64,000 nt of DNA from Trichosphaerium sp. ATCC 40318 (taxonomy: Eukaryota > Protista > Tubulinea), in contig JALMLS010000065.1 of NCBI GenBank assembly GCA_038496445.1, positions 124,001 through 188,000 of the forward strand, in the 5' to 3' direction. Shown piece by piece: positions 1 through 64,000 of the stretch (positions are counted from its first letter, which is position 1; each line of letters starts with the position of its first letter). The notes below the pieces were generated by a model that did not search any database, was not told the DNA's origin, and saw nothing but the letters and a program-made list of their open reading frames with translations. The position numbers were made by a program, and so were the translations under genes.

Positions 1-970
1 TCTTACAAAGAAAACCAGCTGGTGTGATTTCTTCGTCAATTCTGTTTGGACTGTTGACACGTTCTATTGAAACAACATCACATAAAAGACTCTCTTCGGC
101 ACATCTATCAGTACATGATTGGCCAACCTGAAGACAAAGGTCACATACAACAGCACAGAAAGTATGTTCAATAATCTTTCAAAAAAAAAAATCACGTGCC
201 TTAGATTCAAACCAAGTTTGTTCTGGTTTAGGGTCTGTGGACTCCCCTAAACGTAGATCGCCATTAATGTTTGGAGTATAGAATGCGCCAGTGTTAGCGT
301 CTCCTTGTTTGATTAAAGCACGGAAGAAAACAGCGCCAGTTCCAGCAGGAGGTGCTTGCCACTTGAATGTAACTTTGAGAGGCTTTAATACAGCGTTTAG
401 ATGCATTAGACTTTGTCGGCAAACATGAGTATCAGTCCAAGGTAATTGAAACAATGCTAAAGACGGATATAAGCAAACGGAGTAATAAAATTGTTTGCTG
501 CTGAGAGCAAAGATTCGAAAAAACGAAAAAAAATGCAAAAAAAACAAACCTGGAAATTCTGTTCTTAATTTCCATTCTCCAACTCTGTTCTTTGCTGCAT
601 CTTCAGCGTAAATTAAGATACCTCGATACTTTGCTGTATAATCGTTGACAAGAACGGTAATATCAATGATACTGTCGGGTGTGTAGCGTTGAAGTTTTCG
701 TTTTTCTGGACCCGCAAAAACTGAGTATTTGTCTGTTCTCTTTACTTTATCTGCCCAATACATAATAGGTCGAGGCACAGTTTGGCAAAGCAAACGATCC
801 ACGCGGTTATTTCTTACTACCCAATCAGAAGGATCACACCCCCAGTGGGTGGCTGTAGCGTCACAAGAGAAAACTGAAACAGGGTTTGCATTTGAAGCTC
901 CATGTGCACGTGATAAAAATAAAACGACTAGCGCTAGCGTTGTAAAACGTAATATGTCAGAGCATGCCAT
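1..970 (-). CDS. Secreted Reeler-domain protein (3' end runs off the window)
   Basis: Signal peptide; YRGILIYAED..VGEW and KVTFKWQAPPAGTGAVFFRALI match the Reeler pattern; introns at ~455-548 and 128-199 (GC-AG) lead into a Cys-rich exon (VGQSCTDRC). Confidence 0.75.
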
Positions 971-2602
971 CGTCTAAACGAGAAATGAGTACATTTAGTC
1001 TGTGTACAAAAAAAGAGCGGGCTGCGGGCAAACAAAATCTTGTTTTGAAATAAAAAAAGACAACATAATGTATCTCATTCTTTGTAGTGATGCCCTTAAT
1101 CACGTGATTTAAAACATTTTGAAGAAATGGTTGCGGTACTTTTCGGCCTAGAAAGGATAAATACGTACCTGCGTCTGCTCTTGATGAACGTATCGTCAGG
1201 AAGTGATGCGTTTGTGTATTGAGCTCTGTCTGAATTAATAAAACTGTCGAACAAAAAATGTGTTTTTACTTTTTTTGTTCCCTGGGAAAGCGGGACGCTC
1301 CATCCCTTATGATAAACCAAACCACAGTTTAAATATCAAATATTTTATGTTATCTGCTAGCGCATTATCTTCTTACTAGCGTTAAAATTACATGAGCTAA
1401 ACAATTGAAGATACCTTTTCACACCCTATTTAAACTAATCTGCGTACGTACTGCAACTATACCGAGTGCTGTTTTAACTTGTGTTATGCTATTAGCTATT
1501 ACAGGATGTGTGCCGTTTCGATAAACGTGTCAGTATGATAAAAGTAGCGGGAACATTCAAGACAAAGAGTTCTTAGGTCTTTTCACGTATGAATTTGTGA
1601 ACTAACTGCACAATTACCACAGCGGGTTTTTTTGGTAAAACTGAGGTAACTAAACGCTAAACAAGCGTTTTGCGATACTGTTGATCTAAAAGGAGACTGT
1701 AAAAAAGTTACTTCAAGTTCGTTTGCATCTCGAATAATGAAGGCTACAAACATCGCACTTGCGAATGAAAAGGTACCAGAAACTTTCAGTTTTTGGTACA
1801 CATATCGCGTATGTTTGAAAAAATGCACCTGCTTCAGTGCCATTTTATTTTTTTTCATATATCGCGTACCCTAAACAATACATATGATAGATTCAATAGC
1901 GCAACTTGCGTGAAGTATTGATGAAGTCTCCTTGATTTTTTTTTTTGAAAATAGCTAGTACTATTTGTTAGGAAAACAGGAGAAGCACCATTTGTGTAAA
2001 GTTCTGGGTACGCTGTATTTTGTTTCTACACCCTTGATAACGAAATCAAAATACAACCATCATCTTAGTCATTCTTATCATGTCAATCACAGCGATCTTT
2101 TCTAATATGATGTATGTGGAAGAAAAACTACAAGGGCAAATTTGTGATGCAGTGCAGAACCACAAATAAGACAATGTCTTGTATTTCTTTATATTCTTTA
2201 TCATTAGTGTTGTGTTTGAACCATTGCAACTACAGAAGCTATTCGTCAAGGGTGAACCCACGAAGTACAAGTTATACGTTACAATATTGTGAAATCCAAC
2301 AGCTTGTCTTGTTTAGACTTTCTAAATACCATTACCTCTGTCCCACATTCTCACGTGCGCAAGAAAACATCAAGTAATTACGGAACAATCGTGTAACTCT
2401 TCAAGTTTGAGGCGTTGCCCGAACCTGGTACCTCACTCCCTAACCAAAATAGTTACATGAATTAATAGAAATGATCTCTCGAAATATCTACGGTTCGGAT
2501 AACAGTCAATTACATTGTAATTCTATTAGAAGCGTTGCTGGTGAGCTTTATCTTCAAATGAGTTTCTACACCGCCAAATGTTCTGTTAAACTACTCTTAG
2601 TC

Positions 2603-2720
2603 ATTGTGTCTGTCATTCAACGCTTACTTATATTTCTAGAGGGTGAGCTCTTAGCACTTTAGCAGATCTAGAAAGAATTGACAAGCCTGTCAATGGTGTA
2701 GATCTACCACAATGTGAACT
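2603..2720 (+). mobile_element. Degenerate relic of the left end (TIR plus subterminal region) of the 21275-26556 transposon family
   Basis: ATTGTGTCTGTCATTCAACGCTTACTTATATTTCTAGAGGGTGAGCTCTTAGCACTTTAGCAGATCTAG aligns by eye with 21274-21345. Confidence 0.7.
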
Positions 2721-4258
2721 ATTTGCTTGACAATACTTTCCTTCATAGTGTGGCTTACGTAACTTAAGTAATAACAAAATTCAATGTCAGCTCACCATCT
2801 ATCCATTATTGGCAATATTACCTAGGTATGCACTGTGCGTTCAAGCCACAGAAGTCATTTGGTAGCTAAAAGAAATGGTACGATGGCTAAAAGCAACCTA
2901 TTGGTATGATTAGACTCAAACACTGTTCGACGTTGTTTCACGTGATAAAAAACCAACTGTATTGTACAGGTACGTGTAAAAGTTACTAACACTACAACTA
3001 GCCTGCCTACGCAATCAATAGCGCTCTCACGGCATCAACAGGGTTATAGCGTTAAAAAATCATAACTATTCAAACCAGTAAAACGACACTACCGTATACT
3101 TTGTAAACGCCACCAGGTATCAAATATGTAAATAAATAATTTTGGTTTCGGTTTGAAAAATCACGTGTTTTGATACGTCTTATTTATAACTTTTTCGCTT
3201 GAAGCCTGCTCCCAGTTCGTCTGATTAAACTTGAATGAGACATACAATAACTCAGTTTACTTTTTCCTTGCAAGTTGTTTATGAATACATTAAACTCAGG
3301 GTGGCTACATCACGGTCTGTGGGTTACCTAGATTATTCGTTTACAAGCATGTTGGGTATAATAGTCGTAGTAACTCCGTTTTATTAATAAAGGTAGATTA
3401 TCACAGTACTGTACGTCTCAGTTTAGGAAATAACTGTTGTTTGTTTTTTAAAAGCTTTAATCCTGCACAGAACCTCAAGTAGTTTGCGTACAATACATAA
3501 CATCATAGCTATTACATCAGTGTTAGAACGTGCTAAGAACTAGTATAGCTTACGTACGTGTAGTGCTAGTAGCATCTGTAACCATAGCATCCGTGGCTTG
3601 GACGGGAGATTGTAGGACGAGGAGGATGGGTTGGGCGTGGAGGAGGGCGTGTAGGTCTACATATTGATGGTCTACAACCGCCTCCAGAAGAAATGCTAGG
3701 CCGTACGTTAGCGTGGTAACAAGGGCGATCAACTCCGTAGTAAGGCATGTTGCGTTGTGTTGGTGACAAGTTGTAGTTTGATGTCTAGTGTGAAAGTTGT
3801 TAAGTGACGTTTTCATATTTCTTGAAGTTCAAAGTGCATATTACGACATTTGTCTGCATATATCATGTACAAACCTAGCACAGGTGTTGGCTTGAGGAAA
3901 CAAAAAAATATCACGTGTTTCGCCCTTTGGTGAAATATGACAGGTTGAATTATTTTGGTAGTTTACACTAAACGCACTATTCGAAACGCACTACTCGAAA
4001 CATACTAGAAGTTTAAGAAGTGGTAAGGAAGTGTACTAATACTCAATCCTTGAACAAACTTATATTGGAACGAACATGTTTGTCTATATTCTCTACGCGT
4101 GTGCTCACTGTACGACACTTTAACAGTAAAAATAGGCGGACATAGTGGTGCACTGTAAACTACCATTAGTAGTCAGTGAAGGTGGGAATACAAACAAGTA
4201 GCTTAACAGTGCTAAAATACATTCATTTCTCATCATCCTATCAAACAACAACTCTCAT
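2631..4258 (+). repeat. Segmental duplication, direct copy of ~50481-52201
   Basis: Collinear with small indels across the peptide 3' flank, peptide gene and bidirectional promoter; similarity ends at CAACTCTCATAA, just before the partner ATG. Confidence 0.9.
3566..3748 (-). CDS. 60-aa Cys/Pro/Arg/Tyr-rich peptide, copy 1
   Basis: MPYYGVDRPCYHANVRPSISSGGGCRPSICRPTRPPPRPTHPPRPTISRPSHGCYGYRCY; same length and frame as the paralogs at 27861 and 51582; intronless. Confidence 0.8.
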   Translation of the reverse strand: MPYYGVDRPCYHANVRPSISSGGGCRPSICRPTRPPPRPTHPPRPTISRPSHGCYGYRCY

Positions 4259-4368
4259 AATTCGAAATATGTGCCGTAACTTAATCAAATAACCTAAACA
4301 AACATAGGTAAAAACCCAAAAATATTCGCGGTTTGCGCCTGTATTTAAGCACTGCTTAAGTCAAATAA

Positions 4369-4469
4369 ACCAACCAAACAAACAATCATAACCTCGCAAC
4401 TAGCACTCTATGATTATTACCAACCAAACAAACAATCATAACCTCGCAACTAGCACTCTATGATTATTA
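4369..4469 (+). repeat. 50-bp direct tandem duplication spanning the P450 start codon
   Basis: ACCAACCAAACAAACAATCATAACCTCGCAACTAGCACTCTATGATTATTA occurs twice. Confidence 0.9.
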
Positions 4470-6604
4470 TTTGGACTATTGCTTTACTGTTGTTTACAGT
4501 GGCATGTGTTCTATTATATCGTTTATATTTTAAAAAGGTTGTTGGATGCATTAAACAATATTTCGTATACCCTTGTAAAGTGTCCGAAGGTTAAGTACCT
4601 GAAGAGGGAAGAGTAGAGGAGAGGAGAGTTATTAGAGAGGAGGTGTTGCGCTTGTGTGAGCTATAAAGTTATGCTTTATTAGGTAAGTTTGTTACAAGGC
4701 AATTACATATTATAAAAGGAAGTATTATAACGGAAGTGTAATGAAACTCCTTAAAGCACATTAAGTAATACTATTACATGTTTAGTAATATTACGCTGAA
4801 AGCGTAATATTATAGCCAAACGTGGATTAGGGCATTATAGTCAGGATTAAGTAATATGAAACTAAATCCGGGCCTTTTTACACCTGATGTACCCATTCAT
4901 CCTCAGTATAAGAACATACAATGGAAGCTTCTTCGTGACCCAAAAATTTTCGTCAAACGACTATCATTGTGGCCAAAGACGGCGGATGGGAAGAATGTCA
5001 AGCTAGTGAAAATGAATTTTCAGGGTAAAGTTGTTTTAACAGTATGTATCCGATGTATGCGAAACAACTTCTCATTCACGAAAACTCACCTAAATCGATG
5101 CTGATTTACAAATACGTACGTGTTTTTTCATTTTTGTTAAACCAAAACTGGGAATACAAAGAATCCACGTGAGTGGATTTTGGTACACATTTTGTGGGAA
5201 ATGTGCCGTCTGTGTATTTCAAAGCTAGAAATCGACAAAAAAACACCCCCAAACGAGTAATTCTGATGAAACTAACATTTCAGCTCGGTAAAGAATAACA
5301 AAATGGGATTCTTTATTTTCTTTTTTCTTTTTATCCGTCTGCATTTTTGTTTGACTTTTCAGTCCTTTTTAATGTCTGTAGACTGCGATACTTCTTGGTC
5401 AAGGATTAGTTACACTCCTGACGAATGAGTTGTGGAAGACGAGAAGAAGACTTTTAACGCCTGTGTTTCATTTTAAGTCTTTGACAGCCATGTTACCAAC
5501 TGTAACCGACATTACAGAACAATGTATTTATGATCTTTGTGACAAGGTTGACAAAGCAAATGGGCGACTCGATATTCAACCAAAATCAGAGACTGTATTC
5601 ATGACAATGCGATTGATTGTCGCTCTAATATTCGGTGAGGACTTCGACTACAAGTTTATGACTGTTGCTTTCAAAAAACTAGTCAAGGAAGCGGCAATGT
5701 TCTTGGCTTTTAAAATTCTATTTGGCGGACTCTTGAACCACAAGTTATGTCCAATTTGTATACCAGTGTCCACACGTGAATGTAATCTATTTTAAGGTTT
5801 TTCGAAGAAACACGTGCGGGGTGCATGCTAAAATAAAAGAAGCAATTGAAAGAAGAAAAGCAAATCTAAGCAACAAACTCATCAAGATTTAATCACGTTG
5901 ATGTTGCTTGCTCAGAAGCAATATCCAGATCTTCTTAATGATGATGTTATTGTTGATGAGTCATTACTATTCTTCTTTGCTGGGCATGATACAGTACGTC
6001 ACAGTGATAATTCTAATGCTAAAGATTTCTAACATAGACCGCTATCACACTTGCATGGTCGTTGTATGTTATGTCTAGATATCCCAGCGTTCAACAAAAA
6101 CTATTGGAAGAAGCCAATACACTCATACGTACAGTGGCAAAAGAGACAAAACTTGAGGATGTCGTAATACCTGCTGGACAGGATGTTTTCATCAATCAGT
6201 CAGTAATGATGAGAGACTCAAGTGTATGGTAATACATCACCACTTTATAATTCTTCGGCTGACTGTAAAAACTTTAGGGAACGTGCTGAGGAGTTTGATC
6301 CAACTCGATTTTTAGATTCAAAAACTGGAGACAAGTTTGGATGGCCTTTTTCAGTAGGTCCTCGTAACTGTATTGGTAAACAATTGGCTGTGATGAAGCT
6401 TGTAGTTACAATATCATCATTGGTAAAGCGCTTTGAAGTATCAAGACCACCTGGTATGTTTGTACTTCTCACATTGTGCTTCTCACATGGCTCTTTTCAG
6501 ATCAAAATGAAGATCCGATGAGTGTTGAAGATACATACAGTGGAATGTTCTTGGTTGAGCCAAATCCAGATCTATCGGTTGTACTCAAAAAGAGACAACC
6601 TTAA
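4460..6604 (+). pseudogene. Cytochrome P450 pseudogene
   Basis: N-terminal TM anchor, WxxxR (WKTRRRLLTPVFH), I-helix FFAGHDT, FDPTRF and heme motif PFSVGPRNCIG; frameshifts near 5048, ~5800 and ~5875; the J/K-helix with ExxR is missing (EEANTL joins directly to IRTVAKE). Confidence 0.85.
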
Positions 6605-6652
6605 ACAAGAGACAATAAAAAGTTACAGTTATGCATAATCCTTGCTGTATAT

Positions 6653-7560
6653 TTACAAGACACCAAAACACAGTTTATTAACATCATAAGGTAAGCCAAA
6701 GTCAGAGTACTTGACTGTTTTTAGTATCTGTCATACTGCTCTTTGCACCCTTTGATACATCCGTTTGATGTGTAGAGTCAGAGTATGAACCATTAAGCGT
6801 TTTGACAAAGCGATGTATCTTATACAGAAAAAGAACATTTACAGTGATAGATAGACAAAAAGTCAGTTCTCAAAACCAAGCATAAAAAAAAGCTTACCAG
6901 CGCCTAACAGGCCAAACGAAGATACTAGTATAAACTTTGTATATCTTTCAATATCATTGGGAATAGATAGAGCAACGCATATGATTGAGAAGAAGAGCAC
7001 ATTGTAAACTGAATAGAATATGATTTTTGACTCGTTGTAAATCCTCATCGGTATCTCACGCACTCTGTATGCTAAGAACGCTCCAAATCCGAGTAAAACA
7101 GCCTAGAATTATTCAATAATAGAAATCTCCTTTGAATGGCGTACGTTTAATGCAACAAGAAATCCAGCCATTATTGTGAATGTTTGATTGGCTGTACACT
7201 GATAGTAGTTGTAGCTTATACGGATTTCATCCACTACTACCTCCTCTCGTTGTATGTCACCGAATGCAGTCTAAGTGTTTAATATTTAACATTTGTATCA
7301 ATAACACAAAGGTACCATAGCAGCAAGAATAATGACATGGACAAGTACAATGCTTAGTACCCGCAAATATGTCGCCAATGAAGGCAAAGAAGAAATTTCA
7401 AAGAAAAGGTGTCGCACTATTTTATAAAAGTTAAACTAATTTTGACCAACTTCCTGGCCTTGTTTCTAATAATAAGCCACGAACAAACGTACTGTAAAGC
7501 ACCACTGGTAAGTATGCTATTGAATGACGCGTTTGGGGATTGTATTAATTGCTTTAATGC
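6653..7560 (-). CDS. Family-C (GABA-B/Grl-like) 7TM receptor C-terminal part, possibly truncated or a pseudogene
   Basis: LAYRVREIPMRIYNESKIIFYSVYNVLFF resembles the 7tm_3 TM5-TM6 motif (NESK); 5' exons not resolved, boundaries approximate. Confidence 0.5.
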
Positions 7561-7681
7561 TGAACTTGATCTAATCGCATAATAAATCAACTAGTAACAA
7601 CCCAGGAGCGAATAAAGAGCGTTTAACGCCTAAAACTCAAAATGTAGTACAAAAACGTACTAACTTTCCCAAAGGGTTACG

Positions 7682-8400
7682 ATGCTCAATAAAGAAGCTA
7701 AAAGAGCGACCATTGATAACAGTTCAAAGCCAGAAAAGAACAAAAACCGAAAACCAAAAATGTCAAAAGTAAAATCTGTAGAGCTTCGCCATACAAACCC
7801 TTCCCTTGGCCCATATAATAAGCCTGTAAGCTTCACACTATCTAACACGAAAGAACATAAAAAGGAGTTCTCAAGTTTGATGAGCAATACTACACTTAAC
7901 GGTGTCTGCAGGTAAGTGAGGGTTTCTTTTTTCTTGCTTTTTTCTTAGACTCACAAAGCTTGTATACTTACGCTCTTCCTTCCAACAGTTTAAAGAAATA
8001 TGCTGCTGCCCATGACACTAAAAATGAGAAGCTTCTAAAACGTGTGAGAGATGCAGTTTCAACCGACAGACTGAATGAGGGATCAACCATTTCAACTTTT
8101 TCCATTACATTGGAAAATGGAACAAAAGTTCAAATCCGTGATTTGCGTTGTATGATACTCCAAGGCTATTATTCCACTTTTGTCAAGTATTTAGTTAAGA
8201 ATGGATTTCGTTATCAGGAGTCTTCTGGATTTGGAGGATTTGGAGTATCTGAAGTATCTGAAAAAGAACTAAGTTGTCGTTTAAGAGAAGACGATGATAG
8301 TACTGAAATTAATTCCACAAGCCGTTCTGGCTTAGTATCCGAAGTATCTGAAGAAGAACTAAATTATAGTTCTGGAGAAGAAGACGATAATAGTACTTGA
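7682..8400 (+). CDS. Hypothetical protein with basic N-terminus and acidic repeated C-terminus
   Basis: Two exons joined by a GTAAGT intron at 7912; duplicated VSEVSExEL..xxEDD segment. Confidence 0.55.
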
Positions 8401-10006
8401 ATATTCCCACAAGCCGTCTCTCTCCAAATACAAAACACTCTCTATAATAAATTACTTTAATCTACGAGCATTAGCTTATATTTTGACCTCAGCTTACAAC
8501 TACAAGATTAAAGCTTGAAGGGTAGTTAAGGCTGTAGGCGTTTTGAGTGCCTACGCGAAGTATATTGTTGAGACTCGTACTTTTATTTCAGTCTTTGGAC
8601 AGAGAGTTTTTTTTTATTGCGATTAAATATGATTTTTATCAGTGAAATTATCCATTAATAGTGGAGGTTGTAACGATTAGAATTGTTCTGTTACAGAGGT
8701 GTAAATACCACCACATATTCTGTACGTGTTTAAAAGAAGAAATCTAATTAACTACATGCTCTAAATATATATTTTCATAATTTCTAATTAGTGTACACGG
8801 TATAGAGAAGCACAAAGATACCTTCAAAAATCCAAAAAGAAAATAATTAAGCCCAATTTGCTGTGCTACTATCCATTTAACGTAATTATCCACGTGATTC
8901 CACAGTTAATTAAACGAATCTATTGTATAAACTACAATAAGAATATAAAAACCCTTTCCGGAGCTGATAGTGACTTGGCTCCTTCCTCATGTTTCGTTTA
9001 CCAAGTGGTTATTTTGTAGTTATGCTTGTAGTTTGTACAGAACTCTTGTCTTTACAACCCTTTCATTTTCTAATTATAACCTACTTACAACTGCACGTAT
9101 CCCACGTAACTCATATTTTCTATGACGACATAGAAACCTATTTATACACTCCGTGTTTTGTGCATCCAAATACGGTCAGAAAATCTGAGTTAAGAATATA
9201 AAAAAGTGAACGAACCGTTTCTGTTTCGTTCATTTATGTCGTTCTTATAACCCCAGTTGGAAAAAATTTTCGTATGAATCCCACTGACGAACAAATGACC
9301 CCTATCTCCATCGGAATCGGACTTGAGAAGCTATCATAACGAAGTGCGTTTCGTAAATAATTTATCGAACTTACACCAACTGCCCTCCGAACTCGTGTAT
9401 TCCTCATTTATGACATCATCGTTACTCTGCGAGCACTCTTAACTCCTTCCTTTGTACACTAAAATACCCGTAATTCGTAAGGGCCTCCAAAATACACCCC
9501 CTTATTTACACGTGGTATGCAAATATGGCACCTTTTTGAACCCGTTTTTCAAACTGACAGGAGAATCACATTATTAACCACTTGGTCTTATTTTTTTAGT
9601 CGCGTAACAGGTTACCATAGGCAGTTACGTTATTATTCGCAATAGCCGACAACTCCGGAATGACCTAGTCCTAAAAAGAGTCGAAAATTTCCTGTTTCAA
9701 TTTCACGTGAAACCAACCGTTTCTTCTTATTCAAATACCACGCATAAAGAAACTACAACTTTACCTCAAGACAACCTTATTTTCTGAACTTAACGGCACA
9801 GTCAAAAACACTTTCTTTACATTCTCGTTTACATTCTTACATTTATTACATCGATACAGTAGTGTTCTACTTGTTACAATTTTGAAGGTTTTGCAGTGTA
9901 CTAGACTGCAAAGCAGTTTCGCACCGTGCACAAATAGCTCACAAACACTCTTTCATTCAGTCAAAACAAGGAGAATCACCCAACAAGGACCACACAACAA
10001 CAACAC

Positions 10007-11718
10007 ATGACCCACTTTTGTATTAGAACGCCACCAAAACCTCCAAGTCTAACGGGTAAGTACTTTTTTTTTTTCAATTGTTTTTTTTGTTGTTTTTTGG
10101 TTCGATTCTTATGTTATGGCCACAGCTGTTGGAGAATATAGTCCACCTGACTCCAGACGATTATCTAAAGACTACCACGATGGTAAAATGCGAAACTACA
10201 AAATTATTAAAGCTTTGGGTCTTGGCGCAAGCGCAACAGGTAACGAAATAATCACGTGATAAATTTTTTTTACCACACGAAACCAAAAAGCTTTTTACGC
10301 GTTTCGGTTTTTGAACAGCATAAAATAATACTCCGTACATCATTCGCCTAATACTTATATATATACTTCTGGGGTATATAAATGAATACCTACAGAAACT
10401 ATTTGTTTTTCAATTCAAGACCAAAAAGTTAGAAACTTTTTTTGGTTTTTTTGGCTTTTTTCGCCCCAAATTACGCCCATACACGTGTTTTTTTGTAAAT
10501 ATATTTATTGTTCGCGCTTCTTTGTTTTTTTATTTTTTTGTGTAGTAACTAACTAGTGTTTTTTTTAGTCGTTGCTGCCGTACACAAAATCACCAAAGCA
10601 AAGGTCGCTCTTAAAACAATAGACGAACAGTTTTATTGTATGTATCCAGAGTTTATCCAAAGAGAAGTTAGAGCACAACGCGGATTTAAGCATAAAAACA
10701 TACTAGAACTAAAGGATGTCATTATGGAAGAAGGTAAATGATTTGTTTGATACTCGAACGAAAAACCAAAACAATGTGATGCCCTTCCCGGTTTTTTATT
10801 CTTACAATCCTGTTTTAGGTTCCCCAACTCTTGTTTTTGAGAAGGCCAGAATAGGATTATACGAACTAATGGCAAAGAAGAACCGCGGTTTATCTACAGC
10901 ATCAGTCAAATCAATTATAAGCCAAATTTTATCAGCACTTGTTGAGATTCATAAAAACGGTATTATTCACCGCGATATTAAGCTAGGTACGTACTACAGC
11001 TCGATAGTACTAAGAAAAATCAATCAAACTCACAAATTCTCTAGAAAACATTCTGGTAGCTTACGACGGTTCAATTAAACTAGCAGACTTCGGTTTCGCT
11101 ATTGAGAGGAAAGAGACCATCCACGGTAATTTTTCAGTTGCCGGTACTCCTGAGGTATGTTTTCATTTATCACGTGATATTCCGCAAAAACAAAACGCGA
11201 TAGTCTTCGTTATTTTAAAAACTCGGTACTTACTTCTTTTTGTGTAGTATATGCCGCCTGATGTATTTATGAATGACGGTTCATATGACGAGAAATTTGA
11301 TATTTGGTCTGTTGGCATGTTGACCATTTTGCTTCTTAACCGACAACATCACTACCAACTCAGCGATGTCCAGAGTCTTTCTGAAGTTCGTATAATACTC
11401 AAAAGTATTTATAGATCTGGCGGACTAGACTGGGATTCGTACAGAGGCCTTATGGATCCAGATGCTCTTAAATTTCTCAAAACTTTGTTAAGAGTTGACC
11501 CTACAAAACGTCCAAGCGCTAAGGAGTGCTTGAAACTACCATGGCTAAAGAACGCCAAACACTGCTCTATTAAACTTAACAAGAAGTTAAAACCAGCAGA
11601 TGGATCTAAGGCTGATAAACAATCAAAGTCAAAACCAAAAAAGACAAAGGCAAACAAACAGAAGAAGACAAAAGGACGAAAAAGACGAAGAAGCATTTTT
11701 AACAGGAAGGATTCTTAA
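10007..11718 (+). CDS. Ser/Thr protein kinase with Lys-rich tail
   Basis: Spliced: LGLGASATV, VALK, HRDIKLEN, DFG, GTPEYMPPD, DIWSVG, RPSAKECL. Confidence 0.92.
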
Positions 11719-12334
11719 GTTTCTGGCTCTTAAACCTATTTATACGATTCTACCCCTGCTTAGTGTACCATAGCGAATGACTATGCTGTATTTTATTGTA
11801 TTCTAAACGTGTTACAATGATAATGTAATTTATAATCTAAAACGCCTTGTTTTTGTTTTTCTGGAACGCCGAATGCTGTATTCAGTAGCATTGGCACCCT
11901 TTTGGAACCTACGCAGTTTTTGTACCTGCAAAGGCTGCCAATACACGTTAACGCAAACATTATATAAATATCATCCGTGGTGGAGCGTTGGAGTGCATTT
12001 TGGCGTAGTAGCGGATAACACGGACTCCAAAAACCTTCTCTGAAGTAACAGAAACGTTCAAAAATGTATAGGTTTGCAGCACCTTGCGGCACTCAGCTTC
12101 ACATAGCGTAATATCTGAAAACAGCAGACATTGACTGTATTGGCTCTTTCTACCACGACAAGACTTTAAACAACCGAACGACGTTGCTCTACGCGTGTAC
12201 GAGCGTCTTCGTGAGCGTGGCAGTTATTTTCGCACAAACAAAAACCAAAACAGTCAACTCGATTAATTCGAAAGTGTATGCTGTTAGTATTGCTCTTTGT
12301 AGGTTGCCACTTATTAAATCCTTCACTTGATATA

Positions 12335-15031
12335 ATGTCAGAGGAACCGCAACCACCTACAGTGCGTTATACTTGATATTTTTTGATTTACATTTTTATT
12401 TAAATGACCACATTAAATAACGCACATTGTTGTGTCGAAAGCGCGCTAAAAAAATTATATTATATCGCTTTTTCTTTTCTTGTTCTACCCACAAAGTCAG
12501 CTAACGCACGTTATGCAGACAACAGAACAACTCGCAACAACTGAACAAACCGTAAATGTTGGTGATGTAACAGCCGTAACTACACCACAAGAAACAGAAC
12601 AAGCTACACAAGGTGCTACATGGACACCAGGGCAAAATGTAAGCGAAACAGCCGCGAGCGAAACAACTGCGCCTATTCCTGTTCAAGCGCCACAAGTTAC
12701 CGTTGAGAACGGCAGCCAGGTACAGCCGCAACCGTATTCAGCGCAATCACCTCAAAAAAACGCAAAATCAAAAGAAGGTACGCATACTGGTTCTGTGGTC
12801 GTTATTTATTATACAGCTGTCATCGCGATTACAAGCTAACCAAATCTAGTTCCTCCAACGACTTATAATGTATTCGTCGGCGATTTAGAGTATAATACAA
12901 CAGAGGCAGACCTACACACTGTACGTTATGACATGACAAACAAAAAAAAAAGACAAACCAACGTCACAAAACCATGAAATGCGATCAAAGCACCTTTTAA
13001 TTTGTGATTGACAGACTGATGACTATTACTAGGTTTTTGACCCTTGTGGTGACGTACATCAAATAAATATAATTTCAGATCGTAACACTGGGCTTTGCAA
13101 GGTACGTCAAACGTTTAATAATGCTATACAGTAAACAAAACCGTTTATGGCGAGTTTTTTGCTTTTCTCTGTTTAACAGCCTTCTATAGGGTTATGGGTT
13201 TGTTCATTTCTTGTCAAGAGAAGCACAGATGCGCGCAATGCAGCATCCGTACAATGGCGCAGTTATAAAGGTATTGTATCGCATTTTTTTTTGATCGATT
13301 TTTTTTGGGACCTTTGACTCAATTTCTTGTTAGGGCCGACCATGTAAGGTCAAAAAGTCAGAACAAAAGACTGTACTTTTTGTTGGGAACCTTCCTATCG
13401 AAATGAATGAACCAGATGTTAATCAGGCTATTTCTGAATTAACACAGAGCGTTACTACTGAGTTTAGATTAGAATTAAAAAAAGGTAACAGATAGAAAAA
13501 AATACTTGTTTGAGAGACTAATCTTGTGCTTCTTTGTAGGACCGCCACCAGAATTTAAATCTAGAGGATTCTGCTTTATTACGTACCACTCGCATGAACT
13601 CGCAGATGCTTGTAAAAAAATACTTTATGAGTCGTATTTAAAGGGCAGACAACTTAATGTGTCCTGGGCTGAAACAAATACAGTTATGAGAGAGGTAATC
13701 TTTTTCTTCTTTATTTCTTTTAAAATATATTTTTTTATGTGTTCAAATGATCTTGTGATTATTATCCGCACGTGCATTGCAATTTCATTTCAACCAAATC
13801 ACGTGTAATTTGTTTTTTTTGGAATTTTTTTTTACTGGTACTGACGTTCTTTTCTTTCTTGTAGGTTGATCCAGGTGTGATGAAAAAAGTTAAAACACTA
13901 TACGTCAGCTCCATATCCACATGTGTTCGTCTAATAGATTTTTTTTTCGTTATTTAACCTTTTTTCTTTCTCAGGTTAAAGACGATATGTTACGATCGCT
14001 TTTTTCGCAATTTGGTGAAGTTGTTAAATCTGTTATTGTAAAGAATCCAATGACAAACGAATCGAGAGGTATGGAGCGTTTTTTTAATGCGATAAAGAAA
14101 GGTATTTGCTTATTATTTGCGTAGGTTTCGCTTTTGTAGAATACGCAGAGCGTCCTCCTGCCGTAGCAGCGATGAAATGCTTAAACGATCAACTCTTTTG
14201 TGGTCAGAAACTACACATAGTACTAGCAAAGCCTCAACCTGCCGAGACTGAGAAAAAACGACGTGGTTTCCGTGGAGGAACTACAACTCGCGGACAAGGT
14301 GGTTATAGCCGAGGTGGTAGCAGTAGCGCACGTGGTGGTGGTATGAGAGGTGGATACAACCAAGTACGTGTATGTATTAATATATAATTTTTGTTTTTTT
14401 TTGCTATATCTCGTTCTTTGCTTTGAGCTAGCGAGAATCTCTTTATCTAACCCGTTTTAGGGTTGGGGACAACAAGGACAACGTGGTGGGTGGAATCAAC
14501 AACAGTGGGCACAACAAGCACGTTATGTATGGCAAATAATTGCCACACTTTTAACTGGATATTAATACGAACCTACTAGGGATACCCACAACGTGGATAC
14601 GGTCAACAAGCCGGTGCTTATGCAGCACCTACAGCTGCTTATGGTCAACAAGGGGCATATGCCCAACCTGCTGCTTATGGTGCACCAGGAGCATACGCAC
14701 AACAAGGTAAACTTCGACTGCTTTTTATTTTTTTGAGTCAATCATACTTAATGTTCTAGGAATGCATCCAGTCGCCCCTACAGCTGCAGCATATGGATAC
14801 GGTCAACAAGCAGCAGCATATGGCGCTCAACAGAATTACCAACAGTATTATCAACAGCAGCCACCACAACAATCCTACGGGTACCAATGTACGTGACTCA
14901 ACACCGAAAGCGCTTTCTTTAGATTTTTCTCTTTTACCTTTCCCTTCGTTCTGTTTTTTTTTTTCTTTTCTGTATTGTCATAAGCTTGCGAAAGTAATTT
15001 TTCAAGCCAATGGTAACCTTTTTTAATAGGA
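12335..15031 (+). CDS. hnRNP Q/R-like RNA-binding protein (3 RRMs, RGG box, Gln/Tyr/Gly-rich tail)
   Basis: RNP motifs VFVGDL/KGYGFVHF, LFVGNL/RGFCFITY, LYVSSI/RGFAFVEY; many short canonical introns; stop either at 14895-14897 or split T|GA ending at 15031. Confidence 0.88.
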
Positions 15032-15993
15032 ATCTAAATGAGGTTTGCCGCAAAAACTCAAAAAAAAAAAGGTTGAAAAAAAAAAAAACAAAACTAAACT
15101 TGTTGTGTTTGACAAAGAATTAGAATTCTTTTGCTTTTTAAACATATCCAACACCTTCTCACAAACCCAACCCTAATACCTACCTCATGGAAAATACTTG
15201 CATTGGTTTTGACATATTGAAGTTCTATACTCTACTCTTGACGCAACAATGATTGTTTTTTTTCTTTTCATTTTGAAATAAAAAAAAAAGGAATACGAAT
15301 AAAAACTTTCCTCCTTATGTAAAAGATTAAATCATCATCAGTAAACAAAACCAATCAAAAAAAAAAAAAAAAAGAGAAAAAATTATAAAACCACCTTTTG
15401 TTTAGCATGTTTTTTTGTTTGTTTGTTTCAGGATTATTTAGAAAATAATCAATAGTCTTCGGTTTTTTAGTTTTGTTTTTTGTAGTTTTCTCATTTACAT
15501 AGGAGGTCACGTTTGGTGGTATCAACAGCTTGAAATAGACTACACGTGATGTCAGTTTATCTTAGTGTTTTACACAATGGAGTCTGTTTTATTGGAACTT
15601 ACGTTAAGGTGCGATACAAAGAAAACAGTCATCACACAAAACCCTGTTTTTCTCTTCTCCTCTTTTTTGATTTCTTGGATAATATATGTTGGGGAGAGTT
15701 CTATGAGGTATGTCAGTGTTTCTCGTTCAGCTTTCTCATTTAACAGCTAACCATGGAAAGAAATTTGCTTTCCTTTTTTTTTCTTATTTTTCTTTCTGAA
15801 CGTACCTTATACACGTGCTGTATTCCGCATGTACTTCAAAAATTGTCGTAATAAATAATAATTATATGTTTTTCTACAGTAGTACTTATTTAAAAAATGG
15901 AAATGACAACTACAACCAACATACAAGAACGTTAAAAAGTCTACAAAGCAATCTTTTTTTTTTCCTTTATTTTTTTTTACTAGAAGGTGTCCT

Positions 15994-16752
15994 TCAATCC
16001 CAAAACAGCTTTGCACGTTCATTTATTATAAGGACATCATCAGTCTCTTTCCTAGGATAACGTTGCATTATTATTTCTGTAAGTTGGTTTGGTTGGAATC
16101 CCTTTGATCTCAGTTCATCAATAATACCAGTTGCCGTATTAAAATCAGGAGATAAGTCTATCAAAGCATTATAAGTTGGCATTTCTATTGGAACATCTGC
16201 TTCTTTTAACTCCTGGTATCGGTCATATGCATATTCAAAGTCACGTATTTTACTCATACTACGAGCAAATACTTTGTTTGGATCTTTGTCCTCGTCTTTC
16301 AAATTCTTAAAGTACTCTTTTTTAAGAGCTTCTAAAATAACTCATTAGTAAGTTTACAAAGGGAGTATTGCGCTGTCATTCAAGCTAAACATTGCGTTGA
16401 CTTTTGACTCAGAAAATCAAAATTATGCGTGACGTTTGATGCATGTTTAGCTTGATACACAGTGCTCAAAAACAGATGTTTGATTTTTGACATTTGTTTT
16501 GAAAGTGAAGCTTCGCTTACCTATTACTTCTGGTTTTCTTCTGTCTGTAGCGTACGCAAATGCATGTGTGAATGGTAAAGAAGCTTTTCGTACGTGATTA
16601 TGTCGGTTTAGTTGTTTTTTGTTGTTACAGACGCTGTTTAGTGCTGACTTCTGTTTTAAACGCGTAAAAGCGTATTGTCGTGTATTATTATGTTTTTTGT
16701 ACGCTGTTTTATTTGTTGTTGTTCTACAAGTACATCTCTTGAACAGTAGCAT
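15994..16752 (-). CDS. Small PPR-like protein, probably mitochondrial
   Basis: Three exons give MLLFKRYRRKPEVIEALKKEY...; PTYNALID..ATGIIDELRSKGFQPN is a PPR-like motif. Confidence 0.6.
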
Positions 16753-16984
16753 GCCGTGAGATCATTCCCTGTTAAAATATTCTTTAAGTTTTTGTTTTGA
16801 AGATTAAACTTGTTGACCGCCATAATTTAGCCATGGGAGCGTGTTGTACTCCTACTGGGGTATATCCTTGGGAGCAACTGACGTTTTAGCCTAAATTGTG
16901 TTGTTAATTTCCTACAGAGGTGTGTAATTTGCTCTGGCTTCGCCTTTAATATAATCTAGGCTGTAGCATCGAAATAAAACACAA

Positions 16985-18239
16985 ATGTCCATGCACGCAC
17001 TTCGTGTGGCGTCAGCACTTCATAATGCTCGTCAAATGTGCTCTTACGTCGGTTTAAAACTCAACGTGTGCGTACTTGACGATTGGTACGACGTTACAAG
17101 CAAAGATGTATTACCGTTAGGTGTACAAACCACATTGGCAGAGTAAGTCCAAGTGTCACTTGTCGTCGTTGTAATGCCAAATGCTAACACTCCCAACAAG
17201 ATTCAATCATTCCGTGCCTACGTTGGTGAGATACGTTTATCCTCACTACGACTGGAAGCCATGGTTGTTTTCGTACGTCCTCGCTACTTAGGCCAGTCCT
17301 GGGTTCGCTGACTCTAGTTAACAGGAGAGCGCCACGGCAGTACTGGGATGATATAGAGAATCAACGCTATGCATTTGAGCAATTCGGAAAACAATTCAAA
17401 ATAAAAGATCTAGAAGGTTGGTACACAATAGGACATGAGGAATTTGATAAGCTTGGTGTAGGTATACTGAAAAGGTTAGATTTTCTAGAACCTCGAACTC
17501 CTAGCTTACAATTATTCTCAGACACAACCAATCAGTTGTACTGGCGCTTAAAGCTATATATCCCAACTTCAAATGGAAAACTACAAAATTCAAGTAAAGG
17601 ATACCTGTTTACGTGCGAACAAAACTTGGTTACTAACGTTGTATGTTGTGTAGACATGCGCCTAGAGATTATTGGGATTCATTAAAGCATCAACGAGAAA
17701 GAATGGATTTAATTAGCAAGAAACTTGGAATAACTCATCTTGATGCATGGTCGAACGTAACTACAAGAGAAGTAACTGCGAGTGGTGCTTATTACATACC
17801 TACTCGGTATTATAAACGCATAACCACTATACCTTCTCACTCGATTTTCTTAGGTATAGCAGTTTGTCTGAAGCTCTTGGTGCCGTATACCCTAGCATAG
17901 AACATCATTCTTCCTACTGGAGTGATCCACGGAACGTTAGAAGCTTTTTAAGAAAAACTGAAAGTCAACTCCGAATTCTTAACGAGGAGCATTGGTACAG
18001 CGTATCATACCCTCAGTTAGCTTCTCTAGGTGCAGGAAATATGCAGTCTTACTTCCCAAAGATACTTTTAACAATATATCCTCAATATAAATGGGATTGG
18101 AAGAGGTTCAAGCCTGCATTAACTAAAAAATCGCGACAGCTGTGCGTTTTTGAAAGAAATTCCATGTTTTTTGGAAGCCTTCACTGAAAAGATTTCTTGC
18201 AGGTTACTGAAGCGTACTGTTGCTCTAGTTGGGTTCTAA
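16985..18239 (+). CDS. Trp-rich ~65-aa repeat protein (YW..QR..DWY.V..YP...W..F repeats), no catalytic domain
   Basis: Seven exons splice in frame; about four repeats; same family as the N-terminal half of the 54985-58186 gene. Confidence 0.8.
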
Positions 18240-18609
18240 ACGCTCTAGAATGGTACGTGCTCCAGTTTAGCTTAGTTTCAGAAACTACACATGTACATTA
18301 TTGAGCAACGTCCAGGCTGTCTTGAGCGCCATGCAAGGAACGGAAGAGGTACGTAATGTTCGTATAATGGTTACTTCTCGAAAAGTTATTTTAGTTCTGT
18401 GTTTTAAAAGAAAGAGTTTCTCAAAATTTTCGCGAGATTTCGTTCCTTACAACTTATTTCTATTTGATAGAAAACTCAAAAAAATTTCCCCCAATTTCAA
18501 TCGAAATTTCCATATCCAAGATCCACGACGTAATCGTTCAAAAAATCCATGAAAATCAGTTACAGAAATAAACAAACAAAACAAACGAGAACAACAACAA
18601 TAACAACAA

Positions 18610-19038
18610 ATGTCAACAAAACAACAAAAGCAAGTAACTGAATATGAAAAGAAACGTATAGTCCTACGTGGCTTTTCAAAAACAACAAAAATGCGCGTAG
18701 AAGAATTATGCAGCAAACATGGTCATGTACTCTCTGTTACTCTTGTACATCGTCGTGGGTTCGCATTCGTTTCTTTCTTAACAAAAGAAGAAGCTTATAA
18801 CGCAGTGAACTTCTTTGATGGTCGCTGGGTCGGTGACGATTGGATAATCGCTGATTTTGCTCGAGTAAGAAAAGATAGTGGGAAAGTACAGAAAAAAGCA
18901 TCTTATTCATCATCTTCTTTGTCAGATGCGGCTCAAGCTGAAAAGAGAAACAGAAAAAGAGCTTGGAGGAACACAAGGACACCTTTATCTAGGTTCACGC
19001 CTAAACCTGCTGGGTTGACCTTACAGTTATCTTCGTGA
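18610..19038 (+). CDS. Single-RRM RNA-binding protein
   Basis: RGFAFVSF RNP1 motif; intronless 142-aa ORF. Confidence 0.8.
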   Translation: MSTKQQKQVTEYEKKRIVLRGFSKTTKMRVEELCSKHGHVLSVTLVHRRGFAFVSFLTKEEAYNAVNFFDGRWVGDDWIIADFARVRKDSGKVQKKASYSSSSLSDAAQAEKRNRKRAWRNTRTPLSRFTPKPAGLTLQLSS

Positions 19039-19828
19039 TACCAAAAATAATGTAAAATAGTAAAAAATGATAACAATAAAAAAAAAACATATTCAAATAC
19101 CAACAACTTTTTTTCACATGTCCTGTGCTAAAAGAACTTCTTATGAAGAATGTCGTATATATTAGCCTACAGGGAGCCCTTTTTTGCGCCAAGCCAGATA
19201 GCTCTAAGCATGGTAAAGACTTATAACCGTGGTAGTTCTATTGTTTTGGAAATTTCACAGTTCAACAACATTCAAGGCACACGGGATTTTGTTTCTCAAT
19301 GTGGCGTGTTCCAAACAATACTGGCTTTGTTCCCTAAAATAAGAAGCGCATGATCATTTGTTATGGATGTGTACTAAACTATGGAGGATGTTCACAATGA
19401 ACATGCTCTTTTATTAAAGGGTTTTAGCTTAAAATGACATTAACTTACCCATATCAGTTTTAAACCATTATAGCGCCTTGTGTGAAGGCTTATACAGCTC
19501 CACTGTTATCGCAAGTTACACAAGTCCCTTCAATAGCAATTGTATGAACACCAACCAAGTATCTAACACCTGAATCTGTAATTTTTGTACTAGTGGAGAA
19601 ATTGTTGCAAAGCCTAGCGTTGAAAACAAGTGATTCTTTTGTCAAAGTGTTGGAAATCATGAAAAATACGATTTAAGGAAAATGTAAAGGAAGTTTTCTC
19701 ACCATTGTATAACACTGAAACAAAGCCTATACTGAAAACAGCAATATTAAAGAAAGGGAAGCTTGCCTGTGGCTTTTATTGATTAAGCGATGTACAACAT
19801 TGCACACACTTTTAGTGGTAAATGTTCT

Positions 19829-21028
19829 TTAATATATAATGTGAGCACCAGTTAAGGCCTTTATACCTTTATCAGTAACACCAGTTCCATCAAGAAAAAT
19901 TGCATGAACACCAACCAAGTATTTAACACCTGCATCTGTAACATTTGTGTAACAAAGATTAATCGTATGCACTCCAGCCAATGTTTTCATACCCTCATCT
20001 GTAACTTTTGTATTGCAAAGATTAATTGTATGAACACCAGATAATGCTTTAATACCTTTGTCTGTTACTTGTGTGCCTTTAAGTTTAATTGTATGGACAC
20101 CAGCTAGCGCTTCAATACCGCCATCTGTAACTTTTGTAGAGTTAAGATATATTGTATGAACTCCAGCTAAGTACTTAACACCTGAATCTGTCACTTTTGT
20201 GCCACTAAGATCAATCATATGCACTCCAACTAATTCTTTAACACCTTCATCTGTTACTTTTGTAGAATTAAGATGTATTGTATGAACTCCAGCCAATGCC
20301 TTGATACCATCATCAGTAACTTGTTTACAGCGCCTTAAACTAATTTTATGGATGCCAGCTAATGCTTTAACCCCTTCATCGCTCACACCTGTATTCGTGA
20401 GATTGATTGTATGAACACCAGCTAAAGCCTGAATACCATCATTAGACACTTTTTCACAATTGCGTAGATTAATTTCATGAATGCCAGCCAATGCTTTAAT
20501 CCCTTCATCACTCACACCTGTGTGTGAAAGATTGATTGTATGAACACCAGCTAATGCCTTGATGCCTTCATCTGTCACAAAAAATGCACGAGATAATTGT
20601 ATTTTTTTGATTCCAGAAAGTTGTTTGAGGTGACCATCAGTGATGAACGTACACTTGCTACTAAAGTTAATACTGTGAATACCTTTTAACTTTGTAAAAT
20701 CAACATTTGCTTTCTTGATGCCCTCATCAAGTCTGAGGGAGTGCACTCCTTGAAGGTACTGTAATTGTTTCTGTTTGATAGGGAACTTGATGATTATCGT
20801 GTTTGTTTTAATGAGATGAGGCACTGTTTTGAATAGTTTTTTCAGCGAATGTTTTGATCTGATGACAATCTCTCTTGTATTTCTGTATCCCACGTGTTGT
20901 GTTGCGACCATTTTTAACGATTTTGAAGTGCGGACTACCGAATTCATAGTTACCTTAGATACAAAGTGTAGAATGTAAACAATGACTTCAACGGGAATCT
21001 CATCAAAGAATGCGCTATTTGAGTTCAT
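19829..21028 (-). CDS. F-box/leucine-rich repeat protein (intronless)
   Basis: N-terminal F-box (FDEIPVEVIVYILHFV); about 12 repeats of VHTINL..T.VTD.G.KAL.G; a relic of the same repeat lies at ~19430-19590. Confidence 0.88.
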   Translation of the reverse strand: MNSNSAFFDEIPVEVIVYILHFVSKVTMNSVVRTSKSLKMVATQHVGYRNTREIVIRSKHSLKKLFKTVPHLIKTNTIIIKFPIKQKQLQYLQGVHSLRLDEGIKKANVDFTKLKGIHSINFSSKCTFITDGHLKQLSGIKKIQLSRAFFVTDEGIKALAGVHTINLSHTGVSDEGIKALAGIHEINLRNCEKVSNDGIQALAGVHTINLTNTGVSDEGVKALAGIHKISLRRCKQVTDDGIKALAGVHTIHLNSTKVTDEGVKELVGVHMIDLSGTKVTDSGVKYLAGVHTIYLNSTKVTDGGIEALAGVHTIKLKGTQVTDKGIKALSGVHTINLCNTKVTDEGMKTLAGVHTINLCYTNVTDAGVKYLVGVHAIFLDGTGVTDKGIKALTGAHIIY

Positions 21029-21034
21029 TTTGTC

Positions 21035-21072
21035 TAAACAGATGTATCTAACAGATGTATCTAACAGATGTA
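21035..21072 (+). repeat. 13-bp tandem repeat x3 immediately upstream of the F-box gene
   Basis: CTAACAGATGTAT units. Confidence 0.8.
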
Positions 21073-21274
21073 GGGGTTGTATGGTTGTGTTTTAGAGTGC
21101 CAAGTAAACGTAAAGAGGCGTCGTCTATTTATTCTAAGCCGTATGACTTACCCTGACTTAATACACGTTCCAGCTATATATCATCTAGACGTAATCAACA
21201 AAAAACGTGAAGTGTCTTACTAGCTGCTGCGGTTTTATTTCTTGAAAATAAAACTACACTTGAAAGCGAACATA

Positions 21275-21296
21275 TTGTCTGTCTCATTCAAGTTTT
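21275..21296 (+). repeat. Left TIR
   Basis: TTGTCTGTCTCATTCAAGTTTT. Confidence 0.92.
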
Positions 21297-21437
21297 ACTA
21301 ATATTTTCTAGAAAGTGAGTTTCTAGCACTTTCAACAGATCTAGCAAGAAATGACAGATCCGTCGGATCTACAAAACTACCAAATGTGAATGTAGTTTTT
21401 CTCGCATACTCACAAAAAGAAAAAACACAAAAAAAAT

Positions 21438-22613
21438 TTACTCCTTTATTTGGCGACAATGTCTGTACATGTGGCTCAGACTATCACGAGTCATCATGGC
21501 CAACGTCATACCAATTTCAGCTTCCAAGGGCGCATTTCCGCGATGATATCGAAGTCTGTTTTTTATAGCAGCAAATACGAACTCACAGGGATTTAACTCA
21601 GGAGAGTACTTTGGAGTGAGCATCAAAGAAATATTATTAGCTTCACAAGCCATTGTTACTGCACCCAAAGATGCTTTGGATACGTGAATAGGTGCATTGT
21701 CACAAATAAAAACATCTCCTGGAACGAGTGAACCACTTCTCAGGCAATGGAGAACAAAAGCCCCCCACTCAGAGGAACAGTTTTTCCCATACGACATCAT
21801 TGAAGTGATTGGAGCCTGTAAAAAAGAATAAATGTAGTTGAAAAAAAAGTCATTAAAAAAAACAAATGTCGTACCTGGTCTGGAGCTATAGATGTTAAAA
21901 TCGTGAGTGTAGCAGTGCTTTCAAACGGTTGATGTTCAATAACAATCACCTTTTTACCCACAGGACCTCGCCCATATTTGCGGTACAATGCTTAAAAAAA
22001 AGGTAACAAAAAAGAAGCAGCAAAAAAGTTGGTCTACCTTTCGAAACAAAGTGTGATTCATCAGCATACTTCAAACGAGCAGGATCCAAATTCATGATTA
22101 TCTTAGCATAACGTTGATAATATAAGAAGTTATCAACTGTGTATTTGCGCACTTGTTTGTGTTCAACAACCAAAACAAATGTTAAACAAACACAAAAAAC
22201 GGAGAAACATTGTACCTTCCATGTCCAATTTATTGCCAAAAATCTCCTACTAATAAAACTGCGAGAAACAGTTTGAGGAGAAATCACTCGGTTTATAAAA
22301 GTTACGTATTCTTGGAGCAACGCACGTGGGTTTCTGGTATGTATCTCAATAATCATTTTCCAAATCATTTCTTCTTCCGCTAGCAAAGTTTGTTAACAAA
22401 AAACTGAATAGCTTGCTTACCATCTGTAAACTTGATGTTACGTCTTCCTCCGTAAGTGTTTGAATGGTATGTAGGATCTTTGTATTTTCGCAAGTGGTAT
22501 GATGCGCGAGCAGTTGATGTTTTGAACGCTTGTGCTGCAAATTGTACACCATGAATAAAAGCACACTCACCCAAAAGAGCATTTGTTTCTTGTGATGTTG
22601 TTCTAGTGGACAT
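21438..22613 (-). CDS. IS630/Tc1-like DDE transposase (DD38E), spliced
   Basis: LKYADESHF, ICDNAPIH, PKYSPELNPCE; N-terminal HTH-like region with GGRR; three canonical introns plus a 45-nt intron-like segment ending in TG. Confidence 0.92.
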
Positions 22614-22652
22614 TTTAAAAAATAAAAAAAAACCCAAAAGTAACAAAATACA

Positions 22653-25600
22653 ATGAACGGACCCACCAGAGATGACACTCCAGAGTACTGGGATCCACCT
22701 CAATTTCCTAATCCGCCCAAAGGGCAAATATGCAGATGTTGCCATAATCCAAAATCAGCCTATCAAATACGTGGTAGGCACAGGTGCCCTGTAGATCCCA
22801 TTACAGGTCTACCTAAATTATGTAATGACTTTAGAAAGTGTCGGCAAGGGCGTCGTATGTACTTTAATGCAATCCAAGTTACTGACTTTTTCTTAGACAT
22901 CCACATAAACACTCCTTCACCAAGGAGGATCCAAGAAGTCGAGGCTATGCACCGCCGACGACAAATACAAGTGCAATCTCCGAGTCACCAACCTCAAGTG
23001 TCAAGTAAGGAAAAACAACAAAAGCCACAAATGTCAAAGCCTTGGTTAGAATCAAAAGAAGCTCAAACAGTTGTACGTACTTTTGTTTGGTTTTTTGCCA
23101 TAAAAAGTAATTAATGCGAGTAGATGAAAGAGCTTGTGAGCCAATTGGCTTTACACATAACTCCACAGACATTGAACCTATTACAAAAAGCTCGCGCTAA
23201 CAGTGTGACACATTCGTCTGGCATTGTGAATCCAAACAAATGGAACACAATGATAGAGCAGCTTCGAAAATTAGCAAGCGGAAACGATAAATCAACATCT
23301 GGTAAGCATACGTACCTTTTTATTGCTCAATATTCTAAGGTTGCTATAGGTGACAAAAGAGCTGCCGAAAAATGTATTGCATTAGCTGACCTGCTTACAA
23401 AAAAAGTGCAAGGTACCTGTGGCTATTTACATCAACGCTAACTGCAAAGATAAACTAGGAAAGCCAGATCATCAATCCAATATAAATGCGCGTGCGTTTA
23501 AAAGTTAGTGAACTGAAATGTTCTAGGACATACAAGACGTATTAAATGATTATGACGTACCGGTACAATAATTTTCATTGTTTATGAACTAACAGTTTTG
23601 TAGATGAAGGATAGCACTCACGAATGGCAGAAGACATGGGAAAAGGTACAATACATGTTTCATAAGAACAATAAGTTGACTATGCACCTAGCACCACACA
23701 AACGCTTCTACCAGGGAAATTCTCACTGTACGTTACAGAAAGCGCTTCTTGTATGCTAATGGTACAGCCAACTGAAGAAAACGTGAGGGATACCACAAAA
23801 AACATGGCTCTGGTGCGCAGTTTAAACGGTTTTTTTTCTATGTGTACTATGTCTATATTTAGAAGGTGCACAACTCACAAGCTAGCGAACCAAAAGGGCT
23901 TTGTAGGATCTATCCTTCTGCCACTGACAACGTTAGTTTGAAACAAAAAGTAGCACAACTAATTTTTTGTAGTTGCCTGTACCGCAAAAGAAGGGAGCCA
24001 GAAGCCAAAAACAGGTACAAAAATGATGTTAGCTTTTGCTCATTTAACTAGCGCACATTGTCAACAAAGCGCAAGTTTGCTAAACTACAACGCAAGAATG
24101 GCAGAAAGGTACATGCAAGCATCACGTGTTTTTTACAGACGTGAAACTAAAAACCCAACTTTAGAAAGCAAAATCACAACAAAAAAGACGCAACCGTAGC
24201 ACGCAACACACGGTACACAGGCTTTTATTTTGTTACAGGCGTTCATGACAGCATAGGTGTTGGATGATTATGGCTTTTCAGAAGGCGAGGTACTGAAACA
24301 CTTTGTATAACACTGTTTTGTTCCTAAGTATGTTCCAAAGGATGTTATACCGCCACCAAAGAAGCGCAAGGCCAAACACACGCAAAAGAAATTACCCCCA
24401 AAGGTACAGTGTGGAAACTCAATTTTTCGTGTTCTTTACTTCAGAACACGTATTTTTCTGAGACCACGTGCTTTTTGGTAAACATTTGTACAGGTAAATT
24501 CTAAACGCTCATTAAACCCATATTTGAGCCCAGATTTCATGGTATGTTAGGGTTGTGGTTCGGTTACTAACTGCTTTTTTAGTCTTTTGGTAACAATGAC
24601 AAAACAGATGTGTTAGATCTCACGGCTTTTGAAAATGACAGTGATGATTTGCTTGATAGTGTACGCACAAAGTTGTCAGTTTCAAAACTTAAAGATTCTT
24701 TAGTTCTCGTCTTATGACATGGAAGTACGTTTTGCGTATTAGTTGTACATTAAGGTGTATAGATTGATGATCTTGAGTTTGCGTTGTACACACAGTCGGA
24801 TGAAGAGATTTACCCACGGAAACGCTCTAAGCGCCCAGTACACACAGTATGTTTTTGTTTGCTGAATCTTTGCTAGCCTCCGTTTTCTGCTGAAGCATAT
24901 GATGAAGATGAAGCTCTACAAAACGCAATAAAAGCTTCATTGACAGAAGCTAAAATGGTTGACCCAACAAGTTTGGCGATTGCACAGGCAGATGTACTTT
25001 TTTACCTAGTTAAATGCTGCTAAGTAAATTGATAGGCTGGTGCTGATGTGTTTTTGGCTCAAGACCGCTTCTTTATTGCTGTAAGTGCGCTTTCTTAATC
25101 ATCTCATGACTTTTTTTAGTTTAACAGTGAATTATTGACTAAAAAAGAGCGAGAAGTGGTTGCTGAAAATGTAATTTTGAAACTTGCACATTACTGTCCA
25201 ATGGCTATAGTGAAATGGGTACAAACTCTTCTCACGTCACATGGTAATTTGCATTTTAGGTAAACAGTGAATCTGCTTCTTCTTTGATGACCCAAGGTAT
25301 GCGAAACCTCATTGATATTGTTGGAGTACGTTGTGGTTTAATTGGAGAAGCTAAATTTACTTACTTTGGTTTAGGTAAATAGTGGTGCAGCTGCGCCAAA
25401 AACTTCACAGTCTCAAGCTTCTGCAACTCAGGCCCCTACAGCTCTTACGTTCGCTCCTGCAACTCAGGCTCCTACAGCTCCTACTTTCGCTCCTGTAACT
25501 CAGGCTCCTACAACTCCTACTTTCGCTCCTGCAACTCAGGCTTCGGCTCTGGCCCTACCTTTGTTACCATCTCATGCTCCTGCAACTCAGGCCCCTACAG

Positions 25601-26354
25601 CTCCTACTTTCGCTCCTGCAACTCAGGCTCCTACAACTCCTACTTTCGCTCCTGCAACTCAGGCTCCTACAGCTCCTACTTTCGCTCCTGAAACTCAGGC
25701 TTCAGCTTTGGCCCTACCCTTGTTACCATCTCATGCTCCTGCAACTCAGGCCCCTACAGCTCCTACTTTCGCTCCTGCAACTCAGGCTCCTACAACTCCT
25801 ACTTTCGCTCCTGCAACTCATCTGGCCCTACCCTCGTTACCATCTCGCGCTCCTGCAACTCAGGCGTCAGCTCTGGCCCTACTCTCATTGTCATCTGATG
25901 CTCCTGCAACTCAGGCCCCTACAGCTCATACTTTCGCTCCTGAAACTCAGGCCCCTTCTTCAGCTCCTGAGTTGTCTCCATCTTCACCATCTCCTCAAGC
26001 TCCAATTGCATCGCCTGTACCAACTTCTTGTAAGTTTATCCTTACATTAATTATTTGTTAGAGTTCTCTTAACGTTGAAGAGTTACGCAAGCGCAGATTG
26101 CAGAGATTTTCACAAAGAAATTCGGTAATAACATGTTTTGGAGTTGTGTTCTTATTGACTTAATTTAGAATGGTTTTCCAATGGCTCGTGTTTTAGAGCC
26201 ATTGAAACCAGAGGTGCTCTGCTTCTGTGGGCGAGTTGCGCGCTATGTGCCTGGTAGTAAAGGAAGACGTGGTGGCACATATTCATGTGCGGATGGTGTA
26301 CCCACTTGTGCCTTTTTTCAACTCGAAAAGAATGCAATGTACTGCAAGCAATAA
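22653..26354 (+). CDS. Transposon cargo protein (~830 aa): Cys/His cluster, NLS-like motifs, acidic region, UIM, Ala/Pro/Thr repeats, VBM-like motif, C-terminal GRF-type zinc finger
   Basis: About 26 exons joined by hand in one open frame; DEDEALQNAIKASLTE, EELRKRRLQRF, LCFCGRVARYVPGSKGRRGGTYSCADGVPTCAFFQ. Confidence 0.8.
25420..25960 (+). repeat. Coding minisatellite (33-bp unit, APATQAPTxPTF-type) with higher-order repeats
   Basis: GCTCCTGCAACTCAGGCTCCTACAGCTCCTACTTTC-type units repeated more than 10 times. Confidence 0.92.
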
Positions 26355-26534
26355 ATAGTTAGGTTTTTTTTTTTGTGTCAGTTTTTTTTTACAAGGAGAG
26401 GTTTTTAGTCGCTTTTTTTGCAAGTTCTTAGCTTTTGAATCACATTTTGCTAGTTTTAGCAGAATTGTCAGATCTGTCAGATCTGTCAGATCGGGCAGAA
26501 ACTGGAGTTTTTTTGCTAAAACTCAGTCTGGCTG

Positions 26535-26556
26535 AAAACTTGAATGAAACAGACAA
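26535..26556 (-). repeat. Right TIR
   Basis: AAAACTTGAATGAAACAGACAA, the reverse complement of the left TIR with one mismatch. Confidence 0.92.
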
Positions 26557-26667
26557 TAACAGTTTGACAAAGAAACGTGATAAAAATAAAGAGAGAAATT
26601 GTTTTATTTTTGACACAGAGACCAAGATCAGTCTTGTACAACTGTAATTGGAGATTCATTTCAGTAT

Positions 26668-27232
26668 TTATTTGGCAGTGACATCAGCTTCCTTTGAAGC
26701 ACCACCCCATTTGGAGTAGTCGACTTCAAATTTTGGAGCCAATTGAAAGATACCATGGAAGTTTTGCTTTGGCATATCCTTGTCGAGTTTTGGGAATGCG
26801 AACTTGAATCCTCTGCTCTTAGTTCTAAAAAAAATAATGGTGAGTTGACGTTGGTGAGGCGAAGAAAATTGAAAACGTCGGATTCGATGCTGATTTTGGA
26901 GAAAGACAAAAGACATGAACGACCACTTTTATTCATTGATCAAAAAAAAACAGGTCGAAAGTTGTTTGTGCTTTGAGTACGTACTTTCCAGCAGGGATAT
27001 GACCAAAATCGAGTGTAACTTTATCGAGATCACCAGAACCACCGCATGTCATGACCTCAGAGTGGAAAGGAGAGTCTTCATCAACATCGACATAAGCCAA
27101 GCAGTCGGTGATTGGAATTGGAAGCTTGTTGGTAAACTTGACTTTACAACAGTATGTGGTCTTGTCATCGAGGTTTGCTGGTACGTCGTACTCAACTTTA
27201 ACACAGCCGTCTTCAACACAGATAGAAGTCAT
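26668..27232 (-). CDS. 134-aa protein without signal peptide, predicted Ig-like beta-sandwich, copy A
   Basis: Two exons (GGAAA|GTACGT...TTTAG|A); VKFTNKLPIPITDC and DFGHIPAGKTKSRGFKFAFP recall transglutaminase-C/CARDB-type Ig domains (fold inferred). Confidence 0.85.
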
Positions 27233-27860
27233 TGTTTTTAAGAGTTGTTGTTTGTTGTTTGTTTGGATGATGAGAAATGAATGTATTTTAGCACGGTGTT
27301 AAGCTACGTGCTTGTGTATTACCGCCTTCACTGACTACTGACAATAATGGTAGTTCCGGATAAAGTTCACTATGACAGAATATTTTTGCCTTTACAGTGT
27401 CAAAACCAGCGAGCGCACGCGTAGAGAATATAGACAAACCCATGTTCGTCCATTCTTAGTTCGTTCAAGGATAAACAAAATGGCTGTTTATATTCGCTTC
27501 CAATCACTTTCTCCACTCCTCTAGCCTGTTTTTGGTACGTAGTCGCTTGGTGACGTTAGGAAACTACCAAAAAAAGTCTAGTTGTCATAAATCACCAAGA
27601 GCCAAACTATCAGAAACACCACTTTGTTTTCATTGTATTAGTCTTAAAAAGAATTAAGAACACGTGACGTTATAACTTTTTTATTTCCACAAAACCAAAA
27701 CACTCCAATAGCTAAGGTTGTCAAACAAGCACATGAAATACATCTGAACACAAAATTATTAGTTTAATGGTTCAAATAATACTTGCGGAAAGGTGGAACG
27801 CCACTTAAAAACTTTGACTCGAAATCTTACTACAACTCTTCACAAACAACCTAAAACAAC

Positions 27861-28043
27861 ATGTCTTACTACGGATGTCATCGCCCTTGTTACAACCCTT
27901 GCCCACGCCCAAGCATTACTTGTGGAGGCGGTTGTAGACCATCAATATGTAGACCTTCATGCCCACCTCCGCGCCCATGCCACCCTCCTCGTCCTACAAT
28001 TTGCCGTCCAAACCACGGATGCTATGGTTACAGATGCTACTAG
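27861..28043 (+). CDS. 60-aa Cys/Pro/Arg/Tyr-rich peptide, copy 2 (11 Cys)
   Basis: MSYYGCHRPCYNPCPRPSITCGGGCRPSICRPSCPPPRPCHPPRPTICRPNHGCYGYRCY; A-rich leader and downstream AATAAA. Confidence 0.85.
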   Translation: MSYYGCHRPCYNPCPRPSITCGGGCRPSICRPSCPPPRPCHPPRPTICRPNHGCYGYRCY

Positions 28044-28401
28044 CACTACACGTACATAAAATAAACCAGCTCTGGGCACGTTCTAACACTGATGTTATAG
28101 TGCGAGGGATAAAACGACTTGAGTTTCTAATGCAAAGATAAAATGTAAAAAACAGTCATTTCCTTTCTCAATAAAAAAGAAGTTCCTACTTGCGTTAGTT
28201 CCATGTCCTCGTATACAACTGGTTTGTAGTCAAGTGGTCTTGACTGCTTTTTGGCGTAGCAGTAAGCTAGACTTATAGGTTTTCTATTGCTTGAAAAATG
28301 CGAGACCGAGTTGCCGTGTACTCTGATCAGTGAGCAATATCCCTTTATGTCATATTTACACTTGTACTATTTCAATCAAAACAGAGAACCTTTAATGTTC
28401 T

Positions 28402-29581
28402 TTAGTATCTCTGTTGCGCCATATTATGGTTGTCATTTGTAACATCTTCTTTTTCATAAGACCTCATCTCTAAAATCAGTAGGGCTAACAACGCTTGTAA
28501 TGTTTGTTCGATGAAGAAGACTGTGAATCCAGAATAAAAGCCAAACAAACCCTTAACGATCAAGTCAACTGACATTAATAAAATTACTATAGTTACACTT
28601 ACACTTTCATCGTAAATATCTAGTATAGTACCAATCACAGAATTATGGAAAACCCGTTGACGAACTCTGAAAGTATTTAGCTGAGGAGGTGGGTTTATCA
28701 CAGCAATCGTACGAAATAACCTCTAAAGGGTACAAAGGAAGAGCAATAAAACTAGCGCTGAGGGCCCAAAATGTAGTTGAAGGTTTGTTAATGAAACTCA
28801 AATAGTCACAGTAATCGCCAAACAACAGACATAAATACAAAAATACCACGTGCATAGTAATACCCTATACTGTGTTATTTCAAAGTTAAAAAAGACTCTG
28901 AGGAGGTGCTCACATCATAGGCGTTGTAAATAGTCACATCAGTAGTATCATCGACCATACGTGATACCTTGCTAAATGATGTGTGAGTTGTTGACATGTT
29001 TTTTATAGATACGTGCTTTGCCACCAAGGTGTAGGTCCAGTAAAAACACATCGCCGTTATAACTTGCTATGTTCGAGAACAATAAAACTAGTAACTAACG
29101 CACTCCGCGGCATGGCTCGGCGCCAGGTGATAGGTGTAGTACGTTCATCAATAAGTATATTTAGAGACTTCAATGCGTCTACTACAACCTTGACAGTTGT
29201 GAGTCTACGAATAAAAAAAATTTGTTTAGAGGTACGTTTCCACCAGCTTTGCCTAAAACACCCAACCAGAAACCAGTCCAGAATGCTATGTATCCACCAT
29301 GCTCATATATTGTTCCAAAACTGTTGTAGTAACCCGGTAGCCCTTTCATTGTTAGTACCCATGAAGCGACAGTACTTGTACCTATGAAGCTGGTAGGATA
29401 CACTTGTTTCAATACTTGAGCAGTCAGTACAGGCCTGAAAAAGAGCTCAGCCAACATGGATGTTGTTCTTTGCGGTGTTTTGTTTTATTTATTTATAGAA
29501 CTTGTGATAAAGAGGCTATTACCTGAAAAGAGTGGCCACAAGATTGCTATTAAATGAAACCATGGCCACAAAGTAATGTCA
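28402..29581 (-). CDS. Polytopic membrane protein of unknown function
   Basis: Several hydrophobic exons on the minus strand linked by short introns; model not fully verified. Confidence 0.5.
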
Positions 29582-29784
29582 TTTCACTTTTCGTTTCCGA
29601 GGATAGAATGTGGGAGCTCCTTTGTTGGTTTCCGAAATTACATATTTGGCGAACATGAATACAGGAATAGTTACAAGACTTTGACTTGAAAGTTGGCTCA
29701 GGACAGTTTTCCTTTGGTACCTCTAAGAACTGGTAGATAAAAAGTTACCATGCTGTCTAATTTCTCTTGTAGGCTAGGACCAAA

Positions 29785-30192
29785 ATGACAACAAATAACA
29801 TCGATGACTTAAAAATGCGTATTTTCTCGTTGCTGTCAATACGAGAGTTTCAATTCTTTCAATCGTACACTTCATCTGGGGGCTACTTTTCAGATAACTC
29901 CGGTCATGGTTGTACTGTAATGTGTGTAACCAGAGGATTTTTTCATCCGTACAAACACGAGAACGATCATGACCTACCAATGGATGATCATCTTGTTGAG
30001 TTACTGGGTATGAAACTTAATTATTCAGTAAAAAGGGATCCATGTGAGGTGACTGGAAGTTTCAGAGGTATTGACAGCTTGAGTATCAAGAGAGTATATC
30101 TTTGCGCTGAAGTGTCTGACTTTCAAATATTTGTTGGATTCAACAGGTTTGGATACCTGTCTGGAGTTGTTTGCCAGGAGGACTATTGCTAG
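29785..30192 (+). CDS. Hypothetical 135-aa protein
   Basis: Uninterrupted ORF followed by AATAAA; may have an upstream exon. Confidence 0.45.
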   Translation: MTTNNIDDLKMRIFSLLSIREFQFFQSYTSSGGYFSDNSGHGCTVMCVTRGFFHPYKHENDHDLPMDDHLVELLGMKLNYSVKRDPCEVTGSFRGIDSLSIKRVYLCAEVSDFQIFVGFNRFGYLSGVVCQEDYC

Positions 30193-30320
30193 TACCAGTT
30201 TTGTGGAGTTGTTGGTGTGAAGCGTAAATAATTGTCTTTACTGTACAGCTTAATAAAAGGTAGAATAAAACAAGAATAGTTAACATAATAAAGTTATGGG
30301 TTTATTACTTTGTGCATTAT

Positions 30321-32389
30321 TTACGGTTGCCACTGTCTGAAGAAACTTATGGTACTGATATCTGAAGGTGTCAAACGCTTTGCCACGTTTATGAAATCAT
30401 CGCCTAAGGGAGGAGACATGTTAACATTAAGAAGATCGAAAAGAAAATTCAAACTCACTCGCAGTACAAATCTCACAAAATTCCGCAACAACAATAGCTG
30501 CCACCACTGGAACAGAATTAGAACCATGATAGTGGTACAAAGGTGATCCGCTGTGTCCTCCGCTTATATCACAATTTGTTCTAACAAGCTAGAAGAATTT
30601 AAGTAAGCTGTATACATTCAAGTTGTTAAGTCTTGGTTGAATTGAGATCTTAACTTACCCTGTTCCACCCATTTACTCTGAAGCTGTAATTGTTTAGTTG
30701 GCAACTTTTTGTATCTCCATATAAAGCACCATCAACACACGACGGTGATGGGGCATTGAGTTTATCACAAGCAGGATATCCTCTGTTGTAATGGTACAAA
30801 CCAGCTAAAGATAGAGCAGGTTTGGCGACATACCCTTAGCACAATAGTCAGCAACAAAAGAAACATTGTAGAAAAATGTACCCATCCATCCTGTAGCTCT
30901 CCAATCCTATCTGGTAAGACGAGTATACCCCAGTCGAAATTTGGAGAATATTCAGTTACGAGTGGATTTCTACTAAATGTCAATATTAAGGCGTATCAAT
31001 GTTGTTACATACCTCCATTCTACAGGTGTAAAATACCATCTGAATGGATCACCAGGTTCAGCGTTTAAAGTGATCGTAGATTGTCCATAAGGTTCGTTTA
31101 TTCTTGAATTCTCGTTTCTACCAGGAATGACAGTAACAGTAAACCAGTTGTTTGTTCCTTGAGCATTAATGCAGTGTGCTATTCACAAAGTTAAATCGAC
31201 AGGTTTTAATATGAGTGTTGTTTAAAGGATACCTGCTGTGAGAACGTGTCTTGGTCCAATCAGAGTACCAGTGCATCTTCCAAAGTCAGATATTGTTCTA
31301 AAACCAATGTGAGTTCGAAAAGTACATCAAAATAAAACGTGTTTGTACCTCCAAGGCCATTGTGTTGTTGGTTCTCTAAGAATTCTGGAATCGTCTGCAT
31401 TGCTCCATCCTCGTTTTGTTGGTGCATTATTTTCATACGAAGGTATGGTATGTATTTTCTTTTTATGTTAGCCACGATCTAAAAGTAAGGTTATGTACCT
31501 CAACGCCAGTCAATCCATCTCTCATACGATTAATTTTTTCAAACAAGTTTGATCCAACTTCAATCTCCCACTCAACCTTTGTTCCTAAATTACATTGTTA
31601 TACTAAGAGATGGCATATCAAAATAAAAATTGATACGTACCAGAGTTAAAAGCAATCAACTTTGTTCTACGTGGTAAGTCTGTCTCGTCTATAGCACATG
31701 ATTAGAGTAACTGAGAATACCATCGATATCATACCTGTTTCTGTACTACCGTCTGTTGTTCTGGTTTCAAAAGGTATTTTAGGCATTTCTGTACGCTCAT
31801 CAACAAGCTTCCCTGTGCCAATAGGAGTAGCCTAAGAAAAACTAGGTAACCGAACACTCAAAAAGTAAAAGGAGCATACCATCAAGTCGTCTGTTATTCT
31901 GATTGGTTTGTTATCTTTTGGCACAATGTTATCAAGAATACTCGATAGTTTCCCAAGACCCAAGGTATCGCAGCTACACTCACAGTCGCATATACTCCGA
32001 ATAGGATACGGTACTGTAGGGACATTGTTTGCATCAAAACAAACTTCCTTGCCATCAATTTTTGTATCTCCAATTGCGATTTGATGCAAATACAAACGGC
32101 GTATACTACAAGTACCAAGGGTACCGACAATGATATTAGTGCATGAAGTGGCAAGAGGTGAGTCACAAACACTTTGACATTTTGATACAGCCATCTCTCT
32201 TACATTTTGTAATGCTTCTGCCTACGAAACAAGTAAACCAACCAATGAATCAAAACAAGGAGAAGCCATAGCTCTATTACTTACCAAAGTACATCCGTAA
32301 GTTTTTGCTGTTACACGATGGCCTTGCGAGTATGCACTTTGTGCATAAAGAGATAGTATCAAGAACGTTGCTAAGATTACCAAACGCAT
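30321..32389 (-). pseudogene. Secreted trypsin-like (V8/glutamyl-endopeptidase type) serine protease, copy 1, with a 1-nt frameshift
   Basis: CTGTLIGPRHVLTAAHC, FDWGIL, CDISGGHSGSP; GAGCTACAGGA versus GAGCTTACAGGA in the paralog breaks the frame near 30894. Confidence 0.7.
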
Positions 32390-33787
32390 CAAGAGAGGTT
32401 GCTTTACTTGCTGCGCTATTGTCGTTTGGGATGTGAAATTCATGTGAAAACCAGCGTCACGTGCTTTCGCTAAGCTATCAGGGTCCTTTCATGCGTATTC
32501 ACTGTATGTGTGCAAATGTCTTCAACCCGAGGAATATTTTCCAGCATCTGGCGCGTGATAAAGGCTTACAAACCATGCACTAAGGCGGTGTTACCAATCG
32601 CCTCAAATTATTCACTTAAATTTTGTCTTGCCAGGAAAAGTATGATATGAATCATTCACTTCCGCTTTTTTTGATGTTTATGGTTTCCTTGGATGCGCAC
32701 TTAATTGAGGGAAAAGGCGGAAACCTTGTCCTTTGCATCGATACATACCAGTACTTCCGTCTGTAAATTATTTAAATATTCACTTAAACATTGCCTTTGT
32801 CATGTGAATTTGTTCAAGAAAACCGATATCAAGCTGCTTGACGTATGAAATCTGTTTAGTAAAGTAAAGCTACGCCAAACTAGTTAGTTTTGCTAGCGCT
32901 AGTTTTGTACTTTTTGTCTTTGTAGTAAGTGTCTTTACAAGAAAGTGCTGTAGAAATTGCAGACTTAGATACCTTTCCACATGCCTACAAATGAACCTAC
33001 ACAAATAATTTGCACTATTTTCTGTTAACACGTGGTGCACAACAACAAAGTGTTTGATAGGTTTTCCAAGACAGTCACACAATCATGTATCCTTCGTAAT
33101 ACTCGTGAAGTGATAAAAAATAAGCAGGCTTACATCTGAGGAAAAAAGGTATAACGCATTGGGTTTCTCAGCTCGTTGGCAGGGCTTGACTTGCTGCTCA
33201 GGGAAAACAACTTGACTTTTCAGGTTGGCGCAGGCTGCCAAAAGTATACAATGCTGTTGAATAGACACGTTTTAGAATCGCTTGCTTCTCGGTAAAACAG
33301 CACTTAGTGGCGTTGAGTTAAACTGAAACAGTTTCAGGAAACAATAAGGTTTATGCCAAATCTTCGTACGACATTACCTACAGCTTACATAGAACTCATA
33401 TCAACTGTGACACATGTATTACTCATATCAATATTGTGAACTCCTACAAGAGTACCTTGTGTTGTATGAACACTACAGCATTGATCAATCAGTTCCAAAG
33501 CCATCATGGAAGCAGGTGTTGTTTAAGACATGGACCTATTTGACACTTAGTTTATTTCGGACAAGAGGCATAACTGTAGCTCCGTTAAGCAATATTTGAA
33601 CAACAATGCGCTTGTTTTACAGTTTCACTTTTCGATGTAATTATGTATAAAGTGGGGCCTGCCTTACGGCACTCGCCTCTGGTTTGTAAAAAAAAACTTA
33701 TTTTACAGTCCTACGCTTTTTGTTTCCAGTTCCTTTTGAAATCACGTGACTATTTCAAAATAAAAATACAGCAGTGCTCATCGCCAC

Positions 33788-34988
33788 ATGGCAGAAAACA
33801 ATAACCAAAGCTTCTCTTTTGAGCAAAGTGACTTTGAGATCACAGTAAAGATGGTAAGAGATGATGTGTTGGAGATTCAAGCGGTTTCCGATTTCAAACA
33901 CTTTACGAGTGTTCTACAAGGCGACGCTTTACAAGGTGATATAAAATACAAATGTCGAACGTTAGCTCGCGTTGTTAAATTATTTGAAGCCGCAGCCGCA
34001 AAGGTACGTTATTTATCATTACCCACGATACATTCAACTATTTGAGTGCGGTTTTAATGAGATCTTGTACCGTCAGATTTTGATTTCGCTGACTTATGGT
34101 TTAGAAAGGAGGACTCTCGTTGTCAGTTAAAGTTGAAGGAAGCGAGTTATTGCTTGTTGTCGATGAAATTGATGTGTTGGATGATAACATGACAAGAAAG
34201 TATACATTCAAACTGACTGAAAGTGGAGATAAGGGAGCTATCATTGAAACTACAGTAAGTTCCTATTTACCTATATCGCTCAATAACTGCTATTGAATAG
34301 GTCAGCAAACTGATATCACGTGTTAAAAAGCTAGAGTCGCAACCACTTCCGCAATCATTTCGATTTTCGGACAAGGATAAACATGCCAATTTATCAGTGT
34401 ATGGAGGCAATACCTTTGTCAAGTATACCAACGGAAATAATAGTACTATTGTTTCTTTAATCCAAGTTTAATAATTCATCTTTAGGTTACATTAGCGTTT
34501 GTGTTGAAGGAGAATTCTGTTCTGGAGTTCACTACACTGCTTATAGGTACAATTAGATTTCTCTTTTTATTATTTAATATTAACAATACTTTCAAGGATT
34601 ACCGAAGCTAGCAACCCTTATTACATTCTGATTGGTGTTGTACCAGCTATAGGGTTCTCACTTTCAACTTATCCAGGCACAGGGGCAAATGTTAGTGGTG
34701 CTTCTATTTTTGGAAATAGTGGCCATGTGTACTATCAGAATACCCACCAAAACAAGCAAGGATCAACATTTAGAAAGGGTATGCATCTAATTTTAGTCTT
34801 GTTATTTATGCTTTGTAAAAGATGATATTGTTGGCGTTACACTTGATATGAACAAAAAGTGTGTAACATTTCACGTGAATGAAAAAACAACTGAATCAAT
34901 TGATCTCGGTGGTGATTCGTACAAGTTTTGTGTTACCTTGTACACCGTTGGCATGGCTGTACAGTTATTGCCAAATCTATGCTATTAA
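33788..34988 (+). CDS. SPRY/B30.2-like domain protein
   Basis: SGVHY, ILIGVV and DDIVGVTLDMNKKCVTFHVN follow an N-terminal region and short coiled coil. Confidence 0.75.
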
Positions 34989-35279
34989 ATACAGAGCTTG
35001 ATCGTTTAGAATAATTAAAAATGAATCATTTTGATCTATCTTGGTTACTTACAAAGATTTGATTGAATTTCTAAATCTGTTAGGAAAAGTATAGTTCCAT
35101 TGAATATAAGGTTAACTTGCACCTTTGTATTGGGTGGAGCATTCAGCTAGTCAATACAAACGCAATATTAGCAAGAAGTAGACGGTTGTACTGGTGTAAA
35201 ACGAAAATGACTAGGCATATTGCCGTTTTTAAACCAATTAAGATGTATGCTGTGTTTATTTTTAGTATTTTTAAATTAT

Positions 35280-37352
35280 TTACGGTTGCCATTCTCTGAA
35301 GAAACTTATGACACTGATATCTGAAGGTGTCAAGCGTTTGGCTGTGTTCACAAAATTATCGCCTAAGGGGAGACGTTAACAGTTAAAGAGGTACTAAAGA
35401 AAACGGAATGAACTCACCTGCACTACACCTTGAACAATGTTGCCACACGGCAATAGCTGTCACTACTGGAACGGAATCTGGGCCATGATAATGATACAAA
35501 GCAGATCCACTATGTCCACCATTCATGTCACAATTTGTTCTTACAATCTAGTAAATATAAGTACACACAGCATTTGAAAGTTGAGCTGCTAACTTACCCT
35601 GTTCCATCCATTTGCTATGGAGCTATATTGACTAAGTTCACACTCTTTGATATCTCCATACAAAGCGCCATCAACACATGTTGGCGATGGTGAATTGGCT
35701 GCACCACATACAGGATATCCTCTGTTGTAATGATACAAACTTCCCAAAGATGAAGCAGGTTTGGCGACATACCCTTAGCACAAATAGTTAGCAACAAAAT
35801 AAACATGTAGAAAGATGTACCCATCCATCCTGTAAGCTCTCCAATTCTATCTGGTAAGATAAGTATACCCCAGTCGTATGGTGAAGCAGCGTATCCGGAA
35901 ATAGCTGGATCTCTAACATAAATGTCAATAATTACCAAGAACGGTTTCAATATTGCATACCTCCATTCTACAGGTGTAAAATACCATCTAAATGGGTCAC
36001 CAGGTCCAATGTTTGCTGTGATTGTTGATTGCCCATATGGACGTGTGTTTGAATTGGAGTTTTCATTTCTACCGGGAATGACAGTAACAGTAAACCAGTT
36101 GTTTGTTCCTTGAGCAGTGATACAGTGTGCTATTCACAAAGTTAAATCGAGAGGTTTTAATATGAGTGCTGTTTAAAAGAATACCTGCTGTGAGAACGTG
36201 TCTTGGTCCAATGAGAGTACCAGTACAACTTCCAAAGTCGGATATTGTTCTAAACCAATGTGAGTTCAAAAAGTACGTCAAAATAAAACTTGTTGTACCT
36301 CCAAGGCCATTGTGTTGTTGGTTCTCTAAGAACTCTGGAATCATCTGCATTGCTCCATCCTCGTTTTGTTGGTGCATCATTTTCATACGAAGGTACTGCA
36401 CGCGATTTCTATACTATGTTAGCGATACACCAAATATAAAGACTAAAGTAGTATTACATACAATAGCGCCAGTCAATCCATTTCTCATACGATTTATTTT
36501 TTCAAACAAGTTCGATCCAACTTCAATCTCCCACTCAACCTTTGTCCCTAAATTATGTTGTTAGGCTTAAAAGGGTATTGAATCAATAATAGATACTTGT
36601 ACGTACCAGAGTTAAAAGCAAGCATTCTTGTTTTACGTTGTAAGTCTGTCTTGTCTACAAAGGGGTTTGTTAGAAGACGTAAATAGCAAACAATATAAGC
36701 CAATACCTGTTTCTGTTCTACCATCTGTCGCTGTACTATCAAAAGCATCGGTCTCGCCTGTTGGCATTTCAATACGTTTATCAACTAGTTTCCCCATGCC
36801 AACAGGAGTAGCCTAAGAAAAATTAGGTAACCGAACACTCAAAAGTAAAAGGAGCATACAATCAAGTCGTCTGTAATTCTGATTGGTTCGTTATCTTTTG
36901 GCACAATGTTATCAAGAATACTAGATAGTTTCCCAAGACCCAAGGTATCGCAGCTACACTCGCAATCGCATATAGTTCGAACAGGATACGGTACTGTAGG
37001 GACATTGTTTGCATCAAAACAAACTTCCTTGCCATCAATTTTTGTATCTCCAATTGCGATTTGATGCAAATACAAACGGCGTATACTACAAGTGCCAAGG
37101 GTACCGACAATGATATTCGTGCATGAAGTGGCAAGAGATGAGTCACAAACACTTTGACATTTCGATACAGCCATCTCTCTTACATTTTGTAATGCTCCTT
37201 CCTACGAAACAATTAAAGGGAAGATTTAAACAATCTCTATTATTTACCAATATGCATCCGTAAGTTTTCGCTGTTACACGATGGCCTTGCGAGTATGCAC
37301 TTTGTGAATAGAGAGATAGTATTAAGAACGTTGCTAATATTACCAAACGCAT
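35280..37352 (-). CDS. Secreted trypsin-like (V8-type) serine protease with Cys-rich N-terminal domain, copy 2
   Basis: Signal peptide MRLVILATFLILSLYSQSAYS; triad motifs LTAAHC, YDWGIL, CDMNGGHSGSA. Confidence 0.85.
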
Positions 37353-38324
37353 CAAGAAACGTGTTGTTTTGCTTGTTTTGCTTTTGAAAAATATTTTGGT
37401 GGCGTCAGATGGATTTTCACGTGAAAAAAGTTGCGTCATGTGCGTTCACTGTATGTGTTTATTGGACTTCAAATTGGGATTTGCTTGATGGGCTTCTTGA
37501 TGATGTGGCTTCACGTTGTCAGGGCGCCAACTTTTTGCCAATTGCGGCTTCTGGTTTGTGCGCCACTTCCTTTTCTGTTAAATCTCGTATTTCTTGCGGG
37601 GAACTTCTGTTTGGGTTTTTTCGGAGGCTATTGATTCTTATGGGCTACAAGTAAACGCATGACAAAAAACATGGGTCTTACGTTTCGATCAAAAACCAAT
37701 ACTTGCGCCATATAAATTAAATATATATATGTATATTATTATTATAATAATATTCACTTAAATTCTGCTTTATCTTGTGAATTAATTCAATTAAAACCTA
37801 CCTGACCATGCTCGCTCGCATGTAAGATCCCTCCAAGTGGCACCCAACTTCGAAGCGCATTAAAACACAGTTATTTACACTAGTTTTATTCTAACCTGTA
37901 TTTATGGGTCTTGGCATGCCGTTTCGGAGGTGAAGCGTTATTCTATTGTTAACTTGGCCTTTCGTTGTTTAAAGAGACAATTGCTCTTCTTTTTCCACGT
38001 CATTATACTTCTACAGGCTTTCATCTACGGTCAAGGTTAATCTGCTTGTCTTCACAACAGTCGAAGAGATTTGACATTTCATCTTTCTAGTACGTACCTC
38101 CGTCATACAGCTAAGTGTCCAGACCACTGCCTACGTAAAACCTTCGGCAACGGGCACTGCACAACTAAAATACTCAAGTTCAAATTAATGGTATATTTCA
38201 GCAAGTGTTTTGTTCTCAACATTTATTAATTTTACTTGTCTTTACATGAACTACCAATGGTTGTCATTACTCCGAAAGAACAGAATCTACCAGGAGGCCC
38301 ACAAGGGAGTCGAACCCATTGTCT

Positions 38325-41300
38325 CTAAGAACAGCCATTGCAATCTTCAAAAATAAGATTCTGTTCCTTAAAATTAACAAAAACACCGTTGTTATGATAA
38401 AAAGAGCATTCTGGGTATAACTTTATACTCGCTGCCTTAAGCTCTAGTTTACGATAATCCCAAATACGCCAAGTATCACCTAAATAGTATCCTCCAAACA
38501 CAGCCATCTCTGTATCAGAATAATAAGAAATTCTGGATATCTGCATGTTAACTGTTTTAGTAGGCTTGGAAGTCTTTCTTTCATCGTAAAGTGACAATGA
38601 ATTGGTTCTATGTACTACTATGTTATATTCATCAAACATATGTAAGGATACAAGGCTTTTAATATTAACACTCTTTTGCCACTTCCAATCTCGTCTGTCA
38701 GCAACCATAAGGTGTGTTGATCCCTTAACAAGTTTGATGTAAGATGGATGGTTTTTTTTTAGCACATAGATTACTCTTGGCCGTACATTGTAGTAAATGC
38801 TAGTATCACTTAGATTTATACTCTCACTGTACCCAGCCATTCTATACTGTTCACTGTAGGAAAATGAGCGAACCAACTGTTCTGCTTCAATATCATAAAT
38901 GTTCATAGTTCGATTCTTCCCTAAAGCAAAGATTAGGTTTGTTGTAGCCAAGTGATGTTTAAAAATAACGTACAATAAGTCCTTAAAAGTGTGTTATCGA
39001 GCGCACACACTTGATCTGTTGGCTTTGCGTCAAGGTTGAAGTAGCGAGTTTTTTTCCTGTCCTTGGATCAACCCAAACGCATTCAGCTCCATTACAATCA
39101 AAAGCCATTATGGAGGTTCCACGCTTACATAATCGATACTGTGAGTTGGAGGACTTGGTTAAATAACGTTCTAGCTTAGTTGCTAGCAAAAGGACAATAA
39201 GGTCAAAGAGGAACATAAATAGTTTATAAGGTACCCGAGCCGTCTTGCGTGTTATATATGTATGGAAGTTTTCCTGGTGTAGCCAATGAAGGAGATACAT
39301 GTATGAACCCACCTAGTCCTTGAATCTTGTATACATTGGTTGCAAAGTCAGATACTTCTAATTGTTTTGTGCATATCCCTCTTGACATGTTTAAATATCT
39401 AGCATCACGAAAAGAACATTCTTTAAAGAAGGTACTACTGATAATACCAGTATATCCAATTTTCCTTTTCATCATTTTTTTCCAAAGATAGTCATCTAAA
39501 TTTAGCAACAATCAGTAAAATCACGTGATCATCAATATTATGAAAATGGAGAATAAAATCACAAGCTCAATTTCTTTCATTGATGCCATTAATTACAGTT
39601 GCTTGGTCATAAGTTACCCGTTTTTACGTTTGGTGTATTTCAGTAGTGTTCAAAATCGTACCTGAAGCTATGTGGTGCATTCGTTTGTTAACAAATGACA
39701 ATCGAGCAAGATCAACCATGCTTAAGTGTGAGGATATGGTTTCCCACACCAAAGATGGAATGTCTTGAAGTGGCATACCAATGTCTGGTGCTTCAATACT
39801 CAGCTTAGGATGCTTGATACCGGTAATATAGAGTCCTAGAAATACTATCTGTCAACGCCAAAATACCAATAATAATAAAACAAACCTTGGCGAAGCTTGG
39901 TCAGCTTTTCGAAGTGACGTTGTTCTTCAGCAGATAATGAACTACGTTTAGATTAACCATTATAATATGTATGTGTTCCTACCTTGTGTCACACTTGCGC
40001 GGAAAAGGTGTTCTTTGCCAAACAAAGACAGCTATAGCATTATCTCTTAGAACAGAAAGTTAGCTCAAACAAGTAAATTTTGTTCTTCATATGTGCCTTA
40101 CGTTGAGGAGGTCAGTTGTGATGCAAGCGAAGCGTCAGGAAATACAATGTCATTGAAATACTTTGAAAGAACCTTCATTGGCCATCTGAAACTCGGAGCG
40201 CTAAATAAAGGGAGTAAGATAGAACTATTTCAGTACAATTTTCTTGTTTTTTTCCTACCTCAATACACATTTCTCAATAATCTCAAAAACGAAAGCATTG
40301 TTGGTTAGTTCTATCCCATGTTTACATATAAATTCAAGCAATTCAATGCTATTAAGCATATGTGTATCCAATTTCAAGAGTACTTGGAGGTCACGGCTAA
40401 AGTGAAGTAACCAGAAAATCGTGATACTCAGTTTTTGGCATGAATTGGTGTTTCTCATTTAACTTGTGACGTACTGACTAGGTTTGTACTTCTTTGTAGA
40501 AACAATGTGTTCAAATACATGTATAAGATACCAAACTCTTGGATTGTTACCCTGATAACATGCCAAAAAGGATATACTGTCATATATTTCAAGCTCGTTG
40601 ATGATGTACTCAGGCAATTTCATACCTTTGTTGGTGACAGAATTAATAAGGAAACTAGGTTCACAGGAAGTCAAGACATCAATGGCATGTCTTGTACGAT
40701 GGCTAGTATGGCTTTTTTAAGTTCAGTTTCAACCAAATGAAATAATGGCATGTTACCTCATTGGACATAAGCACTTGCAAGATATCACGTGCTTACACTA
40801 GAAACATTCCTTCAGAATTTTTTGCATAGAAATCAACACCTCTTTTTTTCATAATCTTCAAGATGTCGATACTTATTATAGGTCTGAATGGAGCAACCAA
40901 TAGTATATGCAATAAAATATGGTCCGACAATAGCTTAGAAATGTCGTCGTCACTAGCTTCAAGAACTTCCCTAATATTCAAATAAATACAAGACTTGTAT
41001 TCTCCTAACAAAAGGTGAATATACCTGGCTAGCTTAGCGGAGGTAGAAGAGCAAGCAAACTTTAAAAATGATCTCGAAGGCTTAAATCCTTTTTTTGAAA
41101 TGCAAATGTGGAGAATCCTAGCAAGACGATTACTTTGTCATATTAACGGCTTGATGTTGCATGAAATTACGTCAAATATACGAGATTGAGAAATATGTAT
41201 AAGAGTTCATGAGAACTCCTTAAGAATAGCACTGCAGCTATTCATAACAACTTTTTAGCAGACATTTAATACTTACTTCACCAACGGCCATTCGCGTTTC

Positions 41301-41699
41301 ATTCGATAGGGTCTCGTATGCTTGTATGCGTCATTGAGATGAAGAATATGCTCCATTAGAGGCTCTAAACAAATGTTACAGTAGAGTCAATGTAACGCGT
41401 TACACTCTGAACCTAGTTTTTCGCTTGTAATAACTTGTACAAAGCGTTTGAGCGCTTTTTTGAGGTTGTTTTTAATAATAAAGTTGAATGCCGCTTTTTC
41501 TCTTAATAGAGTATTGCCTACGCAATGTTATAGTCTGTGTTAACGGTCTAAAGCATGCCCGTTTCATTATAGCTGTAAAATAGAATCAGATGCTCAATAA
41601 CGCCGTTAACGTCTTTAACATCACTAGAATGGTTACGAAACGTTATTTTACTTGATTAACTCACCTTAAAGACCTTCGTTTCTCCTCCTTATTACTCAT
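38325..41699 (-). CDS. Large protein with ankyrin-like N-terminus, internal F-box and WD40-like C-terminus
   Basis: F-box LQDIPSLVWETISSHLSMVDLARLSFVNKRMH; TMNIYDIE and WRIWDYR beta-propeller-like motifs; exons at 40180-39660 splice in frame, other junctions not all checked. Confidence 0.55.
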
Positions 41700-41979
41700 G
41701 GATCATTTCTTGCTGTTGGTGATGTTAAAAAACGGTTCAAAAACTAAGGCAGACTTAACTGAAAGTGAAAATGTCGAAATTTCTACTGTTTTGGCATTGT
41801 CAGCAAGTGTAGTTCCCTATTACTGTAACGCTCAAAGCACTTTATTCTCAATCACTGATATTAACCATCGCGTTGAAGATGATACTGTATCCATCACTTA
41901 CTTGATAAAACAGAACAATTAGCCACAGCGTTGGCCACAATATTGAAAAAAAGCATTTAAACTGTGTTCAAAAAATATT

Positions 41980-43438
41980 TTATTTAGCTACATCTCTTAG
42001 TGCTTTTGAGGCTCCTTCAAGGCCTTTAATAAGATCATCAAGTTTGGGATAACCAAATCCAATACGAAAGGTCCTCTTAGGTGCATAGAACCACTCGCCT
42101 TGTGCAACAAGTGTTTTGTATTTTTTAAGTAAAATATCATAAAACACAGACACTTTATCATCTGGGATACTTTCCTTCAATCGCACTGTAGCTAAAGCCC
42201 CTGCCATTGGAACAATCTAGACAATGAGTTACAACAATGAAATTAATTTAAGCTAAAGAACTGCAGTACCCATTCAACGTATTCTTCCTCCTTTTGGATC
42301 CATTCTTTTAGTACTTTCAATGCTGCATCCAAAGTTGTTTGTACTTTTTCTGATATTTCCTTTCTTTTTTTGATGACTTGAAGGCCAATGTACTCATCCA
42401 ATGTACCATTACAAACCCATATATTTTGTTTTGCTTTTATGAGCTTATTCATTAACGGTACGTTTCTGGTAATTAGCCAGCCGAGGCCTAAAAGAAAAAA
42501 ATGAGAACGCGCTCAGGTGCTAGTTTTTCTCAACGTACGGGCACCAGGAGCGCCCATACCTTTACTCATGGATGTTGTAGTGACTATATTATCGCATAGA
42601 GATGCTGCAGTTGGCGGAGGGATAGGAGAACAAGAGTACCTACTGTATCGGTATGTCTAATGCAAAGAAGATTAGCATATGTATTTTTGACAGTTAAACG
42701 CTTGTACCTCATCAACAATGATAACAGCTTCTGGTGATTTACTTCTAACGGCTTCAGAAATTTCTATTAGTTTATCAGGGGTGATCTCTCTTGCTGATGG
42801 ATTATGAGGTGATGTGATAGAAACAAGTTTCGTATTGCTATCAACCATTTTTTCTAATGTTTTTACATCTAACTCAAAACCTTTGTCAAAATCAAGGCCC
42901 AGAAACTTTATGTTGGCGCCCAAACCCTTCAACACGTCGATGGATGTTGGGTAATTGGGTGAAACTATCAAAGCATCTTCTCCTTTCTTTACAACTGAGA
43001 ACGCAATGATAAAAAGCGAACTAGCAGCTCCAACTGTAATTAGCACGTTTTCTGGCGAAATATCCTTTCTAACACTTGATTCTTGACATGTAACGTTCGT
43101 ATCATGCGCAATAGCCTTTCTTAAGTCTTCCAGACCCCTTGAACTCCCTTTTAACACCATCAGTAACTTTCCAAAGTAAAACTCTTGTTTTTTTTGAAAA
43201 AACGAGAAAAAGAGCACGTGCCATAGTCTAGAGGTATTTTCATAAGGTGAGAGATGCTTTCTTTATCAGGTAGTAAATCTGTTAGCGTAATAACTGGACA
43301 AGTGCTAAAACAAAGTTATTACCATTGAGGCATGCCTAAAACCGCGTAAAGCCTTTACCTTTCACCAAGATTGAAATCTACATCTTCTTCGTTTATGTCA
43401 AGAAGTTGAGCGTAAATGGGATTATCAGGGAACTCCAT
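41980..43438 (-). CDS. PLP-dependent aminotransferase, class I/II
   Basis: FNLGE, YGSSRGLEDLRKAIA, ITSPHNPS, IIVDE.YR, SMSKGMGAPG.GW (PLP-binding Lys), FRIGFG. Confidence 0.9.
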
Positions 43439-44080
43439 AAGATGAATAACTAGCTGTCGTTCTATTGCTTTTGGTCAACGAATTGCGAGTGTTCAGAAAC
43501 AACCAGAATGGTTTTGACTTTAAACTCAATGAATTCATCTAGTCACAGTGTTCATGAAAACAGATGTTTATATCGTCTGCCATTTTGTTTTATGAAACTC
43601 CTTAAGCTAAACTTGATAAATTTCGCAGGTTGGCGCTCCAACGACGAATTCAACTAACCATCTTCGAGCTACTAAGAGCACGAGCTTAGTGAGAACTTGA
43701 GTGTACCAAGTTAAGGGTGGACATCCACCCTTAATTCAATCACAAAGAATGTGCTCCGTCCTTTGCGAACAGCTTGTCGCTCATGAGAAACTATTTTTAT
43801 ATTACTGTCAATAAAGCTGAGGTACATTTACAAGTGACAGTCTTGTCGCAATCCAAATTAAGCTCAATTTTATCACAGGGTTACTATTGACTCTGTTGTC
43901 ATTGAGGCATATTACTGTCATTGCTATTTGGAGTGAGACAAGAGTTCCATGAGCCAACATAAAAAAGGTGAGGCAGCTATTTATTGTACAAGCGAGGTCT
44001 TCATAACCTCAGATCACCAATTTTGCAGTGATGATCGGTTTGATGAAGTAATCTTATGCCACCCCATTTTCCGCTTAACT

Positions 44081-46237
44081 CTACACTATTATCTCAAAGT
44101 AGTTACCAGGTACTAAACCTTTCTTTCCATCTAACTCAGCTAACCACCAACCGCGATCAGGATCATGCTAATCAAGAAAAAAGTGAGATAAACTTAGATG
44201 TAATAAAATTAAAAATTTTAGACTTTGTCCATAGCTAGCGTACGTCTAATAATGTTACAAGAGCTCCAGCTTCTACACTAAGTTCTTTATGATTACCAGC
44301 CTCAAATTTATACTTTGCTTTAGCAAGAGGCTTATGTAACTCCGTCACAGAATCCAACATTTTACAAAAATTACCAGGAACTAGTCCTTTCTTTCCTTCT
44401 CGCTCTACGAGCCACCATTCTCCTTCTAAAAAAAGAAGTATTAATCAAGCATAGCGTCAATAGATGGGAGGTATCAAACACTTACGTATTTTATGAAGAA
44501 TCATTGTATCACCTTTACTGAAGTCTGGTAAAAAGTAACTTAGTAAACAAGCTTAAATTAATCACTTGCTCACCTATCTCTTTATCGTTCGCTGCTTTGA
44601 AATCGTAGTTGCCTACAACATACTGTATCTTTGGCTCTGTAGGAGCATCTTCAGCTCCTTCTGCAACGAATTCCATGTACTCAGTAGGTACAAGTCCTTG
44701 AACACCTTCTTTATTCTTAGCTAAAACCCAAGTACCCTAGAAAACCAACTTAACAACTCACAGGTCTAAAAACCGCTGTACCTTTTCTTGCAGAATAACA
44801 AATGGCTCTCCTTTCGTGCAAGACAGCTCCTGGGCTTCAGCAGCATTAAAAGCATACTTTGCTTTTGCTCTATAAGGCATTTCATGCTTAGATGTAGGTA
44901 GCTGTGGAAGTAGTGCTCTTCTACTTTCTGATGTAGGAGGGTACTCTACTTTGCGTTTCGGGCTTGTAACTTTCTCTGGCTCGACGCTACTGGCTCTTAC
45001 AGGGTTATTAACCTCTTTTGAAGCCGGTAGCACTGCAAAGTATGATGCTTGCGTTGAAGGTTGTGCTCCAGTAATTGTTTTAGGACCACCTGTCTTTGTT
45101 GCTAGTATTTCGTATAACTCTGCTGCTTCTACTGGTTGTTTCACTGACCCGTTGAGCAAATTCTTTGCGTCAACTTTTTGACCATATAATTTCTTGTTGG
45201 CATCCTTTCTTGTTACGATCTAAAATAATCAAATAAGAAAACGAAGAAAGAACTTGATTTTTTTTTCAAAAAAAACTTTCAACCCAAAAAAAGAAGTGTA
45301 AAAGAATGGACACTATCTGAATTTTCAAGTTTTCATGTCGCGTATATAGACGTACTACTGTTCCTTCTAGCGAAATACCAGCAAATAGACCACCTTCATT
45401 ATGTTAGTAGAATTCTACATTTCTATCTTTGTGACTCACCTGTTCTGCTATAACTGTAAACAGCTGCTACTTCCTTTGATATTAGAGCGTCTCCCTCAGC
45501 CTGTCTTCCAACAGGACCAGCTGCAACGCTTAAATTACCACCAAGGGCAACGTTTCCTCCACGTGTAAAAGCATCAACAGCTCTAACAATTCGTTAAAAT
45601 AACAAAGACGCCAACAAATTAATCAAAAAAAAAATCGAACTTGTCGTTGTTTAAGACCATAAGGAAGTCTGTTATCTCTGCTCCTATTTGAAAACCAACG
45701 CCCATACCACCTGTACCGATACATGAAGGCGCTGACCATGCTAGTTACGGAGATAAGTGAAAAAAACACCACAAACTTTTGGCTTTTTCCGCCGAAAAAG
45801 CGTATTTGGAATACGTACTACCGTCTCCTAATCGCGCAATAACTAGTCCTGAGCCTACATTGATTGTAAACGCACAAAAAAAGAAGTGAACTGTAGGTCT
45901 ACAAATACGCTTACCCAGGCGTCCAGACCATACAAATCCAGCCTTTACTATCGTGAGAATAGCCAGACCTGTAATTGGTTAGTTTTTGTAGTAAAACGGT
46001 ATTTTTTTTCACTACGCGCCTTTACAATCATCCAGGATATGCGGTGGCACCAAGTACTTATCTACGCCCTTATATTTGGACCCTTTCTCATCAGTTGTGT
46101 TCAAGAAATACGACAAGGTCTTTACAGCTTTTTTGCACTCCCCAGAAAGGCTACTAAATGTCAGTACACCAGATTAGCGTTTAAATGCATCAAAACCTCT
46201 TTGGGAGTGGATTATTTACTTTAAAATACTTTGTCAT
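44081..46237 (-). CDS. SH3YL1/Ysc84-like protein (SYLF domain plus three SH3 domains)
   Basis: NNPLPKSSLSGECKKA, GSGLVIARL..WSAPSCIGTGGMGVGFQIGAEITDF, LGGNLSVAAGPVGRQAE; three SH3 domains with GLVP.NF/Y. Confidence 0.9.
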
Positions 46238-46569
46238 AGCGTAAAGTTGACACCACCAACGCGTAAGTTAATCTCAAAGCCTTAAAAGATAATCAGTGAA
46301 TTGCACTAAGCCAACAATACAGTTGACAGGTAAAATACACGTGTAGAAATTGTGTCAGATATAGTTATAGCGCTTCTTTGAGAGAGTTTATTAAATTTAA
46401 ACAATACTCTGGGGCTGCAGTTTAGCAGGTGTGAGGATCTTTGCCTATAAAGTTAAGCACTGTACTTGACCATGGATCCAAAGTAAAACTACATCGAACA
46501 ATAGCATTATCAGCAAGTGATTTATACAATCTATTGGTTCTTAGCCATTATTTATACAAGCCAAACCTC

Positions 46570-49500
46570 TTAGTACCTTCCACGTATATCTACTGTGCGA
46601 GTGGCATCTCTAGGGTTAGCAAAGAGCTCCTACAATAAACGTTTTAGAGCAAGCAGAAAAAAAACTTGTGCCTCAGTTGGTTCGGTTTGTTTTACTGTCG
46701 CAGGCCACACATGCACGTTCTTTAACCACACTGGAGAGGAATTTTTATCTAGCTGAAATTGTATTCTAGCTGAGGTATCCGAAGAATCCGCATAAAAGGC
46801 TGCAGACCTAGAGCTTGGAGTGCTTCCTAAAGAATACCAACTGCAAAAATTTAAAAAAAGAAACCTTGAGGAACTTCTGTTTCACCTACGTTGGAGATCC
46901 GTATGTTTTCCATGGAGGGTGATCTTGCATCAACTGTAAAGAAACATATCCACCAGAATCACTTGAGCCAGTAAAGTTCACGTAATAAGTAACACCTAGC
47001 ATAGCGTTACTTCTTTCTGAAATGAAAACAGCAAGGATTGCTGCAGAGGTCGCACCCTCTTGAATTGGAAAGCCATTAGGATACAGCTCTCCTTGAGTAG
47101 TAGTGCTAACTTGAAACTTTGCACTACCTCCCATACGCTGGGTATCAAAACTGACTGAATCTCCACTTGGCCATGTGTACCTTGCAATGCTAAGAACATT
47201 TTCGAATAAAAAATCTAAATACCGTACCATCCGTCAACATTTTTGTCAAGATGATTTTCTATTTTGTCAGGACCGTTTAATGATACTAGGGTGTACGGAG
47301 AACGTCGATTTTCTGCTACACGAGCTGAAGGATCTCCAAACTTGTCCTTTTTCCATCTGGGCTACTTTTAGTATTGTAAAGAAAATCGTTTTAGAACGTA
47401 CTCAGTTAACGATACAGGTGTCATACCTTGTCCACCACCGTAATCTTGACGTATTACGACAATATCACTATATGGATTATAGTATAAGTTATCATCAAAC
47501 TTTCCCCAGGCCCATTCGGTGGCTAGATAAGTCAATCAACATGTTGGCTTGTATTTTGTTTTTGTCAACTGGTTTTTCTTCATTACGTACACTTTGCAGC
47601 AGAGGTTTCGCCAGCGCTCACTTGCGAATCTTCCTAAAACATACTTGAACAATCAAAGTATTGTTTTTTTTATAGTGGCTTACTAGACTGACAAGAATAT
47701 TTTTAGAAATTGTATTATTTGAAATTAGTTCTGTTTCTTGTTCCTGTGCTTTAAACAAATAATACGTGCAGTTATAAGCAATATTATTTTGCATAATATG
47801 TCCATGTCCTCTAGTAGGTAAATTAAGTTGATAAAAGAAATTAACAAGTGACAAACTCGAATTACTATTCAAACACGTGATTCAAAGAAAAAAAAAACTA
47901 AAACGTAATATGTGCAACTTACCCGTGTATGAATAAACCATTATCATTACTATTTGCTACTGTATTATTGTATACTAGTATATTACTAGCTAGGTCATCC
48001 AAGTAAATCAGCTTAAAAACAACGTTCAGCCAAAACAACGAATTGAAAATTCAATCAAAATCATAAATTGAAGAAAAGGAGTATCAAGTCATTTTGTAAC
48101 ATAAAGAGCAGAACGCACTGAGCATCTATGATAGTTTGCAGACGGAGGAGTACTTGAGTGGTTTCCTAAGTGATTTTGTAAGCTTTGGTTCTTTGAACGA
48201 ATAGCTAAACTTCATGTGGTACCATAACAGTTAAACACAAAGTTGTGATGCACAGAATGTCCCGTAGTTGCAGTACCCCTAGGAGTAGTATTAGCTTTTA
48301 TTTTAAAACTTATACTAATGTACAAACATCTTACCATGTGTAAATAGGACCACCATCGTTCATTATCATGATAGTATCTTTTAAGAAAATTATGAGAAAA
48401 ATAGTTTTAAACTAACATCAGATTACCCACCATTTACTTGATTATAAGCCACCTCATGACCAACACCGTCAAATCTGATACCAATATAACCAACGTTTAC
48501 TAACTTTCGTTACTCTTGCGGTGAATCATACTCAATCGTTTATTGTTTGATATGGTTGGATTAGTGAATCAAAAAGAAAAAAAAAGTACCAATACTATTA
48601 TATTTAATGCGGGCTTGTGAAGTTGCATCATCAGTTGTAATACCAATATACCCATTTGAACCACCTCCACCATAACCTTTTTTTAACTTTATGTCAGTTT
48701 AGTCAAAGTAGAAAAAGAATACCGGGAAACAAGCCCATATCGTGAATATAATTATGCCCAATGTAAGCGTTTTTTCCAGACAAGAGTTCGATACCTTTAA
48801 AAGTATGAGACATATGTAGTAACGAGTACTTCTACTCTTACCTCTTCCATTGACGTTTGTAATATTATTTAGCTCTATAGTAACATCATTACCGTCTATG
48901 TTAATTCCATGAACAGCTATAAACTGGAAAGTGCAACCTACATAAATATTATTCGTGTACTTTTTATGTCAAAACTTGTACCGCTGATCGTTGATGATGG
49001 TGCATTTGATAAAGCGATTCCATGTATATTATACCCTCTGAATTGCAATTTTCCTTGATACCATTTAACAATACTGATAACTTATTAAAAAAAAATACCT
49101 ATTTTAACATTTGAAACTCCTGTTCCTAACACTCCATAATCGTTTACTGGAATCTCCACATTGTGTGAAGACATGTCATATTTATTGTAAATATATAAGG
49201 TACTATCGGAAGAATCATAAAACCACTCTCCATCACTGTCTACAAGTTAAAAATCAGTACAAAAATACTTTTCCTATTTTTTTCTTGGTACCTAAGAATT
49301 CTTTTTTGTTGTCAAAGTAGAACCCGAATTCTTCTTTCATATGATTCACAATTGCAGATTGATCTATTTCTACCTGTATCCTCAAAGATAAGCGAGAATA
49401 GTACCAAGTGAATCAGTGACGTACAAATTTGTCTGTGTATGACTTAACTGTGAATATTTCATAAGACCAATCAGTTGTACGCGCTCTGACGGTTGAATTG

Positions 49501-50219
49501 GTAAAGTAACCGTCAGGTTGCGTCAAGTTAGAACTTGTGAACCCAGCGCCAGGTTTAATACCAGAGAATCTATACCACAAACCGGTATTTGGCTCTCTAC
49601 CTTTCCACTAAAGTAAAAAAACTGTTAAGTCCGGTTTTTAATGCCTCACGAACCTGCTGTTCGCCGTCCATTATTAATATCGCTGGTACGCTATTTGTCT
49701 TAGCGATCTTCGCACTCCAAACGTTCGGTGACGCCGTCTTTTGCCTAAAGAATTGTCGGTTAACGGCGAAGACGATAACTGTACCAGTTATTCACTGTCT
49801 TAGTGCCTATGATGGTAGGAAGACTCCCTATTACCATAAGTTCCGTCAAATAGTCTAAAACCGCTCACTGTACCTTCGCCGTAAGCACCAAATCTTGTTC
49901 TTTCATATTTAACGTTTAGTTGACCAAAAAACTTTTGGTTTGCTTTAAACAATACTTCGTCGCCTGCTTTTAGCTCCTGGGTGTTAACCTATTGTACAGA
50001 CGTTACATTAGCAGGGTGTTAAATGATTCTTAATACTTTTCTTAACGTACTCTTTCTATTGTCTTCCAAGGCGATGAAATAGAGCCAGAATTACTATCGT
50101 TACCTTTTAAACAACTTTTAAAACACTACCGCTTATGTCCTTGCATTACCTTCATTCGCAACATAGTAAATGCTACCATTAGCTATTGTAAATAGCGTAA
50201 ATAATATAAACAACCACAT
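46570..50219 (-). CDS. Large secreted right-handed beta-helix (pectin lyase-like) protein
   Basis: Signal peptide, IYYVANEG..SGSISSPWKTIE.VN..LKAGDEVLF, Asn/Ile-rich parallel beta-helix exons; could be two genes. Confidence 0.6.
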
Positions 50220-50480
50220 GGCTTGCTACTACGTGTGGTGGCTATTTTCAAACACTAGCGTAGCATTAAAACAAAATGTGAATTAGTAAAACGTGTTTAG
50301 CAATTAGGTGTAACAAAAATAATGAGGAATGTCTGTTGTTCAATAGAAATGATATCAATCCAAACTCGGCTATCACGTGATTAACAATTTGCTGTCAAAA
50401 AGATGACTTGCTCATTTCGGATGAAACCAGAAAATAGTAGCGCTTAATTTTCTATTTATTGAGCACAAGTGTTCGTAATT

Positions 50481-50565
50481 CAGAAAGTGAGTTCTTAGCA
50501 CTCTAGTAGATCTAGTAAGAATTGACAATTCTGTCAAAAGGTGTAGATCTACCACAATGTGAATT
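50481..50565 (+). mobile_element. Second, truncated relic of the transposon left subterminal region
   Basis: AGAAAGTGAGTTCTTAGCACTCTAGTAGATCTAGTAAGAATTGACA matches 21310-21356. Confidence 0.7.
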
Positions 50566-51399
50566 ATTTGCTTTACAATACTGTCCTTCATAGTATGGCT
50601 TACTTAACTTAAATCATAGCAAAATTTTCAATGTCAGCTCACCGTCTATCCATTTTCTTCGCTGGAAAGATCGCAATATTACCTAGGCACTGTACGTGGT
50701 ACGTTCAAGCCACAGAAGTCATTTGGTAGCTAAAAGAAAACGTACGATGGCTAACAGCTAAATATTGGTATGATTAGACTCAAACACTGTGTTCGACGTT
50801 GTTTTACGTGATGAAAAACCAACTGTATTGTACAAGTAAGTGTAAAGTTTACTAGCACTACAACTAGCGCCTGCCTACGCTGTCAATAGCGCTATCCCGG
50901 CATCAATAGGGTTATAGCGTTGAAAAAATCATACACAACAATTCAAACCAGTAAAACGACGCTACCATATGGTTTGTAAACGCCGCCAGGTATCAAATAT
51001 GTAAATAAACAATTTTGGTTTGAGTTTGAAAAATCACGTGTTTTTGAGACGGATTCATAACTTTTTCGCTTGACGCCTGCTCCCAGCAGGCTGATTAAAT
51101 TTTGAATGAGACTCTACAATAACTCAGTATACCTTTTTACCATTACTGGTTGTTTAGGGTGGCTACATCACGTCTGTGTTACCTAGATTATTCGTGTACA
51201 AGCAAGGTGGGTACAATGGTATTAGGAACTTTGTTTTATTGATAAAGGCAGGTTTTTACAGTTTAGAAATTTCTGTTGTTGGTTTTTTAAAAGATTTAAT
51301 CTTGCACAGAACCTCAAGTAGTTTGCGTACAATACCATAACATCATAACTAGTAAATCAGCGTTAGAATATGCTAAGAACTAGTATAGCTTACGTAGTG

Positions 51400-51582
51400 C
51401 TAGTAGCATCTGTAACCATAGCATCCGTGGTTTGGACGGCAGATTGTAGGACGAGGAGGATGGGTTGGGCGTGGAGGTGGGCATGAAGGTCTACATATTG
51501 ATGGTCTACAACCGCCTCCGCAAGCAATGCTAGGGCGTGGGGTAGGGCGGTAAGTAGGGCGATGAACTCCGTAGTAAGGCAT
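51400..51582 (-). CDS. 60-aa Cys/Pro/Arg/Tyr-rich peptide, copy 3 (7 Cys)
   Basis: MPYYGVHRPTYRPTPRPSIACGGGCRPSICRPSCPPPRPTHPPRPTICRPNHGCYGYRCY. Confidence 0.85.
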   Translation of the reverse strand: MPYYGVHRPTYRPTPRPSIACGGGCRPSICRPSCPPPRPTHPPRPTICRPNHGCYGYRCY

Positions 51583-52207
51583 GTTGCTGTGTGTTGGTGA
51601 AAAGTTGTAGTTTGATGCCTAGTGAAAGTTGCTAAGTGACGTTTTCATCTTTCTAGAAGTTCAATGTGAATAATTATCCAAATACTATGATGTTTGTCTG
51701 CGTATATCATGTACAACCCTAACTCAGGTGTTGGCTTGAGGAATAAAAAAATATCACGCCACGTGGTTCAAAATGTTGATGTATTTCGAGGTCCGTTATT
51801 GTTTGAAAGAAGTTATTCTACTTGTAACATGAAAATAGAATGATATTTGAGATATTTGTACTTGGTGAAATATGACAGGTAGACTTATTTTGGTAGTTTG
51901 ACTAAACAGCACTATTCTAAACATACTAGAAGTTTAAGAAGTGGTAGGAAGCGAACCAATAATCAATCCTTGAACAAACTTATAATGGACGAACATGGGG
52001 TTTGTCTATATTCCCTACGCATGTGCTCACTGTACTGACACTGTAACAGCAAAAATAAGTGGGCATAGTGGTGAACATTAAAACTACCATTAGTATGTCA
52101 GTAGTCAGTGGAGGCGGGAATACACAAACACATAGCTTAACACCGGCTAAAATACAGTCATTTCTCATCATCCAAACAAACAACAAACAACAACTCTCAT
52201 AAAAACA

Positions 52208-52746
52208 ATGACTTCTATCTGTGTTGAAGACGGCTGTGTTAAAGTTGAGTACGACGTACCAGCAAACCTCGATGACAAGACCACATACTGTTGTAAAGTC
52301 AAGTTTACCAACAAGCTTCCAATTCCAATCACCGACTGCTTGGCTTATGTCGATGTTGATGAAGACTCTCCTTTCCACTCTGAGGTCATGACGTGCGGTG
52401 GTTCTGGTGATCTCGATAAAGTTACACTCGATTTTGGTCATATCCCTGCTGGAAAGTACGTACTCAAAGCACAAACAACTTTCGACCTGTTTTTTTTTGA
52501 TCAATGAATAAAAGTGGTCGTTCATGTCTTTTGTCTTTCTCCAAAATTCTTCGCCTCACCAACGTCAACTCACCATTATTTTTTTTTAGAACTAAGAGCA
52601 GAGGATTCAAGTTCGCATTCCCAAAACTTGACAAGGACATGCCAAAGCAAAACTTCCATGGTATCTTCCAATTGGCTCCAAAATTTGAAGTCGACTACTC
52701 CAAATGGGGTGGTGCTTCAAAGGAAGCCGATGTCACTGCCAAATAA
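52208..52746 (+). CDS. 134-aa predicted Ig-like protein, copy B
   Basis: Exons 52208-52455 and 52590-52746 (405 nt); protein identical to copy A. Confidence 0.88.
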
Positions 52747-53524
52747 ATACTGAAATGAATATCCAATTACAGTTGTACAAGACTGATCATGGTCTCTGTG
52801 TCAAAAATAAAAACAATTTAAATAACTCTTTTTTTTCTTATCACGTTTTTTTATCAGTCTTCTCAAAAGTAATCGTGTTCAAACCATACTATGAAACCAA
52901 CCTAATCTGTCAAAACCAAGAACGAACTTGATTTCAGCACGATAGCAAAATTCCAGCCACATGCTTTACTGACAGTCCAGATTGCACAATACCTCAATTT
53001 CTTTACCTAAACACGTGGCATCCTCACGTCAATGTTTCTTGCCCATCTCTCAGGCTTTTCACCCTATTGTCATTGAAAGAGTACCTTTGCTTCGAACATA
53101 CCAAAGCAACTACGCGGCCGATGAGCGTTAGCAAGTCTTCGCCGGCTGGAGGAACTCGGTTATTTTTTCTGAGCAGAATAGACGTTTCCTTTGGCACTAA
53201 CACTCTAAACAACGTCGATTGCACGCTGCCAGCCGGACCAAGTTATGTTCAAAGTTACCCGAAGCTACATTGATCTGTAAAAGGTTGTTTTAACTCATTG
53301 ATAGTTGCAGCTAATGCACCTACAGCCTTTTCTTGACTTAAACTCCTAGCACTTACGACATTTGTTCATGAGTTACAACTGAATTATATACGACAACTTG
53401 CTTGTAGGTTACGTAATTCGAATAAGACTAAGGTTTACTAAAGTACAAAAAAAAGTAAATTGTGTTTTTTGTGATTTTGTTGAATTGTTGTTTCAAAAAA
53501 CGTGCAAGGTCTATTTTGGCTTTC

Positions 53525-54825
53525 TCACAAAAATACTATCTGTATCGTGACAGTAAAGAGGTCTAGAAAAACAAATAAGAAAATTGAAAGAACTTAAAAC
53601 CATAAAACGAGTGAGTCAGAGTGAAATACTTATCAACGTACTTTGCGAGTTTATATAGAGTCTTCTCAAAGTGGTATGAAACACCTACATTAATTTCTGC
53701 AAAGCAACGCCTCCAAAACTGATCAGGAAGTATAATCCAACCCCAAATTCTATGTTTTGGAGTTCTACACATGCTTACTTCTTCATTCAACCCGAACCAA
53801 AGAGAACCTAAATAAAACGAAAAAACATTAGTTTTCACAAAAAAAAATCCTAGCTACGCGCACGAGTAGCGTAAGCTGATTAAGCAACGAACGTCATTGC
53901 AGCGCACATAAACAGGAAGTTTTAAACAACTACGTACCACCTGGCCTCAGCATTTTGTACATCTGATGAGCAACACTACATACTTCTGATGGGTTGTTTA
54001 AGAACTGTAAAACGCCCCAAGAATAGACGTGATCCCAGACCTTGTCTTCAGCTTTTATAGTTTTGTAGAGTGTCCTCATATCAGCTTCATAGAATGTTCC
54101 ATTGGGATGATGAGTTCTAACGGCCTTTATATTCGAAGGAGAGATATCTATACCACCAAACTTTGAAAAGTTGAATATATGCTGAAAATCGTCTAGCCAT
54201 GCGCCACAGCCAGTACCAACCTCGAATATAGAATCACCAGCCTACTGATGTTAGCATACACGCGTTTAAACGTAATAATAAGTCCAGATGTCAAAGTTTC
54301 AATTGCACAAAGTTTCAAAGCGTACTTTGATGCCGAGCTGTTTACCAGCCTCCTTAGCAATGCTACGACGTTCTCCTAGCCTTGCCTGATTTAAAGCTGA
54401 ATACGAACGTGTTTTGGTCTTACAAGTGGTTTTACCCAAATTCTTGTACGACGTGAGCGTAATATTAACTAGATCAGCACCAGCGTTCTTTTGAAGAGTG
54501 TCAACACACATTATTAGTAAAAGACGTTTAAACGCGTACAGTATGTCTACGATGAAACCACTCTCCGTATTTGCTGTATTTAATGATAGTTGTACCAATT
54601 CTTTTAATCTAATAAAGCTAATAAGGTCAAATTCGCGTTAATAAGAATATAAACCTCCTCGTTCTCTCGATACTCTTGTTTGTGATAATTTATAGTTGTT
54701 TGTTCTTTAGGCAGAAGAACGTGATGGCCTCGCTTCGCGGAGCTGTATGCAGAGTAGAATAGTAAAAAAAAAACCTGTAGAGCGCATACTGAGGCAGCAA
54801 GAATCTTAACACGCTTTGACACCAT
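53525..54825 (-). CDS. Membrane-anchored class I SAM-dependent methyltransferase
   Basis: N-terminal TM segment; SIFEVGTGCGAWL (motif I), GGIDISP; 3' end approximate. Confidence 0.65.
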
Positions 54826-54984
54826 GGGTGCTAATAACAAGATATACGCTAACAAAAAAGTAATACATGGTCAAATACGCAATAACCACGTGGTTAATAT
54901 TCTCACAATTGAAAAAGAAAAAAAAAGCAGACGTAATTTTACAAAAATACGCTTTATTTCGCATCTGTTGCAACTCGGGTTATT

Positions 54985-57900
54985 TTATACATCATTTACA
55001 ATATCCTGCCATGCTACATCACCACGAACACGAAAGAAAAAAGGGTTATGAGGCTTTCCAGACTTTTGCCATCCCTTTTGTTTCGAAAAAAAATAAGTTA
55101 ATCAAATCCAATTTTTTTGTCAGATTTTTTTGACACTAACCTGGTGTGTTATAGTAAGTACTGTTCCATAAGCAGGTGGGTTTTTAAGATCTTGTACGCT
55201 ACAACGCACAAATATCTCTTCATTTGAAGGTCTAAATGAGTAAGCCAGAGATAACGAAGCAGAGTCGTACAATTTACATAATAAGAAACTTGATGTGTCA
55301 TGAGGACGTAGCATCATGACTTCCATATCCGATACAGGCTATATTACTACTGTTAATAAAAAATCATTATCTAGATTAAGTACCTTCATTTTTACAGCTG
55401 TAGGATGCCTTCCAGGTACATACTTTGATTCAGGCTTCCTAAGTACCAATCCTTCGCCTTTTGAAAAACAGAGTCAGATACTTTTTGAAGTCTGCGATGT
55501 TCATTCTATTCAGGGTACCTCCTTTCTTCAATACTCTATTAAGGTGTTCTTTTGGATGATTTGAATCAGTACACTGAACATAAGCTACCTTCTGGATCCA
55601 AGAAAAGTTGCGCAATCTCTCAAAAGTTGATTCCAAATAAGTTTGTCTCTCTACAAAAAAAGTTAATGATTAGCACTGTGTTAGTTAGAATTACCTTCAA
55701 ATGTCTTATCTGGCATAGGAGTATCAAACACAAGATAGGATATGCCTAGGTTATTATAAATTATCCATGTTGTTCTTATGATAACACTACCTTTCCAATT
55801 AGGAGTTTTTGTATTATACAATAATCCAAGCAACCTATCTCTCTGTCCGTACCCAGCCCTATAAAAAGTTATTGATTAGGCGCTTCGCAAATATACTTGC
55901 CATAGTTCTCCATCAAGTGGAATGCCAGAAGGTAGCGCACTCAAGGCACTAGCGGGAGCAGGAATGATTTTACCATTTTTTGAATAAAGTTGTTGTCCTA
56001 TTAAAAAAAGTCAGTAAATCTTCTAACAAGACAATGCGAACTACCATCCCAGAAAGCACGTATTCCATCATATTTTTCTGATAGCCACCTAAATAAATAA
56101 GCACTAACATAACAGCAAAGGTAAACCAATAGGCTCACCATCCAGTGTAGTCGACATTTTCATTATAATTTAACAAATTCATCAATCCTGATTGTCTCGA
56201 TGCTGCATCAAGTATTATTAGAGTACATAACAGTAAAAACTCGTACATTCGCTACGTGAAGTATTGAGCAAAGGTGTAACACCTCTCCGTACAGCCAACG
56301 GTATATCTGGCCTATTACTTCAATAAGAAAGAAAAACAAGAAAAAAAAAAGAAATCTGAGCAAAACTAACCTAAAATGGCGTATTGTCGCTTTTATACTT
56401 TCACGATCTCCTTTCCACCAAAAAGGTATAGGAATAAGTGTAATACCTAGAAGTGATAATAAGTATTCACTGTCTGCTGAATTAAAAAAAAGTGGATAAT
56501 AAAATAATACTTGGGCGCATCAAATTCCTTGAGATTTTCTAATGCACTTTTTATCGATAACGTTGAAGTTTTTATATGATTTACGTTGGCTCACCTTGTG
56601 CTTTGCAAGCTTGTAGTTTCTCCATATCTCTTCGTTCTTGTAGACTCGCTGGAGAGAACTTTCGCGGATAATCAAAGTAATGTTGTTCACCTTGATACTC
56701 GAATGCCAAATTTAAAGCAGGAACAAAAACATCAAGAGTAACCCAACCTTGTGTAGTATCACGTCTTAATCCGACATTATACTCTTGAACAATATCAAGA
56801 TCTGATAGAATTTCAGATACACAACGATACAACCACCTGTTAAAAAGAAGAGAGTTAGAGGATGCAAAATATGAAAAAAAGCAGCTGGAAAAGTACTTTT
56901 GTTGTGAGAGTTTGTGTGGATCCTTGAACCTATCCCATTTCCATTTATGTTCAGGTAATATCATTTGAATTGCTCTAGGCCAATATCTAAGAAATCCACC
57001 GCCACCCAATGCAGTAATTTGAGGCTGAGAGATTTCATACCTTTTGAATAAAATGAGAAAAAAGTGAAGTTTTGAACAAAGAATGTATTCCTCATACCAT
57101 ACTTCTGGTGTTTCTACGTTTAAACTCTTTTGAATACGTTTTAAAAAATCCCTCACATTACCTCGGTTATGCCAGAAGCCTGATTTTTGCTTTTCAACTA
57201 AAGTATCGAAACACCAATGAAAATCAGGATAGGTGGCACATAACATTGTTGAGATACCTTGTTGGTACCTATGATCAAACATCAGTTAAGCTATATTCAT
57301 GTAGATAAGGTAGTACGTGCCTGTTCAGCAAAAACATACCACCAATAGATGCAATGTCTTTGTGAGAGACATTATGCCAGTCACCAAGAGTTTTAACTCC
57401 AAGTTGATAGCTAGCACGTTCAATTGCTTTTTGTTGTGTCCGTGAAGAGTGTGCAGAAAGCTGACTTTATAAACAAGTATGTTAATCACAGTTATCGTGA
57501 AAGTGTTCGCTATAAGCGTACTTGAATTTACTATCCACCCACGTGTAGTTATCATAGATTGCTTGAAGTGCTTTGATAGTTCCAACACCACTTCTGTTGT
57601 ACCTTAAAAAAAACTAGTGTTACAACCCCTCCTTCTTAAATTCTGATCTAAGAGGCTACCTAGATAATACATCTTCACCACCATTGTCACAAATAACACG
57701 ATAGGATACATTGTACCAACCATCGAGTGTTTTCAAACCGATTGATTCTCCTATTTTATCAAATTTTAAACGTTGTCTTTTGATGTCACTCCAATATCCT
57801 TGCATGTACCTATAACATCACGTGTTACTTACGACATTAGTGCGGTTTTTTACGTACTCAAAGTTATGTAGATTCCATTTATAATCAGGGTAGATGTTAG

Positions 57901-58186
57901 GGAGCATATCAACGATAGATTCATAGCTAGGCTAGTCAACTCACGTTTTTTTGTTGTTTACTGTGTACCTCTCCAATACAAAGCTACCTCCATTCTGTGC
58001 TATTTTGGCCCATGTTACACGGCGTAAATCGCTTTTTACCTTGATGTTCAACTTTGGCGCCAGAGTGTTGTCGAAAAAGCGCCTATGTAGGCGGGTACGC
58101 GCCGTAGCTGAGAGACGAGCTGTTTTAAGTGTCAATAAGCATTAAAATCCATAAATGTTGAACGGTTATATCTAGGACGTACACAT
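54985..58186 (-). CDS. Fusion protein: mitochondrial presequence, Trp-rich repeats, DUF559/RAP-like PD-(D/E)xK nuclease domain and ATP-dependent DNA ligase
   Basis: Spliced in frame: TLDVFVPALNLAFEYQGEQHY..GITLIPIPFWW, then WLSEKYDGIRAFWDG, LDGELW, YLVFD, GEGLVLR, KMK, GKPHNPFFFRVR. Confidence 0.85.
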
Positions 58187-58362
58187 TCACTGTTTTCAGG
58201 CATATGCGGCAAAGGTAGAATTAAAAACACGCTCAGCGTTGCCAATTGCCCGCTTAACAATTTCAACTCGTCTCACACCAACACTAGCTTGGCAGAGCGA
58301 GTATAATTTACGAGACTCAAGTTTAAGTTGAATGAAAATACAAACTTTTCAAAAGAACTCAC

Positions 58363-59221
58363 ATGAAACTGCTCCTCTGTATTGCTGTCGCTTTTATTGC
58401 TGTTACTTGTGCCGCTGACTGGGCTGATAGAGGTTTACCAGCAAATGTCGCATGGATGAAGTACGTGGCAGCTTAGTATTTTGAAACGACACGCTACAAC
58501 CTTTCTGTGCATTAACAACAAGTATAGCTATGAAGACGCCAAAGCAGCTGCCGCTGAAAATGGCAAGCCAATTATGGTTCTCTTCACCCAGCCATGGTGT
58601 GGCGCTTGCAAAAGCTTAAAAGGCTCTTTGGTAAGTTAAAAAAGCGCTAGCAAGGATTCTTCGGCGCCACTAACGCTGTACTGTAGACTAGCGACCTAGA
58701 GGAAGACTTTGGCGCAGCCTCAGAAGCCTTCAACATGGTTAACATCGAAGGAGACGGTGAAGTACGTAAACACTGCCGTAAAACAATGCCTTCGCGTCAC
58801 AAAGTCTTGCGAACCTTCTTTTTTGGAACTCAAACGCAATAGGACCCATCTGACGACAATGACTTCAAAAAGGATGGATCATACATTCCACGCGTATTTT
58901 TTGGTGCGTTAACCATAGAGTATTACTAGTAGGCAAGCTAATTCATTGTTACAGCAAATTCCAACGCTGAGGTCGACCATGACTTGTACAATGAGCAAGG
59001 AAACCCACAATACAAGTATTACTATCCAAACGGCAAAGTACGTATCCCTCTGGAATAACTGACTCGCAAGACGTTGTTGCTTTCCAAATTTGAAAAAAGA
59101 ATTCTTTGACATCTTTGTCTGATTTTTTGTTACTAACTAACATTATTAGTCTCTTATTGACGCTATGAACAACGCTGTTGAAGCATTTGAAGCAATTGCT
59201 GAAGAAAAGACAGATTTATAA
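58363..59221 (+). CDS. ER thioredoxin-like protein (ERp18/TXNDC12 family)
   Basis: Signal peptide, WCGACK, YIPRVFF, PQYKYYY, C-terminal KTDL. Confidence 0.88.
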
Positions 59222-59649
59222 CTGCCTAACTACGCTAGTGGTGATCGTACATTTAACCACTGTTTTAAACAATAAAAATAACTTGATTGACTGCGTTCCA
59301 ATTTATCTACGACACGCGCTTGTGAGGCAACAGAATGGTCGTTTAACTGGAGAACGATACAACTGTTTGTAGTATAACTTAGATCTTTGTATAAGCGTGT
59401 GATGACCTGACATTAACTTTTTTTGGCTAAGCTGCCAGAACCCTTTTCTGTTGCTGTAGTGATGTTATGGCCTGAGGTTTGCCATGGAATACATTCAAAG
59501 AGCCCTACCGTTACACCTTGGCGGTTTCTTGAAGGGAATATCAAACCTGACAATATTTGTGCAAGTAAACTTGAAATACGCTGAACTTTGTGTGACTTTC
59601 AGTGAACAGAATGCAAAATGTTTGCCATTTGTCTTCATTTATCATTTAG

Positions 59650-60239
<590 letters not shown>

Positions 60240-60329
60240 AGAGTAAGCACACAAACTTTGTAAATTAAAAGTAATAAAACTATCAAAATATCAATGTCCC
60301 TGTCACGTGTATTATTATTTGTTTGTGCT

Positions 60330-61427
60330 ATTTATACAATATGAAGTATGTATCTGTTTTCTGCTATATGTCTCTTCACAGCTTCCTCCTTTAATACAAA
60401 GTGCTGTGAAAAACGAACCAGGAGCGAATCCATCCTTCTTAACATTTAACCCTGTTTCTGCCCATGGGAAGTCAAACTATACAAAACTGTCATGTGGCAA
60501 GTATTATTATTGAAATGTAGTACCAAAGCCGCTTCGGCAATGAAGGTTATGAATACAGTTGCACCTTGCTTAATTTTCTTAAGACCTAGTGTAACAAACT
60601 TGTATTGATCTTCACTCGTGATGGTTAAACTGAATTCCTTTCGTTTCTTTTGGAATGAAATGAGTTAGTATATGTTGGTAGCAATGAATAAGATAGTAAT
60701 AAGTGTACATGAGGGTCATTAGGATCGATTACTATGATTGTCATTCCATTCTTTTTGTCTACCTTGACATGATCATTAATAGAGGTTTCTGAACCGTATG
60801 TCTCTCCTGGAGCTGGAATTGTAACTTCTATAAATGTTCCTTTGCAGTCTTGACGTGTTATTTTTAGAGGTATGACATCACGTGTTTGATTACTTTTCTG
60901 GACTATATGTGGAGGTGTAGGAGGACGTTTCATCGGTTTTATACGTGGTATTGTTTTATCCTGCATCGGGTTACGATTCGTCTTTGTAGGCTTTGCTTTC
61001 TTTGTCGGCTTTATTTTCGGGGTTGACTTTACTACCGGCTTTATTTTCGGCTCATGTACCACCGTTCTTTGGGTTATCGTCTGTTGATCTTTAGATTTTA
61101 CTTTGTCGTTGTTACCACTAATTTGTATAATAGCTGTACGAGGTTTTCGTCTTAAGATAATCTACACGTGATAAAAATGTTAACAATCATAAAAAAAGAT
61201 GTTTTCTAAAGCACAGACGCACGGTGAATAATAAAAAGAGTAATTGAATGACTACAAGAGCTAACATTATACGACAACATAGAGAACTCCATGAAAACGC
61301 TTCGTTCTGTTTTGGAGCAGATACTGTGTATTTTCTGAGTCCTCTTATGCCTTTCTTTATATTTTTGTATCTAGAGCCTTTACTTCGTTCTTTATTGCTA
61401 TTTCTCATCCTAAATATGATGTTACAT
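60330..61427 (-). CDS. Type II membrane-like protein with Lys/Pro/Thr-rich stalk
   Basis: Basic N-terminus, TM segment IMLALVVIQLLFLLF, PKIKP repeats; boundaries approximate. Confidence 0.45.
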
Positions 61428-61647
61428 GCGTTGCGTATTCTTTCTACTGTTAAGGAAATCTACTAATTGGAGAAACTTAACCATATCTTTTTGTGAGGTA
61501 TTTTTCGCACTAGTTCTTCCTGTTAGGCTTAAGTGGACGGTGCAAAGTAAATCGTGTTTGCTCGAACATTCATTAGCAGTTTGTCAATGGTGTCACGTGA
61601 TAAGTAGTTTGCAATTAGATTGCGTTTATTAAAGGAGGCTTTAGAGT

Positions 61648-63195
61648 TTAACATGACTCATGCTTACTGAGCTTTTTTTGATTAGCTGTAACATTCCATC
61701 GTGCAACGTATAGCCCAGTATAAGTACCAGAAGTAAGAAATGTATGCTTTGTCTTATCCTTAAAGTAAACATGAAGATTACCAGTATATCTTTGAGTTAT
61801 AGGTGATTTAAATTGGTCTATGGATCCAGTAACTCTGCTTCTTTTTGGTATTGTGAGGACAGTGCTTGAAGATACTTCACGTGATGTATCAGAACACTTT
61901 TCTTGATTAGTCTACATAATAAGCAATTAATAAATACTCAGGGAGCTACTGTATTGGCCGTACTGTTGTGCTTAATCCCCACTTGAATTCTGCGCCAGCT
62001 GCAAAAATTTCTGGTAAAGCAGCAGCTATTGAAATACTTATCTCAAGATTTTCTGTGGTACTTTTACTGAAGCATTCTTTTGTTCCCTAGAAACATTAGT
62101 TTTAGCCAATCTATAGATTCAATTTGCTATACATTCAACAAATGACACGAAGATAAAAATGGCACTTTCGAATGATTGTTTTCAGGCAAAAACAGGTTTA
62201 AAGTACCGTTGTTTCTGTAAACTTCACAGTTTGTTCCTGGTCCTTATCTATGTTGTTACAAAAATTTATTGGTATAAGTACTACTGGTTTAAGACCACCA
62301 GTATACTTAGAAAGGTCAGGGTAAACAACATTGCTCAACTCGGAATGATCTATATCCTTTACGAACGTGAAAGTAAGAGCATCAATATCATCACCTCGCC
62401 GCCCTTACAAAAAAGTGTCACGTGGTATTTTACTTTCAGTTCTTGGTCCATTTTGCGTACCTGCAATACCAGACAGTATACCACTACCTATATTTAGTAC
62501 ATGCTTAGGTTGGTTAGGATCTCCTGTTTCGAATTTTCTACCAAGGTTTGTGTCGAACTAAAAAGACGGTTTTAGAAAAATCCAATGGTCTATTTTCTCT
62601 GATCTCTTTTCAAGCGCACGTGCCTTTATATATCCAGCGAGATAACTAAAAACATTTGGGGAAACAATAAAAGAGGTAATACGCTCATCTGGTTCAAAAT
62701 TAAAAGATCTAAGCAGAGAATCGGTTTTCCCTGACTTTTGGAGCCAAATTAGGATAATATTATTAAACGCAATGTCGGATGATTAAAACCTCACCATTAC
62801 GTTTGATCCATCTGTCAATGTAACACGAATACCAGTAATCTTTCCAAATACCGTAGATTCAGGTGTCCATACGTCTATTGATGATACAAAAGTACCATTG
62901 CGATGAAATTGAAAAAAGCCCTTTCAAAAAAAATTTAAAAAACTGATTTACCAAGCTTCTTTCAGCTTTCGTACGCCGCCACAACCTCCATAACATGTAT
63001 CGCCACTGCCTGTGACAAGTATTAAGATTCACCATTCAATACATGTTAACCTAAACCGAAAAACAAACAAAAAGGCTGACGAGGTTGAAAACAGGTTGTA
63101 GTACCTGATATTTCATAGTCGTAAAGCTGAATATTACATTTACATGCGCTAACGTATACGACTAATGAAGCCAAAAGTAAAAAGTATCTAAACAT
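61648..63195 (-). CDS. Secreted jacalin-lectin plus aerolysin-type pore-forming protein (Dln1/Aep1/natterin-like)
   Basis: Signal peptide; YGGCGG, GRRGDDIDALTFTF..LSNVVYP, Ser/Thr-rich hairpin region ISIAAALPEI..AEFKWGLSTT, YTG....GTYTGL; collinear with fish Dln1 as recalled. Confidence 0.8.
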
Positions 63196-63459
63196 GCGAT
63201 CTTCTTCGTAGTTTTCAGTTTAAACTTGATCACGTGACTTAAACCTGTTTTGTGACCACACAAAAACCCTTTCAAACTTCACCATGACCCGCAGTTGACA
63301 TCAAAAATATACGCTAGTTATGGGTTTTAAAAATAGGTCTAGCCTTACCAGCCATCTCAGTTAACAACGCAACACTTTATGGAACAAAGAGACGAAGATA
63401 ATAATATCTAGAGATAAGTAGTAACAACATGCAAGGCGTGTTATGGGAAGTCGTTTATT

Positions 63460-64000
63460 TTAACTCACATTAATGAAACGTCCATTAGTCGCATCGTATT
63501 CGAGTGCAACTTCAGTATGTTTCGAATCGAATGTAACCTTACAAAGCTGCGAAGAAGCAAAATTGGATAAAACCTTGTAGCTTCTACCAATAACTGTATT
63601 AGGTTTAGAAGTCGGTGCTAGGAATACATATATATCATCAGAAGGTGTATAAACTCTTTTTGTTCCAGGAAGAAACGCTTCTCCAAAAGTAGCCACGTGT
63701 GGAAATGGCTGATCGTTCACTGTGATGTTTTGTGCTACACCAAAAACGAAATTGTTACTCTGTGATTCGTTGTAGAATATCCCAACTTGATCTTCATCGA
63801 CGTAAGGGGAGGAGATTCCACTCTTGAAATTGTTATGATTGAATGGATAAAGGTTTCCTTAGTTGATTTTCTTGACATCGCCCAAGATTAGCTCAGTGTC
63901 TGGAGCTAGTTGGAGTATGAAGCATATATATATATCGTTCAGAAGTATCAAGGGATGCATAGTTGTATTGAAACGTCGTAATGTCAGAAGTTTTCTAAAT
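63460..64000 (-). CDS. 3' part of an unidentified protein-coding gene
   Basis: Long open frame ending at 63460; 5' part lies outside the window. Confidence 0.5.

Follow-up and report, generated by a model that had tools for sequence, protein, structure and literature searches.

Little is understood about the removal of eukaryotic cut-and-paste transposases from their highly stable post-reaction complexes, or about the way in which mobile elements handle the host ubiquitin and SUMO pathways. A 3.7-kb, intron-rich gene (positions 22653-26354, + strand) in the 64-kb stretch of DNA analyzed here (hereafter, the window) raises the question of whether a transposon may encode a protein acting at this juncture. 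An earlier note on this DNA described the gene as transposon cargo, the product of which combines ubiquitin- and p97-recruiting motifs with nucleic acid-binding zinc fingers. We therefore asked whether the gene is part of a transposon, whether it encodes a single protein, and whether that protein could be a Cdc48/p97 adaptor.

A transposon with two divergent genes

The gene lies within a DNA transposon of 5,282 bp (21275-26556), in agreement with the earlier note. The element is bounded by 22-nt terminal inverted repeats (TIRs) with 1 mismatch, flanked on both sides by TA; including the TA, the 2 ends form a 24-nt inverted pair with 96% complementarity and were also paired by blastn (E = 3e-5). 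A 645-bp sequence elsewhere in the window (2605-3249) has the same ends, at 2605 and 3249, and retains the left subterminal motif at about 2660; it is a short, non-autonomous relative of the 5.3-kb transposon. The motif itself is possibly a transposase binding site. Approximately 9 nt past the right TIR are similar to the sequence flanking the short relative (3250-3258), so that the right boundary of the element is good to about 10 bp. Only 1 copy of the full-length element is present within the 64-kb window, in which its neighbor is a gene for an LRR protein; no Rfam family or tRNA was detected in the window. The only metagenome match to the TIR pattern had a GC content of 46% and no further similarity, and was attributed to chance.

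The transposase gene, on the - strand, is assembled from exons 22613-22571, 22534-22421, 22379-22038, 21990-21875 and 21815-21438. The predicted product has 330 aa (342 aa if an in-frame 36-nt intron is retained) and the triad D159-x84-D244-x33-E278, and it matches the NCBIfam IS630 family (E = 1e-12, under the family cutoff) and the catalytic domain of Sleeping Beauty (5cr4, E = 0.0034). The assignment of this spliced, intact gene to the IS630/Tc1-type DDE enzymes, as judged from these matches, is well supported. A ciliate-type genetic code is unlikely and was rejected, since each of the codons TAA, TAG and TGA breaks the frames between exons; the standard genetic code and spliceosomal introns apply to the element. 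The start codons of the transposase and cargo genes are 39 bp apart and divergent, and the 2 genes together occupy the element up to about 160-200 bp from either end. With its TIRs, TA duplication, intact DDE transposase and non-autonomous relative, the element is well supported as a real IS630/Tc1/mariner-type transposon with the cargo gene inside (Table 1).

Sleeping Beauty-like Tc1/mariner elements share with this transposon the DDE_3 domain, the D,D,E triad, short TIRs, the TA duplication and short non-autonomous derivatives. However, mariner elements are 1.2-1.3 kb long and typical Tc1/mariner elements have a single ORF (PMC7325037), which makes a second gene of 3.7 kb exceptional; the total length of 5.3 kb, the divergent orientation of the second gene and the introns in the transposase also depart from the norm. 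Multi-ORF members of the superfamily are represented by TBE and Tec of ciliates, which encode a DD34E-type transposase and further ORFs, including a zinc-finger ORF in TBE and an ORF on the complementary strand in Tec (PMC7325037). These elements are confined to ciliates and carry 3 ORFs and either telomere-tipped TIRs of about 80 bp or TIRs of about 700 bp, whereas the TIRs described here are 22 nt long and lack telomeric repeats, placing the element outside the TBE/Tec group.

Table 1. Coordinates of the transposon features and of the segments of the cargo gene (positions in the window).
Feature	Position	Strand	Basis
Left TA target-site duplication	21273-21274		Direct reading; same as TA at 26557-26558
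Left TIR, TTGTCTGTCTCATTCAAGTTTT	21275-21296	+	Inverted-repeat search, blastn
Left subterminal motif, TGACAGATC/AGATCT	21352-21370	+	Inverted match to 26470-26488
Transposase gene	21438-22613	-	Pfam DDE_3, E = 1e-10; spliced model open from ATG to TAA
Cargo exon 1	22653-23072	+	153-codon ATG ORF (22653-23111); codon-frame score favors this frame
Helical segment, frame of exon 1	23124-23412	+	105-codon ORF; best codon-frame score
Middle, with KRKFAK (24067) and PPKKRKAK (24353)	23413-24582	+	2 DP models disagree
Acidic exon, VLDLT (24610-24624), then acidic/Ser run	24583-24660	+	Regex
Exon with NLS-like PRKRSKRP (24814-24837)	24763-24837	+	Both DP models
UIM exon, UIM at 24901-24948	24877-24993	+	Pfam, PDB, regex
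3 short exons (25036-25080, 25120-25218, 25260-25325)	25036-25325	+	Both DP runs
Pro/Thr/Ala-rich linker exon	25375-26016	+	TRF and repeat search
VBM exon, EELRKRRLQRF at 26077-26109	26062-26124	+	Published consensus; regex
Last exon, Cys4 finger (26220-26321), TAA (26352-26354)	26169-26354	+	DP models
Right subterminal repeats, 3 x TGTCAGATC	26466-26492	+	TRF; inverted match to left subterminal motif
Right TIR	26535-26556	-	1 mismatch to left TIR; TA at 26557-26558 next

Exon structure of the cargo gene

The motifs listed in the earlier note are all present on the + strand, namely, the N-terminal Cys/His cluster (22731-22841), the basic runs KRKFAK, PPKKRKAK and PRKRSKRP, the UIM-like sequence DEDEALQNAIKASL starting at 24901, EELRKRRLQRF and the terminal C.CG finger. 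The spacing strings given for the 2 clusters were approximate: both clusters exist, but the trailing His of the N-terminal one is absent and the last Cys pair of the finger is 6 residues apart. Overall, the motif observation is thus partly confirmed. The motifs occupy 3 frames and splicing is therefore needed if they are to belong to a single cargo protein, which, over 22653-26354, would require about 15 introns.

The 3' half (24763-26354) yielded the same exons in 2 DP parameter sets. Its 7 introns, 39-49 nt long and hence in the same size class as those of the transposase, join the NLS, UIM, linker, VBM and finger in frame, in agreement with the codon-frame scores; across both genes, 11-12 introns of 36-59 nt can be trusted. 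The 39-nt intron after the PRKRSKRP exon has the top acceptor score of the gene. Downstream of the UIM exon, short exons encoding about 70 non-repetitive residues are delimited by introns of 42, 39, 41 and 49 nt and are likewise consistent with the codon-frame score. The linker consists of 12-residue units (APATQAPTAPTF) inside tandem repeats of 36, 87 and 159 bp, every period being a multiple of 3, and its frame scores +7 to +14 per 20 codons, the other frames being negative. A 44-nt phase-0 intron connects the VBM exon to the last exon, in which an AATAAA (26350-26355) overlaps the stop codon. Clean splicing of the 3' half is accordingly well supported.

The 5' part is less regular. The 3' end of exon 1 was placed at 23004 or 23072. 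Five helices are predicted in the helical segment, with a pLDDT of only 56 in the AF2 single-sequence model. In the middle segment (23413-24582), the codon signal is either weak or jumps from one frame to another, strong short introns are few (23563-23603, 24015-24051 and 24494-24528), and KRKFAK and PPKKRKAK are included by just 1 of the 2 DP parameter sets. This segment may comprise several small exons, frameshifts, decay or the boundary of 2 genes. The adjoining acidic exon has the strongest codon-frame score in the region; no Pfam model matched it. That all motifs belong to a single protein is what we infer; a consistent splicing path is shown for the 3' half but not for the middle.

Motifs and relatives of the cargo protein

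Strict regular expressions for the VBM, UIM and CxCG...CxFF finger were run on the 6-frame translation of the 64-kb window and on shuffles. Each pattern has 1 match in the window, compared with the 0-0.17 predicted by the shuffles; the 3 patterns are thus more than chance. The UIM, DEDEALQNAIKASLTE (24901-24948), follows the expected layout, an acidic run followed by hydrophobic-x-x-Ala-x-x-x-Ser-x-x-acidic (DEDE-A-L-QN-A-IKA-S-LT-E). The HMMER check suggested along with the earlier note returned this UIM at 13.7 bits (PF02809, E = 0.057), below the gathering cutoff of 21 bits, as is often the case for short motifs, and no zf-GRF. The best PDB match of the UIM, that of ZFAND2B/AIRAPL (4xkh_E, E = 0.14), is not significant. 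The VBM consensus is EhRRRRLxhh, and that of RHBDL4 ends in RF (PMC5389986). The cargo sequence E-L-R-K-R-R-L-Q-R-F fits this consensus with 1 Arg replaced by Lys, ends in the same RF pair, and its pattern had 0 matches in 30 shuffles. VBMs of p97 cofactors are located at the extreme N- or C-terminus, usually the latter; consistently, the cargo VBM lies about 75 residues before the stop, with only the small finger after it. Regular expressions for SHP, VIM, PIP and UBZ4 had no match in any plausible cargo exon. The UIM and VBM are thus well formed and non-random; the binding of ubiquitin and p97 proposed in the earlier note is their predicted activity.

The order of the motifs, a UIM followed by an Arg-rich C-terminal VBM, is that of the RHBDL4 tail and of ataxin-3, although these proteins have 2 or 3 UIMs rather than 1, are encoded by host genes rather than by a transposon, and contain a rhomboid or Josephin domain that is absent from the cargo protein; there is no homology beyond the motifs. 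ZFAND2B/AIRAPL, with AN1 fingers, a VIM and tandem UIMs, shares the logic of a zinc module, a ubiquitin reader and a p97-docking helix. It differs in carrying a VIM instead of a VBM, AN1 fingers that are not matched by the cargo Cys cluster, and a CAAX tail, and it lacks the terminal finger. The acidic exon of the cargo gene contains VLDLT, which we take to be a SUMO-interaction-like motif.

The 2 zinc-finger claims were not supported. The zf-GRF fingers of TOP3A, NEIL3 and APE2 are small C-terminal Cys4 zinc ribbons with the spacing CxCG...aromatic-x-C...C-x-F-F. The cargo finger, CFCG-x18-C-x6-C-AFFQ (CFCG...TYSC...CAFFQ), ends 10 codons before the TAA and shares this spacing, but its core reads G-G-T-Y-S-C, with Gly-Gly-Thr-Tyr in place of the Gly-Arg-x-Phe of zf-GRF and Leu in place of the closing Trp. 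Neither the last exon nor the trimmed finger retrieved a Pfam family, zf-GRF (PF06839) included, and no PDB chain matched the finger, in each case at E <= 10. The N-terminal cluster (C-x-C-C-H-x11-H-x-C-x11-C-x5-C), proposed to be a nucleic acid-binding finger, matches no Pfam family; its similarity to a trypanosomatid DMIP5 protein (E = 0.44) was judged to be chance from the nature of that protein. The AF2 single-sequence model of the finger exon has a pLDDT of 42.7, and this and the model of the helical ORF were too poor for fold searches.

Across 24 stop-free pieces of the locus, Pfam returned solely the sub-threshold UIM; the helical ORF matched no Pfam family, and PDB sequence searches with exon 1, the helical ORF and the VBM exon gave nothing significant. 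Exon 1 had no match in a word-index protein search and no homologue among 1.84 billion representative proteins searched with HMMER, the sole match being a 618-residue tandem-repeat artefact hit 10 times by residues 65-98. Viral contigs scanned with exon 1 and the transposase exon yielded just 29-residue IS630-like matches, and a metagenome scan with the helical ORF yielded nothing. Comparison of the cargo gene and transposase with the remaining window by tblastx revealed no paralogues. For the parts searched (exon 1 and the helical ORF, together with the TIR pattern of the element), the cargo gene is thus an orphan without detectable relatives.

Possible roles of the cargo protein

The cargo gene may be an accessory gene of an autonomous transposon, its product being a nuclear, largely disordered p97 adaptor that clears element-bound protein; we assign this reading, the best of those considered, a probability of about 0.35. 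The NLS-like basic run would direct the protein to the nucleus; proteins modified by SUMO or ubiquitin would be recognized by the acidic SIM-like stretch and the single UIM, with the long Pro/Thr/Ala linker providing a flexible tether. The C-terminal VBM helix would fit into the cleft of the Cdc48/p97 N domain, and the Cys-rich modules at both ends would anchor the protein to DNA or to the transposase. The host segregase would thereby be brought to a ubiquitylated protein held tightly at the element, most plausibly transposase that stays attached to the DNA ends once cleavage or strand transfer has taken place, and host repair could then finish the reaction. These binding activities, the target and the benefit to the element are what we infer from the motifs. 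We consider it improbable that the transposon encodes its own ubiquitin/SUMO-reading Cdc48/p97 adaptor in order to free its DNA of transposase or of chromatin proteins of the host. An orphan accessory gene whose motifs are apparently arranged as in a ubiquitin-dependent p97 adaptor is interesting but unproven, and the earlier interpretation is, overall, partly supported.

Such a role would parallel the action of ClpX on MuA and of p97 on trapped PARP1. In phage Mu, the ClpX unfoldase removes a very stable transposase-DNA complex, after which the reaction is completed; the Mu transposase itself bears the ClpX tag, and we know of no adaptor gene in this phage. Extraction of trapped PARP1 by p97 is described in a published study (PMC8760077). 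Both systems are likened to the cargo protein by functional analogy only. No precedent, in the form of a paper on a transposon-encoded p97 adaptor, was found in the literature searched. If true, no earlier mobile-element gene would be known to recruit p97, and the adaptor would be an element-encoded equivalent, in a eukaryote, of the Mu-ClpX principle. It would also bring a new kind of accessory gene to a superfamily usually called single-gene, and would be directly testable with 1 small element, 1 accessory gene and 2 point-mutable motifs.

The irregular middle of the gene bears on 2 other explanations. The motif combination would be an artefact if the locus were not one functional gene, being either a decaying pseudogene or 2 genes, the first encoding an N-terminal Cys-cluster/helical protein that ends near 23440-23506 and the second a SIM-NLS-UIM-VBM-finger protein. 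From 23460 to 24300, the weak codon signal hops between frames in overlapping open segments, as after frameshifts; the DP models conflict here, and the paths connecting the 2 halves need introns of 100-330 nt, compared with the 36-59 nt of the trusted ones. However, no convincing start codon for a second gene was found upstream of 24583, and the DP gene models do contain a spliced path without stops over 22653-26354, even if such paths are easily found by chance. We regard this explanation as unlikely. Decay in the middle might equally be expected of a host gene captured in whole or in part (transduplication), in which case the motifs would reflect a host job and the copy would be useless to the element. 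Capture is in line with the single ORF typical of Tc1/mariner elements (PMC7325037) and with the short relative at 2605-3249, which moves without the cargo gene, and would itself document a rare event for such an element. It seems rather unlikely, given that the window contains no parental copy or paralogue, that the libraries searched contain no host homologue of exon 1, that the introns are intact, partial fragments being the usual outcome of capture, and that the gene fits the element exactly, down to its start next to the divergent transposase ATG.

The accessory protein could also be an ordinary helper in DNA binding or nuclear import that acts without p97, similar to the Myb-like ORF2 of PIF/Harbinger or the zinc-finger ORF of TBE. 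The Cys-rich ends would then bind the transposase or the DNA of the element; the basic runs would serve as NLSs and the UIM-like helix would be incidental. Several K/R runs, 2 Cys-rich modules and the existence of Tc1/mariner relatives with several ORFs, one of them zinc-finger, are compatible with such a helper, as are the sub-threshold score of the UIM and the fact that the VBM is a 10-residue pattern only, with no PDB sequence match, in which RKRR may be no more than a nuclear localisation signal. We nevertheless consider this a doubtful account of the gene. Compared with a p97 adaptor, it leaves aside the full pattern E-h-R-K-R-R-L-x-R-F, whose specificity far exceeds that of an NLS and which never occurred in shuffles, and the position of the VBM after the UIM, as in known p97 cofactors.

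Two divergent genes within one transposon

The cargo gene lies within a 5.3-kb transposon, ending about 200 bp from the right transposon end. Its designation as cargo in the earlier note is fair: the gene is enclosed by terminal inverted repeats (TIRs) with flanking TA, and on the opposite strand its start codon is 39 bp away from that of the transposase. Because the divergent start codons are this close, each promoter must either overlap the other gene or be shared. The right boundary is accurate to about 10 bp, since the resemblance to a short relative carries on for a few bases past the TIR, into the flank of that relative.

Once three or four short introns are removed, the transposase gene is open for 330-342 codons, with a catalytic spacing of D-x84-D-x33-E. 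Its last exon matches Pfam DDE_3 (1e-10), an IS630 NCBIfam model (1e-12, below the cutoff of that model) and the Sleeping Beauty catalytic domain (0.0034). The in-frame hydrophobic stretch of 16 residues, which has an intron-like GTAC start and lacks an in-phase AG acceptor, could represent either an inserted segment or a non-canonical intron.

The MITE-like element of 645 bp has inverted 22-nt ends identical in type to those of the 5.3-kb transposon, shares with it about 80 nt of left subterminal sequence and belongs to its family as a non-autonomous derivative; the left flank of the short element is CA, not TA. This element and a degraded copy near 50482 indicate that the termini belong to a mobile family. 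No paralogue of the cargo gene or the transposase was found in the 64-kb window.

Coordinates of the transposon, its genes and other repeats
Feature	Position	Strand	Remarks
TIR pair	21275-21296, 26535-26556		22 nt, one mismatch; TA flanking each side
Subterminal TGACAGATC-type motifs	internal to both TIRs		three tandem copies at right end
Transposase gene	ATG 22613 to TAA 21438	-	spliced reading open
Hydrophobic stretch VQCFSVFCVCLTFVLV	22216-22151	-	in transposase
Spacer between start codons	22614-22652		39 bp, A-rich
Cargo gene	22653-26354	+
Cargo 3' exons	24763-24837, 24877-24993, 25036-25080, 25120-25218, 25260-25325, 25375-26016, 26062-26124, 26169-26354	+	common to both runs
MITE-like element	2605-3249
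Second repeat family	2643-4260, 50487-52856, 26565-28101		last copy inverted
Cys/Pro-rich ORF	27861-28043, 3509-3762, 51394-51596		60 codons; within second repeat family
Tandem segmental duplication	30309-32399, 35268-37362
F-box-like ORF	19829-21028	-	directly left of transposon
LRR_6-repeat fragment	19514-19588		360 bp beyond F-box-like ORF

Structure of the cargo gene

Dynamic programming, run with two sets of parameters, gave the best spliced path through the cargo gene; the codon log-odds and splice heuristics it used were trained on the window. Between the 3' exons shared by both runs lie introns of 39, 42, 39, 41, 49, 45 and 44 nt, which match those of the transposase in size class (36-59 nt for all definable introns of the two genes). 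An independent codon-frame score agrees with the frames of these exons and also backs the Pro/Thr/Ala reading of the tandem repeat, the periods of which (36, 87 and 159 bp) are all multiples of three. At the 5' end, exon 1 (a 153-codon ORF) and a 105-codon helical ORF occupy one frame and are both coding by this score. The two runs differ between about 23413 and 24582, and KRKFAK and PPKKRKAK are included by only one of them. In this middle part, the codon signal is weak and switches among overlapping open segments, and linking paths require introns several times the length of any trusted intron. The region may contain small unseen exons, frameshifts in a copy undergoing decay, or a boundary where one gene ends and another begins.

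GTAC or GTAA starts 10 of the 13 reference-set introns of the cargo and transposase genes (one was later dropped from the transposase model), and nearly all are 36-59 nt long with a YTRAY-like branch site, a combination that may be characteristic of the source organism.

Exon 1 had no relatives in the protein word index, and its sole match among 1.84 billion protein representatives was P0001, a 618-residue library protein with about ten copies of a 50-residue unit matching residues 65-98 (...TDFFLD...), which looks like a translated satellite rather than a relative. Scanning viral and metagenome contigs with coding pieces and the TIR pattern yielded nothing real.

Encoded motifs and a candidate p97 adaptor

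All motifs that had been assigned to one protein combining ubiquitin- and p97-recruiting elements with zinc fingers are present in place on the plus strand, but they are spread over three different frames, so that a single protein requires splicing. The spacings originally given were approximate: the N-terminal cluster reads C-x-C-C-H-x11-H-x-C-x11-C-x5-C, without the trailing His. Strict patterns for the VCP-binding motif (VBM), the ubiquitin-interacting motif (UIM) and the CxCG...CxFF finger each matched a single time when the whole window was translated in six frames, compared with 0 to 0.17 in shuffles.

The 3' half opens with an acidic exon containing VLDLT, which we take to be SUMO-interaction-like, followed by PRKRSKRP, the UIM, a non-repetitive stretch of about 70 residues, a Pro/Thr/Ala repeat region of about 210 residues, EELRKRRLQRF and, after the 44-nt intron 3' of the VBM exon, a Cys4 finger located ten codons upstream of the stop. 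The UIM has a Pfam E of 0.057, under the Pfam cutoff, and among PDB sequences it is matched best by the UIM of ZFAND2B, a p97 cofactor (E 0.14). EELRKRRLQRF agrees with EhRRRRLxhh, the consensus published for VBMs, down to the RF pair; in RHBDL4 this pair is inserted into the N domain of p97 (PMC5389986). In reviews, VBMs are placed at protein termini; a UIM adjoins the VBM in RHBDL4, and ataxin-3 has UIMs plus a VBM (PMC5559722). As read from sequence, the motifs of the cargo 3' half are arranged in the manner of a ubiquitin-dependent p97 adaptor.

The proposed zinc fingers fared less well. The supposed GRF finger has no Pfam match even at E<=10 and no PDB match, and the Gly-Arg-x-Phe position is Gly-Gly-Thr-Tyr; it appears GRF-like at best, and DNA binding by it is conjecture. 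The N-terminal Cys/His cluster matched nothing in Pfam or among PDB sequences. Single-sequence structure models of the cargo pieces were too poor for use.

We suggest, with a probability of about 0.35, that the cargo protein is a transposon-encoded p97 adaptor, which would tether Cdc48/p97 to a protein modified by ubiquitin or SUMO and located on the DNA of the element. The target would most plausibly be the transposase after the reaction, although this assignment is more doubtful than the adaptor function itself. There are three partly overlapping rivals. The cargo might be a captured host gene without a role for the element. The product might instead be a DNA-binding or import helper, the basic helix being only a nuclear localisation signal. 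Finally, the locus might not be a single functional gene.

Tc1/mariner elements are normally single-ORF, and multi-ORF relatives, TBE and Tec, have been described in ciliates only (PMC7325037); their ends and genes differ from those of the 5.3-kb element. In literature searches, no description of motifs that recruit p97 turned up for any gene of a mobile element. The locus is rated as an element of the Tc1/mariner type whose accessory gene is unusual; it is of real interest, but the evidence consists of motifs read from one copy.

Surrounding repeats and genes

The window is eukaryotic (GC ~37%), with genes broken into short open segments; it is ascribed to a microbial eukaryote, not to human DNA or to a virus of animals or crops. 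ORFs near the transposon match Reeler, protein kinase, RRM, LRR_6 and aminotransferase domains. Three copies of a second repeat family, at least 2.4 kb long, share 80-88% identity, and the copy at 26565 comes within about 9 bp of the transposon's right end. The MITE-like insertion is common to the copies at 2.6 kb and 50.5 kb and is thus older than the duplication of this repeat. An extremely Cys/Pro-rich ORF (CRPSICRPSCPPPRPC...) displays 83-90% DNA identity across the three copies. In the tandem segmental duplication, the two segments are spaced about 4.95 kb apart, are 74-96% identical in many blocks and probably hold two paralogous genes. The F-box-like protein contains about thirteen 21-residue LRR_6 repeats (63-bp DNA period), and among eukaryotes it is best matched in MMETSP transcriptomes (53% identity) and in a EukProt Clydonella transcriptome.

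What the first reader, a model, noticed from the sequence alone, without database searches (positions are those of the whole stretch)
23488..26168. About 21 consecutive phase-0 introns: a symmetric short-exon gene inside the transposon
Seen: exons bounded by branch point/YAG and GT donors have lengths 30 or 36, 42, 36, 45, 69, 42, 57, 48, 33, 63, 48, 78, 21, 84, 117, 45, 99, 66, 642 and 63 nt (e.g. 23604-23645, 23692-23727, 23768-23812, 23863-23931, 23973-24014, 24052-24108, 24165-24212, 24257-24289, 24341-24403, 24494-24541). All are multiples of 3 and all junctions fall between codons, whereas host genes in this window mix phases 0, 1 and 2. If phase 0 had probability 0.5, 21 in a row would be about 5e-7. 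Any exon can be skipped without a frameshift, as in Schistosoma micro-exon genes, and several exons each carry one short motif (NLS, acidic patch, UIM, VBM). Inference: combinatorial splicing, or tolerance of mis-splicing, diversifies a transposon-encoded protein.
Basis: partly seen in the sequence, partly recalled or inferred. Interest (0 to 1): 0.88.

Follow-up and report, generated by a model that had tools for sequence, protein, structure and literature searches.

The report
Frame-neutral micro-exon gene in transposon
A 5.3 kb Tc1/IS630-type DNA transposon in an AT-rich protist carries, besides its transposase, a second gene of about 25 tiny exons, almost all a multiple of three bases long; its predicted protein looks like a nuclear ubiquitin/p97 adaptor, but nothing here shows that the exons are actually mixed and matched.

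Summary
That alone proves little: permissive GT/AG chaining finds all-phase-0 chains of 8-25 exons almost anywhere. A phase-blind gene-model search, with splice matrices trained on 63 introns outside the element, still gives 20 of 21 phase-0 introns here. Control stretches give 35%, and their longest run is 6. Twelve or thirteen of the 20 introns are well supported, two have same-phase alternative donors, and five are weak.

The gene (22653-26354, + strand) lies inside a real transposon (21273-26558). The element has 24-nt inverted ends with TA on each side, a DDE_3/IS630 transposase on the other strand, and a short non-autonomous relative at 2604-3247.

The roughly 867-residue product is mostly disordered. 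It carries basic stretches that look like nuclear localisation signals, a sub-threshold UIM, a full match to the published p97-binding VBM consensus, and a divergent GRF-like zinc ribbon. No relatives of the two exons searched were found.

Combinatorial splicing is untested. My preferred reading is tolerance of mis-splicing in a string of short motifs.

The parts
21273..26558 (.). Tc1/IS630-type DNA transposon, about 5.29 kb, with TA at both outer ends
   Evidence: The 24-nt inverted ends are 96% complementary. About 100 nt of subterminal similarity. The end 22-mer occurs 3 times in the window against 0 expected.
21273..21296 (+). left terminal inverted repeat
26535..26558 (-). right terminal inverted repeat
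21438..22613 (-). transposase gene; open through three predicted introns (phases 1, 1, 0); no breaks counted
   Evidence: Pfam DDE_3, E 7.6e-11. NCBIfam IS630, E 2.3e-12. Splice model.
22653..26354 (+). second gene: 25 predicted exons, 24 introns, about 867 codons
22653..23072 (+). exon 1 (420 nt), Cys/His-rich, no known domain; followed by a phase-0 intron
   Evidence: Codon log-odds +13.5 bits. No homologues or domains found.
23124..23301 (+). exon 2 (178 nt, phases 0 to 1; asymmetric)
23350..23412 (+). exon 3 (63 nt, symmetric 1-1)
23450..23491 (+). exon 4 (42 nt, or 33 nt from 23459; symmetric 1-1)
23537..23562 (+). exon 5 (26 nt, phases 1 to 0).
23604..23645 (+). exon 6 (42 nt)
23692..23727 (+). 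exon 7 (36 nt)
23768..23812 (+). exon 8 (45 nt); its donor GTGCGC is weak
23863..23931 (+). exon 9 (69 nt); its donor GTTAGT is weak
23973..24014 (+). exon 10 (42 nt), basic
24052..24108 (+). exon 11 (57 nt), basic
24165..24212 (+). exon 12 (48 nt), basic
24257..24289 (+). exon 13 (33 nt), acidic
24341..24403 (+). exon 14 (63 nt), basic stretch that looks like a nuclear localisation signal; followed by the 90-nt intron
24494..24541 (+). exon 15 (48 nt), begins GTAAA directly after the acceptor
24583..24660 (+). exon 16 (78 nt), acidic patch
24704..24724 (+). exon 17 (21 nt)
24763..24846 (+). exon 18 (84 nt; an alternative donor 9 nt upstream), acidic then basic
24877..24993 (+). exon 19 (117 nt), UIM-like motif
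   Evidence: Pfam UIM, E 0.036, 14.3 bits, below the cut-off. The pattern is unique in the window.
25036..25080 (+). exon 20 (45 nt)
25120..25218 (+). exon 21 (99 nt)
25260..25325 (+). exon 22 (66 nt), begins GTAAA directly after the acceptor
25375..26016 (+). exon 23 (642 nt), Ala/Pro/Thr/Gln tandem repeats with periods of 36, 87 and 159 nt; begins GTAAA
26062..26124 (+). exon 24 (63 nt), p97-binding VBM-like motif
   Evidence: Fits the consensus EhRRRRLxhh from PMC5389986. It is the only match in the six-frame translation of the window.
26169..26354 (+). exon 25 (186 nt including the stop codon), divergent GRF-like zinc ribbon
   Evidence: The only hit among 1.84e9 representative proteins is a protein with five GRF ribbons, E 2.9e-5. 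A direct Pfam scan was negative.
2604..3247 (+). short non-autonomous relative of the element (about 645 bp)
   Evidence: The left end is 80% like the element's left end over 83 nt. The right end is like the element's right end.

Best explanation
What is shown: a real, apparently intact second gene sits head to head with the transposase inside a Tc1/IS630-type transposon. It is split by about 24 introns of 30-90 nt into exons that are mostly 21-117 nt. Of its 23 internal exons, 21 are symmetric: 19 are 0-0 and two are 1-1.

What is inferred about the product: it is a largely disordered 'beads on a string' protein. It has basic stretches that look like nuclear localisation signals, acidic patches, a UIM-like ubiquitin-binding helix, a long Ala/Pro/Thr/Gln spacer, a VBM that would dock on the N domain of p97/Cdc48, and a C-terminal GRF-like zinc ribbon that would hold it on DNA.

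What is inferred about the architecture: with micro-exons between very short introns, an exon plus its two introns (102-204 nt) is itself a plausible intron, so exon loss is a likely splicing error. Only exons that are multiples of 3 and carry dispensable motifs survive such errors, because the zinc ribbon downstream stays in frame. The gene probably grew by adding such frame-neutral exons one at a time, which would fit the lack of relatives for the two exons searched. Regulated isoform diversity is possible but not required.

Speculation: the protein recruits the host segregase to ubiquitylated proteins on the element's DNA.
For: - Element.
- Exon and intron coordinates, and lengths that are multiples of 3.
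- Phase-blind modelling against controls.
- Coding frame and exon/intron composition.
- Mixed phases in introns outside the element and in the transposase.
- Motifs: UIM; VBM against the published consensus; GRF-like ribbon.
- No relatives found for exon 1 or for the last exon.
- The link between symmetric exons and disordered segments is established in the literature (PMC3632108).
Against: - No transcript, protein or second full copy was available, so every junction is predicted.
- Five of the 20 introns are weak, and an alternative model with a frame-shifted block scores similarly at some settings.
- Splice signals are weak: frame-free calling finds nearly as many candidate introns on the antisense strand.
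- Short-intron organisms are known mostly for intron retention, which this architecture does not buffer.
- The UIM is below Pfam's cut-off, and the zinc ribbon is not recognised directly by Pfam.
- Both structure predictions were unusable.
- The p97 role is inferred from one 10-residue motif.
Confidence: 0.45

Rival explanations
1. Cargo or captured host gene. The element picked up a host gene, or part of one, that encodes a disordered ubiquitin/p97 adaptor. The symmetric exon structure was inherited from the host copy and has nothing to do with the transposon.
For: The motifs (UIM, VBM, GRF-like ribbon) are host-pathway motifs. Typical Tc1 elements have a single ORF and are about 1.3 kb (PMC7325037). 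Splice signals match those of introns outside the element.
Against: No paralogue of any exon exists elsewhere in the 64 kb. No relative of the last exon was found in 1.84e9 proteins, and none of exon 1 among the 77-245-residue proteins that the search could see. The gene is complete, from ATG to stop, and fills the element exactly head to head with the transposase. A captured origin would still leave the symmetry unexplained.
Confidence: 0.2
2. Model artefact. The region is not coding in this way, or is only partly so. The phase-0 pattern comes from choosing among many GT/AG pairs in A-rich sequence that is open in several frames.
For: Permissive chains of 8-25 phase-0 exons arise anywhere. 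The region admits about 1e27 valid models, 9e15 of them all phase 0. Antisense candidate counts are similar. Ten of the 20 exons that end at a donor are open in two or three frames.
Against: A phase-blind search with matrices trained outside the element gives 20/21 phase 0, against 35% in controls with a longest run of 6. Fifteen of the 20 donors are GTAC, and GTAC is also the commonest donor (25 of 63) in the outside set. Frame 0 wins the codon log-odds by more than 340 bits. Introns are T-rich and exons are not. Motifs that fit published consensus patterns sit in the predicted frame.
Confidence: 0.12
3. Module duplication. The gene arose by repeated tandem duplication of one symmetric exon-plus-intron unit, so that all copies inherited phase 0, with no selection for skippability.
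For: Four exons begin alike: three with GTAAA and one that is 10/12 identical to a neighbour's start. The 642-nt exon is itself a tandem array.
Against: Exon-plus-intron modules and introns are no more alike than shuffled sequences: top score 24 against a shuffled mean maximum of 23.8. No tandem repeat was found in 23488-25375. Module lengths vary from 59 to 159 nt.
Confidence: 0.1
4. A burst of intron gain from a mobile 'introner' with a preference for codon boundaries.
For: Very high intron density, about 6.5 per kb, in one gene.
Against: The introns share no similarity beyond splice signals. Their lengths and signals match ordinary introns outside the element. Only 5 of 20 follow an AG, so a protosplice site cannot explain the phase.
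Confidence: 0.03

Closest known systems
Schistosoma micro-exon genes (MEGs)
   Same: Ten to twenty or more very short exons per gene with symmetric boundaries, so that loss of an exon keeps the reading frame. Automatic annotation finds them hard to trace (bioRxiv 10.1101/2023.06.21.545858).
   Different: MEG introns are 0.1-5 kb; here they are 30-90 nt. MEGs are host genes for secreted proteins and are specific to schistosomes. This gene lies in a transposon of a protist, looks nuclear, and includes exons of 420, 642 and 186 nt.
Tc1 family / IS630 superfamily DNA transposons
   Same: DDE_3 / IS630-type transposase, short terminal inverted repeats, TA at both ends, and short non-autonomous derivatives.
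   Different: A typical Tc1 is about 1.3 kb with one ORF (PMC7325037). This element is 5.3 kb, and 70% of it is a second gene with about 24 introns.
Ciliate TBE and Tec elements (Tc1/mariner relatives with three ORFs)
   Same: They carry further ORFs besides the transposase, one of them a zinc-finger protein in TBE (PMC7325037).
   Different: Different hosts and end structures. No similarity to them was tested or found here. No micro-exon structure is reported for them.
p97/VCP cofactors with linear motifs (RHBDL4, ataxin-3 and others)
   Same: A VBM that matches the consensus, including the RF pair of RHBDL4, combined with a UIM (PMC5389986).
   Different: No rhomboid, Josephin or other catalytic domain. 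A GRF-like zinc ribbon sits at the C terminus. No sequence homology to these proteins was found.
GRF zinc-ribbon proteins (Pfam PF06839, for example topoisomerase 3-alpha-like proteins)
   Same: The cysteine spacing and the aromatic pair of the last exon align with four of the five ribbons of P0001 at 36-42% identity. A cluster member is named topoisomerase 3-alpha-like.
   Different: The Pfam models do not score it. The residues that give the family its name are replaced.
Symmetric exons that encode disordered segments
   Same: Exon-phase symmetry goes with intrinsic disorder and modular evolution (PMC3632108).
   Different: That is a statistical trend across human genes, linked to exon shuffling. 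Here it is a near-total rule within one gene.

Membership tests
Tc1/mariner/IS630 superfamily | DDE transposase of the DDE_3 / IS630 type | tested here: met
   Pfam PF13358, E 7.6e-11, above the cut-off. NCBIfam NF033545, E 2.3e-12 on a 120-residue piece.
Tc1/mariner/IS630 superfamily | terminal inverted repeats | tested here: met
   24 nt, 23/24 complementary, with 0 chance matches expected. Subterminal similarity.
Tc1/mariner/IS630 superfamily | TA target-site duplication | tested here: inconclusive
   TA is present at both outer ends, but no empty site was found to separate the duplication from the repeat end. The short relative has CA on one side.
Tc1 family proper (DD34E) | 34 residues between the second D and the E | tested here: inconclusive
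   The spacing is 33 or 38, depending on which glutamate is catalytic. Not resolved, so no subfamily is assigned.
Micro-exon genes (MEG architecture) | most exons at most 81 nt and multiples of 3 | tested here: met
   Of the 19 exons lying between phase-0 introns, 15 are at most 81 nt, and all 19 are multiples of 3.
Micro-exon genes (MEG architecture) | long introns (0.1-5 kb), secreted product, schistosome lineage | tested here: not met
   Introns are 30-90 nt. The product carries basic, nuclear-type stretches. The host is a protist, probably an amoebozoan. It works like a MEG; it is not a member.
UIM (Pfam PF02809) | match above the gathering score | tested here: inconclusive
   E 0.036, 14.3 bits against a cut-off of 21, over profile positions 1-16 of 17. 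The pattern is unique in the window.
VBM (VCP-binding motif) | consensus EhRRRRLxhh | tested here: met
   All ten positions fit, with one K in place of R, and hh = RF as in RHBDL4. Binding itself cannot be tested here.
GRF zinc ribbon (PF06839) | match to the family profile | tested here: not met
   No Pfam hit at E up to 10. There is only indirect homology to a five-ribbon protein, E 2.9e-5. I therefore call it GRF-like.
Introner-derived introns | introns form a sequence family | tested here: not met
   Pairwise scores equal those of shuffles.

The most novel reading that the evidence does not exclude
A cut-and-paste transposon encodes its own adaptor for the host p97/Cdc48 segregase. The adaptor would be held on DNA by a GRF-like zinc ribbon and would read ubiquitin through a UIM. 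It is built from about 20 frame-neutral micro-exons, so that splicing yields a graded family of adaptors from one gene. This would be a micro-exon diversification system outside schistosomes and inside a mobile element.
Probability: 0.12. Interest if true: 0.85.

Novelty: new variant of a known kind. Interest (0 to 1): 0.6.

Why it matters
Tc1-type elements are usually described as the simplest eukaryotic transposons, with one ORF between two repeats. A copy that spends 70% of its length on a 25-exon accessory gene with host-pathway motifs would show that such elements can carry elaborate accessory functions. A run of about 20 symmetric exons in an organism with short introns would also be a clean natural case for asking whether exon symmetry is selected as insurance against splicing errors. 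Both points become directly testable once transcripts and other copies are examined.

Tried and rejected
- Permissive chaining of phase-0 exons: it finds long chains everywhere, so I rejected it as a test.
- Frame-free intron calling with splice matrices: the antisense strand gives nearly as many calls, so it discriminates too weakly. There was only a mild excess of spacings that are multiples of 3, 12 of 21.
- ORF-bridging listing of introns outside the element: too noisy when unfiltered. I filtered it to 63 introns.
- Metagenome scan for the end repeat: four hits that are one locus sampled four times, sharing only 23 nt. There was no transposase or gene similarity, so it was uninformative.
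- Homologue searches: the last exon gave one distant GRF protein only, and exon 1 gave nothing. A host aminotransferase piece gave nothing, because full-length relatives fall outside the tool's length filter.
- Exact look-ups of three host ORFs: none on record.
- Structure prediction of the last exon and of exon 1 from single sequences: pLDDT 43 and 46, unusable, so I ran no fold search.
- PDB sequence searches: nothing meaningful.
- Rfam and tRNA scans of the window: nothing.
- Similarity among exon-plus-intron modules: none.
- Empty-site comparison with the paralogous flank: homology starts about 8 nt outside the element's right end, and no empty site was found.
- SHP and VIM motifs: absent.
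- Literature search for p97 in transposition: nothing relevant.
- DD34E assignment: dropped as unresolved.
Full report
**Setting.** The window is AT-rich (about 37% G+C) and eukaryotic, with many introns of about 40-60 nt. The commonest donor among the GTA-donor introns collected outside the element is GTAC (25 of 63). No tRNA or Rfam family was found. The nearest eukaryotic relatives of a neighbouring F-box/LRR gene are transcripts of the amoebozoans Stygamoeba and Clydonella and of one JGI transcriptome sample. The host is therefore probably an amoebozoan, but this rests on one repeat protein.

**The observation.** Each is preceded by AG and followed by GT, each is open in frame 0, and each is a multiple of 3 long. 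Two coordinates needed correcting: the first exon is 23527-23556, and the 117-nt exon is 24877-24993. The 642-nt exon ends at a GTAC donor at 26017, not at the GTAAGT 13 nt further on. Introns are 30-90 nt. Fifteen of the 20 donors are GTAC, and most introns have a branch-like CTAAC or CTAAT and end in TAG. Fourteen of the 20 are not multiples of 3, and the six that are all carry in-frame stops. Retention of any intron would therefore break the reading frame.

- With only GT, AG, an open frame and 30-100 nt introns, all-phase-0 chains of 8-25 exons can be drawn almost anywhere in the window, on either strand.
- The region itself admits about 1e27 valid models, 9e15 of them all phase 0.
- Splice-site matrices alone also discriminate poorly. 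Simulated sequence and the antisense strand give almost as many candidate introns.

I therefore built a phase-blind test. Sixty-three introns outside the element were collected by a simple rule: a unique GTA...YAG bridge of 35-65 nt between two long open frames. Their phases are 25:20:18. Matrices and a length prior trained on them were used in a dynamic programme. That programme maximises splice score under the sole constraint of an open frame and has no preference for any phase.

- It gives 20 of 21 introns in phase 0, with a run of 17. Forty-one control stretches of equal length give 35% phase 0, never above 60%, with a longest run of 6.
- Counting exon length modulo 3, which does not depend on frame, the target has 17/22, 17/22, 18/20 and 18/18 multiples of 3 at four penalty settings. 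Seventy-seven controls give 35%, with a longest run of 5-7. The binomial tail for 18/20 at 0.35 is about 5e-7 (my arithmetic).
- Sampling models from the posterior gives a mean phase-0 share of 0.75-0.86.
- The weak ones are two with same-phase alternative donors (23557, 24847), two with non-GTA donors that my training rule penalises by construction (23813, 23932), and the 90-nt intron, which lies outside the training length range (24404).
- At some settings, a model in which exons 23973-24403 are read in another frame scores as well. The exon lengths stay the same in that model.
For the ambiguous block the figures are 23 against 8 bits.
- Introns are 39% T, against 24.5% in exons.

**Upstream of the finding.** The gene can be read from an ATG at 22653. 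Exon 1 (420 nt) and exon 2 (178 nt) have positive coding scores. The introns then run in phases 0, 1, 1, 1. A 26-nt exon (23537-23562) brings the frame to phase 0, where it stays for 20 introns. Of 23 internal exons, 21 are symmetric, two of them 1-1. Symmetry, rather than phase 0 as such, seems to be the rule.

**The transposon.**
- A DDE_3/IS630 transposase lies on the minus strand, 22613 to 21438. It is open through three predicted introns of phases 1, 1, 0, so I count no breaks.
- Inverted ends of 24 nt, 23/24 complementary, lie at 21273-21296 and 26535-26558, with TA at both outer edges and about 100 nt of weaker subterminal similarity.
- The end 22-mer occurs a third time at 3226-3247, against 0 expected by chance. 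Together with a left end at 2604, which is 80% like the element's left end over 83 nt, it bounds a 645-bp non-autonomous relative. Another left-end fragment lies at 50482-50535.

The family is therefore real, and the micro-exon gene lies wholly inside it. Its ATG is 40 nt from the transposase's ATG, head to head. I could not resolve the D-to-E spacing (33 or 38), so I assign no subfamily.

**The product** is about 867 residues, rich in Ala, Pro, Thr, Ser and Lys.
- Exons 23973-24403 are basic and include a stretch that looks like a classical nuclear localisation signal.
- Exons 24583-24846 are acidic.
- Exon 24877-24993 matches Pfam UIM over 16 of 17 positions, but below the cut-off (E 0.036).
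- Exon 25375-26016 is a tandem Ala/Pro/Thr/Gln array.
- Exon 26062-26124 contains ELRKRRLQRF. This fits the published VBM consensus EhRRRRLxhh, with the RF pair of RHBDL4 (PMC5389986). It is the only such match in all six frames of the window.
- The last exon's only relative among 1.84 billion representative proteins is a wasp protein made of five Pfam GRF zinc ribbons (E 2.9e-5, 36-42% identity over the cysteine pattern). Pfam itself does not score the exon.
- Exon 1 has no relatives or known domains.
- Both single-sequence structure predictions failed.

**Mechanism.** I take the gene as real (about 0.8). I read the symmetry as selected tolerance of exon loss in a string of dispensable short motifs. 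An exon plus its two introns is 102-204 nt, itself a plausible intron in this genome, so such losses are likely errors. The gene perhaps grew by adding frame-neutral exons. Duplication of a module is not supported, nor is an introner burst. A captured host gene remains possible, but it would not explain the symmetry. The idea that the protein brings p97/Cdc48 to ubiquitylated proteins on the element's DNA is inference from three motifs. A literature search found no precedent.

**Comparison with known systems.** The architecture works like schistosome micro-exon genes but fails their other defining features. Extra ORFs in Tc1/mariner relatives are known from the ciliate TBE and Tec elements (PMC7325037).

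- Exon sequences were pooled inside scripts only to count bases and residues.
- Slip: in my reasoning I twice recalled, from memory, short motif fragments of known p97 cofactors and of a known Tc1-family transposase. None was put into a tool, and no conclusion rests on them. The VBM consensus is cited from the paper, and the D-E assignment was dropped.

Noticed in passing
24494, 25260, 25375 (exon starts); 25120: Three of the 20 exons begin GTAAA directly after the acceptor, so removing the upstream intron would rebuild a donor-like site at the junction. The same is seen at 0 of 63 introns outside the element, and the background rate after YAG is 0.26% (P about 2e-5). A fourth exon start is 10/12 identical to its neighbour's. 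This could reflect exon paralogy or a recursive-splice-like device for dropping the exon.
   Followed up: partly
23557/23563 and 24838/24847: Tandem alternative donors 6 and 9 nt apart. Both keep the reading frame, and the modelling cannot choose between them.
   Followed up: partly
22613 (minus strand) and 22653 (plus strand): The start codons of the transposase and of the second gene are only 40 nt apart, head to head. The two transcripts must share or overlap their control region.
   Followed up: no
26466-26492 and 21352-21360: A 9-mer occurs three times in tandem just inside the right end, with a one-mismatch copy inside the left end. These may be subterminal binding repeats. Window-wide counts are only mildly above chance.
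   Followed up: partly
2604-3247; 50482-50535: A 645-bp non-autonomous relative of the element, with matching left and right ends, and a further left-end fragment. Both sit inside copies of a larger repeated unit.
   Followed up: partly
26602-28100; 50537-52812; 2692-4251: A unit of about 1.5 kb in three copies, two of them inverted, up to 99% alike. Its homology to the second copy begins about 8 nt outside the element's right end.
   Followed up: partly
30300-32400 and 35270-37360: A tandem duplication with a period of about 4.95 kb, 74-96% identity, apparently of a multi-exon host gene.
   Followed up: no
19829-21028 (minus strand): An F-box protein with more than ten 21-residue LRR_6 repeats abuts the element's left side. 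Its relatives are amoebozoan transcripts and planctomycete proteins.
   Followed up: partly
L001-L004: Four metagenome contigs (35% G+C, one locus in four samples) share an exact 23-nt match with the element's end and nothing else.
   Followed up: yes
23302-23349: This predicted phase-1 intron is 48 nt long and has no in-frame stop. Among the gene's predicted introns examined here (from 23302 onward), it is the only one whose retention would keep the reading frame.
   Followed up: no
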